A stretch of DNA of 59,030 nucleotides. Source: Octopus bimaculoides (lineage: Eukaryota). How positions within the stretch are numbered: the first letter of the stretch is position 1; every line of letters begins with the position of its first letter. Positions 1 to 59,030 of the stretch are shown here, in pieces. The notes beneath the pieces were generated by a model. The model saw only the letters and a list, made by a program, of their open reading frames with translations, had not been told where the DNA came from and searched no databases. Made by a program: the position numbers and the translations under genes. The stretch is from the NCBI RefSeq assembly GCF_001194135.2, contig NC_068987.1:43178204-43237233 (forward strand), given 5' to 3'.

Positions 1-29
<29 letters not shown>

Positions 30-31
<2 letters not shown>

Positions 32-1262
32 TGGGGGTTGGACAAAATAATTGGAACAGTAGAAATTTAACTCCAATATTTCAATGAGCCATTATATTAC
101 GAATATCCAAATTTCATTGTGAGTGTTTTTTGGGGGTTTTTTGTATTGTAGATGGTTTTATTTATCTAATTTATTATTTCTATCTCTTTTTCAGATTGTA
201 GTATAAATTAGGTTAAGATGCATGACCTCACTGAGTTTGAATAGCAGGAGCTTTCATCGCCAGAACAGCTGAACTTCTTGGTTTCTAGAGAACAACCATA
301 TTAAGGACCATGAGTGAATTTGAGAAGCAGGGCAAAAACTCCAGTAGGAGGAGTAAGTCCAGCAGGACTTCGAAGCTCACTGAAAGAGACTGAGTGTTGA
401 ATCGCATTATGATGAAAAATCACTGGACAACTGCCCTTAAAGTGACTACAGAGTTGAATCAACATCTGACCAGCCCAGTTTCAACCAAAACTGTTTACCG
501 TCAGCTCCATAAAGCCGGATATCATGGAAGAGCTGCCATCAGGAAATCTCTACTTTCTCATTAAAACATTCAGAAAAAGCTGAACTCATGTAGAGATCAC
601 AAGGGCTGGCCAACAGACCAATGGAAGCAAGTAATATTCTCTAACGAATCCAGTTTTTCTTTTCCACACTGCAAGGAGAGTTTATGTGTAGAGGTAGCTC
701 TGGGAAGTTTCTAATCCTGACTGCCTTCTTCCTACAGTGAAGCATGGAGGATAATGGTTTGGGCAGCCATTTCTTGGAATTCTCTTGGTCCAATTGTTGC
801 CCTACCTGGTAAGATCAACAGCACTGATTATCTGAATATTTTGGGAAATCAAGTCCTTCCTGTGGTCCAGACATTATTCCCTGATGGTGAGTGCAGCTTC
901 CAAGATGACAATGCTCCAATAACCTCTCATGTGGTTAAGAACTGGTGTGAAGAGCATAGTAGTGAGCTACAACACATGGACTGGCCCCCTCAATCTCCAG
1001 AGCTTAATATTATTGAGCATCTGTGGTGCATCTTGGAGCAACAAGTTAGAAGTTGTTAACCGCCACTGTCGTGTCTGCGACAGATGGAACAGGTTTTACA
1101 AGAAGAATGGCTCAAGATTCCTCTCAATGAAGTTGGGAAGCTGTATGAATCAATTCCTAGATGCATCGAAGCTGTTCAGAAAGCTAAAGGAGGACCAACT
1201 CCATATGAAATAAATAAATCATTGAATTTAACACGTGTTTCAATGATTTTATCCAATCCCTG
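30..1262 (+). mobile_element. Tc1-family DNA transposon, near full length, decayed transposase (DD36E/Incomer-like)
   Basis: Left TIR CATGGGGGTTGGACAAAATAATTGGAAC from 30 is inverse to GTTTCAATGATTTTATCCAATCCCTG ending 1262. TA on both sides (28-29, 1263-1264). Transposase from ATG 219 has stops/frameshifts but keeps FSNES, MVWAAIS, FQDDNAP and WPPQSPELNIIEHLW (ORFs 754-1059, 1084-). Confidence 0.9.
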
Positions 1263-1266
1263 TATA

Positions 1267-2630
1267 TTGGGTCAACCCATAAATAATGCAGTTTTTTTTA
1301 TACTTTTATTTTTCAAAATTAAGATAAAGTTCTTTTTTAATCTAGAATAGACTTTCCTTCATTTTCTACACAGCTCTTCCATCTATCTGGTATTTCTGCA
1401 AGGCCCCTCTTCTAAAAATTCACTTGTCTATGACGAAAAATACTCCTCCAGTACTGTTCTGACCTCGTCTACAGAATTCATATTTTTTCCATCCAAATGA
1501 TTTTGAAGACTGCAGAATAAAAAATAATCAGATGGGNNNNNNNNNNNNNNNNNNNNNNNNNNNNNNNNNNNNNNNNNNNNNNNNNNNNNNNNNNNNNNNN
1601 NNNNNNNNNNNNNNNNNNNNNNNNNNNNNNNNNNNNNNNNNNNNNNNNNNGGGGGGGGGGGTCATTGTATCCAGTTCAAACTGTCCCAGCCTTTGGAATG
1701 TCATCCTTGCTGTATGTGACCAAGCATTATCCTGATGGAAGAACACCTTTTGTCTTGAATCCAAAGATAATCGTTTTTCATCTAGTACTAACTTAGACTG
1801 TTTGCAGTAGATCTCCTTTGTTATCATTTGGTTTAGGTTTAAAAGTTCAAAGTGGACTAAACCTTTCATATCCCACCAAACAAATAACAACACCTTGTGT
1901 GGGTAAAGACCTTCTTTAGCCTGGGGTGCCAGTGTTTCTCTTTTCCCTGCCCACTATCTTTGGCACTTGACATTTTTATAGAGAACCTGTTTCTTATCAC
2001 CAGTCACTATTCAGTCCAAAAAAAGGTTCATTTGTGAGATGTGACAGCAAAGAAGAGCACACATTCCCTCTCTGCATGCGATTAGACTTGGAAAGTTTGT
2101 GAGGAACCCATTGACACAATTTGCTGACTTTTCCGATGTCACGCAGGTGTCAGTGACTGGCTGAATGACCAAATTCAAGCTTCTCTGCTAGTTTGTCAAC
2201 AGTTACAACGGGATTTTGTTCCACCAGGCTTTGCAGGACATCCTTTTCAAGCTCTACAGATCATCCAGGATGTGATTCATCTTCTAGGCTATAGTTTCTG
2301 GCTCAGAATTTCTGGAACCACCATTGACACTGACTTACGCTTATTGTCCGATCCCCATATACTGCATTAATATTCTTCACACTTTCCATTGCATTGTTTC
2401 CTTTATTAAACTCATAAAGCAAAATATGCCGTATATGCTCCTTTGCCACTTCCATTATAGCTTTGAAAAAATAACTGTTAAAATCGAACTGCATTCTTCA
2501 AAACTTGTGCTAAGAACAAGGTAAAATTACTACTGTTTTTATAGCAAATTGATGCAGGTAGTTTATCCTGTCCCCCTTTGACCTTTAGTTCATGCAATTG
2601 AAAAAACTGTATTATTTATGGGAAATCATA
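1267..2630 (-). mobile_element. mariner (DD34D-type) transposon, decayed
   Basis: N-terminus MEVAKEHIRHILLYEFNKG...VYGDRTISVSQCQWWFQKF (ATG 2455) and core MLFVWWDMKGLVHFELL...FFHQDNAWSHTAR (ORF 1528-1893). TIR core CCCATAAATAATGCAGTTTTTT (~1276-1297) is inverse to AAAAAACTGTATTATTTATGGG (2601-2622). Third catalytic residue falls in the N gap. Confidence 0.85.
1537..1650. other. assembly gap (N run)
   Basis: 114 Ns inside the mariner transposase. Confidence 1.
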
Positions 2631-3124
2631 TTTGTCTCTGCACCAGGTATGAGCTGTAAGTTGCTGAGTTTATACTTACATATTATTATATAAGGTTATT
2701 CTTTAGAATTAACATATAATCAAATATTTTTCAGCAACAGCTGTGTGTGAGTATTTCCTCAGTTAAAAAATATTTAATTATATGTTAATTCTAAAGAATA
2801 ATCTTATATAAAGATGTATAAGTGTAAACTCAGTAACTTAAAGTTCAGGTCCGATGAAGAGATAAATATTGTGATTTGCTATTAAAGCCTGATATTTTCC
2901 ATCCTCATGTTATAGTACTTTTATATTCTATACAATAGCAAGATTCCACCTGTTTATCCAGACTTGGAAAATATCCTGGCACCAGCCTTAACACTGTTGG
3001 TGTGGAGTATGGGTCTTCTTGAGTACAGCAAAGCACCAGGCATCTCAGGGGTAGCTAATAATAGTATAGGATCTCTTAAATGCATGTTGAGGTGATCTGA
3101 ATTATACTAAAGCTATATATTTAT

Positions 3125-3815
3125 ATATATAATTATCATTTAACATCTGTTGTCCTAGCTGGCATGGGTTGGACAGTTTGACCAAAGTTGAGGAGCTGCA
3201 CCAGACTCCAGTCTGATTTGGTATGGTCTCTATGACTGGATGTCCTTCCTAATGTCAACCACTTTACAGTGTGTGCTTTTATGTGGTACCACCATAAGTG
3301 CTTTACTCCACCAGAGGGACCAGTCTTAACACTTACAGGTCTTCTTGAGTACAGTAAGGTGCCAAGCATCTCAATCCTTTGTCACTTCACCTATCAGCTG
3401 AGATGACAAGGGAGGTTGTCTCCAGTACTTCATTCTATGTCTTCCTGGGTCCCCCACTTCCATGTGTTCCATCTATGTTGAGAGCTTGGCACTTTATGGC
3501 ACTGTTAGCATCCATCCACATCACAGGATTAAACCAGTGCAGCCTGCTCTCTTTCACACAGCATCTAATTCCTTTTGTGCCCTAAATTCTCTCATTTTTT
3601 TCTAACTTTCACATGTCCTCTGCATTCATGTAGAATTGCTTTTTGTATACATGCATCATACAATCTTCCTTTCATTCAGAGAGAGAAACCTTTTGTGGCC
3701 AACAGAGGCAACAGCTCTCTGAATTTCCTCCATCATATTCTTATTTTAGCTATCACACTCTCCATGCATCCTTCCCCACTACTAATTTGGTCCCCTAGGC
3801 AGCAGAAATTTACTA
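3125..3815 (-). mobile_element. RTE-type LINE 3' fragment, old
   Basis: Reverse complement matches the ORF2 C-terminus and 3' tail (…GGGTTGGACAGTTTGACC…CTGGATG..CTTCCTAA) of the better-preserved copies at 24474, 44905 and 55040. Confidence 0.7.
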
Positions 3816-4199
3816 CCTCCAATGAGCCACCAGGGCATTTCAGAGAATCTTATATATATATTGTGTGTGTGTATGATAACAATGAAGTACCAAGAGATCA
3901 AAGTGGAAAGAAACTACAGAAGACCAATGGAGACATGGGCAAAAGGGATGAAAGCTGATCTGAAGATGATCATGGCCCTTGCAAAGTAATACAGGAAGTA
4001 GTGGGATGCTGTATTGGAAAGGACCTGTCCAACCCAAGCAAGCGTGCAAAAGTGGGCATTAAAATAAGGACAAGGACATACTCATGTATTTACAAATGAG
4101 GGAAAAGAATTACTCTACATGAAGCAGCTTCTACATGTGCAGAGGTGTTTTGCTTATTTAATCAGAATGTGAAAGTATTACTACTTCTAAATTTCGCAT

Positions 4200-4388
4200 A
4201 CTGGACAAAATGCTTAGTGGCATTTCATCCATCTTTACAACCTTAGTTCAATTTCTGCCAAGGTCAATTATGCCTTTCATCCTTTCAATGTTGATGAAAT
4301 AAGTACCAGTTGAGCATCGCAGTTGATGAAATCAACCAGCTTTTTCCTCAAAATGTCTTGCCTTGTGCCTATAGTAGAAAGGTTTATT
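4200..4388 (+). mobile_element. tRNA-derived SINE, degenerate
   Basis: Matches the family seen at 43441-43870 and 46457-46645 (AAATGCTTAG…GCCTTTCATCCTTTC…AAGTACCAGTTGAG…CCTTGTGCCTATAGTAGAAAGG). Confidence 0.7.
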
Positions 4389-5177
4389 ACTTATGAATTT
4401 TGTCAAACTTAACAGATAAGGACATGGATGAAATGCAGAGTACATAGAGCAGCTTTTCTCTACTTTCCACTCATGAAGGTGGAGTGGGGCTTTTAGCATC
4501 ATCCCCAACTCTTTTCCAACCTTGTAGACCTTAGCTTATCTCGAGTTCCTAAAACTTATATTCATCACTAGATAAGCAAAATAATGTTCTATGGTTACAT
4601 TTTCTTAATTTCTCATTAATACTGTGAAATATATCTCCACCACCTTCAAAAACTAAGGCCTTAAGCCTACATTAGAAGCATTTATTATAGCAAAGACAGT
4701 GGAATTATAAAATGTGGATGGATGAAAGCAAATGCCACAAGGTATTTAGTTAGACTCTACTGTTTTTAAGTTCAAATCCTGCTAGTGGTGAATTTTAAAT
4801 TGATCAAATAAACACCAGATATGATTTTGAGTTGTTTTAATCAATTATACTCTTTTACAAATGTTTAGCTTTGTATGAATGCAAAAACTAACATTTTAAA
4901 GATGAAATGACAGAAACAGCAAAATGCTAAACTAAATATCTTACAGTATTTCTAGCTCAAGTTTAGGAGTTCAAATCTGACCAATGTTGTATTTGCCTTT
5001 CATCTCTCTAAGGTCATTTAATTGGTTCCGGTATGTATGACTGCTGAGTCAATCAATTATATATTCCCTCATGTTTTGAGTTCTATTTATTGTTAGTACT
5101 ACCAAACCTATCCTCTCTGGTAAATTTGTGGTTCTGTACTAATGTAAGAAATTATCTTGAATTATTATAAAATTTAG

Positions 5178-5342
5178 AAACATCAAGTGTTGAGCTGTGA
5201 GTTATTTCCTGTTGGTTGTCCCCAGTGTGGTCAGAAAGATATCCAAAGAAAGGACATTGCTCAGCACATTGACCAAGCATCTGGCCATTGTCCTCTTACA
5301 CTTATTTCTTGTCAGTATCATCCATTTGGCTGCACACACATG
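5178..5342 (+). CDS. TRAF-family protein, internal exon (TRAF-type zinc finger)
   Basis: Acceptor tttag|5178, donor 5342|gtatgt, 165 nt, phase 0-0. KHQVLSCELFPVGCPQCGQKDIQRKDIAQHIDQASGHCPLTLISCQYHPFGCTHM shows the H-x4-C…C-x2-C…H…C…C…C TRAF finger pattern. Confidence 0.9.
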
Positions 5343-5876
5343 GTATGTAAAGTCATTTATTTTGATTCTTTCTCTTATACTCTCACTTCCATTTAGTAAC
5401 ATCTCTTAACCCTGTTGTGCTCGCCAGCCTGCCTGTCCATCATTCAGAACCTCTGAGATTAGCCACTAAATATTTACTCCAGCAGCAAAATGTCTACATT
5501 TGTAGATCTATTATCTCAATCATTGATAAAAAAAACTCTCTACAAAAGGAAATAAAAACATCCCAGCATTAATCATGGTAAATCCTTTACTTGTCACAAA
5601 CAATGCTTCACTGAGAATTAAAAACTGAAACTTGTCTGGAGTTATCACTATACAACTAAATACCTCTGAGTCATTCAATTAAAGTTTTCAGGTTATTTTC
5701 TCTATTTTTTTTTTTTAACCACTGAGATAATTAAAATCTTTTTACATCAAATATGTTAGTGCCAATTTTACTGTGGTCTCCGTTAATGTAATTTTCTTGG
5801 ACTACCACAAATAATTTTTCCTGTTAGTATAACTTTTTAGGATTACCATAAGTATATCGTCAATATCATTTTCTAG

Positions 5877-6049
5877 GACTATCGTAAAAACATGTCTTAC
5901 CACATATCACATGCTGTTGAGTATCATAATGTTCTGTTGATGAAATTTCTGCAAAATCTTGAGAAAAGACTCGAATCCATTGAACAAAACTTTGACTCCA
6001 ATATCAATCTGTCGTCAAACATCAGCAATAAGATTGAACAGATGCAACG
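5877..6049 (+). CDS. TRAF-family protein, internal exon (end of last Zn finger plus coiled coil); not in the ORF track
   Basis: Acceptor ttttctag|5877, donor 6049|gtaaaa, 173 nt, phase 0-2. Open frame DYRKNMSYHISHAVEYHNVLLMKFLQNLEKRLESIEQNFDSNINLSSNISNKIEQMQ(R). Phases join both neighbouring exons. Confidence 0.85.
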
Positions 6050-6447
6050 GTAAAAAAAAAATCTTTTCTGCCTCCCTTTTCTTTTTTTTTTTTCAGCCTA
6101 TAATAAATATGTGTGCTTAAAAAAGAGGTTGGGGAGAAAATTTAGCAAAATGAGAGTATTTAGAAATAAAACAAATTTTCGATTGAAGCAGGAATCTTAA
6201 TATTCTAAAGTTCTGTTTGCTTTAAATATTAAAATTGAATAAATTAGAATCAATATAAAATTTTAATTTAGTTTTTGGTGGCCACTTTGCGAAAGAAACC
6301 TGAGAAGAGCTGTGAGGTTGAGTTATAAATCACATAATCAATTTTTCCAATAAAAACTGTTGTGACTTTGATGTCACTGTCTCTCATCCTTTTTACTTCA
6401 GCTTTGCCCACAGGAGACTGAGTTCTCCACATTACACACACTTTTAA

Positions 6448-6605
6448 TCTTTTAGCATTTAAACAGGAGATATCTGATCCAAATACTCTACCTGTTTAAT
6501 GCTCAAACTGGCCATATCCAGCTTGTCATACCTACTCTTCAATGTCATTCATTCTAAAAATTAAGTTACCTCATCAAAATCTCAAAACTTTGAAATAATG
6601 CAATT
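6448..6605. mobile_element. partial copy of the TTAA-flanked MITE
   Basis: TTAA at 6444-6447, then TCTTTTAGCATTTAAAC…AAACTGGCCATATCCAG…CCTCATCAAAATCTCA, matching the complete copy at 21545-21765. Right end not found. Confidence 0.7.
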
Positions 6606-6797
6606 CCTTCTTAATTGAAGACCTTGTATAAATTTCCCTCATCCTTAACATGATAGGTTGAATGACAATATGGTAATTGCCTGCTAACTCTTTACCATTG
6701 TTATGCATTTCCCAGTTAAATTTAATAATAGAACTTGTCTTTGGATATTTCAACTTGTAAAAAAAAAATTTAAAAACTGGTTTTCTGTTTTATATTT

Positions 6798-7170
6798 GGG
6801 TGCTGGCATGGCTATATGGCAAGAAGTTTGCTTTCCAACCATATGGTTCCGGGTTCAGTCCCACTGCATGACACCTTGAACAAGTCTTTTACTATAGCCT
6901 CAAGTTGACCAAAGCTTTGTGAGTGTATTTGAAAGATGGAAACTGAAAGAAATCCATTGTGTGTGTGTAATTTGTCTGTATTTGTCCCCCATCACCTCTT
7001 GACAACCAGTGTTGGTGTGTTTGTTTCTGTAACTTAGCAGTTTAGCAAAAGAGACTGATTGAATAAGTACCAGGCTTTAAAAAATATAAGTACTGGAGTC
7101 AATTTGTCCAACTAAAATTCTTCAAAGTGGTGCCCCTGCATAACTGCAGTCAAATGACTGAAACAAGTAA
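6798..7170 (+). mobile_element. tRNA-derived SINE (composite)
   Basis: A-box-like TGGCTATATGG, B-box-like GGTTCAGTCC (6852-6861), body …GATGGAAACTGAAAGAAATCC, (TG)n, then the …GGTGCCCC…CAGTCAAATGACTGAAACAAGTAA module also seen near 44720 and 53290. Confidence 0.75.
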
Positions 7171-7481
7171 TTTAAAATTGAAAGATTAAAATGGTAAATA
7201 TGTTTGTCCATTCAGGGAATCAATTGTTTCAATCAAAACTATGCATTAAACCCATCACCACAATACCACTGTAGTATCGCTGAAACACAAATATCACTTT
7301 TGTGATGGGAGAGAGGAAATAATAACCTGAATATATTATATTTTACACAACGATCATGGTGGGAGTTGAATTGAGGAAAATATAAGTTATCTAATTCAGC
7401 ATAATTATGTTGGTGCTGTATTGTTTGTCACATCTCTTTCTATTCTTCTTTTTAATCCCAAATCTTTTCATTTCATTTCAG

Positions 7482-8019
7482 GGCCATTAGTATGAGAGAT
7501 ACTGTTCAAAACATCTTCAAAGAGAAATATTCTGGCTGTCTTTTATGGCAGATAGACCTAAACTCAAACGGGTGTGTTTTCATCAGTCCATCATTCTACA
7601 CGGCAAACCCTGGATACAGAATAGAGGCACAGCTGGATATTTCTGGTTGTCAAGATTCCATTCTGTATATCACTTTCTCCCTATCCTTAAAGGAGGGTAT
7701 GTATGATGATGTATTAGTGTTCCCGTTCTCTGGAGCATGTCTTGTCACTGTTTTTGACCAGATGGCCTCCAACTGCAAAGAAAATTACAGTCTGTTCATT
7801 GAATGTTCACAATTACAGCGATACAATGAGAACTGTCCTGGTTCCTCCCCATTCCAAGTCTGCCATAAATTAATGAAGGCTGAGGATTTCTTCAGCCCAC
7901 GTTACATAAAGAATAAAACTGTCTTTTTAGAAGTGAAAGTTATGCAAGCTGTTCAATCACAAAGTCAAGTGAAATATAGTCTCATGAATCAAAAGAATCA
8001 CTCCTACTTGAGGCAATAA
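7482..8019 (+). CDS. TRAF-family protein (TRAF6-like), last coding exon, MATH/TRAF-C domain
   Basis: Acceptor tttcatttcag|7482 completes CG+G=Arg in frame with ORF 7492-8019. MATH motifs LWQI, SPSFYTANPGY, GMYDDVLVFPF, TVFDQ, YIKNKTVFLEVKV. Stop TAA ends 8019. The 5' exons were not found in the window. Confidence 0.92.
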
Positions 8020-9039
8020 GGTGTCATGATACCAACTGAAGGTTTAAAGGTCCATATCCTGTTTCTCATGAAACAGTTTTCATGGTTCTCATTGGTTTGC
8101 ATCACCTAGCACTGAATTAGTACCATAGCTATGTAGAGATCATTATTATAAGCAGCGTAATCCTTGAATAATTATTTTGGTAATTAGAGTTCATCCTCCA
8201 GTAGGCTTAGGGAATGTAACAAAAGAAACTACTTCAATGAATTCTTCATTGTACATGTTTCACTCACAGAAAGAATTGTCTACAACTTAATGGTTCATTT
8301 ATTTACAAAAGAAAAACAATATTCTAATTTATCTATTCTTGGCAGGATTTGAATTTTCATTCATTAAAAAAACAGAAATTCACTTTTCTACCCCATTGTA
8401 ACTATGTAGTATCATAATGAACTAAACCATTTCAAAGCTAAGTGTAGATGTAGTTCATTGTTTCCAAACTGACAAGAATTTTTGCTTTCTAATTTTAAAA
8501 TTTTTCTTGTATATTATTTATTGTAATTATTTTTCATTGAATCTATGTATGAGAATTTTTAAACAAACAATCTCTTTCACTTATCAGCAACAATTTTTAT
8601 TTTCTCATAAATTTATGCTTTTATCAACCTCATTTTATACCTCAACTTAAATGTTGAATGGATAGTTTTAAACTCTTGTATAAAAGAAGCAAGCTGCAAT
8701 GTTATAAAGTACAGAAACAGAATAAAATAATATACTACCACCTTTACCCAAAATTTGTGAATTAATTGCTTGTGATCTTGGGGGGGGGGGAGATGACAGG
8801 AGCTATAAGAAGTCATACACAGTTGTTTATAACAAAAACAGTTGTAAGCTAATGAAGTTAACTTCTGTTCTTTTATCATTCATTCATTTAGTTATGTCCA
8901 GTACTGACTTTCTGGTTTACATGAATCTTGAGCAGCAGAGGTTTAACCAATTCACACCTCCTTGTTACTGGACCTTATACTGTGAAGAACTTAGTTATAG
9001 TTCTTAGAGCTGGTTATAAGTACTACTAAGTGGAACTAC

Positions 9040-9100
9040 AACACAACACACACACACAAACACACACACGCGCACGCGCACACGCACACACACACACACA
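9040..9100. repeat. (CA)n/(CG)n microsatellite
   Basis: Seen directly. Confidence 0.95.
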
Positions 9101-9532
9101 GTATTACAGATCCATTCCAGTTGATTTTTTTTTTAACTAATCAGTTTGCAAGTATTGCCACTTATTGGATGAATGTATGCTGGAGAGATGGATGGGCTGG
9201 ATTGTCAATCTTAAAATCATGTTATGTATATGAGTAGCAAAACTTGTGCTGAACCATCACTGTGATGATGGGAATACCGGTGGTGGAAGCTCTAAAATTT
9301 ATGTTCTTGGTGCAGTCTGCCAGTATCCGAGCACACATTTCCTTTCATGTGGACAGGATCAAAAAAGTTTGCTTTTACAGTTTAGGTAAGTGCCCTGCTG
9401 AAAAGGATTCTTTAGTATAATTCTTTTCTCCATCAAGCATAGCCTGCATCTCCTACTGCTATTGAAATAAGGCTTGCACTTCTCCAGTTGGTGCTGTAAT
9501 TCATGGCACTTTCTTTCAATAACCACATATAT

Positions 9533-11070
9533 ATCATCATAATCATCGTTTAACGTCTGCTTTCCATGCTAGCATGGGTTGAACGATTTGACTGAGGACT
9601 GGTGAACCGGATGGCGGCTCCAATCTGATCTGGCAGAGTTTCTACAGCTGGATGCCCTTCCTAATGCCAACCATTCCGAGAGTGTAGTGGGTGCTTTTAC
9701 TTGCCACCAGCACGAGGGCCGGTCACACAGTACTGGCAATGGCCACGCTCAAAAGGGTGTTTTTTATGTGCCACCTGCACAGGAGCCAGTCCAGCGGCAC
9801 TGGTAATGACCTCACTCAAATGATTTTCTAATGTGCCACTGGCACTTGTGCCAGTAAAGTGACGCTGGTAACGATCACACTCAAATGGTGCTATTTACGT
9901 GCCACTAGCATGGAAGCCAGACAGCTGCTCTGGCAATGATCACACTTGGACGGTGCTATTAGTGCTCTACTGGCACAAGTGCCGGTCATAGAATATAGTT
10001 CAATTTCGATTTCACTTGCCCCAACAGGTCTTCGCAAGCAGAGTTTAGTGTCCAATGAAGAAGAGGTTCGCATGGGTGCCAGTTGTCGAATTCGATTTGG
10101 TTTTGATTTCAATTTCACTTGCTTTAACAGGTCTTTGCAAGCAGAGTTTAGTGTCCAATGAAGTAAAGATACGAATAAGTGAGCTGGCTACACTTCTGGC
10201 AGAGGCCACAGATTATGTTCTCACTTGGCTTGCCGGGTCTTCTCACGTACTGCATATTTCCAAAGGTCCTGGTCATTAGTCATTGCCTCGGTGAGGCCTA
10301 AAGTTCGAAGGTCACCACCTTCACCACCCCATCCCAGGTCTTCCTGGGCCTACCTCTTCCACATGTTCCCTCAACTGCTAGGGTGTGGCACTTTTTCACA
10401 CGGCTATCCTCATCCATTCTTGTCACATGACCATATCAGCGGAATCGTCTATCTTGCACACCACAACTGATGCTTCTTCGGTTCAACTTTTCTCTCAAGG
10501 TACTTACACTCTGTCTAGTATGCACACTGACATTATACATCCATCGGGGCATACTGACTTCATTCCTTGCATGTCCTCAGCAGTCACGGCCCAAGTTTCA
10601 CTGCCATGTAGCATGGCACTTCGTACACATGCGTCATACAGTCTGCCTTTTACTCTGAGTGAGAGGCCCTTTGTCGCCAGCAGAGGTAAGAGCTCTCTAC
10701 ACTTTGCCCAGGCTATTCTTATTCTAGCAGCAACACTTTCAGTGCACCCTCCCCCACTACTAACTTGGTCACCTAGGTAGTGGAAGCTATCAGCTACTTC
10801 TACTTTTTCTCCCTGGAATGTGGCAAAGGTTGTTTTCTGCACATTTTCAGTGTTTATTGCTCCTGAGCATCTGCCACATACAAAAACTATCTTCCTAGTT
10901 AGCCTTTCTTTGATATTGCTGCACCTCTTATGTGTCCAGAGCTCACACTGGGTACAACTTATGGAGTTTCTACCTATGCCTTTTCTAGATTGAGCAGGGA
11001 TATCTACCTGAAGGGGTTTGTGTTTTGTCTACCTTACTACTTATTAGGACTTTGGTTTTAGCTAGGTTGA

Positions 11071-11071
<1 letters not shown>
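9533..11071 (-). mobile_element. RTE-type LINE, 5'-truncated
   Basis: ORF 10504-10842: FHYLGDQVSSGGGC…RIRIAWAKCRELLPLL…RLYDACVRSAMLHGSETW. Its 3' UTR matches 56361-56780. (GAT)n tail at ~9533. Internal duplication at ~10023-10060 and ~10126-10162. Confidence 0.92.
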
Positions 11072-11153
<82 letters not shown>

Positions 11154-11163
11154 NNNNNNNNNN

Positions 11164-11200
<37 letters not shown>
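11071..11200. repeat. compound microsatellite (CT)n-(ATCT)n-10N-(TA)n
   Basis: Seen directly; Ns at 11154-11163. Confidence 0.95.
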
Positions 11201-11203
<3 letters not shown>

Positions 11204-11269
11204 ATAGAAATGATATATGAGCATATGCATGTATACATACATATATGTACATACCTGCATATCCAGGTA

Positions 11270-11690
11270 CAGGACATCAAAAATCATGGACAAAAAAAGG
11301 AACATAAACAAAGCACAAAAAACAGACTTTCTTATGGACAACAGAATGAACACATAGGAAAACAGACTAGCCACTTAGGGAACTTTTCATTCATCAGCTG
11401 CCTCTATTCTAAACAAGGCGTTTCGAAGATGAGGCAGAACGCACTCTTAGAATAGCTCTTCTCACAAAGTGGATTAACCTGCTAAGCGGAGGATTCCAAA
11501 GTAGCAAACAAAAACCACGACAGGAAAAATTAAACAGTGAAAACAACGATAAGCCGAACGAGATGAGATACTGAATACTGTGATGTGACGAACTTGAGCG
11601 GAGAGAGATAGCAGTTCATCTTGCCCTTATGCTGGCCGAAGAGAGAATGGAAGGTGACCACAGGACACATGTGATCAACGAGGAGTGGTA
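11270..11690. repeat. probable interspersed repeat, possibly a Penelope-like terminus
   Basis: CpG-richer than its flanks. Contains GCGTTTCGAAG (reverse CTTCGAAACGC), reminiscent of Penelope ends. Recall-based only; no coding motif seen. Confidence 0.3.
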
Positions 11691-11830
11691 GAGAGAGGAA
11701 AAGGGAGGAAGTTGAAGAAAAGTGAGTGACGAGAGACAGGGAGGAAGAGTAAGAGAGAGATATGTGTAGCAGTGAAGGGGAGAAGCAAGGACAACAGAAG
11801 GAAGCAGAGCGAGAGTGGCAGATAGGTAAG

Positions 11831-11861
<31 letters not shown>

Positions 11862-14413
11862 CTAGGGCTATGACATTTCACCTCTCCTGATATTAAAGGA
11901 GGACTTATTAAATCATTGTCATGCTTACATATTTCTGCATGTCCATTTGCCTGCTGGGATCTTTTGACATCTCCCTCATATATGTCTCTTGTTGCATTGG
12001 CTTCTAAGTGGACATACAGTGTTGCATTTGCATGAAATCCTGCCTCTGTCTCGGGTATAGTCTTACTGACGTAAATTTTCTTTGTATTCAGTGCACCACT
12101 AAAAACTCTAAAGGTGTATCTATTAAATGTTTTTCTGAATTTGTGTGTTTGGGAAAAGTGTTTATCAACTAAGCTAAGAAAGATCTTACCTACACAAGTT
12201 TTTACACTCAGTGAGAAGTAGGGTGTGAATCAGAACTTTCTGGTGACATTTTCTCTTGGTGATGTTAGAACATTATCTTCAATTTTTTCAGCTCTTACAT
12301 TACTTTTTTTTATTTTACTTTAGCATTGAAATTTCCAATGATTTTTGAGCCTAGGTATAAATTTGGTAAATGGTTACCATTCCATCTGTCATATTGAGAT
12401 GTTCATAATTTTGAGAAACAAATGTAGAACATTATGCAGTTTGTATATTCTTTCTCTACTCTCAATACCATTCCTTGTCTTTTAGTGTTTTAATGAAATT
12501 TATTCTACAGGAATGGATAATAATGTAGAATAAGTTCACTTTTTTCTTTACATATAGTTCCAAATAGATGAGACCAGATGCAGAGATGTCTCCTTATCAC
12601 ATGATCTGAAACAGGTTAGTTATTAGCCAGCAACTCAAAGGTTAGGCTTTACAAAGCCCCTATTTTCCCTAGTTGCAATCTACACCTTCAATGTGTACCC
12701 TAAGATATGAAAAATGCAGTAGTCTGTATTAGAGATACTAAGAGGCAATGTAGAAACACTTTCTTAAAACAATCTCTTCACATGACCTTCACCATTATGC
12801 ATACACATATTTATGTATTTATATACACATCATTAACAAGGTAATAAGGAGACACTGAAATAATTTGGTTATGGTAATAAGGCCACTGAATAACTATATA
12901 GCACTGGTATTCTGCTGAGACTTCTCAAACCCCAGATTGTCTGCTAGACAGAGGAGAGAAAGACCTCTCAGATATGTGAAGAACAATGAAAGGTTGAGTA
13001 TTTGATTGAAGCGAGTGGACAGGGGCAACGAAGCTCCAGAGAGAACTGAGCAGCGGCTAACATAAATTTTACTGTTTTGGAAAGTTAAAGTTAATTCTAA
13101 ACAGGATGAAATTGCTATTATGACCCATCTACTGCCATACAGATGCTCTTCTGTAGAGGATGATGTATCCAACCACTTCACATTATATAACTTCCTAGTC
13201 TCCAAAAACATAGCATTCTTTAATCAGTTTTACTATTTCTGAAATACTTTTTTGTATTGTCTACAACTAAATATACTGATATTTGTGATCTGTTAGGGAA
13301 AACATGCACCTCTCATGAGGTGCATGGTTTCTTTTTCTGGCAGAGCTACAAGATCTCTCTCTCTCTCTCTCTCTTTTTCTCTCAACATCTGCAGCTTCAG
13401 AGGTCAATCTTTTCTTATAATCTCTGTAATGTCCATGGCCATAGTCATTCTTAGCTTCCTCAAAACCAAATCAAGGATCAGTTTCTGTCATGGTTAAACT
13501 TCCCATGTCATGCTCTCAGCCAATATCAGCTGACAATTTCTTGTCTTTGGCTACCCACAGCCTTTTCATATTTGCCCAATGATAAGGTTGATTGTAACTA
13601 CTCCACAAGTAACTTTAGGTTTAACATCCCTGGTCTCCTTAACATTTAAGGGTGGAAAATGTGTTGTTAGGCAACAGATGTAGTCAGCCTCTTTATTCAG
13701 TTACTCACTCTGAGTTAATTTTTGTTTGAATTTTGCAAATTACCTAGACTATGTGTTCTACATTTTTGTATATTTATATCCCTTGACCAGTGGAAACACA
13801 GTAGGACAACTGTGCTGATGAAGCCTGTTGTGACAAAAGCAAATGTCCACAACTGTTCTCTTATTTCCAGACAATAAACCTGTCCTTTTCTTCAACTGCA
13901 TCTTGACTTTTGATAATTCTTGAAATTATCTCTCTTCATGAGAGCTTGTCTCTCTTGCCATTCAATGATTATGGCACATCCTCTAGAAGTAAATGATTTT
14001 AATACATCAAGAATTTATGTTGCATGATATTTAATATACCTGTATTTTTCTATTCATATAAATGCCACTGGTCACTCAGAATTACTACTCTTGGCTTTTT
14101 TTTCTTTTTAATTTTGCTTTTAACTCACCTTGCAATAGCAACCAATTCAAACCAATCTGGTTATTACTACAAAATACTCTGGTGGAAATATTCTTTACTG
14201 TCTTTGAGTAGTTACTGCAGGAGAACCAAATTTTCTGTGGAACTGGCTTTAAAGGTGGTATATGAAGTTTAAGATCCCATTGAGGTATTTGGTTAGAAAT
14301 GCACAGTTCAAGATGTTAATGAGAACAGTGAACATTTACCTGTCTTGATGATCCCTCCCTTTTCCATCTGTCCTTAAGGAAGTAGTGTCTTGTATGCATG
14401 TAGTAACACTTAA

Positions 14414-15680
14414 CCATTGCAATTGTCAAACAGTCAATAAAAATGTCATTCATTATCCTTGTGTTGGACAACCACATTTGAGCCTATCTGCCATGCTTTT
14501 TTTTCATATACCTTTTATTTTGTTTTTTTTTCTTATTATTACTGAAGAAATTCAGCTGCAGATCATTGAAAACAGCTTTACAAATTTCTTCTGGGTAATC
14601 TCAATAGATGGCAGTGTAGCAGCCCCACCCAGCTAATAGAGGTTCATTTTAGTTAGCTCTGATCTGTTTGGTTTTCTTCCTTGGCAAAAAGAAAATGGTT
14701 TCTATCCTAAGACCAGTAACCTCATTTGCTACCATCTGGGTGAGACAGCTCTTTGGTGTTTCTGAATCATTAGGTGAATTGTTTCTCCTGGGTGCCAATG
14801 CTACATATGTTGCAACATATCTGCAGCTGTTCAAAACTACTAAGTGCATTCATGGTCACTAATATGTCTTCATTTGTCAAAACAACTGCTGGGTCATTTT
14901 AGAAAGTTTGGATATATCCAGAGCAACACCCTTAATGGGAATATTTGGAAGCTACACAACGAGTTCAGATTTCTCCCTACAATAAAGTCGTATATTATTC
15001 CAGTCTTTATTACCAGAAACCCTTCTGCCTTCTTCAACTGTACACTTTTGAATATTTCTAAGTATTGACTCACTGATCAAAATTCTAAAGGCAGGAAGAG
15101 GACTATCTCTAATGACTCGAGTTGTAGCATATGTGGTTGGGCCTGACTGAAGTTTTATGACATTGTGGGAAATGACCACATGCATGCTGTGATGACATCA
15201 AACAGCCAAGAAGAACCATCCTCATCTTTCAAACATTGAAAAACATTTCTTATATTATCAGTGCTACTATCTAGTTTATTATTTGGAGCTACAGTACAGA
15301 CGTCTGTTGATTCTTCACTAGAATCAGATGAAGAACATTATATTCAATTTCTGAAAGTGTATCATCAGTTTCAGAAAGCTCAGCATCTGATGAATCAGAT
15401 GAGATATTTCTAAGTTCTAATATTTTACCATCTGTTAGGACTCTGGACATGTCAATTTCTATTGGAAAAATAATACAAAATAATTATGAAATCTGATAAA
15501 ATAGAAGAAAGCAAAGTAATTATGCATTTATATTAAAAAAATCATTTTTTGCTTTGCACACAAATATAGATAGCCAAATCTTGCAATCTTGACATTCACA
15601 ACTGTCTCAATTATGGGTAAATGAGTGTAAGACAGCAAGCAAAAATCAAACATGTTTGACTGTGAAACGATTTCAAACAT
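14414..15680 (-). mobile_element. piggyBac-family transposase relic, internally deleted
   Basis: From ATG 15450: MSRVLTDGKILEL + acidic Ser/Asp tract, KDEDGSSW, then HNVIKLQSGPTTYA…SPLPAFRILISESILRNIQKCTVEEGRRV…DW (ORF 14952-15185). Later NEVTGLRI…FFL resembles the C-terminal core. TTAA at 14410-14413 is a candidate end; the other end is uncertain. Confidence 0.6.
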
Positions 15681-16527
15681 ATTTATACATAAAAGGGTGG
15701 GCAAGTAACAAAAGCATGTCATGTATCGACTGATGTGTAGTCCTTGTAGGTAGTATAAAGCCTATTTTTTATTCCAATCCAACCTACATACAATGCATAA
15801 TGTGTATAGCTAACATAACATGAAAAGTCATGTACCATGAAATAAATATTAACAAATGTTTTTAAGTTATGAACATTTAAAAAAGGAAAGTGCATCAAGT
15901 GATGCAGTTGGTCCTTTTAGTGTTAAAAATATCATTTTAACAATATTGTATTGCTACTTCATAAAAATGTAGAGAAACTTGTCTGGCAATTGACATGAGT
16001 TTTAAACCACTCTTTATCAAATTTAGTATTTTGTCAAACTTTTGAAGAATGAAAAAATCTAGACAGCTTTGTGGATAACTAAACTATGAATGCTAACATA
16101 TTTATATAAGATTTTGGTGTATATCTGATCTAGCTTACTGTTTGATTTTCAATTTGTGAAATGTGATGTGGGGAGGTGTAAAGATCAGAGTAATTAAAAA
16201 ATTCTGAGAGTTTTCTCAGTTTTTGGATGCCCAGAGGTAGGTACAAATTATGTAATAGACATTTATAAGTAGTTAAGAGGGTCGCCAAGTAACAGTGGGC
16301 AGAGACATGTATTTAGCTATGTACTAATTATGTCTGATGATTTACTGTTATATCTTGAGCTACAATTTAATTTGCATTCTATGCAACAAAAATTCATTAG
16401 AGTTTCATAACTTCTGTTGGGTGTTTAAAGAAACAATCTGTAATAAAATCTAATGAAAAAATAACACTTGTTTCAAAATTTACATATCAATTTATGCTGT
16501 GAATATAAAATGCATTTCTTTGAAAAT

Positions 16528-17286
16528 TTAATAACAATCCAAAACATTTTCATCGTCTTCCTCACTTATCACTCCTTCATCACAATCAGCAAGTATGTCT
16601 TCGATTAAAGATAGTGGGTTCTTTATGTATAGATCGCAGTTCATTTGACAATCCTGTAAATAACTACTTACATCAAGTTTGGAAAGCATTTCTACAAAAG
16701 CCACGCCTTTATGTTTTTTTGCAGACCATTCGCAAGAACGACAACAATCTTTACTACAACATTGGTACAAGTCCTGTGTATCCATATTCGCAGTTTTAAC
16801 AAGACATTGCCCAATGTCCTCCAACTTGATATGTTCAGCTAAAAATTTCTTCAAATTAACAAGGACACGGCCAGCTTCTTCTTGCACACTGTAGTCACAG
16901 TCTCGATAGGCTAAGAGTAAAGAATCGATGCAGTTGATCTGCTGAAATTTAGAGAGCATCTTAAGTATCTTACAATTTGTACAAGCTTTACATATTCCAC
17001 CTGACATGACTAATCCAGCTGCATATGATGGAACACTAGTTGTACTTTGTAATGTCAATTGCTCTTCAGAAATGATGATACTCTCCCAATATTCAATGCT
17101 AACCTTCTTCACTTCCCAATCCAAGTCGTCCTGCAACACACTGTACATTGCTTTATGAAAAATTGCAAGTTGATTACTACTATGCACAGTTTTTGACAAT
17201 TTCAGAAGGAATTTTGCAGCTGCCCGCCGTGCAAAGGCTTCACTATCCGTTTCAAGAATGTTCATAATGTCTTGTTGAATATCAGC
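16528..17286 (-). CDS. BRAT1: BRAT1 exon 8 (last coding exon)
   Basis: Acceptor ttttttcag|17286, phase 0. ADIQQDIMNILETDSEAFARRAA…DDLDWEVK…EDDENVLDCY, stop TAA. Confidence 0.93.
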   Translation of the reverse strand, partial: ADIQQDIMNILETDSEAFARRAAAKFLLKLSKTVHSSNQLAIFHKAMYSVLQDDLDWEVKKVSIEYWESIIISEEQLTLQSTTSVPSYAAGLVMSGGICKACTNCKILKMLSKFQQINCIDSLLLAYRDCDYSVQEEAGRVLVNLKKFLAEHIKLEDIGQCLVKTANMDTQDLYQCCSKDCCRSCEWSAKKHKGVAFVEMLSKLDVSSYLQDCQMNCDLYIKNPLSLIEDILADCDEGVISEEDDENVLDCY

Positions 17287-17595
17287 CTGAAAAAATAATT
17301 TCACAAAATACTGGATTAGAAAATGTGAAATGGGTGTCATGGATGAACAGAAATGTAATTTGGAATATTAAGTTCCAGGAATGATGAAACATACAAGTAA
17401 TGTACTATTGTTAGTTCAGTTTACTCTGTCCTACATGTAATGTGAAATCTCATTTAGATATAAGCAGAGCAATAATTTGACATAAATTCATTTAGACACA
17501 AGCAATTTTTTAATTCATTTTATATGTTCTGTTTAATTCCTATGTTTTTCATTTCATGTTGATAAAATAAGTATCATTCATACCCTGGGTGAATC

Positions 17596-17627
<32 letters not shown>

Positions 17628-20600
17628 CACTTCCTCACAATAAACTCATTTCTGATTTTAGGCACAAGGTCGTCAATCAACCCTAATACTTACCTGATAC
17701 TTTATTTCATCAACCCTGAAAAGATGAAAGACTTAGCTGTCTTCAACAGGGTTTGAACTCAGAATGTAAAGTGCCAGAACAAATAGTGCAAGATTCTTTT
17801 TTTTTTTTTTTTAATCCTACCAGTTTACCACCTCCCTGCCAGCTCAATAACGTTTTATAAAGAATGGTATAAGCACAAGATGTTGAAACTGCCTGCCTGC
17901 AAACATTTTTCTGAACTAGTTACCAGAGGATCAGTGTTGTGGGCCAATAAAATATTCAATATTAGTAGGACTTGTGGAAATTCCACAGAACAAAAAAGAT
18001 TAAGAGAAGCTATTTAAGAAAGAAAGGCTGGTTTGCATTTTTATTTTGCTAAGTTATTTCATTTATAGTAACAATAATATATGATTTTAAAATGTCCCTC
18101 TGCTAAGCACTTTATATTTCTCTCTTTAACAAACTTTTTAACCATGTAATCCCCTTCTTCATGTCTTCAACATTTCTCTTTTTCTCTTCACCTCGTATGT
18201 CCACTAACCACATGTTTGATGGCATAATGCATCAGCTGGCTATCTGCTCTCTCATTTCCTCTTCATCTCTTTCACCCCACCTCTTCCTCCTCCTCTCTAA
18301 CAAACTAAAGTGTAAAGTGTGAACAAACAGGTAGAAGAATATTATAGATTTAGTTCAATAAAAAATTCTTTGCACTATCAACACACCACCATCATCATCA
18401 TCATCACTATAGTTTTCAGTATTTTCATTTCCTTTTCGTTTATGTCTATTTTTTCTTGCTGTTGCTGTGTCACTATTCTGACAGTACAAACATTATCTCT
18501 CTCTCTCTCTCTCAATATAACTGCCTCCCCTGTCTATCTCTCTTTATCTGCCTTTCTTTAACCTCACTACCAGAACATCACCCTCTGCTAAATATTGTAT
18601 TTCAAACATCTTTTACTCTTTACCTTTCCCTCCCCACCCTACAGCACATCATTAACACTTCTCTCTCCCTCTTTTCTCTCACTCTTTGCCTTTCCCTTCA
18701 ACTAACCAGGTGATGCATTGGGCCTTTTTATACATCTTTCTCTACTTCTTCCTCAATTCTTTCTTCTCTACTCACACTCCTCCCCTCCTTCTCTCACTTT
18801 TACTCCACCTCTCTAACTAACTAAAGTATAACAGGCAAATGAACAAGCAGATTATTATATAGCTACTGTGTCAATTTAACTGGTTATTCATTGCATCTTA
18901 CATTGAACTTGTTTCCAATGAAAAAAATCAACAATGATGATGGCCAAGAAATAATATACACGATAAACAATTTGCTTGGTGTTTATAATACTGAAGATAT
19001 TACAGATGAGTCAGCTATATTGTTAAAACCTCACTTAAGTAAATGAAATCAGTATTTCTAATAAATGTATAAAACTAGTTTTAAATACACCAAATGGCTT
19101 CATTTATTAAACCTGATCACACAGTTTTTCAAAAAGTGATCAGCTGCCTTACCGTAGATAGCGAAACATCCATGATATCAGTAGATTAGAAATGGATTTT
19201 TTTACTTGTCTTAAGCATTTTTAAAGGAAATAGTTAATTGAAGCCCAGTATATTACTGATACTTACTTTTATCAATACTGGAGATTCAATATTGATGATT
19301 AAGACTAAATATTGAAAGTTGTGATATCAGTGCTTTCTTATTTCTACAAATTTGCAGCCTAGTATCCCCCAAATGGGACATATTTGAATGAGATATGGAC
19401 TCTGCAAGACACACAAGAATACCTGTCTATGAGAGTAGTTATTCCAAAGAGGAACTGAAAATGAAAGAAAAGGACTCTAGCACCAGTGGCATGATAAAAT
19501 GTATCCAGTCCACACTGTAATATACAAACAACAAAACTGATGAGTTACTCAGTGTTGTAAGAGAGATGGTGTTGACCAAGATGCTATGAAACCAGTTCAA
19601 GGAAAAATAATCATATAATGACATTTGCTGAAACAAAATAAAAATATAAATTTAAAACTGACCGGAGATTTTTCAACAGTTGACAGAAAACTTGACCAGA
19701 GATCATCAATATTAATCAAATGTAACAGAGCAGATATACAAGTGGCACGGACATAACTTTCACCATCGGATAAGCTGGAGTAGGCTAATGAATGAAGTTT
19801 ATTTTCCTGTATCCACAACTGAAATTCAGGTGCTGTTAAAGAGAAGTAAAGTAAAATATAGAAATGGTGATTTTTCTTGTGTCAAAGACAAACGATTTTT
19901 TTATAATTAGGCAGAAAATCAACTGCCATCATCATCATCATCTTAATGTTCATTTTTCCATGCTCATGTGGGCTAGATGATATTTATTGAAGCAAATTTT
20001 CTATGCTTAGATACAGAGTGTACTGGGTGCTTTTTATGTGGCACCAGACACATAAAAAAAAGTGAGGTCACAAAGTAATCACAAAACAAAACCCTTCAAC
20101 TGAATGGGGGATATGAGAGTATAAGAAAGGGACAGAAGCATGTATCGTGCTGAAGAGGTAATGGAGAGAGAGAGAGAACAGGGATAGAGAAATAGAAAAG
20201 GTGGGTGGGTGGGTTGGTACGCAAGTGTGCAAGAGAGAAAAGAGTAAAAAAGGTGCTTAGCAATGGGGGTAGAGGTGAATGCAGTGAATATGCTGGAGTG
20301 AAAAAGAGAGTGACAGATAATGAAGAATGAGGTGAACAGAGCAAATGTCAGTTTAAGGGAGGAGAAGTGAAGGAAAGGAGATTGAAGTGGGTCAGCAAGG
20401 AAGAGGAGGTAAAGTATGGTAGTGTGGATACAATGTGAAGTGTAGGGGGATAAGTAGTATCATTTAGAGCACTTAAGTGAACAGTACTACAGTTAGAAGT
20501 CACATGTTTGCCAGAAGCAAAGATCCCCAAACTTTTTACACTATCAACCCCTTCATGGAATCCTTGACCCCCTCACCAACCCCCAGGCATGTACAAGAAA

Positions 20601-23600
20601 ATAAATAAATAAATAATAATAATAACTAAGTAACTGTGCAGTTTCCATATACATCAGTAAGGGAAACTGCATACCAAACCCTGCAAAACTGTTGTTCTAT
20701 ATCCCCATCCCCTGTGAATATCTTTCAAGAAATATAAGGAAACAAAAAGGAAAAACTGTTTACTGTCATTGTGGAAATCATGAGAAATGTGCAAAATATT
20801 GAATATAATGTTGGAGTTCAACATACAGTGTTCAAACTTATCGAAATACGTGGAAATGCAGATTGATAAATGAATATGTTGCATGAAATATTGAATTGGG
20901 CAATAAAAAGAGAGGAGAATCTGTTTGCTGTTATTTGGCGCCTAATATTAAATACTTTAAAAAAAGAATTAATATACCTTTTTATTGAATTGGTTGACAT
21001 CATTAATGGCAAGATTGTGTTTGATGAGCATTAGAAAGGGCATTGATATTTGGTTGGAGATTGGTGAGTTTTAATCATAAGTCACCACTCTCTTCCAGGT
21101 TCAGTCTGTTTCTCTGCTTTGTTAGAAATGCATTTGTATGCCTAAAACCAACTTCAACCATGTACAAATTTGGGAATGCAACTAAAAATAGCTCAACTGT
21201 TGCACTAAGCTTGGGATATTTAGTAGCAGTATTTACATTGCTCCAATAGTCTCTGAGGCTTTTACTTCTGAACAATGATGTAGCTTCGAGTTTCACACAC
21301 ATATCGAGTTCATCTTCTAAGTGAGATTCAATGTCTGCATTTTCTATTTCCAAATCAAATGGTGTAACAATCCAGTTGGATACATGCATTTTTTCCAGGT
21401 CCTTGAAACATACTTTAAAGTCTTCTCTTAATTTTTCAAGGTGCTTTATGTATATATCTAAATCATAGTCTGAAATATTTTCATCTTCCAATTGCTGCAA
21501 ATTTGAAAAATGTTTAAAATTTCTATGTGCCAATGAAAATTTAACCCTTTAGCATTTAAACCGGCCATATCCGGCCAAAAGTATTCTGCCTATTCTATGT
21601 TCAAACTGGCCAGATCTGGTCTCTCACACCAACCCTACAATATGGTTTTAAAAATTAACAGCTACCTCATCAAAATCTCATAGCTATGAGATAATGCTTG
21701 ATTAGTTCAAAACAATGTGGATAAAAAAGCATTAATTATGGCAGAATAATGTGCACACTAAAGGGTTAAATATCCCTATTTTGACTTGGAAGCCCATTAG
21801 GATTGAACAACTGTAACATCTTTACCTTGCAGACGATTCTGTATTTCATTAGATTTTGAATATAGATCTGCTAAATAGAACAGATGGTTCTGACACATTT
21901 CCAACTCATCACACAGTGTTGGGTCCACATCTGGAAGAAGCTTCACAGTTGAGTCATAGAAGTCAACAAGTCTTTGCAAGCTATCACCACTTGACAACCA
22001 CCTTACCTCAGTGTGCAAATGTAATTGGTTCAAAGTTTCATCATTTTTTTTCACATAACATTGCAAATATTCACGAATTGAGAGGATGAACTTTAATTTT
22101 ATTGACTGACCTGATACACACTTTTAAGGCACCATGCAGTTCACCACTAAGTTTTTGGCTACAAGATGGTGTCTGTACATACTGTTCACACAGTGAACAG
22201 TATGTACATTGGGAACCTAGGTGGCAAATCATTGTTTGTGCACCATCAGCAGCCACAGCAGTAATATTCCTGAGGGGAACATTGCGTTTCTTCAAATAAT
22301 CCTCCAAATACAGAAAACTTCTCTCACCTTTTGCATCACCTTTGTCAACAATGCACTTTAGGCTTGGACTATAATACCTCACACAGGCCATGAGAATATT
22401 TGAACTGCCAAAAGTTGATTCATTGAGTTGAATAGAAAACTTGCAATGTTGAAGCTCAGATGCCAAGGGTCTCTCCACATCATCAGTCATCTCATCAATG
22501 CATTGCTGCACTGTATTTGCACTTAATGGTATGCATTTTAGAACAGGTTGAGAGTCTTTCTTCATAACATTTTCAATCACATCTTTAATTGCTGGTATTG
22601 TGCTCTCTTCACCAATGGTATATGATTTTCCTTTCTTTGCTATATTAAGGGAGATGCAGTATAATGTCTTCAGTCCTCTTTCATTATCAGCACTGGCAGA
22701 TGCTTCAAAAAATTTCTTGAAGTTTGGTTGATTTCTAAATTTTTCTTTCAGCATCTTCAAAAAATCAAGAATGAATCTTTTCAAGGTGGTCTTTCAATTT
22801 CGTGGGTTTCGTGGCATCATTACTGAAAGCCTTTTCGCATAACAGGCACATCGGCATTGTTTCATTAGTAAATGAAGGTAAGAATCCAAACTTCAAATAC
22901 TCTTGTGAATATTGTCTGCACTTCTTAGCATTAGCGGCTATCATTGTGCTTACTAGAAATAGGTAAATTTAAACAGTAAATGCACAGTTATCAGTTCACT
23001 GACACCACTCCAATAGCTATGGGTGTCTCTGGACTAGTTGGCACCAATGGCCATCTGATGGTGGCTCTGGCCAGCAAGCATGTGCTACATATCAGGCACT
23101 GAGTTGATCTATGTCTCTCTCTCCCTGTATGTGTGTGTAGTGGTTGGAATGTTTGTGTGTATTTGTATGTTTACACACCACCATTCTACACTCAGTTGGG
23201 TTCCATCTCTGCAATGTTCGATGTTACTGTAAGTGAAAGAATTGTCACTGCTGCCTCTGTGTGACTGTAGGTTTGTATGAGCACTAACTATGTTGGATGG
23301 TCAGCAATATATGTATCAGAAAGTTGTATTTTATGTATTTGTAATCCTTATATGAATGTCAGCTTTCAAGCCCAAATGTTCAATTGACTCCACTTCTGAC
23401 CCCCCCCCCCCCGGCACCTATCAACCCCTTGAATTGTCTCATCGACCCCTGATATCAGCCACTTTGGAGACCCCTGGTCTAAAGTTTTAAGCTTTGTAAT
23501 AGGAAGTGAATAGAAAAGATAGGAAACATTTAGATATTCTAAGTGTTTTATCTAAAAGCTATATACCTGTGTTCCATACCCACTCAGGAAAGCTGTCAGT

Positions 23601-26600
23601 GGTGAAAGTTGATTTAAATAGTGTTTAATACATTCTTAATCTTTCAGTAAACATCACTGGATAGACAAAAGTTCAGAGGTGACCAATACAAACTTATTCC
23701 AAGGATTACCTCACTGTGGAACTAATTGTCTTTAATTCCTGTAATCATCTGTCCAGCCTTACTCATCTCTTTCTTTTTTACATTCATGTGTACCAATGTG
23801 AATATTGTGAAGTGTTTATGTTTTTGTAAAAGGGAGGAACTTTCTAAATAAGAGATATAAGTTACATTAATATTTACCTTTAAATGTAGTGTCCCGCAAA
23901 ATAGCAGGAAGTCCAGTGACATAAAACCAATTAAAAAAAGACAAAAGAATTTTTAAAAATACAGACAACAGAAACAAGACAACTTACTGTTAGAAGCTGC
24001 AAAACTTTTAGAGAGAAACTCCATAGCAGAATCCCTGATTTCCCACTGAGGATGACACAGACAATACTTAATGGCACTAGACACTTTGCTTGGTAAGTCT
24101 TTTACTGTGGAGTTAGTCATGTTATTGCTGGTGCCTTTGTCTGTTGAATCGATGGCATCTTTCATCTTCAGCACTGGTAGCATGTATAACCAAAGACAAT
24201 CAAAAGACTGACTGACAACCTATTGTAAAAACACATTGGTATAATTCTTCAGATATGTCTCAAACTCTCTTATGACATTTATTTCTCTTTCTCTCACATT
24301 TATATCAATTATCTTGTGCTTGCATGGAGTGAATTGTCTTTACAGTTGAATACCATGCTTCTGCTAATAACTCAACTGTGAAGTTGATGTCTAGTTGTGT
24401 ATCCAGACACTCAAACTAGAATAAAAAAGCTTTGTCTTTCACAATACATTGACAATAACATTAGGTTCAGTAACATTAGAAGCATCAGTTGTGGTGTGCA
24501 AGAGAGACGATTGCACTGGTATGGACATGTGGTGAGAATGGATGAGGATAGCTGCGTGAAAAAGTGCCACACCCTAACAGTTGAGGGAACCCGTGGAAGA
24601 GGTAGGCCCAGGAAGACCTGGGCTGAGGTGGTGAGGCAAGACCTTCGTACATTGGGCCTCACTGAGGCGATGACTACTGACCGAGACCTTTGGAAATGTG
24701 CTGTGCGTGAGAAGACCCGGCAAGCCAAGTAAGATCGTTGCCAGTGCCCCTGGACTGGTTCTCGTGCGGGTGGCACATAAAAGACACCATTTCGAGCGTG
24801 GCCGTTTTCGTGCGGGTGACACGTAAAAGCACCCACTACACTCTCAGNNNNNNNNNNAGGTGGTGAGGCAAGACCTTCGTACATTGGGCCTCACTGAGGC
24901 GATGACTACTGACCGAGACCTTTGGAAATGTGCTGTGCGTGAGAAGACCCGGCAAGCCAAGTAAGATCGTTGCCAGTGCCCCTGGACTGGCTTGTGCGGG
25001 TGGCACATAAAAGACACCATTTCGAGCGTGGCCGTTTTCGTGCGGGTGACACGTAAAAGCACCCACTACACTCTCAGAGTGGTTGGCGTTAGGAAAGGCA
25101 TCCAGCTGTAGAAACTCTGCCAAATTAGACTGGAGCCTGGTGTTGCCATCCGGTTTCACCAGTCCTCAGTCAAATCGTCCAACCCATGCTAGCATGGAAA
25201 GCGGACGTTAAACAATGATGATGATGATGTTAATCTTATAGCAATTGTATCTCTATGGATATCATACCCTAGATTTCCTCTTCTCCACTACCTCTATTGA
25301 GTCTTACTTTTAAATACTCTACTAAACTTTCCTTAAGACAAGAGCTTACACAAGATGAAGCTAAACCACATTGATCTCACTAGTCTGTGCCACCTCATCA
25401 GACTAAATAACAAGTCTAGAGCTGCACTAACTTTCCCCAAGAGCTGAGTCTAGACAAAAGAGTTTGCTAACAGTACTTCTGATTGATTACATAACAATAC
25501 TCACCCACTTTGAAACATAGTAAATGGGTGAACTTGTGTTTAGGTTAGAAATCATTATTTTTGGCTCTACAATGGCAAGTATCATAGAGCAAGAAGAAAA
25601 AGACTCCTGTTGTGTCAAATCTGAGCCAGTTTTGATTTCTGGTTGAAAGTAGCTTGAGAAAGATAGCAACATCAATTAATCTCATCTTCCTCCTTGATGT
25701 GTGTGTGTTTTGTAAGATAACTATTATCCATATATTGGATAAGTTTGAGGTATGTGCCATAGTATGGTACTAAGTTCTTGGCAGACTTTATAATTTGGCT
25801 GAGACTCTCACCTGAAGTCACTTAATACACAACACTAATGCTCTTTACATAAAAAAAATCCCTCTCCATCGTTCTTCCAACATAAGAAAAGTTACAGGAA
25901 TCTATTTTGATCAGGTACCCATCCTAGCCTCAACAGTTAACTTTTATAGAAAAGAGGCATCGTCATCTCTAATATATTACTGATACTTTGATACTTATTT
26001 TATTAATTCCAGGAGTATAAAAAGCAAAGCTGATTCTAGCAGGATTTAAACTCATAGGTAGAGAGACTAATGTAAAACAATCTTTTTCCATTTCTAACAG
26101 CTAAATGTTCCAAGAAATGCTATAAAATTCATTTCTGATAGAAGCAGGGGAGTTTCAATTTGACCAATATTTATTTTAATGAATTTCTTGAAATATACAG
26201 AACAAAATTGACTGCATAGGAATTGAACTCAGAAAGAAAGAGATGTAATTAATTACCACAAGCCATTAAGTTAGATGCTCTACCATCCACTACATTCAAA
26301 GAAATTCTACTATCTATCACACTCAAAGAAATGCCATAGATGTTTATTTTCAATGAAACACCAAGAATGAAGTTGAGTCTGTACCACTCACCAAAAGATT
26401 CTGGCCAATTTCTACCACAATGTTCACTAAAATATTGATCAAAATAACTTGGCAGTCTTGACTGATAAGAAATTCTGATTTGTTGCCTGCAAATAGAACA
26501 TATACAAGGGAGTAATACAACAGAGCATGGCAGGCAAATGTGAAGATATATAGGGTGAGGCAGAGGGGAAGGACGTTTTTGAAAAATTCAAAAAATTATT

Positions 26601-28671
26601 TATTTTTGCTGCAAACAAATTTTATTGACATCAATGTGTTCATATTGAATTAGCATTTGTCAAAATCAAGTGTGGAAAACAACATCCATCATGTGGTGTC
26701 TGTTTCCATTGATGCATTTCTGAAGGCATTCTTGGAAGTTGGCCTCCACTCTCTCCAGCATTGCTCTGTCAATTTGGGTGACCTCCACGCAATAGCTTCC
26801 TTCAAATTGTCCAATGTACAGGGCTTATGCGCATAGACACGTGCCTTAAGGTTTCCACACAAGAAATAATCACACATGGACAAATCAGGGGACTGAGAGG
26901 CCAAGGAACATCAGCAAACCTGGAAATGAGGTGGTCACCAAAAAGAGGGCGAAGAACATCCATTGATGTTCTGGCTGTTGTCGCCCTGTCTTACTGAAAC
27001 CACACACATTGAATAGACATACATTTTCATCGTAATTCAGGAACAAAGAAGTTGTTTATCATCTCGATGTAATTCTTGGAGTTCACAGTAACAGCATTTC
27101 CATTATTGTCTTCAAAAAAGTAACGACCAATGACGGCAGCTTTTCCAACAGCACACAGACCATCACTTTTGGGTTGTGCAGTGGTCTTTCATGCAGTTCT
27201 CTCGGATTTTCAAGAGCCCAATAATGACAGTTCCGTTGATTAACCATGCCATTGAGATGAAAATGAGCTTCATCAGTCATTAACAAAATGAGGTTGTCAT
27301 TTGCCTCAAAAATTGCTTCCATCTGATATGCAAAGTTAAGCTGCTGTGCGTAGTCCCATGGTTTTAACTATTGCCCAATCACCAATTTGTACAAGTGGAA
27401 ATGCAGGTCTTCATGCAAAATATGCCTTACCAATCAATTACCAATGCCAAGTTCAGTGGAATGCTTCTGAGCAGAGCAATTTGGACTCCATATCAAAGCT
27501 TGTCTGATGCGTTCCACATTTTCTGGGGTTTGTACCATCTGTGGCGCCCCTACCAGTCTACTATTCATTAGTGTACCTTGTATATGAAGTGCATTCACCC
27601 AACGTAAGATGGTGTTACAGGTGGGAACAGCCTGATCTTGGTGAATGTTGAAGTAGTGCTGAAACTCATGCTGAACTGCTGTGACAGACTTGTTATTCTT
27701 TACATAACTGTCGTAGGCAAACATGCACAATGGCTTCACCTGAAAAAAAAAATGCTAAGAAACTATGGACAGAATGGTACCTATCGGACATATGTCCCTC
27801 CCCCGGGGCTGAGTAATAGCCATGTCAAAAAACGTCCATCCTCTCTGCCCTATTCAGTACAAAGAGAGATAAATAGAGAGATTAATAGATTAAGTATAGA
27901 ACACAAAGATATATCAAACATTGTTTTTACATTTCCCATTCTTTACAGGAAATGGAAAGTGAGAAACTTCTAAAAATATTAAATGAAATGTAAAAAACAC
28001 AAAATCATAATTTTGTTAAATAAATATGAACCCAAAATTGAAAGAATGATCAAGAATAACAAAATCTTGATGCTTGGCATAGTAAAGACCAAAATACTAA
28101 TTAATAACTATACTTTTAGAGTACATATACATATATATGATGGACTTCTTTCAGTTTCTGTCTACCAAATTTACTCACAAGGTTTTGCTTCACTCCAGGC
28201 TACAGTAGAAGACATTTGCCTGAACCCAAAATCATATGGTTGGGTTACAAACTTTCTACCACACAGCCACACTTGTGCCTAGCCATGCCTGTACTTCCAA
28301 CACACAATGACTACTTTAAAGCTATTTTCACTGTTAAAGCAAGGTTTTGTTAAGAATTCTCCCATTATATACAACTGTATTTTAGTTATCATCATAAATA
28401 TGGAAAACAGTAATTACATGCCAACTTTTGAAAGTAGTGCAGCATTTTAAGTAATAATTTGGTGGAATTGGAAATGACTTTGAAGAACTGGTAATATTCT
28501 GATGTCTGCAAGGATTCTGTGTCAGTGGTCTTGTGAAAGAACTTCAAGAAACATGTTGTGGATAATTGGATTGTAGTTTTTATGATGTCTTTCTGAAAGA
28601 AAGATCACACGTAAATTACATATATAACAGTACATATCACATTATTTACATTATATATATGTATATATATG

Positions 28672-28736
<65 letters not shown>

Positions 28737-31700
28737 AGAGAGAGAAAGAGAGAGAGAATATATGCCTGTATGTCTATGTGTATATAAAATGCATATTATC
28801 CCTTATCTAGTGGTCAGTGTGAAAACTAGGGATAGACAAGTGGTTGGTGAGAGCTGTATAAGTCATGTCAGTAAGGTGAGGGTTGGCAATGAGTATAGCA
28901 AAGAATTCATGGTATAAGTATGGATTCACCAAGGATTAGTCCTCAGCCCCCTCTTGTTCATCATAGTCCTCCAGATAATAACAGAGAAATTCAAGACAGG
29001 TTGCCCCTAGGAGCTCCTCTATGCTGATGACCTTGTTCTTATAGCTGAATGACTACCAGAACTAGAGAAGGAGTTCCAGGTGTGGAAGAAAGATCTAGAA
29101 TCGAAGGGCTTTAATGTTAACCTAACAAAATCCAAAGTCTTAGTAAGGAGCAAAGCAGACAAATCACAAATCCCCTCAGGTAGATGGCCCTGCTTGATCT
29201 GTAAGAAAGGCGTAGGTAGAAATTCTATAAGATGTACCCGGCGTAAGCTATGGACACATAAGAGGTGCAACAATATCAGAGGTAAGTTAACAGGGAAAAT
29301 AGTTTTTGTGTGTGGTAGGTGCACAGATACAATGAACACTATAAATGTTCAGAAAACAGACTCCATCAAATGCCAGTAGGGAAAACTAGAAGTAGTCAAT
29401 AGTTTCCATTACAGAGGTGACCAAGTTAGTAGTGGGAGTGGATGCTCTGAGAGCATAGCTGCTACAAAAAGAATAGGTTGAGCAAAATTCCTACCTCTGT
29501 TGGTAACAAAGGGCCTCTCCCTCAGAGTGAAAGGCAGATTATATGATACCTGTGTGTGAACAGCAGTGAAACATGGGCTGTGACTGTTGAGGACACGTGT
29601 AGGCTTGAAAGAAATGATGCTAGTATGTTTCGCTCAATGTGTAATGTCAGTGTGCATGCACGATAGAGTGTAAGCATCATGATAGAAAAGTTGGGCATAA
29701 GAGGCATCAGATGTGGTGTACAAGAGAGACGACTGCAGTGATACGGTCATGTGATGTGTATAGATGTGGACAGTTGTGTGAAGAAGTGCTGATCTCTACT
29801 AGTGGAAATTCGTTGTAGAAGAGGGAGACCCAGGAAGACATGGGACAAGGTGGTGAAGCATGTTCTTCAAAAGTTGGGTCTCATGGAAGCAATGACTTGT
29901 GAATGAGACCTTTGGCAATATGCTGTGCTTGAGAAGACCCATCAAGCCAAGTGAAATCATAGCTGTGGTCGTTGTCAATGTCGCGTAACTGGCACCCATG
30001 TTGGTGGCACGTTAAAAGCACCTTTCGAAAGTTGGGCTTCATGGATGTAATGTAGTCAATGCTGGTGTCATGTAATAGCACCATGCCAATGGCAATGACA
30101 AATGACATGGTTGAAAAGAACACCCATCAAATCAAGTGAAATCATAATCATGCCAGATATTGGTGTCATACAAACTGACACCTGTGCAAGTGGCATATAA
30201 AAGCACCCATAACACTCTTGTAGTGGTTGGCATTAGGAAGAGCATCTAGCCATAGAAACCATGCTAAATCAGTCTAGAGTCTGGTGCAGCCCCTCAGCTT
30301 ACCAGCCCTGGTCAAACAATCCAATCCATGCCAGCATGGACAGCAGACATTAAATGATGATGGTGATATATTTTTGATGGACACTCCCATCAGTTTTGAC
30401 GTATGAGGATCCAACAACTTACACTTTCTTTTTCAGTCATAATGCTTATGCCAAATGTGACAATTGAGTCCTGCCAATGATTTGCAAGGAAACCGGTAGA
30501 TGTTGTAAGTATGAGGATTACAAGTTAGTGCAAGCAGTATATCTGCAGCAGCTTTTCTCTTTTGCCTTGCACTCCTAAGTCTGATAATGCTGGTTGACAA
30601 GACAAGACAGCTCCATTTTGTTTGCTCCAAGGCTGTTTGATTAAAGGTGTTGTGAGCTATATTGACTGCTGAGAGGTTACCCTTCAGCTTATCATTATAT
30701 CTGAGCCATAGTCAACCAACATTCCTATACCCACTATCAAGCATATACATATATTTGGTGTGTTATGTGAATTTATGGAAAGGTATCCCATAGAACTCAA
30801 CAAATTTGTTAAAAATGGAGAAGAGAAGATGTTAAAATTTGAAAGAATTTTAATACACACATACAATCATTTCAAACAGCGATATTAAAACATGTATATT
30901 CATGGTTGAATAGTTAAATTCATTTGATTAAATTAAATTAATTATATATCACTGTTATCCTCAGTGCAAGAAGTATAAACAAAAAATTATTATTACAGAG
31001 GACTTGCTACAGGAAATAACAGAGAATAATTTCAGATATACATATTTATCCTTATGAAAATTACAAGCATAATAAAGAATGTGAGTCTAGTTATGTATAA
31101 ACTAAAATTAAGGCAACTAATGGTTATTTGAAAATGTAAGTGAAAAAGAGCAAGTAGATAAGTAATTTAAATTCCAAATAATTCATCTATGAAAGAGAAG
31201 TTTTATATAAATGTCCAATGGAAAAGCATAGTTATGTTTGAATTAGGATATGACTTGAAAGTTATAAACAATATTAGGTATGGTGTGTATTTTAAAAAAT
31301 TGTGCGTGAAAATGAAATTAAACTAGTGAATGTAATATATAGGAGGCTGCTAGAATGCAATGAAAACAAGTATTAGGGGTAGAAATGCTTAAAGAGCTAC
31401 ATAAAATGGAGTTGTGTTAGTTTAAGAACTAATATTTGTTTATGTGTATTAAATATAAGGAAATTAGTTGTTAATATTACAGATTTAGATAGTAAATACT
31501 TGCTGTGGCTATAAATATTAAAAAGAACGTTCAGAGGTTTAATTAGCTGTAGTAAATTGAAAATAACAATGTAGGAGTGATAATATAGCTAGGAAAGAAA
31601 GGTAGAAAAAAATTTAAATTATAAATATCAATATGTAATACATTGACTATGTTTAGGTATAAATAAAAGTATGAATTAAGAAGCTAGCTTGGCATAAAGT

Positions 31701-32055
31701 GAGAGGGAAGTATATAGTAAAATTATCTAAGTAATAAGTATTCAAGTAATAGAAGGTCACATAAGTATACAGAATATACAAAATAATTCGTATATAATGT
31801 CATATAAAAAAATCTTATAAGGGAAAAAAATTTTTTTAGTGTATACTAATATGTTAGTAGAGGACATATCTGCAAAATAGCATACATAGATGTAGGTATT
31901 CTAGCTGTTTTATTTGGGGGTGTACATGAAGGAAAGAACACAGTACAAAAGTAAATAAGTATACTCATACCAGTGCAAAGAGAGAGAAAAAAGAAACCAA
32001 ACAGATATAGATATAATTATAATTACCCATATGAAAAATGTTATTATATACATAC

Positions 32056-32095
<40 letters not shown>

Positions 32096-33559
32096 AACAT
32101 ATGTATATGTGCACACGTTCATATTAAAAATATGCACCGGTATGAGTATACTTACTTATTTTTGTACGGTGTTCTTTCCGTCATGTGCACCCCCAAATAA
32201 AACAATTTCAAAAACAACTAGAATACCTACATCTATGTATGCCATTTTGCAGATATGTCCTTTACAAACGTATCAGTATACACTAAAAAATTGTTTTTAT
32301 ATGACATTATATATGAATTATTTTGTATATTCTGTATACTTATGTGCACCCACTACTCATAAAAAAATTTTTTCTTCTATTCATAATGCACAATAACCTT
32401 CTATTATTTGAATACTTATTACTTGCATAATTTTACTATATACTTCCTTCTCACTTTATGCCAAGCTAGCTTCTTAATTCATACTTTTATTTATACCTAA
32501 ACGTAGTCAATGTATTACATATTGATATTTATAATTTAAATTTTTTTCTACCTTTCTTTCCTAGCTATATTATCACAACTACATTGTTATTTTCAATTTA
32601 CTACAGCTAATTAAACCTCTGAACGTTCTTTTTAACATAGCCACAGTAAGTATTTACTATCTAAATCTGTAATATTAACAACTAATTTCCTTATATTTAA
32701 TACACATAAACAAATATTAGTTCTTAAACTAACACAACTCCATTTTATGTAGCTCTTTAAGCATTTCTACCCCTAATACTTGTTTTTGTTGCATTCTAGC
32801 AGCCTCCTATATACTACATTCACTAGTTTAATTTCATTTTCACGCACAATTTTTTTAAATACACACCATACCTAATATTGTTTATAACTTTCAAGTCATA
32901 TCCTAATTCAAACATAACTATGCTTTTCCATTGGACATTTATATAAAACTTCTCTTTCATAGATGAATTATTTGGAATTTAAATTACTTATCTACTTACT
33001 CTTCTATAGAGGGAACATCTCATAAAACGTTTTTCACTTACATTTTCAAATAACTGTTTGTTGCCTTAGTTTTAGTTTATACATAACTAGACTCACTTTC
33101 TTTATTATGATGCTTGTAATTTTCATAAGGATAAATATGTATATCTGAAACTATTCTCTGTTATTTCCTGTAGCAAAAATACTCTGTAAAAATATTTTTT
33201 TGTTTATACTTCTTGCACTGAGAATAACAGTGATATATAATCAATTCAATTTAATCAAATTAATTTAATTATTCTATCATGAATCTTCATGTTTTAATAT
33301 CGCTGTTTGAAAAGATTGTATGCATGTATTAAAATTCTTTCAAATTTTAACATCTCTTCTCATTTTTAAACAAACTTGTTGAGTTCTATGGGATACCTTT
33401 CCATAAATTCACATAACACACTATATATAAGTATTATTTTCATATTTGCAAACTTACGCCAGTAAGGTACTGGCAAAATATGAAGAATCTTTATTAGAAA
33501 TCGTTTTTCAGAACCCTCCAAATTAAAGGACGAAATGTAATTCAATGTTTTCAGACACT

Positions 33560-33639
<80 letters not shown>

Positions 33640-36600
33640 TTTGTGGGTAGGTGGATGGCTGGATTTAGTTAGGTAAGAAGACAGACAGCTAATAGACATG
33701 AATGTCATTTGCCACATCTTAGTTCATCAAAAATTCGGTAGTCATTACAAAAGCTCCCCACATAAAAATACAAAGAAATTAAATTATTCAAAGCTATGAT
33801 AATATATAAGCGAACAATGAAACAAATTTTCAAAATTAATTGACAAATTCTTTTATGTGGATAGAAAAGTTAATGATTTAAGGTAAGTTTATCTACCTGA
33901 AGTAATTCAGGGTCTACAAGTCTCTCCATGCACTCAATGGTATTACAGAGGCATGCCTCACATTCTGGTGGGTGGATGTCATTTAAAGATATTTGCTTGT
34001 TACAGCCAGTAGAGTTGGTGATATAATTAAAAATCTTCAATTTAGGTTGGTAATATTTCTCCATCAATTCAGAAAACAATGCATCATCAGGGTATGTAGA
34101 TAGGAAACTGCTATTAAAAAACATTAATTCCATTGTGTAAGAGGTATAATATAACTCTGCATGCTTTGAATATAAAACAATACACCTTACACAGTCAAAT
34201 GTTGCACTCAGAACACCTGCATAACTCAAAACAATCAATACAGATTTGGGTTGGAAAAACACACACACATAAAGTGTTAATAAAGTTTTAACCATTAAAA
34301 ACTGGACAAACAAAATTTATACCAAACATACTGACCTTTTCATTAGTTTCTCTACAAAGCTTCTCACTCTGTCATCATCTTCTTTGCTATCAAGTTGATG
34401 AAATATTACCAGAACTTTCTCTATCTTCTCATTTTTAGAGATACTTGATTAAAAATGAGACACATAAAAGTAAACATTAGAAAATTGGCAACCATTAGGC
34501 TATAGTGTGGAAGAAGAGTAGCTGGCATGACATTATAGGGAGCAACCAATGTAGAACTGTGGGATAACAGGAGAGGCTCCAAGTTACAGACATTATATGG
34601 GTAATGTAAAATTGTAGGATAACAGTTAGAGGACATAAGTTATAGATATCATACAAGCACAGTAGAGGGAAACAGAAAGATAAGACAGCAAAATTGCTGT
34701 CTTCTGTGTAAATGCTAAAATTAACAGACACATAAAACCCATGTTAACAGGAAAACAAACAAAACAAAAAAAATGTGAGCCAACAGCTGGTAAGATCACA
34801 GCTGAAACATCTCTGATTATAGATGTTTCATTAGCAATGACATGTGGACTAAACCAGCGCTTGATGAACCTATAAATATCAGGCTTCATCAAAGAGATAT
34901 TAGTAAAATCCTCCCGGCTTTATTAATGAGAACTCAAAATTAGAGTTTATCTCATTGTTATCATCATTATATGATAATTTTTCTTTTGGACAAGTTTAAA
35001 ATTATTTAATTTTATTAAGCAGAGCAATTTGTCCAACTTTTTTTCAATCCTCATAACCGAACTCTCAGCAGTGTGGGGTGGGGTCTGGCCCCACCCAACG
35101 AGAAATACTAGGCTACACATTTCTACCAGCCACAAAACCTCCTATACAATCAACTTATTACAAATAACATTCAAATCTCTCTCTAATCTTATAAACAAAA
35201 GAAATAATGTAATCAAATATATGCTATGTTTAAGAAAAAGAAAAAAAAAAGACATGATGGTCACTGTTGGAATGCCTATGATCAGAGGTCTGCTGGATTA
35301 GCTATGACTTAGGGAGTATATAAAAAAAAAACCCAACAAAACTTACTGATGATCGAGTAAAAGACAGAGGTATAAGTCCATAGCAACATCCCATGATTGC
35401 GATGAAGTTATAAGCTGATGAAGTTCTGAAAAGCTATCTTTATGGTTCACTGTCCAATTCCAAATATCTTTGCAAGTACCTCCAGCATCATTAAGGATAT
35501 CAAATAAGAGTTCTTTGGAATGCTTGGATTTAGAATTGGAGCCACTGGGTGTGTTATGGCAGATGACATCCCAGAAAGTGTCTAAAAGGTTGTCTCGCAT
35601 CTGAAGCACCTTGAGTGAAACATCACTGATTTGGAAACTTTGAATCAGGAGCTGACTGAGGAATTTGCTGGCTTCTTTGGTGAGGAAGATGCTTGATTCT
35701 TTATAAATCACATCCAAGGCTTTGTTTGGAACATCTGAAAAAAATATAAAAAATTAAAAATGACTAAGATACTGAGAAGAAGCAAGTATTGGTCTACCGG
35801 CTCATAAGTTGAAAGTTCAAAACTAATGAAGATATTTTATTGTTTCTTTTTTATATTTTATTAATATTTAACATTTAGTATGGCACAACACTACCTCCAC
35901 TGGTTAGAACACATCATAATACATATGTCTCAAATGTGCCTCCCCCATCAACTCCTCTTTGTGGAGTTGGCTTCAGGCACTAGACCATGCAGAGCTCCCA
36001 AATCCCATTTCTGAGACCAGTTCAAGGACACTCTTCTCCACAGCTCCATTGACCCAAATATCTGGGAAACAATCACCAAGAACCACCAACACTGTTGGCA
36101 TGCCATTGTTAAGGGAATGGACCAGATGGAAAATAACAGACATCAAGAGGCAGAGATCAGATGTCAAAGACACAGAGTGACTCACACTTCCTTGTCCCTG
36201 GATTACTAGAAAGTGTATCAGTGAGTATCGAGATATTGTGGGAGAGAAGTGTGTGCAGATAGATAATGGTATGCTTGCACTTAGTAATGTGGACAAGAAA
36301 GAGGCATGGTAAAGTTACTATGCAAGACTGCTGAATGTAGAGAATGAATGGGATAAAGGGAGGCTCCCTCATGTGAACGCAACAGAGAGAGACCAGCTAT
36401 CCTAGTGAACAGCAGTATGGTAGATGAGGCAATTAAAGACATGAAAACTGGGAAAGCCCCTGGTCCATCCGGAATCATGGCTGAGATGCTCAAAATATAC
36501 AGTAAGGTGGGATACTAGTTAGTCACTTGCATAGTTAATCAGGCCATTCAGAAAGATGTAATAATAGTGACTGGTGTAGCAGCATTATTGTTAGCTGTTA

Positions 36601-39600
36601 CAAGGATAACAATGATGCTTTAGATAGAAGCAATTATAAAGGCATCAAACTCCTGGACCAGATGATAAAAATTACAGAGAGAATTATAGACCAATTAATT
36701 AGGCTAGATGAAATGCAGTTCAGGTTCATCTGGGGAAGAAGCACTACTGATGCTATTTTCATAGTCAGACAACTGCAAGAGAAGTACTTAGCTAAGAATA
36801 AACCATTATACTTAGCATTTGTTAATCTAGAGAAAGCTTTTGATAGAGTAACCTGTTGTTTGATATGGTGGGCTCTGAGGAGGCAAGGAATAGATAAGTG
36901 GCTTGTGGAAGCAGCACAAGTCATTTACAGAGACACTCTCAGTAAGGTGAGAGTTAACCACGAGTACAGTGAAGAATTTGGTGTACAGGTAGGTGTTCAT
37001 CAAGGCTCAGTCCTCAGTCCCTTCTTTTCCATCATTGTCCTCCGGGCCATACACAGTGTAAGCTATGGATACACAAGAGATGTTGTGGATTAATAGGAAG
37101 GTTAGAGAAAGTAGTGCTTGTATGTGAAAGATGTACAAGATCCATAAAAACTAGAGACTTGGGAAATTGATTCTCCTAAATGCCCTGGTGGCTCATTAGA
37201 GGTGATAGATAATTTCTGCTACTTAGGGGATCAAATTAGTCATGGAAGGAGAATGCACGGAGAGTGTGACAGCTAGAATAAGAATAGGATGAAGGAAATC
37301 CAAAGAGTTGTTACCTTTGTTGATATGAAAGGTTTCTCTCTCCAAGTGACAGGCAGATTGTATGATGCATGTATATGAACAGTAATTCTACGTGGTAGTT
37401 GACAGAATGCTAGTGTTTTAAAGGAGAAGTTAAGCATAAGAGGAATTAGATGCAGTGTGTAAGAGAGAAGACTGCTGGTTTGATCATGTATTGTGAATGG
37501 ATGCCAACAGCTCCATAAAGAAGTGCTGATCTCTCAAATTAGATGGAACATGTGGAAGTGGGAGATCCAGGAAGAGATGGGATGAAGTACTGAAGGACGA
37601 CCTCAGGTGAGATGACTAAGGACAAGATGCCTGGCACCTTGCTGTACTAAAGAAGACCTGTACTCCACAGCAGAAGTGTTAAGTGTCATCCCCTTGGTGA
37701 AGAGAACTGGCCTGCAAGAATCCTGTGCTGGTTCCATGTAAAAAGCACTCTTGCCAGTGCCTGTAAAAGCACCCAGCACACTCTGTAAAGTGGCTGGTGT
37801 TAGGAAGAGCAGTCAGCCATAGAAACCAGGCCAAATCACACTGGAGTCTGGTGCAGCTCTCCAGCTTGCCAGCTCTGGTCAAACCGTCCAACCCAGGCCA
37901 GCATGGACAACAGACATTATGATGATGATGTATAAAAATAACATTAGGATTATAACTATTGGAGCTGCCAGTCAGACAATTTACTGAAGGGAGAAATTTG
38001 CTTTAGACAAATATATCCAGGATACAACCTAAATATTTGAGGGGAGGTTTTGGGACTGACAGTGGAGTTACTCATCACATGACTTGCTGAAGAAAGTATT
38101 GGAATTACCATTTCTAAAAGTCACTATGATAGTTCTAACAAATTTTAACATCATATAATATTATGGAGCACTACATAATTATATATACAGCACTTGTAGA
38201 AAAAGCATAGGTAGAAACTCCATAAGATGTACCTAGTGTAAGCTATGAACAATTTAAGAGGTGCAGCAATATCAAAGAAAGGTTAACTGGGAAGATAGTT
38301 TTGGTGTGTGGCAGATGCACAGGTGCAATAAACATGAAGATGTACAGAAAATAGATTCTATCACATACCGGGGGGAAAAACTAGAAGTAGTTGATAGCTT
38401 CCGTTGCCTAGGTAACCAAGTCAGTAGCAGGGGTGATGCTCTGAGAGCATAGCTGCTAGAATAAGAATAGCCTGGGTAAAGTTCAGAAAACTCCTACATC
38501 TGCTGGTAACAAAGGGCCTCTCGCTTAGAATGAAAGGTAGACTGTATGATGCCTGTGTGCAAACAGCCATGCTACATGGCAGTGAAACATGGGCTGTGAC
38601 TGCTGAGGACATGCGTAGGCTTGAAAGAAATGAAACTAGATGTGTAATGTCAGCGTGCATACATGACAGGGTGTAAGCACCCTGAGAGAAAAGCTGAACA
38701 GAAGAAGCATCAGATGTGGTATGCAAGAGAGACAACTGCACTGGTATGTTGCGTACAGATGAGGAGAGCTGTATGAAGAAGTGTCACACCCTAACAGTGG
38801 AGGGAAACTGTGGAAAAGGTAGACCCAGGAAAAAAAGGGATGAGGTGGTGAAGCATGACCTTCAAATGTTGGGCCTCACAGAGGCAATGACAAGCGACCA
38901 AGACCTTTGGAGATATGCTGTGCTTGAGAAGACCTGGCAAGCCAAGTTAGATCGTAGTCATGGCCAATGCCTGTGTCGCATAATGGGCCCATTTAAAAGC
39001 ACCCTTCAATTGTTGGGCAATATGCCGTGCTTGTGAAGACCTGTTGAATCAAATGAAATTGTAGTCATGGCCGATGCCAGTACCATCTGTCTGGCACCCA
39101 TGCCGGTGGCATGTAAAAAGCATCATTCAAGCGTGGCTGATGCCAGTGTTGCCTGACTGGCATGTAAAAAGCACCATTTGAGTGAGACCAATGCCAGTGC
39201 CGCCTGACTGGCACCCATACTGGTGACATGTAAAAAGCACCATTCAAGTGGAGCTGATGCCAGTGTGGCCTGACTGACTCCCATGTTGGTGGCACGTAAA
39301 AAGCACCCACTACATTCTTGGAGTGGTTGGCGTTAGGAAGAGCATTCAGCTATAGAAACCTTGCTAAATCAGATTGGAGCCTGGTGCAGCTTCCCAGCTT
39401 GCCAGTCCGCAGTCAAACCGTCCAACACATGCCAGCATGGAAAGCGGACGTTAAACAATGATGATGATGATGATGAACACCATACAATTATATGAAAAAG
39501 CAAACAATTATATGGAGCAGCATACAATATTATTACCACAGTTCATTACATGAAATCACATTTAATATTTACAACAGATTTACTGGATAAAGATAAATAA

Positions 39601-42600
39601 CATCAATATAATAACTACCAAAATTTATGATTGACATGGGAACTACTGGTTCTGAAACTCCTTCGTTCCTTTTAAAGCCAATTTTCCTGTTACATAGTTT
39701 TCTAGAATAATGTAGACATTTACAAGTTTTTAACAAGATAAAATATCATGCAATGCTATTAAAGCATGATTAAATAGTTCAGTAAGTGAAAATATATTTA
39801 GTATTTAGTGCTTAATTACCACAATGAAGAAAAAGAAGAAAAAAGTAGATTGTCCATGTTGGCATGGTTTGGACTCCAGTCTGATTTGGCATGTTTTCTA
39901 TAGCTGGATGCCCTTTCTAATGCCAACCACTCCAAGACTGAAATTTGTGCTTTTAGGTGCCACCAGCAGGGGTGCCATTTGTGTGACATCAGGATGCTTT
40001 ATCGTATCACTGACAAGGGTGCCAATTTGCATGACGACAGTGTCTGCTATGACCACAATTTTGCTCGGCTTGATGTGTCTTCTTCTCAAGCACGACATAA
40101 TGCCAAAGGTCTCAGTCGTTGCCTCCACGAGACTCAGTACTCAAAAGGAACTCAGCCACTTTGCCTCTGTGAGGTCCAACGCTTGAAAGGTGTTCTTTAC
40201 ATGCCACCAGCATGGGTGCACTTGGTTTGATGGGTCCTCTCAAGCACAGCACATTGCCAAAGGGCTCAGTCACTAGTCATTGCCTCTGAGAGGCTCAAAG
40301 TTTGAAGATCATGCTTCACCACCTCATTCCATGTCTTCTTGAGTCTACCTCTATCACAGGTTCCCTCCACAGTTAGATTGGCACTTCTTTACACAGCTGT
40401 CCTCATCAATATGCATCACATGACCACACTAGCACAGTCATCTCTCTTGCACGCCGCATCTGATGCCTCTTATGCCTAACTTTTCTCTCAAGATGCTTAC
40501 ACTCTGTTGAACATGCACATTGACATTGCACATCCAGCAAAGCATACTGGCTTCATTTCTTTCAAGCCTACACATGTCCTTGGCTGTCACATTTCACTGC
40601 CATACAGCATAGCTGTACACACACAGGCATCAAAGAATCTGCCTTTCTCTCTGAGAGAGAGGAAATTTGTTGCCAGCAGAGGTAGGAATTCTCTGAACTT
40701 TGCCCAGCTTAATCTTATTCTCACAGCTATGCTTTCGGAGCATCCACCTCCAGCGGTCACCTAGATAATGGAAGCTATCTACTACCTCTAGCCCCCCCCC
40801 CCGACAGTTGATGGAGTCTATTTTGTGCACATTTTCAGCGCTTGCTGTACCTGTACATCTTTCACATACAAAAGCTAATTTCTAGAAAAATGCAAATCAA
40901 TATGTATGTATGCATCCAACACCTGTCATCATTAAATGATGATGATGATGATGATGATATGGATGTGTGTGTACATATATATGTATGCATATTTCAGGTA
41001 TCAGATCTGATGATCAGAGACTTGCTACATGTATGCTACTACAATCTGTACATAGTCAGGCTGAAGGCAACTAAATAAGCAACTCCCCCTTCTCACTAAG
41101 CCTGCTTAGAAATGAAGATGATTTTTAAGACTGTAAGATGTAAAAACCTGTGAAAGAACAGATGAACTCACAAAAGTCAATGGCCACCCAATTGTGCATG
41201 TAAACACAAGAAGATATTTTTCCTGAACCCTTTGGTGTTTTGAAGTCTCTGGGGATATGTTGCTCTTTTCGCTTTTCTTGTTATTAGTTTAATGATTTCA
41301 AACTTTGAGAAAATAGAACTTGTGTCACACAAACATATTTCTCTACAAAATTCGATGCATTGGTACTTTTTGTGCCTCATTTTTTTTCTCCCTTTCTTTC
41401 CCAAGTGCAGGTGAAAACTAGAACCTCTTGAAATCATAGTGGTTGACCTTTTTGTTATGGTGGTTGCGGTATTACAAGTGTTTGCAGCAATTACATATCA
41501 CAGTTTCCATAGTTTCTCACTCATGAGGGAACACAGAAGATGTAGCATGGGCAGAAGCAGTCATGATTCTCTAGCTGCCTGTGTAATTGTGTCCCTCATT
41601 GAAGTGTTGTTGGTGTCTGAGAGGTGGAACATGCATTGGTTTATGTCTTTGTCATTATGAGAGTTCACAATCATACTCAGTTGTGAACTGACATCTCCCA
41701 TAACCCACTCCATGTCTCTCATTCTCCCTTACACTCTTGCAAGCTCTACTCACTTACACTTCTGGTTCTTTTTCCCTCATTCAAGGTCCACACAGACACA
41801 TCATCACCATTTTATCTCTTCTCTGTTTCACCCTGATCACTACCACCCTCTCTTCAAAATTGTGGGCAGCCAAATACCCCCAGCACAGCAAGAAACCTAT
41901 TCTGCTCAGGACACTTTTTTCATACTTTAACTCCACATCAAGCAAAAAGCTACCTCTTTTAAGTTTGTAGTCTTGTAAGCTACATAGAGATGTTCACTAG
42001 AACTGGTGATGCAAAAGTACATGTTGAAAAGTGGCTGGCATCAGGAAAGGCATCCAGGTATAGAACACATGCCAAAGTAGACTGTTGAGCACAATGCAGT
42101 CCTTGAACCCATCGGATCCTATAAAACCCTCCAACTCATACCTGCATGGAACATGAAGAGTAAATGATGATGATGTGAGTCATGTCTTGTTTGTGAGTGT
42201 TTATGTCAGTACAGAAATACTATTTCCAGCCTCCTGTCTAGAATTAGTAAAGGAAAAGGTAAAAGAATCTCTTACCTGGAAATGTATGAGTTACAGAAGT
42301 AAAACCAGGAATGTGTTGGATTGTTTTGTGTAATGTTGTAAACATAGCAGTCTTTAAGGAGACACATTTTGGCCAATATGTGGAATTAAAAACACTGCTG
42401 TAGAAATCAGTAAACAGTTTCTCATAGTGATTGAATATAACTTCATTCTGAGCTAAACTGCCTGCTATTTGTGTGGCAAACAGGAGTGAGGCATTGCTTG
42501 TGTTCAGTTCAATAACTGAAGCTTTCAGGAAGTCATCAGCCCAGCATAATTTGACTGCTTCAACAGTGGTCACTGGAAAAATAAGAAAATAAACAAAAAT

Positions 42601-44365
42601 ATATAAATCATGTGTATATTCATCATCATTTAGCAGCTGCTTTCCATGCTGGTATGGGTTGGATGGTTTGACTGAGGATTGGCAAGCCAGAAGGCTGCAC
42701 TAGGCTCCAATCTGATCTGGCAACGTTTCTACAGCTGGATGCCTTTCCTAATGCTAACCACTCCAAGAGTGTAGTGGGTGCTTTTTATGTGCTACCGGCA
42801 CGAAGGCCAATCAGGCAGCACTGGCATCGATCATGTTTGGATGGTGCTTTTTACATGCCACCAGCATGGGGAGCCAGTCAGGTGGCAGTGGCATCGGCCA
42901 CGACTATGATTTCACTTGACTCAACAGGTCTTGTTTACAAAAATTATGCGATATCAAGACAGGGAGACACAAACACACACATGATGGTCTTTGAATTTCT
43001 GTTTACCAAATCCACTCACAAGGCTTTGATCATCCTGGTGCTATTACCAAAGCATGGTGGGACTGAACCCAAAACTATGTGGATGGGAAGCAAGCTTCTC
43101 AACCATGCAATCACACCTGCACCTATGTATGTTACTGATACCTGATTTAATAAGCTTTGCAAAAATGAAGACAGTGCTGTTTCTAACTCAAATTATGTTA
43201 AGTATATGAAGAAGTGAGCACTAGTAGAAGATTATGTGACTGGTGCTTTACTAAACTGCTTTGCACATTAACCTGTCTTTCTGCTCCCTATTTTTTGTCA
43301 TAACTTGTTTCAGTCATTGGACTTTGGCCATGTTGGGGTCCTGCCTCCATGGGTTTAATCAATCAAACTGACCTCAGTTCTTATTAAATGTGGTACTTAT
43401 TCCATCAGGTGCATAATTTCTTCAATATTGCTCAGGACATAAGGTGGCGAGCTGGCAGAAACATTAGCATGCCAGGCGAAATGTTTAGCGGTATTTCATC
43501 TGCCGTTACATTCTGAGTTCAAATTCCGCCAAGGTCGACTTTGCCTTTCATCCTTTCGGAGTGGATAAATTAAGTCCCAGTTATGTACTGGGGTTGATGT
43601 AATCAACTTAATCCCTTTGTCTGTCTTTGTTTGTCCCCTCTATGTTTAGCCCCTTGTGGGCAATAAAGAAATAAGAAACATTAGCATGCCAGGTGAAATG
43701 CTTAGCGGTATTTCGTCTGTCTTTACATTCTGAGTTCAAATTCCACCGAGGTCGACTTTGCCTTTCATTCTTTCGGGGTCGATAAATTAAGTAGTAGTTG
43801 TGTACTGGGATTGATCTAATCAACTGGACCCGCTCCCAAAAATTTCGGACTTTGTTCCAAGAGTAGAAAAGAATATTGCTCAGGACAGTGACCTCCTGGA
43901 AACTGTCCAGAGATGTGCATCTACCATACTCTGAATGCCTTGCTTCCTTGGGCATAGATACATTGAAGCTCTGACATCTGGCAACTGACTTGGTAATCAC
44001 CAACAAAATTATTAACCATTGTGCCAACAACCACCTTGAGTACCTTTTTGAGCTCCATGTGTCTAACACATGTGGGCATACCTACAAAGTCAGAAAACAG
44101 CACAGCTCCCATGACTTTTGGAAACATTTTTTCACACTCAGCGTTGTCGAAGCATGGAATAAGCTGAGACATTGCATCCTTTAAAACCTCCATGCTTCCT
44201 GAAATTCGCCAACACCACACCTGATATTCTCCCCTCCATACGCATGCACACATGTATATCATGACTCATACACTGTTCACTTTCCTGAAATTTGTACATA
44301 ATTCTATGTACTGTACATGTACCTTTGATGAGTTGTAGTGCGCCTGAGCACTATACACAACAATT

Positions 44366-44409
<44 letters not shown>

Positions 44410-47400
44410 TTATAAATTAAATATGTAATATTTAATAAATGACACAAGCTACTTGAAAGATAACCGATAGATTCCTGATTAGATGAGTTACAAAGATACT
44501 TATGACAACACATATTAATAATCTTCCAGAAATAAATTCAGAAGCTAATAAGTAAAAAGGAACCTGGTCACAAATCTAAACTTTTAAAAAAATATTTTAG
44601 GTACAGACATAACTATTTGGTAAAGAACCTCACTTTGTAACCTACTGTAATATCTCTCTTTGAGAGATTTAGAAATAATGATATTTCTAAGGGTGATTTG
44701 TTTGACTAAAACCCTTCAAGGTGGTGCCCCAGCATGACTGCAGTTCAATGACTAAAACAAGTAAAAGATAAAAGTCTAGTATATTTGTACTGTTTATAAC
44801 AATTGTTTCTGATTTATGTACATGGCCTGCAATTAGAGGGTAGAATGATACCATCAACCCCAGTACTTGACTGGTCTTTAGGTGTGAAGAAGTATTTGAC
44901 TTATGGAGGAAGGTAGAAAAAACACAAACCCCTTCAGGTAGATGGCCCTGCTCGATCTGTAGAAAAGGCATAGGTAGAAATTCTATAAGATGCACCCAGT
45001 GCAAGCTATGGACACATAAGAGGTGCAGCAATATCAAAGGAAGGTTAACTAAGAAGTTAGTTTTTGTATGTAGCAGATGTTCAGGAGCAATAAACACTGT
45101 AAATGTGCAGAAATCAACTTCTGCAACATTTCAAGGAGAAAAACTAGACGCAGTTGATAGCTTCTGCTATCAAGGTGACCAAGTTAGTAGTGGGGGAGGA
45201 TGTGCTGAAAGTGTAGCTGCAAGTATAAGAATAGCCTGGGCAAAGTTCAGAGAGTTCTTAACTCTGCTGGTGTCAAGGGGCCTCTCTCTCAAAGTAAAAG
45301 GCAGACTGTATGACGCATGTGTACGAACAGCCATGCTACATGGCAGTGAAACATGGGCTGTGACCGCTGAGGATATGCGTAGGCTCGCAAGGAATGAAGC
45401 CAGTATGCTCCGATGGATGTGTAATGTCAGTGTGCATACTAGACAGAGTGTTAGTACCTTGAGAGAAAAGTTGAACCTAAGAAGCATCAGTTGTGNNNNN
45501 NNNNNNNNNNNNNNNNNNNNNNNNNNNNNNNNNNNNNNNNNNNNNNNNNNNNNNNNNNNNNNNNNNNNNNNNNNNNNNNNNNNNNNNNNNNNNNNNNNNN
45601 NNNNNNNNNNNNNNNNNNNNNNNNNNNNNNNNNNNNNNNNNNNNNNNNNNNNNNNNNNNNNNNNNNNNNNNNNNNNNNNNNNNNNNNNNNNNNNNNNNNN
45701 NNNNNNNNNNNNNNNNNNNNNNNNNNNNNNNNNNNNNNNNNNNNNNNNNNNNNNNNNNNNNNNNNNNNNNNNNNNNNNNNNNNNNNNNNNNNNNNNNNNN
45801 NNNNNNNNNNNNNNNNNNNNNNNNNNNNNNNNNNNNNNNNNNNNNNNNNNNNNNNNNNNNNNNNNNNNNNNNNNNNNNNNNNNNNNNNNNNNNNNNNNNN
45901 NNNNNNNNNNNNNNNNNNNNNNNNNNNNNNNNNNNNNNNNNNNNNNNNNNNNNNNNNNNNNNNNNNNNNNNNNNNNNNGGGGCAAGCGAAAGCGAAATCG
46001 TCATGGCACCTGTGCCCAGCATCGCCTTCCTGGCACTTGTGCCGGATGGCACGTGTAAAGACATTCGAGCGAGATCGTTGCCAGTGCCGCCGAACTGGCT
46101 CCTGTGCAGGTGGCATGTAAAATACACCATTTTAAGCGTGGCCGTAGCCAGTACCGCCTGACTGGCCTTCATGCCAGTGGCACGTAAAAGCACCCACTAC
46201 ACTCTCTGAGTGGTTGGCATTAGGAAGGGCATCCAGCTGTAGAAACTCTATCAAATCAGATGGAGCTTGGTGTAGCCATCTGGTTTCACCAGTCCTCAGT
46301 CAAATCGTCCAACCCATGCTAGTATGGAAAGTGGACGTTAAACGACGATGATGATGATGATGATGATGATGACAGTCAAAACAGGAAAAGCAAAGTTGAC
46401 CTCAGCAGAATTTCAACTCAGAATGTAATGAGTCAGAATTATTATTATTATTATTAAGGTGGTGAGCTGGTACAAAGCATAAGCATGCCAGGCAAAATGC
46501 TTAGCAACATTTCATGTTTTTACATTCCGAGTTCAACTTCGCTTTTCATCCTTTCAGGGTTGATAGAATAAGTACCAGTTGAGTACTATAATCGATTTAA
46601 TTGACTTACCCTCTCTCCCGAAATTGTTGGTCTTGTGCTTTGTACATAAATCAGAAACAGTTGTTATAAACAGTATAAATATACTAGACTTTTATCTTTT
46701 ACTCGTTTTAGTCATTGGACTGCAGTCATGCTGGGGCACCACCTTGAAGGGTTTTAGTCAAACAAATCACCCTTAGAAATATTAATTGAAACCATTATTA
46801 CTATCATTGCCATTATAAGCCGAGGTTGACTTTGTCTTTGATCCTTTAGGGGTCGTTTAAATAAGTACCAGTTAAACACTGGAGTCCATGTAATCAATTT
46901 GTCCCTCCTGCCAAATTTCAGATCTTGTGCCTTTAGTAGACAGGGTTATTATTATTATTAGCAATGTTAAGGTGGTGGCATTGTAGAATAGTTACAGCAT
47001 CAGACAAAATGTCTCATAATGATTAATAAATTTTAGAGATTCACTCCCAGGCTTTCCTAATTGCAGCTGGGGCTGATAGAGAAAAATAGTTTCCTTTCTA
47101 GGATCTGTTCAGTTTGGCTCAAAGATTTTAACTGAACAGATCCCCTTAGTAGATGATAGATAAATCAGAATGTTGTTACAATAGGCTTGTTTTTGGACAT
47201 TCGATCTCAGATCCATAAGGGAGAGTCTACAAAGACATGCTGAGCATTCAACAATGGATAGGCTGCAATATTATTGTTTGTAATTAATAGATAGGTTATT
47301 TTTTGGATCTTATCATCGTTCATCATCATCATCATTGTTTTTATGTTCACTTTTCCATAGGTTGGATAAAGCCCTTTTAGGTAGCGCTTGGTAGCCAAGT

Positions 47401-50400
47401 GTTCTTCATAAAGCTAACCTCTTTAGTCAATTTCAACATGTGAAGACCAACAAAATACAGATGTTACTTGATAAAAACAAGTAGAGGTTAGCAACAGAAA
47501 GTACATCCAGCCACAGAATACTGCCTCATAAAGTCTCGTCTAACCCATAAAACCATTGAAAAAGCAAGTGTAAAAATGATATATGTTTGAAATTGTAGTC
47601 ACCCCTGGAGGCTACGACGGGAAGCAAAACAGAAAAGGGATTTCATGAGAGTAATCTCCCTTGAGCTTCTAGAATGTTCGAGACCTTTCTGGAAGCTTCT
47701 GGTTTACATGGAAGTCAGGGACTTCTGGTTTGTCCCTTATATAAAGGAAAGAAATTCTAAATTCGCGCCATTCCGTGTCTGTCTAGCCTTAGGCTGGCAT
47801 TGAGTCAAGCCGCCACACTTTATGCCCGCTCGCGCACACATTCACATTGCTTACTTGGAGGCATGTGACTGCAAACAGCATATTCATGTAATAAAAGTTA
47901 TGACTTATTACAAGCGTCTCGTGAATTTCTATTTTCTTGTTGTGAACAAGATGGTGACCCCTCTTTCTCTCATACCGACTAAATTATAGTGTGTCATTAA
48001 GTCAATGTTACCACAAAAAATGGATAACCCTGACATCACTATAAAATGGAGAACCCAACGTTAAGAACATGATTGCCGCTTCACTACAATAATATAGCAA
48101 ACCCGACTCATTTGGATATGCAAACCACAGCAAATGGTACATTGATGCCATACTACACTTTTCAAGGTAATTTCTATTATATTACTCTACCAGCACCTCT
48201 GATATTCTAATTCTGAAATAATTTCGTATCTTCCACATCCAACAAGAGAGTCACTTATCACGCCTGTTCTTTGTCATAATCATGAGTAACACTTCCATAC
48301 CAGCTTATTTCGTTGACGCTAAGTTATGGTTTGCACAGCTTGATTCTTATTTCACAGCACATGGTTTACAAGCTGATCAACAGAAGCTACACATGTTATT
48401 AGTGGCATTCCCGCCATATTAGCAGACACCTTTAAAGATATCATCGCAATTCTTCCACAAGGCATGACCTACGATGCTTTGAGAACCGAAATACTATGCA
48501 GAAATTCCGCATCAGCAGAAAGCCATTTCTGTGCATTGTTACAGGAAGAGAACTTGGGTGACAGAACTCCTTCAGGGTTTCTTAGGCGGATTAGAGAACT
48601 TAGTGACAAAATACTGGCAGACAGTTTCTTCATAAAGAAATTTTTTTCCCCGCTTACCAACTAATGTACAAACAATATTAGTGAATATGGTTGATGCCAA
48701 CACCAAATAGCTTCATCTGCAGATAGAATAATAGAATTTTCTCACAGACCCACCATGGTTGATTCGGTTATTGCTTCATCATCTTGACAGCAGCCTAATA
48801 ATAAAAATGAAGACGTCATGTTGAAGGCTATCGACGGTTTAACGCGCCAAATAGCTCAATTCTCTCGTGTTAGTCAGCGTCTGCAAAGCCGCTCTTCTTT
48901 TTCTAAACAACGTAACACTTTTTCAACCAACAATTCTTCAGTGTGTTGGTACCAGGCATGTTTTCACGACAAGGCAAGTCATTGTAACAAGCCTTGTGCT
49001 TTTAAAGTATCGGAAAACTGAACCTAGAGAGCCTGGGCACGTCAGACCTCCCTCGCAAGTTCTCAGTTAATCGTGCTTTCTTCATTAGGGACTTACTCTC
49101 AAACAAGTCATTCATGGTTAATACAGGATCAAGTTGCAGTATTTTGCCATTACGGTTCAGCTATAACAAGCCACAGTTATCCAGTATTTCCTTATATGCA
49201 GTGAACCAGTCTCCCATCAAAACCTACGGTCAGATATCTTTAACTCTAGACCTTGCCTTGCGTCGAGATTTTAAATGGATTTTTGTCATCACTGACCAGC
49301 CACATCCTATCCTCGGGAAGGATTTCTTACACCGCTATTCACTTCTGGTAGATGTCAGGAAACAGAGACCACATCTTTGTCTACAACTGCAAGTAGATCT
49401 ACCTCTGCTATCCTTAGCCCATCATTTTTTGCAGCTGCTGCCAACCAGTTCCATACACTGCTTGTCTCATTTCCCGAGTTAATGGATCTCTCCTTTAAAC
49501 CTACCCAGACAGTCCACTCAACTCAACATTTTATTACAACTGGCCCACCCGTTTTCTCTCCTCCACACAGACTAGCGCCAGACAGACTCAAGAAAACCCA
49601 TGCCAAATTCGAGCACATGCTCCAGCTTGGTCTGATACATCCTTCTACTAGCCCTTGAGCATCTCTGCTACACTTAGCTCAGAAGGGTGAAGTGGATTTC
49701 AGAATGCTATCACCACGCCTCATCACTATCCCCTACCCAACTTAAGGGACTTTTCTTATGTACTCCATGGTTGCACTATATTTTCCAAAGTGGATCTGGT
49801 TTGTGCGTACTACCAAATCCCGATGAACTCAGAAGATAGAGCTAAAACTGCTGTAACCACTCCATTTGGTTCATTCGAATTCTTATCTATGCCTTTTGGT
49901 CTGAGAAATGATGCCAATACATTCTAGTGCTGCATCGACGAAGTTGTAAGTGGATTGAATTTTGTTTTTGCTTATGTAGATGACCTCCTAGTAGCCAGTG
50001 ACACAGTTGAACATCATCATCAGCATCTATCTCAGTTGTTTCAACATCTGTGAGCATATCATGTAAAGATCAATCAAGCTAAATGTATATTCGGCACAAC
50101 TTTGTTGGAATTCCTTGGACATCTTATAGACACAGAGGGAATTCGACCCTTCCCATCTAAAGTGGACGCTATTCAGAAAATCACACACCTTTTTGGGGGC
50201 TAATAAACTTCTACAGGATTTTCATTCCAAACTGCGTGGACAAGTTGTTTCCCCTGACACAACTTTTGAAATCAACAAAAATGCATTTATTTCCCTTTTG
50301 GTTGACGCCTTGCAAGCTTTCGACCCAGTAAAGTCTGAATTAGCTAAAATTAATGGCCCACTAAACTCAAACCTTCTCCCCATCAGATGCATACAGTTCT

Positions 50401-51831
50401 CAAACTTTAAACACATAAACACATTATACGATCATGTAATCAGTATGCGTGCGCGCAACGACCGGATGTTGCGTACTAGTATCGAAAGATCGCCAGATGT
50501 TTTATATGACACATTCTACCAGTGTCCCAAGTTTGAAAGTGTTTCGTTAGAAAACAAATGGTGTCCGCCAAATCAGAAAGATCCACGCATTACCTCCGGT
50601 AATAAAAGTTATGCATTCATGTAACGTTATAAGCTTTCCTTCAATTAACCTTGTATGTTAACGCATTACCTCCGGTAATAAAAGCTATGACTTATTACAA
50701 TGAATTACTATTTTCTTGTTGTGAACAAGATGGTGACCCCTCTTTCTCTCATACCGACTAAATTATAGTGTGTCATTAAGTCAATGTTACTACAAAAAAT
50801 GGATAATCACTACAAATTTGTGCTCCTGACATTGTTGTACTGTTAATTACTCTTAGACAAGTGAATGGAGAGAGTTCAGTGTGTAACCAGACTCAGGTTG
50901 ATCAGAGACACTCAGTGATCCAAAGCTGAGAAAGTCATCAATCAGTTCAGTTTCACGAAGACAATTGAGAAGGTAAAAACAGCTAGTGTATAAAAGACTG
51001 GCACGCAGTCAGTGACGACGACGAAGTTTCCAGCTGATCCAGTCAACAGAAATAGTCTGCTCGTGAAATTAACGTGCAAGTGGCTAAGCATTCCACAAAC
51101 ACGCTTACCCTTATCGTAGTTCTCAGAGAGATTCAGCATGACACAGAATATGACAAGGTCGGTCCTTTGAAATACAGACGCAAGTCATTTTTGCCAGTTG
51201 AGTTGACTGGAATAATGTGTAATAAAGTATTTTGCTTAAGGACACAACACACTGCCCGGTATCGAACACACGATCGTGAGCCAAAAACCCTAATCACTTG
51301 GCCACACGCCTTCACCAAGTCAATATACAGCTTTAGTTTCATAAGCGTTAAACAGACACTGGTTGATGCTGATGACATTTCCCATTTGATCCGATATGTG
51401 TTTCTGACAGATAAACGGCAAGTAAGGATGTATGATTATGTGTTCTGCAGAGAGACTGAATATAGGAAAAACTTGTTTTCGTCAAATACGAACTGAGAAA
51501 CTAACATATTATCAGTTTGTTCGTTTAAAATGTACGAAGAAGTAAAAAAAAAACAAAAAAACTTTAGCCAAGGAAAGTGAATCAATAAAATAAAGTACCA
51601 TAAAGTATCAATGATGTGAATGGAATTATAACAGAAAACCCTTAAGTGTTCTCTCCAGTACACGGGCAGAAAAAAAAAAGACTGAAGATGCTCACCAAAT
51701 TCTGGGACAAAATCACATAATTTCTGTAAACTTGTATCGTCTGTAATTGGCTTTTCTCTTTTCAATAACTTTTGGAAAACACTTTTAAGACCCTCATTGA
51801 AAGTTTCGGCAAATTTCTCTCTTGTTTCCAT
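16528..51831 (-). CDS. BRAT1: BRCA1-associated ATM activator 1 / Integrator assembly factor BRAT1 orthologue; gene span, 8 coding exons, 805 aa
   Basis: Exons 136+297+388+108+328+232+170+759 = 2418 nt with consistent phases (1,1,2,2,0,1,0). Motifs match recalled human BRAT1: PITDDTSLQKLCDF (PVADDTCLEKLLDW), LCHPQWEIRDSAMEFL (LCHPCWEVRDSALEFL), DGESYVRA (DPESYVRA), terminal DCY. Confidence 0.92.
19663..19832 (-). CDS. BRAT1: BRAT1 exon 7
   Basis: Acceptor ctttaacag|19832 (phase 1), donor 19663|gtcagt (phase 0). PEFQLWIQENKLHSLAYSSLSDGESYVRATCISALLHL. Confidence 0.88.
20518..23476 (-). mobile_element. hAT transposon (Buster/Charlie type), near full length, decayed
   Basis: From ATG 22944: BED finger CLLC…DHLEKIH, PLSANTVQQCIDEM, FSIQLNEST, HTEVRWLS, AFP..YMVEVGF (ORFs 22071-22784, 21797-22066, 21075-21533). 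Ends CAAAGATCCCCAAAC (20518) and TTTGGAGACCCCTG (23476). 8-bp flanks GCCAGAAG / GTCTAAAG match at 5 of 8. Confidence 0.9.
21545..21765. mobile_element. piggyBac-type MITE nested in the hAT transposase
   Basis: TTAA|CCCTTTAG…CTAAAGGG|TTAA. Perfect 8-bp terminal inverted repeats, TTAA at 21541-21544 and 21766-21769, 221 bp, non-coding. Confidence 0.9.
23988..24219 (-). CDS. BRAT1: BRAT1 exon 6
   Basis: Acceptor tttacaatag|24219 (phase 0), donor 23988|gtaagt (phase 1). Contains LCHPQWEIRDSAMEFL. Confidence 0.9.
24474..25229 (+). mobile_element. RTE-type LINE 3' end, young-looking
   Basis: SISCGVQERRLHWYGHVVRMDEDSCVKKCHTLTVEGTRGRGRPRKTW…; (GAT)n tail at ~25215-25229. The segment around the 10-N gap (24848-24857) is repeated. 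Confidence 0.92.
26551..27857 (-). mobile_element. DD41D (rosa/Visitor-type) Tc1-mariner transposon, decayed
   Basis: TIRs AGGGTGAGGCAGAGGGGAAGGACGTTTTTGA and TCAAAAAACGTCCATCCTCTCTGCCC. Motifs SVTAVQHEF…PENVERIRQ, MTDEAHFHLNG.VN..N, FQ*D…WP..SPDLSMCDYFL. The D-D spacing reads 39, or 41 if the two missing residues of GATAHTA are restored. Confidence 0.85.
28133..28285 (-). mobile_element. tRNA-derived SINE
   Basis: Reverse complement of the family at 6798 (CTTCTTTCAGTTTCTGTCTACCAAATTTACTCACAAGG…CCACACAGCCACAC). Confidence 0.7.
28660..28755. repeat. (TA)n/(GA)n microsatellite
   Basis: Seen directly. Confidence 0.95.
28855..30365 (+). mobile_element. RTE-type LINE, 5'-truncated, decayed
   Basis: ELLYADDL (~29010-29035), VNLTKSKV, Cys/His module, FHYRGDQVSSGSG, 3' UTR and (GAT)n tail at ~30355. 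Confidence 0.9.
30758..33421. repeat. large foldback palindrome: arms ~30758-31975 and ~32131-33421, loop ~155 bp containing (TG)n
   Basis: GTGTGTTATGTGAATTTATGGAAAGGTATCCCATAGAACTCAAC (30758-) is inverse to GTTGAGTTCTATGGGATACCTTTCCATAAATTCACATAACACAC (-33421). Complementarity continues inward to AGTATACTCATACCAGTGCA / TGCACCGGTATGAGTATACT. Confidence 0.95.
33557..33635. repeat. (CA)n(TA)n microsatellite
   Basis: Seen directly. Confidence 0.95.
33897..34224 (-). CDS. BRAT1: BRAT1 exon 5 (5' boundary uncertain)
   Basis: Donor 33897|gtagat, phase 0, within ORF 33870-34313. The nearest acceptor matching the phase-2 donor of exon 4 is ttttgag|34224 (see findings). Confidence 0.75.
34336..34443 (-). 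CDS. BRAT1: BRAT1 exon 4; not in the ORF track
   Basis: Acceptor catttttaatcaag|34443, donor 34336|gtcagt, 108 nt, phase 2-2. Only one open frame: ISKNEKIEKVLVIFHQLDSKEDDDRVRSFVEKLMK. Confidence 0.75.
35347..35734 (-). CDS. BRAT1: BRAT1 exon 3
   Basis: Acceptor ttttttttcag|35734 (phase 1), donor 35347|gtaagt (phase 2). ALDVIYKESSIFLTKEASKFLSQLL resembles human DSSLFVASAASQLL. Confidence 0.88.
35880..36120 (+). mobile_element. C-terminal fragment of a second RTE lineage (BovB/RTE-1-like)
   Basis: Translates as PHQLLFVELASGTRP…FKDTL…IDPNIWETI…WHAIVKG, the typical RTE ORF2 end, but different in sequence from the dominant family. Confidence 0.55.
36120..37930 (+). mobile_element. RTE-type LINE, longer and older copy
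   Basis: ORF 36662-37093: QFRFIWGRSTTDAIFIVRQLQEKY…AFVNLEKAFDRV…GVHQGSVLSP. Upstream KTGKAPGPSGI. Tail (GAT)n at ~37920. Confidence 0.9.
38195..39475 (+). mobile_element. RTE-type LINE, 5'-truncated
   Basis: KLEVVDSFRCLGNQVSS…RLYDACVQTAMLHGSETW…GRPRK, repeat-rich 3' UTR, (GAT)n tail 39458-39475. Confidence 0.92.
39845..40850 (-). mobile_element. RTE-type LINE, 5'-truncated, inverted relative to its neighbour
   Basis: ORF 40630-40830 LEVVDSFHYLG. Its reverse complement matches the copy at 38195-39475. Confidence 0.88.
42276..42572 (-). CDS. BRAT1: BRAT1 exon 2
   Basis: Acceptor atttttccag|42572, donor 42276|gtaaga, 297 nt, phase 1-1. SLLFATQIAGSLAQNEVIFNHY resembles human [22 protein letters not shown]. 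Confidence 0.88.
42620..42930 (-). mobile_element. RTE 3'-tail / LINE-tailed SINE copy
   Basis: CATCATCATT…CTTTCCATGCTGGTATGGGTTGGATGG…CTCCAATCTGATCTGGCA…GTAGTGGGTGCTTTTT, the same tail as the RTE copies. Lies ~50 bp from the BRAT1 exon 2 acceptor. Confidence 0.85.
43441..43870 (+). mobile_element. tandem dimer of a tRNA-derived SINE
   Basis: AGGTGGCGAGCTGGCAGAAACATTAGCATGCCAGG…GTTCAAATTCC (B box), then a second unit restarting at AGAAACATTAGCATGCCAGG (~43675). Confidence 0.85.
43870..44410 (+). mobile_element. CR1/L2-group LINE 3' end with (ATT)n tail
   Basis: ORF 43990-44184 SNTCGHTYKVRKQHSSHDFWKHFFTLSVVEAWNKL matches the TRGH..KL…FF..RVV..WN.LP C-terminal signature. (ATT)n at ~44367-44410. 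Confidence 0.8.
44905..46372 (+). mobile_element. RTE-type LINE, 5'-truncated, spanning a 483-N gap
   Basis: Intact Cys/His module 44949-45080, ORF 45105- (FCYQGDQVSSGGG…LHGSETW), 3' UTR and long (GAT)n tail to ~46372. Ns at 45496-45978. Confidence 0.92.
46457..46645 (+). mobile_element. tRNA-derived SINE
   Basis: GGTGGTGAGCTGG…GCATGCCAGGCAAAATGCTTAGC…AAGTACCAGTTGAGTACT, same family as 43441. Confidence 0.75.
47594..48043 (+). repeat. 5' LTR (~450 bp)
   Basis: TG start, TATA-like CTTATATAAAGG (~47737), AATAAA 47890-47895, end TCACTATA. Last ~155 bp is repeated at 50675-50814. Confidence 0.85.
48047..48060 (+). promoter_or_regulatory. primer-binding site (degenerate)
   Basis: TGGAGAACCCAACG begins 3 nt after the LTR end and resembles the TGGTGACCCCGACG gypsy PBS. 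Confidence 0.55.
50193..50624 (+). other. orphan 143-codon open frame of unknown origin inside the gypsy element
   Basis: ORF track. Starts where pol similarity stops (~50185), in a different frame from pol. No domain recognised; no upstream ATG. Confidence 0.4.
50675..50814 (+). repeat. 3' LTR, only the distal ~140 bp present
   Basis: Matches 47888-48043 with 4 substitutions and two short deletions; ends TCACTACA. Confidence 0.9.
50980..51316 (-). mobile_element. tRNA-derived SINE with conserved central domain
   Basis: Minus strand reads GGCGTGTGGCCAAGTG (A box)…GTTCGATACC (B box)…GTGTCCTTAAGCAAAATACTT, then …CTCAACTGGCAAAAATG. Confidence 0.8.
51696..51831 (-). CDS. BRAT1: BRAT1 first coding exon
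   Basis: ATG 51831, METREKFAETF…REKPITDDTSLQKLCDFVPEF, donor 51696|gtgagc (phase 1, joins exon 2). The exact start Met is inferred. Confidence 0.85.
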
Positions 51832-51904
51832 TCCTTCGTTTATGCAAGTGCAATGACTGGATTTAACTAAAATATGAAGCCGTTGATTATTTCGTTTCAC
51901 CTAA

Positions 51905-52257
51905 TAAAATTTTTTTTTAATAATTATTTAATATGTTTTCTTTTAATCTCACATTCATAAAAATCAGTGAATTTTCATTTTTTTTATACAAAACTTTTAT
52001 TTTTAATTTCAGTAAAAATGAATGTATATTAAGATTAATATAATTTAATAACATTATTTGACTTCATATTCATAGTTACAATGTTTTTGATAACATAAAT
52101 TCACTCATAAATTTTGACTATATTCTAAATTCAAAGTATATAGTATACTACAGCCTTCTCCGAGTAGTGAAAAACCAGCCAAATTTGTTACACATTGATC
52201 CAGCGGTTTGGCCGTGCATAGAGGAAACACACAGACAGTGAATTTTATAGATATAGA
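51905..52257 (-). mobile_element. possible non-autonomous Helitron-like element
   Basis: Minus strand starts A|TCTATATCTATAAAA…TGTCTGTGTGT…AAACCGCTGGATCAAT…AAATTTGG, like DINE-1/Lep1-type 5' ends. No CTAG 3' end found, so the left coordinate is a guess. Confidence 0.45.
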
Positions 52258-52259
52258 TT

Positions 52260-52430
52260 CCTTGAGTTTATTTCATTAAAAAAACTTTCAAGGTATTTCG
52301 TTTCAGCCAATTTATTTTAGTTCTTAAGATTTCCTTCTTTAGTTCTTAGCTTCAGGGGACATAACCGAATAGGTCACGTGGTCTTCCTTTAGTCGATCCG
52401 AAGAACTCCTTGGTTATTTTTCTACCCAGA
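52260..52430. promoter_or_regulatory. candidate (bidirectional) promoter region
   Basis: Local CpG enrichment in very AT-rich flanks and E-box GGTCACGTGG (CACGTG 52375-52380), between the BRAT1 ATG (-) and a divergent ATG (+). Confidence 0.45.
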
Positions 52431-52472
52431 ATGGCTTCGAGGGTTTGTCGGAGTCTTATCCATCCCGTTAGA
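52431..52472 (+). CDS. putative first coding exon of a divergent gene (MASRVCRSLIHPVR)
   Basis: ATG 52431, 14 codons, then a consensus donor AGA|GTAAGT. The peptide is Arg-rich with no acidic residues. No second exon found in the window. Confidence 0.35.
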
Positions 52473-53050
52473 GTAAGTCATTATACTTTTTTAAGTTAAA
52501 ATGATGAAATTATGTACATGATACCAAATATAACGTCTTGTTGCTTTTTTTGTTCTTGTTAGTCTTTTTCTTTCATATGTAACCACCACCAAGGTCGTTT
52601 GTTACAGATAGCAATAACTTTAAAAAATGTCTTTATTTTTTAAAGAATTTTCCATCATACTCTGTCTTGCGCAGTTTAGTAATTATTATTTAGTTTCATA
52701 AATAAAAGAAAGGCGAATTAAATAATTGAAATTTAAAATTAACAAGAAAACACTTCATATTCCTTTATGAACAGAAAGCGTAGTTTGTCGGTCATTTGTT
52801 ATTGACAAGGACAGTGCTCTCAACCCATTCGACTCACCACCTTTAAACCTTATCCACTTTCAGATCAATGATATATTCCTATTAGAGATGATAATATAAT
52901 TATTAATTATTGCTGTTAGTCTGTTGCTTTGAAACATTTTATTATGTTCTGTTCTTTTTGTTGACCCACACCTTTGTGAAGGGTATGAACGTCACATAGT
53001 CCAAATTTTGAAGGCATCATGCTGAGAATTAACAAATCGTTATTTACCTA

Positions 53051-53200
53051 TAGGGTGGACATTGGAATTAAACACTGAGGGAAAATGGCTGTAACTTTTT
53101 AATTTTGACGATTTTCGTTTTCGATAATGTGTTCTATATGTCACGGTCATGCGATTAGTTACAGCCATTTTCCCTCAGTGTCTAATTCAAATGTCCACCA
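53051..53200. mobile_element. ~150 bp MITE with ~43 bp TIRs (Tc1/mariner-like ends)
   Basis: GGTGGACATTGGAATTAAACACTGAGGGAAAATGGCTGTAACT is inverse to AGTTACAGCCATTTTCCCTCAGTGTCTAATTCAAATGTCCACC (2 mismatches). Preceded by TA. Confidence 0.85.
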
Positions 53201-54478
53201 AGCTATGTAGATGGAATAAATGAAATGGTTAATGTTTACCTCTTGACAATGAAACTAATCTGTCCTGGGGTTTTTTGCTCTACTAAAAGGCGGTGCTCCA
53301 GCATGGCCACAGTCAAATGACTGAAACAAGTAAAAAAAAGTATTATTATTAGCGCTTTCGTTCGTTTCTCGAACTTGTCAAATAACATTTTGTGAATGTA
53401 CAACCAGCTTGTTCATTTATATAAAACAGATGTTTTTTTTTTGGAGGTGGGGTAGATGTCAGAGATATACATATGTGGGAAATTGTCTGTGGGTGTGTTG
53501 TGGAGTTGTTAGCTAACTCCTACATCGTTTTATTGATTTTGATGAAACGTGAGTAGAACTCATGTCTGGAACCCTCAGAGCATACTCAGATTGTTGAAAA
53601 AAATCGATAATCCCTGGAAGTGATCCTTATATATATATATATATAATATAATTTATTTTAAAAACCAATGGAAATAACTCATTCACCCCTGAAAGGATCC
53701 TTATATATAGTCAAGGGAAGTAACCCATTTATTTTCCTAAATTATTTGATAAAAATGAAATTGAGTATGCTTATTTCTTAGTATTTGAACTGTTAGAGTT
53801 ATTTTCGCATTTTATCCAGTACAACCCTTAAACAAGTAAATAGGTATTTTCCTAAACAATAGATCCACTAATTTGGGTTAGTGACTTATTCACGAATATA
53901 CCAACACTAGCGCCCTGGAGGGTAATATTCTCTGGGAATGCACCAAAGCCCTTTTCAGAGTTATTTACTTTGAATTGTTATTATCTCATATCTGATTAGC
54001 CTGTTATTACGTAACATGCTTCACGATTTTAGTATACATACCTTACTTGTATTTCCTCCTATATTCTATCTACTCTGTTGGGGGCTACATTAGTTGAATT
54101 TTTACTATTGGGTAACTAATTTCAAGTTATTATATAACTGACTTCACAATTTGGGTATTCATAACTTATTGGGAATTCCTAAAAACAAGATCCTGTGTAA
54201 GACAGTTCAGTATTCTCTGTAAATGCACAAAGACCATTTTAAGAGCTACATACTTAGTGTTGTTGTTACTGGATTAGCAAAACAATTATGAGAACGGAAC
54301 CAAGGGATAAGCCCCGCCTTCCTGGGAATTACCAGGTACGTCATCTAGTTATGAATATGCAAAAGAAAAAAATTTTAAATTGGGGGAGGGGCGAAATTTG
54401 AGAACCTTATTAAACTTTATAACATTAATTATTAAATATTAACATCTGTTTCTCATAAAATGGTGTATATTTAATGCC

Positions 54479-54587
54479 AAATTAGATTGGAGCCTGGTGT
54501 TGCCATCCGGTTTCACCAGTCCTCAGTCAAATCGTCCAACCCATGCTAGCATGGAAAGCGGACGTTAAACGATGATGATGATGATTA
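54479..54587 (+). mobile_element. isolated RTE 3' tail (~110 bp) with (GAT)n
   Basis: Nearly identical to 25123-25229 and ~46255-46372. Confidence 0.85.
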
Positions 54588-55039
54588 TTTAAGCTAAACA
54601 CAAGTAAAACGCAAATTCTTTTCACTTTAATGTTTCTGTCTATTTAATTTCGATTTGCATATGTTTGTCAATTCGCTACAATCTCTATAAAGTAAACAAA
54701 ATCAAAAATTTTAAATGGGGAGGTGAGGCTGAAATAAAAGTTTTTGCATATTCGTAATCTCTGACATCTAAAACAGGAATCCGACAAAATTTTTTCAAAA
54801 AAATGCATTTTTCAAGGAGAGATGCAAGACTGCATTAGTCCCTCCTCCCCCCATTGTTTTTGTTTTTTGGGGTGAGGTTCCACTGACAATGGAGATGGAT
54901 AGATAGAAATATAGGTAGGTAGATAGGCTGATAGATAGAGAGAGGGAGAGGGATCCTCCTTCCTATTCACCATTCATTTATTTAGTCATTTACCATTGTA
55001 TTGGAATGGGTTTAAGGATGGTGACCTCTTTAAAAAAAT

Positions 55040-56780
55040 AAAAACACAGGTGTGGTATGGTCATCTTTGAGTTAGATAAGGAAAAATTTGCCAATGTTCT
55101 GCGCCATGAAGACCAAAGACTTAAGGTATTTTGTGTTGCAAGACAGTGTGTGAGAGAGAATCGTGATGTCGTAGGAGAGAAATGTGTTCGCATGGATGAT
55201 GGTACACTTGTACTAAACAAGGCTGCAAAGAAAGAGGTTTGGAAATGTCACTATGAAAGGCTGCTTAATAAAGAGAATGAATGGGAAGAAGAGAGTACAG
55301 CGAAGAATTCAGGGTAGAGGTAGGGGTCCACCAAGGTTCAGTCCTCAGCCCCCTCCTATTTATCATAGTCCTCCAGGCAATAACACAGGAATTCAAGATG
55401 GGGTGCCCCTGGGAGCTTCTCTATGCTGATGACCTTGCTCTAATTGCTGAGTCACTATCAGGACTAGAGGAGAGGTTTCAGATGTGGAAGCAAGGATTAG
55501 AATCGAAGGGCCTTAGAGTCAACTTAGCTAAAACCAAATTCCTAATAAGTAGTAAGGTAGACAAAATACAAACTCCTTCAGGTAGATGGCCCTGCTCGAT
55601 CTGTAGGAAAAGCGTAGGTAGAAACTCCATAAGATGTACCCAGTGTAAGCTATGGACACATAAGAGGTACAGCAATATCAAAGGAAGGCTAACTAGCAAG
55701 ATAGTTTTTGTATGTGGCAGATGCTCAAGAGCAATAAACTCTGAAAATGTGCAGAAAACAACCTTTGCCACATTCCAGGTTGAAAAACTAGAAGTAGTTG
55801 ATAGCTTCCGCTATCTTGGTGACCAAGTTAGTAGTGGAGGAGGATGCGCTGAAAGTGTAGCTGCTAGAATAAGAATAGCCTGTGCAAAGTTCAGAGAGCT
55901 CTTACCTCTGCTGGTGACAAAGGGCCTCTCGCTCAGAGTAAAAGGCAGACTATGACGCATGTGTATGAAGCACCATGCTACATGGCAGTGAAATTTGGGC
56001 CGTGACTGCTGAGGACATGCGTAAACTCACAAGGAATGAAGCCAGTATGCTCCAATGGATGTGTAATGTCAGTGTGCATACTCGACAATGTAAGTACCTC
56101 GAGAGAAAAGTTAGACCTAAGAAGCATCAGTTGTCGTGTGCAAGAGAGACGATTGCACTGGTATGGACATGTGGCAAGAATGGATGAGGATAGCTGTGTG
56201 AAAAAGTGCTACACCCTAGCTGTTGAGGGAACCTGTGGAAGAGGTAGACCCAGGAAGACCAGGGATGAGGTGGTGAAGCACGACCTTCGAACTTTAGGCC
56301 TCACGGAGACAATGACATCTGACCAGGATCTTTGGAAATATGCAGTACGTGAGAAGACCTGGCAAGCCAAGTGAGAGCATAATCTGTGGCCTCTGCCAGA
56401 AGTGTAGCCAACTCACTTATTCGTATCTTTACTTCATTGGACACTAAACTCTGCTTGCAAAGACCTGTTGGGGCAAGTGAAATCGAAATTATAATTGAGC
56501 CATATTCGATGACTGGCACCTGCGCCAGTGGAGCACTAACAGCACTGTCCGAGCATGTTCATTGCCAGAGCAGCTGTCTGCTTCCGTGCTAGTGGCCCGT
56601 AAATAGCACCACTTGAGCGTAATCGTTACCAGCGTCGCCTTCTAGCACTTTTGCTGGTCGCACGTTAGAAAATCATTCGAGCGAGGTCGTTGCCAGTGCC
56701 GCTGGACTGGCTCATGTGCAGGTGGCACATAAAAAACACCATTTTGAGCGTGGCCGTTGCCAGTACCATGTGACTGGCCC
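55040..56780 (+). mobile_element. RTE-type LINE with an internal deletion, 3' end truncated
   Basis: ORF 55281-55955: GVHQGSVLSP, WELLYADDL, VNLAKTK, Cys/His module, FRYLG. ORF 56036-56374 is the C-terminus. An internal jump occurs near 55290. Confidence 0.93.
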
Positions 56781-57289
56781 TCCAAGCTGTCACACTAACA
56801 TTGTCAGCAACACCATTAACGTCTGTCTTTCATGCTGGCTTACATTAGCAGGTTCAACAAAATCTGACTGGTTGAAGGACTGTGTTGAGCAACAATATCT
56901 ACTTTAGCATAGGTTGCATAATTGGATCCCCTTCCTAACGCCGATACAATAAAACCAAGATATTAGAGTGTTTGGCATGATCTTCAACCATCTGGAAGCT
57001 TCCTTGAGCAGGACTAACTAAGACTAGATAGCAACAATATAAGTAGATACAATACAGATACAAAAGTATATGCTCATCTTAACTGTTTACTTTTTTAGTA
57101 TGTGTGGACATGGCAAACTCAGATCCACTGAATTAATTGTTCTGTACTAATATGAAAGTTTTTACATAGTTGATCAAGTCTATAAAATTAGTAGCCAAAT
57201 TTATCTTGAATCACACACTCCATTATCTCAAAAAGGAAGAATAGATTGGATAATGTAATCTTAGATGCATTATTCCTAGAAAAAAATAA

Positions 57290-57812
57290 AATAGTGATGA
57301 TCAGGGCTAAAATGTACATTGAGGTCCTGGAAATAATTAAGCCCTGGATAGACAGTGTATACAATGGAAGGCCATATATGTTTCAGTAAGACTGCACTAT
57401 CACACATGGCTCTAGCAACACGGGAATGGATGGCTGAAAATTTTCATAATCACATAACCCCTAACATTTGGCCTCCTAATTCCCCAGATCTCAATCCATT
57501 GGACTACTACATGTGGAGTGTTATTGAGAGAGAGATCAATGAACATGCCCATAACACTAAAGATTCTTTGAAAGCTGCCATAGTTAGAGTAATGTCCAAA
57601 ATGAACCAGGACCACTTGATTTGAGCATGTAGAGGATTTAGATCTCATATAGAAGCAGTTGTTGAAGCTGAAGGTGTCTTTATTGAATAACATTATAGAA
57701 AAGAAGGTTTATTTTTATCCTCATAGCATTTTTTTGATAAAGTTATTATCTGTTATTATCTGTTTCTTTTTTTATAAACATAAGTCTGTCCTCAAATATC
57801 TTATGCACCCTG
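57290..57812 (+). mobile_element. maT (DD37D) transposon, 3' fragment
   Basis: FQ*D…SHMALATREWMAENF…WPPNSPDLNPLDYYMW: 37 residues between the Ds after correcting one frameshift. Ends ATCTTATGCACCCTG|TA. Confidence 0.85.
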
Positions 57813-58084
57813 TATATCAAGACAATTTTATTTCTTTAGCTGTTGTTTAGCCCCAGGTCAGCCTTGGTCAAGCAAACATATGATCAAGATGTTCCCATTG
57901 TGCTCACTCCAGCCCCTCTTTTATTGAAATGTGTAGGGAGGGCTACATTATCTTTATCCCTCCTTTTAGATGATATGGTATGATTAAAAGTTCAGCTGCT
58001 ATTTGTAATAGTTAAGTGACCACAAATTCTTGTCACTTAGCTGTGGAATATGCTAAATCTTTGAGAGAAAGTTCATCATTGTTG

Positions 58085-58290
58085 TTTAATGTCTGCTTTC
58101 TATACTGGCATGGGTTGGACGGTTTGACTGAAGACTGGCAAGCCAGAAGGCTGTACCGGGCTCCAATCTGATCTGGCAAAGTTTCTACAGCTGGATGCCC
58201 TTCCTAACGCCAACCACTCCAAGTCAGTCAGGTTGCACTGGTATCAGCCACACTTGAATGGTGCTTTTTGCGTGCCACCATTTGAGTGTG
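58085..58290 (-). mobile_element. RTE-tail/SINE copy
   Basis: TTTAATGTCTGCTTTC…GCATGGGTTGGACGG…CTGGATGCCCTTCCTAACGCCAACCACTCC. Confidence 0.8.
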
Positions 58291-58409
58291 GTTGTTTGAG
58301 AGAAAGTTACTTCTAATAAATTAGTGTCTTTTCTAGGGAGAAAATTAATTTCTTATCCACTTAATGGCTATGAGAACTGTATCTACTGATCCTATGATTT
58401 CTTGTGTTC

Positions 58410-58595
58410 TAGCACTGGTGTTGGTGTTACATGAAAAAGCACACATTACACTCTGTAAAGTGGTTAACATTAGGAAGGGCATCCAGCTATAGAAACCATG
58501 TGAAAACAGACAATTGGAGCAACTCTCTGGCATGCCAGCTGCTGTCAAACTGCCCAATCCATGCCAGTATGGAAAACGGACATTAAATGATGATA
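58410..58595 (+). mobile_element. RTE-tail/SINE copy, degenerate
   Basis: AAAAAGCAC…TTAGGAAGGGCATCCAGCTATAGAAACC…CCATGCCAGTATGGAAAACGGACATTAAATGATGAT. Confidence 0.75.
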
Positions 58596-59030
58596 TTCAG
58601 CTTCACATTGCACTTGAATTGTATTATTGCTTGTTTCTTCTCTTTCATTATCTTATCTCTCACTTAGGATTTCATGCTTTGTTACATGGTATCCTGACTA
58701 ATACATGTATAACAGCATGTTCGTATTTATATATATGTATTTATTAGTTGTGTGTGATGTGAAGTGGGAAGAACATTAATAACTCATAGTGTGGTTGTTG
58801 ATAGAAAAATGGTAGACCTAGAGGTCAAAGTGAACTAGGAGAACAAGAGATGTTTATTGTTACCTTTAATTGACTTCCTTCTATGTAAAAACAAAAAAAA
58901 ATGTAAAACAACTAACCCTGTAATAAAATGAAACAAAAAAAATCAACTTCATGTAGCAGAAAATCCCCACCCTCAAATTCAATAAACTAATCCCTCCAGT
59001 ATAAGAACTACAAACACTAAATTAATAGTA

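What the first reader, a model, noticed from the sequence alone, without database searches (positions are those of the whole stretch)
30758..33421. 2.7 kb foldback palindrome in BRAT1 intron 5, 475 nt from the exon 5 donor
Seen: two 1.2-1.3 kb arms, roughly 90% complementary by eye with a few indels (one ~55 bp extra in the right arm near 32345-32397), a ~155 bp loop with (TG)n, strong purine/pyrimidine strand asymmetry, no ORF and no clear TSD. It resembles no other repeat in the window. Inference: either an undescribed long-TIR foldback transposon (Mutator-, Galileo- or FB-like) or a local inverted duplication. Either way the pre-mRNA could fold into >1 kb of AU-rich dsRNA. Established: coleoid cephalopods have very extensive ADAR A-to-I editing that depends on dsRNA.
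Basis: partly seen in the sequence, partly recalled or inferred. Interest (0 to 1): 0.72.

Follow-up and report, generated by a model that had tools for sequence, protein, structure and literature searches.

The report
Long hairpin-forming inverted repeat in BRAT1 intron
A real 2.7 kb non-coding inverted repeat lies inside an intron of the BRAT1 gene and would fold the pre-mRNA into about 1.2 kb of double-stranded RNA, but it is an ordinary kind of feature and these tools could not settle its origin (local inverted duplication or foldback transposon).

Summary
Arms 30745-31977 and 32133-33434 are 95.6% identical in aligned columns and are separated by a 155-nt loop that contains (TG)17. The arms have no ORF, no tandem sub-repeats and no clean TSD, and no other copy occurs in the window. 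The host gene is BRAT1 on the minus strand; the upstream exon's donor lies 462-475 nt away.

The sense pre-mRNA is predicted to form about 1,170 inter-arm base pairs (MFE -1768 kcal/mol, against about -520 for shuffles), with perfect helices up to 145 bp.

A new detail: a 612-bp core is only 2.3% diverged, against 6.5% for the outer and inner blocks (p = 4e-4). The core is bounded exactly by the two largest indels. This looks like arm-to-arm gene conversion in an old, genuine repeat.

The origin is unresolved. I lean slightly to a one-off local inverted duplication (about 0.4) over a non-autonomous foldback-type transposon copy (about 0.33). Membership in FB, Mutator-FB or Galileo fails on the TSD, and FB also fails on sub-repeats.

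Every attempt to find other copies or an orthologous empty site returned nothing, because the available collections do not hold this genome. Editing, small RNAs and the cephalopod origin could not be tested. Long intronic dsRNA-forming repeats are common, especially in octopus, so interest is modest.

The parts
30745..31977 (.). Left arm of the foldback (1233 nt; purine-rich on the + strand; GC 25.7%)
30758..30803 (.). Outer 46 nt of the left arm, perfectly complementary to 33376-33421 (terminus GTGTGTTATGTGAATTTATGG...)
   Evidence: perfect run of 46 from 30758
31146..31757 (.). High-identity core of the left arm (2.3% diverged from its partner 32396-33002). Candidate gene-conversion tract, bounded by the 28-nt and 49-nt indels.
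   Evidence: Fisher p = 3.7e-4 against the outer and inner blocks at 6.5%
31978..32132 (.). Non-palindromic 155-nt loop/spacer
   Evidence: No SMRTbell-adapter remnant.
32061..32094 (.). (TG)17 microsatellite inside the loop
32133..33434 (.). Right arm of the foldback (1302 nt; pyrimidine-rich on the + strand)
32347..32395 (.). 49-nt segment present only in the right arm (inner border of the core tract)
33003..33030 (.). 28-nt segment present only in the right arm (outer border of the core tract)
33555..33636 (.). (AC)16(AT)25 microsatellite between the exon donor and the foldback
33897..34217 (-). BRAT1 exon immediately upstream (in gene orientation) of the foldback intron. Donor GT at 33896/33895.
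   Evidence: Gene identity.

Best explanation
This is a genuine, evolutionarily aged, non-coding inverted repeat: 1.23 kb and 1.30 kb arms with a 155-nt spacer. It lies in the roughly 9.7 kb BRAT1 intron between the exon at 33897-34217(-) and the next exon near 24.1 kb.

Origin (inferred; a slight lean only). I favour a one-off local inverted duplication. One arm plus the spacer would be ancestral intron sequence, and the other arm would be an inverted copy made by fold-back priming or replication template switching, with the outer junction falling in TA-rich microhomology.

Later history (inferred from the pattern). The arms diverged to about 6.5%. A 612-bp central tract was later re-homogenised by arm-to-arm gene conversion, which stopped at the two large indels.

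What it does (structure computed; consequences inferred from established ADAR and Dicer biology). The repeat is transcribed as part of the BRAT1 pre-mRNA. The two arms snap together into about 1.17 kb of AU-rich dsRNA with perfect helices up to 145 bp. This makes it a passive substrate for promiscuous ADAR hyper-editing, and possibly for Dicer. It most likely has no direct effect on BRAT1 exon recoding.
For: It is real and old:
- The arms differ by 53 substitutions (34 transitions, 19 transversions) and 12 indels.
- The loop is unique sequence with no adapter remnant.
- Divergence is patterned: 2.3% in the core against 6.5% in the outer and inner blocks, p = 3.7e-4, with the core bounded by the 28-nt and 49-nt indels.

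It fits a local duplication:
- A unique spacer separates the arms, as in fold-back inverted duplications (PMC3907307).
- The innermost pairing is a 5-bp GTGCA/TGCAC stretch.
- The outer junction shows a 10/13 imperfect match in TA-rich DNA.
- There is no clean TSD of 2-11 nt at either candidate boundary.
- The arms have no tandem sub-repeats and no transposase remnant.
- No other copy or fragment occurs in 59 kb, although a LINE-like family occurs at least 7 times there.

dsRNA formation:
- RNAfold of the sense strand gives an MFE of -1767.6 kcal/mol, against -500 to -547 for shuffles.
- It predicts 1167 inter-arm pairs, with perfect helices of 145 and 139 bp.

Gene context.

Literature:
- Hyper-editing concentrates in long, nearly perfect intramolecular dsRNA across Metazoa and is exceptionally abundant in octopus (PMC5625713).
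Against: - Copy number in the source genome is unknown. Every search for further copies was uninformative, because the collections lack this genome.
- The 8 nt abutting the perfect termini, TATATTTG and TATATATA, match 6/8 as a direct repeat. Only 2.3% of local 8-mer pairs do as well. This could be a decayed 8-bp TSD.
- The outer 46 nt of the arms are perfectly conserved although that block is 6.5% diverged (chance about 0.05). That is what functional transposon termini would look like.
- Two-TIR Galileo copies with 1.24-1.26 kb TIRs at 95.2% identity are a documented transposon form with the same geometry (PMC3573991).
- The low-divergence core could instead come from assembly or polishing that homogenised reads mapping ambiguously to either arm.
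- No expression, editing or small-RNA data were available.
Confidence: 0.4

Rival explanations
1. A single copy of a non-autonomous, foldback-type long-TIR DNA transposon, consisting almost entirely of two 1.2-1.3 kb TIRs around a short middle segment. It would have inserted into a TA-rich target in the BRAT1 intron. The family would be undescribed, or at least not recognisable here.
For: - The termini are sharp and symmetrical, and the outer 46 nt are perfectly conserved.
- The flanking 8-mers TATATTTG and TATATATA match 6/8 as a direct repeat.
- The left edge coincides with a compositional break, GC 0.40 falling to 0.25.
- The geometry matches documented two-TIR Galileo copies with 1,260/1,241 bp TIRs at 95.2% identity (PMC3573991).
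- Most dsRNA-forming loci in animals derive from repeats (PMC5625713).
Against: - There is no exact TSD of any length from 2 to 11 nt at either boundary. The only 7-nt exact repeat lies 20 nt off the terminus and is expected by chance.
- The arms have no sub-repeats.
- There is no other copy, fragment or related terminus in 59 kb of repeat-rich sequence.
- The terminus GTGTG... does not match any superfamily terminal motif that I know of (from memory, not tested).
- TA tracts are both direct and inverted self-repeats, so the TSD-like signal is ambiguous.
Confidence: 0.33
2. Two independent head-to-head insertions of the same roughly 1.25 kb interspersed repeat, 155 nt apart. This is the usual way inverted Alu-type pairs arise.
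For: This is the most common source of intramolecular dsRNA in animal transcripts (PMC5625713). Other inverted pairs of LINE copies exist in the same gene, for example 38296-38947 / 40220-40877.
Against: - Both arms share both end points, to within a few nucleotides.
- Neither arm has a poly(A) tail, microsatellite tail or TSD of its own.
- No third copy or fragment occurs in the window, whereas genuinely abundant families occur 7-10 times there.
- Two hits within 155 nt from a rare family is improbable.
Confidence: 0.07
3. An assembly artefact: a false palindrome built from a chimeric read, or from two haplotypes or paralogues joined head to head.
For: - The scaffold has gaps (N runs at 1537-1650, 11154-63, 24848-57 and 45496-45978).
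- Perfect helices of 139-145 bp exceed typical k-mer sizes, so this region is hard to assemble.
- The low-divergence core could be a polishing effect.
Against: - The arms differ by 4.4% plus indels of 49, 28, 14 and 12 nt, with a normal transition-biased spectrum. Chimeric-read palindromes have identical arms and no natural spacer.
- The loop is 155 nt of ordinary sequence with no adapter signal (score 11, against a null of 9.1 +/- 1.8).
- The nearest gap is more than 5 kb away.
Confidence: 0.08
4. A selected functional RNA element, whatever its origin. It could be an ADAR-recruiting 'editing inducer element' that raises editing at BRAT1 exonic sites, or an hpRNA-type source of endo-siRNAs.
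For: - The long stable hairpin lies 462 nt from an exon.
- In mammals, intronic long stems up to hundreds of nucleotides away increase site-selective editing by recruiting ADAR (PMC5654063, PMC3479170).
- Drosophila hpRNA loci are long inverted repeats that give endo-siRNAs (PMC10317233).
- The homogenised core could be read as maintenance of pairing.
Against: - There is no evidence of conservation. The arms' 6.5% divergence is lower than the 9.8% exon divergence from the nearest available relative, so the structure is probably lineage-specific.
- The arms have no complementarity to any exon or other sequence in the window.
- No homology to any gene that siRNAs could target was found.
- Gene conversion needs no selection.
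- No editing or small-RNA data were available.
Confidence: 0.08

Closest known systems
Intramolecular dsRNA from intronic inverted repeats that are hyper-edited by ADAR (inverted Alu pairs; palindromic Harbinger repeats in frog; abundant long dsRNA loci in Octopus bimaculoides; PMC5625713)
   Same: Both are long, nearly perfect hairpins inside a pre-mRNA intron, non-coding and AU-rich. The predicted duplex is about 1.17 kb, with perfect runs up to 145 bp.
   Different: The arms are 4-5 times longer than an Alu pair and are not recognisable as an interspersed repeat. Editing was not observed here.
Fold-back / template-switch inverted duplications with a single-copy spacer (Hermetz et al. 2014, PMC3907307)
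   Same: Both have two inverted copies separated by a short unique spacer, short inverted homology at the spacer border, and no TSD.
   Different: The human cases are megabase-scale, terminal, and have spacers of 0.77-70 kb. This one is interstitial, has 1.2 kb arms and a 155-nt spacer, and needs a second junction, which here lies in a TA-rich tract.
Galileo two-TIR derivatives (P superfamily, Drosophila; PMC3573991)
   Same: The geometry is nearly identical: TIRs of 1.24-1.26 kb at about 95% identity around a short middle segment, with no coding capacity.
   Different: Galileo has 7-bp TSDs, many genomic copies, THAP/P-type autonomous partners, and is known from drosophilids. None of these was found or testable here, and the 7-bp TSD is absent.
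Foldback (FB) / Mutator-Phantom foldback elements (Drosophila FB; Tm1 of Meloidogyne, PMC3169594)
   Same: Both are long inverted arms that make up most of the element.
   Different: FB and Tm1 arms are built from short tandem sub-repeats with terminal motifs and 9-bp TSDs. These arms are complex unique sequence with no sub-repeats and no 9-bp TSD.
Palindrome arm-to-arm gene conversion (e.g. human Y-chromosome palindromes; from my own knowledge)
   Same: A tract of much lower arm-to-arm divergence lies inside an older inverted repeat.
   Different: The scale differs (0.6 kb tract here, against kilobase to megabase arms). The tract is inferred from one sequence only.

Membership tests
Foldback (FB) / Mutator-Phantom foldback elements | TIRs composed largely of short tandem sub-repeats with terminal motifs (PMC3169594) | tested here: not met
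   TRF and the repeat finder detect only trivial AT-rich micro-repeats of 31 nt or less in the arms.
Foldback (FB) / Mutator-Phantom foldback elements | 8-10 bp (usually 9 bp) target site duplication | tested here: not met
   At boundary 30758/33421 the 9-mers match 1/9. At boundary 30745/33434 they match 3/9.
Foldback (FB) / Mutator-Phantom foldback elements | Multiple dispersed copies, with autonomous members encoding a MULE-type transposase | not testable with these tools
There is no second copy in the window and no protein-level hit.
Galileo (P superfamily) | Long TIRs of 0.3-1.2 kb (PMC3573991) | tested here: met
   Arms of 1233 and 1302 nt, 95.6% identical.
Galileo (P superfamily) | 7-bp target site duplication | tested here: not met
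   The 7-mers abutting either boundary match 1/7. The only exact 7-mer (ATATTTG) lies 20 nt beyond the right terminus and is at chance level.
Galileo (P superfamily) | Family members encode a THAP/P-type transposase | not testable with these tools
   This copy has no ORF, and no genome is available in which to look for autonomous partners.
Local inverted duplication by fold-back / template switching | Single-copy spacer between the inverted and non-inverted copies (PMC3907307) | tested here: met
   The 155-nt loop is non-palindromic and unique apart from its microsatellite.
Local inverted duplication by fold-back / template switching | Short inverted microhomology at the spacer/duplication junction | tested here: inconclusive
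   The innermost 5 bp, GTGCA/TGCAC, pair perfectly, but they cannot be told apart from the rest of the arm. The outer junction has a 10/13 match in a TA-rich tract.
Local inverted duplication by fold-back / template switching | Only two copies in the genome, and an ancestral state with one arm plus spacer in relatives | not testable with these tools
   No genome or orthologous intron was retrievable. L001 and L002 do not cover this intron.
ADAR hyper-editing substrate / editing inducer element | Long, largely double-stranded intramolecular RNA within a transcript | tested here: met
   1167 predicted inter-arm pairs; MFE -1768 against about -520 kcal/mol for shuffles. The repeat lies inside a BRAT1 intron on the transcribed strand.
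ADAR hyper-editing substrate / editing inducer element | Observed A-to-G clusters; for an EIE, a nearby selectively edited site that depends on the stem (PMC5654063) | not testable with these tools
   No RNA-seq data were available.
hpRNA (endo-siRNA hairpin locus) | Arms homologous to a target gene, and 21-22 nt siRNAs produced | tested here: inconclusive
   No homology to any protein or to other window sequence was found. Small RNAs could not be tested.

The most novel reading that the evidence does not exclude
The hairpin is kept by selection rather than being neutral, with its pairing refreshed by gene conversion. It would act in cis on BRAT1, either as a very long ADAR-recruiting editing inducer element or as an intronic hpRNA-type endo-siRNA source. 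It could also be the first described copy of a sub-repeat-free long-TIR foldback transposon family in this lineage.
Probability: 0.08. Interest if true: 0.65.

Novelty: new member of a known kind. Interest (0 to 1): 0.3.

Why it matters
If it is expressed, this is an unusually long and clean natural dsRNA (about 1.2 kb, with perfect runs up to 145 bp) inside a housekeeping gene. BRAT1 is an assembly factor for the Integrator cleavage module.

It would be a convenient single-locus reporter for ADAR hyper-editing, Dicer access and dsRNA sensing in an animal with very active editing. It would also be a small natural example of arm-to-arm gene conversion in a palindrome.

However, intronic dsRNA-forming repeats are common and mostly neutral. 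Nothing here ties this one to BRAT1 regulation.

Tried and rejected
1. Looking for other copies through spurious ORFs.
   - A 736-aa concatenation of all stop-free arm translations, searched against 5.8 billion proteins, gave no hit.
   - The longest arm frame (91 aa), searched exhaustively against 1.84 billion representatives, gave none.
   - An exact ORF look-up found nothing on record.
2. Empty-site test through relatives.
   - The protein of the upstream exon found no candidate.
   - L001 (Logan SRR11869391) covers only the last exon, at 90.2% DNA identity.
   - L002 (ENA ERZ21867824) is syntenic but distant. It does not reach this intron and has no arm-like sequence.
3. Exact terminus and core patterns in genome contigs (twice) and metagenome contigs (twice) gave 0 hits. 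These collections are prokaryotic or metagenomic, so the nulls say nothing about copy number.
4. 'Interrupted repeat' empty-site test inside the window. The flanking LINE-like copy ends at about 30371. Both 30372-30744 and the right flank are unique, so no test was possible.
5. Rfam gave only microsatellite-driven miRNA-like hits far below gathering scores. I rejected these.
6. The palindrome does not continue through the loop.
7. SMRTbell adapter remnant in the loop: not significant.
8. Literature:
   - 'foldback' + 'cephalopod' + 'transposable' found 0 papers.
   - The run accession SRR11869391 found 0 papers, so the relative's species stays unknown.
9. The weak TMEM175 Pfam hit at 51439-51900 is rejected. 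That block aligns with the BRAT1 N-terminus.
Full report
OBSERVATION

The repeat finder returns nine collinear inverted blocks between 30745 and 33434. A gapped local alignment of the left side against the reverse complement of the right side defines the two arms:
- Left arm: 30745-31977 (1233 nt).
- Right arm: 32133-33434 (1302 nt).
- 1154 matches and 53 mismatches, or 95.6% identity in aligned columns. Counting gaps, identity is 86.7-88%.

A further 13 nt match 10/13 in TA-rich sequence.

The other details also check out:
- The loop is 155 nt, is not itself palindromic, and contains (TG)17.
- The '~55 bp extra' is a 49-nt right-arm-only segment at 32347-32395. A second right-only segment of 28 nt lies at 33003-33030.
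- Strand asymmetry is strong. Purines make up 60% of the left arm and 41% of the right arm. GC skew reaches about +/-0.55, and GC content is about 26%.
- No stop-free frame exceeds 91 aa, and none has a Pfam hit or a homologue.
- Sensitive blastn finds no other copy of the arm in the 59 kb window.
- This is the longest and by far the most tightly spaced inverted repeat in the window. All the other inverted pairs are oppositely oriented copies of a LINE-like family.

GENE CONTEXT

The host gene runs on the minus strand.
- The last exon (within 16531-17367) aligns to human BRAT1 residues 594-809 and ends in ...DCY.
- Its closest database relatives carry Pfam PF28344 (BRAT1).
- A concatenation of the upstream exon-like blocks hits human BRAT1 at E = 1.8e-11 and the Drosophila orthologue at 6e-5, in collinear order.
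- The exon just upstream of the foldback (in gene orientation) is 33897-34217. Its donor GT is at 33896/33895, which is 475 nt from 33421 and 462 nt from 33434.
- The next exon lies near 24.1 kb, so the intron is about 9.7 kb long.

I see four coding exon blocks upstream of this intron within the window. 'Intron 5' is therefore plausible but cannot be confirmed without transcripts. I could not verify the cephalopod origin. The two related contigs I retrieved (Logan SRR11869391; ENA ERZ21867824) carry no organism label, and no paper mentions the run.

NEW ANATOMICAL DETAIL

Divergence between the arms is not uniform:
- Outer block, 30745-31145: 6.5% diverged.
- Core block, 31146-31757: 2.3% diverged.
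- Inner block, 31758-31977: 6.4% diverged.

The difference between the core and the rest is significant (Fisher p = 3.7e-4). The core is delimited exactly by the two largest indels, the 28-nt and 49-nt right-only segments.

The substitution spectrum is ordinary, with 34 transitions and 19 transversions.

The simplest reading is an old inverted repeat (K2P about 0.068) in which a roughly 0.6 kb tract was later homogenised by arm-to-arm gene conversion. The heteroduplex would have stopped at the indel heterologies. A technical alternative is that consensus polishing of reads mapping ambiguously to either arm homogenised the core.

Either way, the amount and pattern of difference argue against a chimeric-read palindrome. 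The loop also shows no hairpin-adapter remnant.

The baseline arm divergence (6.5%) is lower than the 9.8% DNA divergence of the last exon plus 3' UTR from the nearest available relative. The structure probably formed after that split and is lineage-specific. This is an inference.

RNA STRUCTURE

I folded the sense pre-mRNA (minus strand, 2781 nt).
- MFE is -1767.6 kcal/mol, against -500 to -547 for shuffles.
- There are 1167 inter-arm base pairs, 16 of them G-U.
- Uninterrupted helices reach 145 and 139 bp.
- The duplex contains about 930 adenosines on the sense strand.

The claim that the transcript could form more than 1 kb of AU-rich dsRNA is therefore supported computationally.

What follows is inference from established ADAR and Dicer biology and from published surveys:
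- Hyper-editing across Metazoa concentrates in long, nearly perfect intramolecular dsRNA.
- Octopus has an exceptionally high density of such loci (PMC5625713).

The most likely fate of this hairpin is promiscuous ADAR hyper-editing, possibly with some dicing, followed by degradation with the intron.

The arms have no complementarity to any BRAT1 exon. A direct role in exon recoding is therefore not indicated. An indirect 'editing inducer element' role (PMC5654063) is possible but has no support here.

ORIGIN

I could not resolve the origin. Several points favour a one-off local inverted duplication by fold-back priming or template switching:
- A unique spacer separates the arms, as in sequenced fold-back duplications (PMC3907307).
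- There is no exact TSD of 2-11 nt at either candidate boundary.
- The arms have no tandem sub-repeats and no transposase remnant.
- The outer junction lies in TA-rich microhomology.
- No other copy or fragment occurs in a window where truly repetitive families recur 7-10 times.

Other points favour a non-autonomous foldback-type transposon:
- The termini are sharp and symmetrical, and the outer 46 nt are perfectly conserved within a block that is 6.5% diverged (chance about 0.05).
- The 8 nt on each side, TATATTTG and TATATATA, match 6/8 as a direct repeat. Only 2.3% of local 8-mer pairs do as well.
- The geometry duplicates documented two-TIR Galileo copies, with 1,260/1,241 bp TIRs at 95.2% identity (PMC3573991).

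TA tracts are self-complementary, so the same bases produce both the 'TSD-like' signal and the 'IR-extension' signal. That evidence is ambiguous.

My estimates are:
- Local duplication: about 0.40.
- Foldback transposon: about 0.33.
- Assembly artefact: about 0.08.
- Two independent insertions: about 0.07.

MEMBERSHIP IN NAMED FAMILIES

- FB / Mutator-Phantom foldback elements need sub-repeat TIRs and a 9-bp TSD (PMC3169594). Both were tested and not met.
- Galileo needs a 7-bp TSD, which is not met. Only the TIR length fits.
- The element may work like a foldback element at the DNA level, but it should not be filed under any of these families.

WHAT COULD NOT BE DONE

The decisive tests are copy number in the source genome, the state of the orthologous intron in relatives, long-read support, and RNA-seq and small-RNA evidence. 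None was possible. The reachable DNA and protein collections do not contain this genome's non-coding DNA (nulls).

VERDICT

This is a well-formed example of a known kind of feature: an intronic long inverted repeat that forms dsRNA. It carries a neat signature of gene conversion. There is no evidence that it regulates BRAT1. Interest is about 0.3.

Noticed in passing
window 10.1-11.1k, 24.4-25.2k, 28.9-30.0k, 38.2-39.0k, 40.2-40.9k, 44.9-45.5k, 55.3-56.5k: A LINE-like family (Pfam RVT_1 plus a PHD-type finger) has at least 7 copies or fragments at 74-90% identity. Oppositely oriented pairs lie inside BRAT1 introns, for example 38296-38947 / 40220-40877 (76% identity, 1.3 kb spacer). These could form additional, weaker intramolecular dsRNA.
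   Followed up: partly
window 30184-30371 and at least 10 other sites (e.g. 37752-37934, 39273-39468, 42621-42801, 25040-25225): A short repeat of about 180 nt (a SINE-like element or the 3' tail of the LINE) is the most abundant repeat in the window. One copy ends 373 nt from the foldback.
   Followed up: no
window 7456-8016 (+); L002 20305-20784 (-): A MATH/TRAF-domain exon lies convergent to the BRAT1 3' end, about 9 kb away. The same BRAT1 / MATH arrangement is present in the distant relative's contig L002, so synteny is conserved.
   Followed up: partly
window 21078-22968 (-): A run of long open frames (240, 157, 108 and 67 aa) lies inside a BRAT1 intron. By eye they look like a hAT/ZBED-type transposase-derived sequence, but they gave no Pfam hit at E <= 0.01.
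   Followed up: partly
window 48377-50621 (+): Open frames with protease-like and RT-like motifs (e.g. ...YYQIPM...) suggest an LTR-retrotransposon fragment in the first large BRAT1 intron. This was recognised by eye only.
   Followed up: no
window 721-1056 (+), 26692-27754 (-), 57352-57621 (+): There are Tc1/mariner-like transposase fragments. One lies in the same intron as the foldback and has a weak DUF4817 helix-turn-helix hit.
   Followed up: partly
window 51439-51900 (-): The weak Pfam TMEM175 hit (22.9 bits, below the cut-off) is probably spurious. This block contains the BRAT1 start region (Met...DDTSLQKLCDF), which aligns to human BRAT1 residues 22-101.
   Followed up: yes
window 1537-1650, 11154-11163, 24848-24857, 45496-45978: The scaffold has four assembly gaps (N runs of 114, 10, 10 and 483). 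None is within 5 kb of the foldback.
   Followed up: yes
window 33555-33636: A compound (AC)16(AT)25 microsatellite lies between the exon donor and the foldback. With the (TG)17 in the loop, it yields only sub-threshold Rfam miRNA-like matches.
   Followed up: yes
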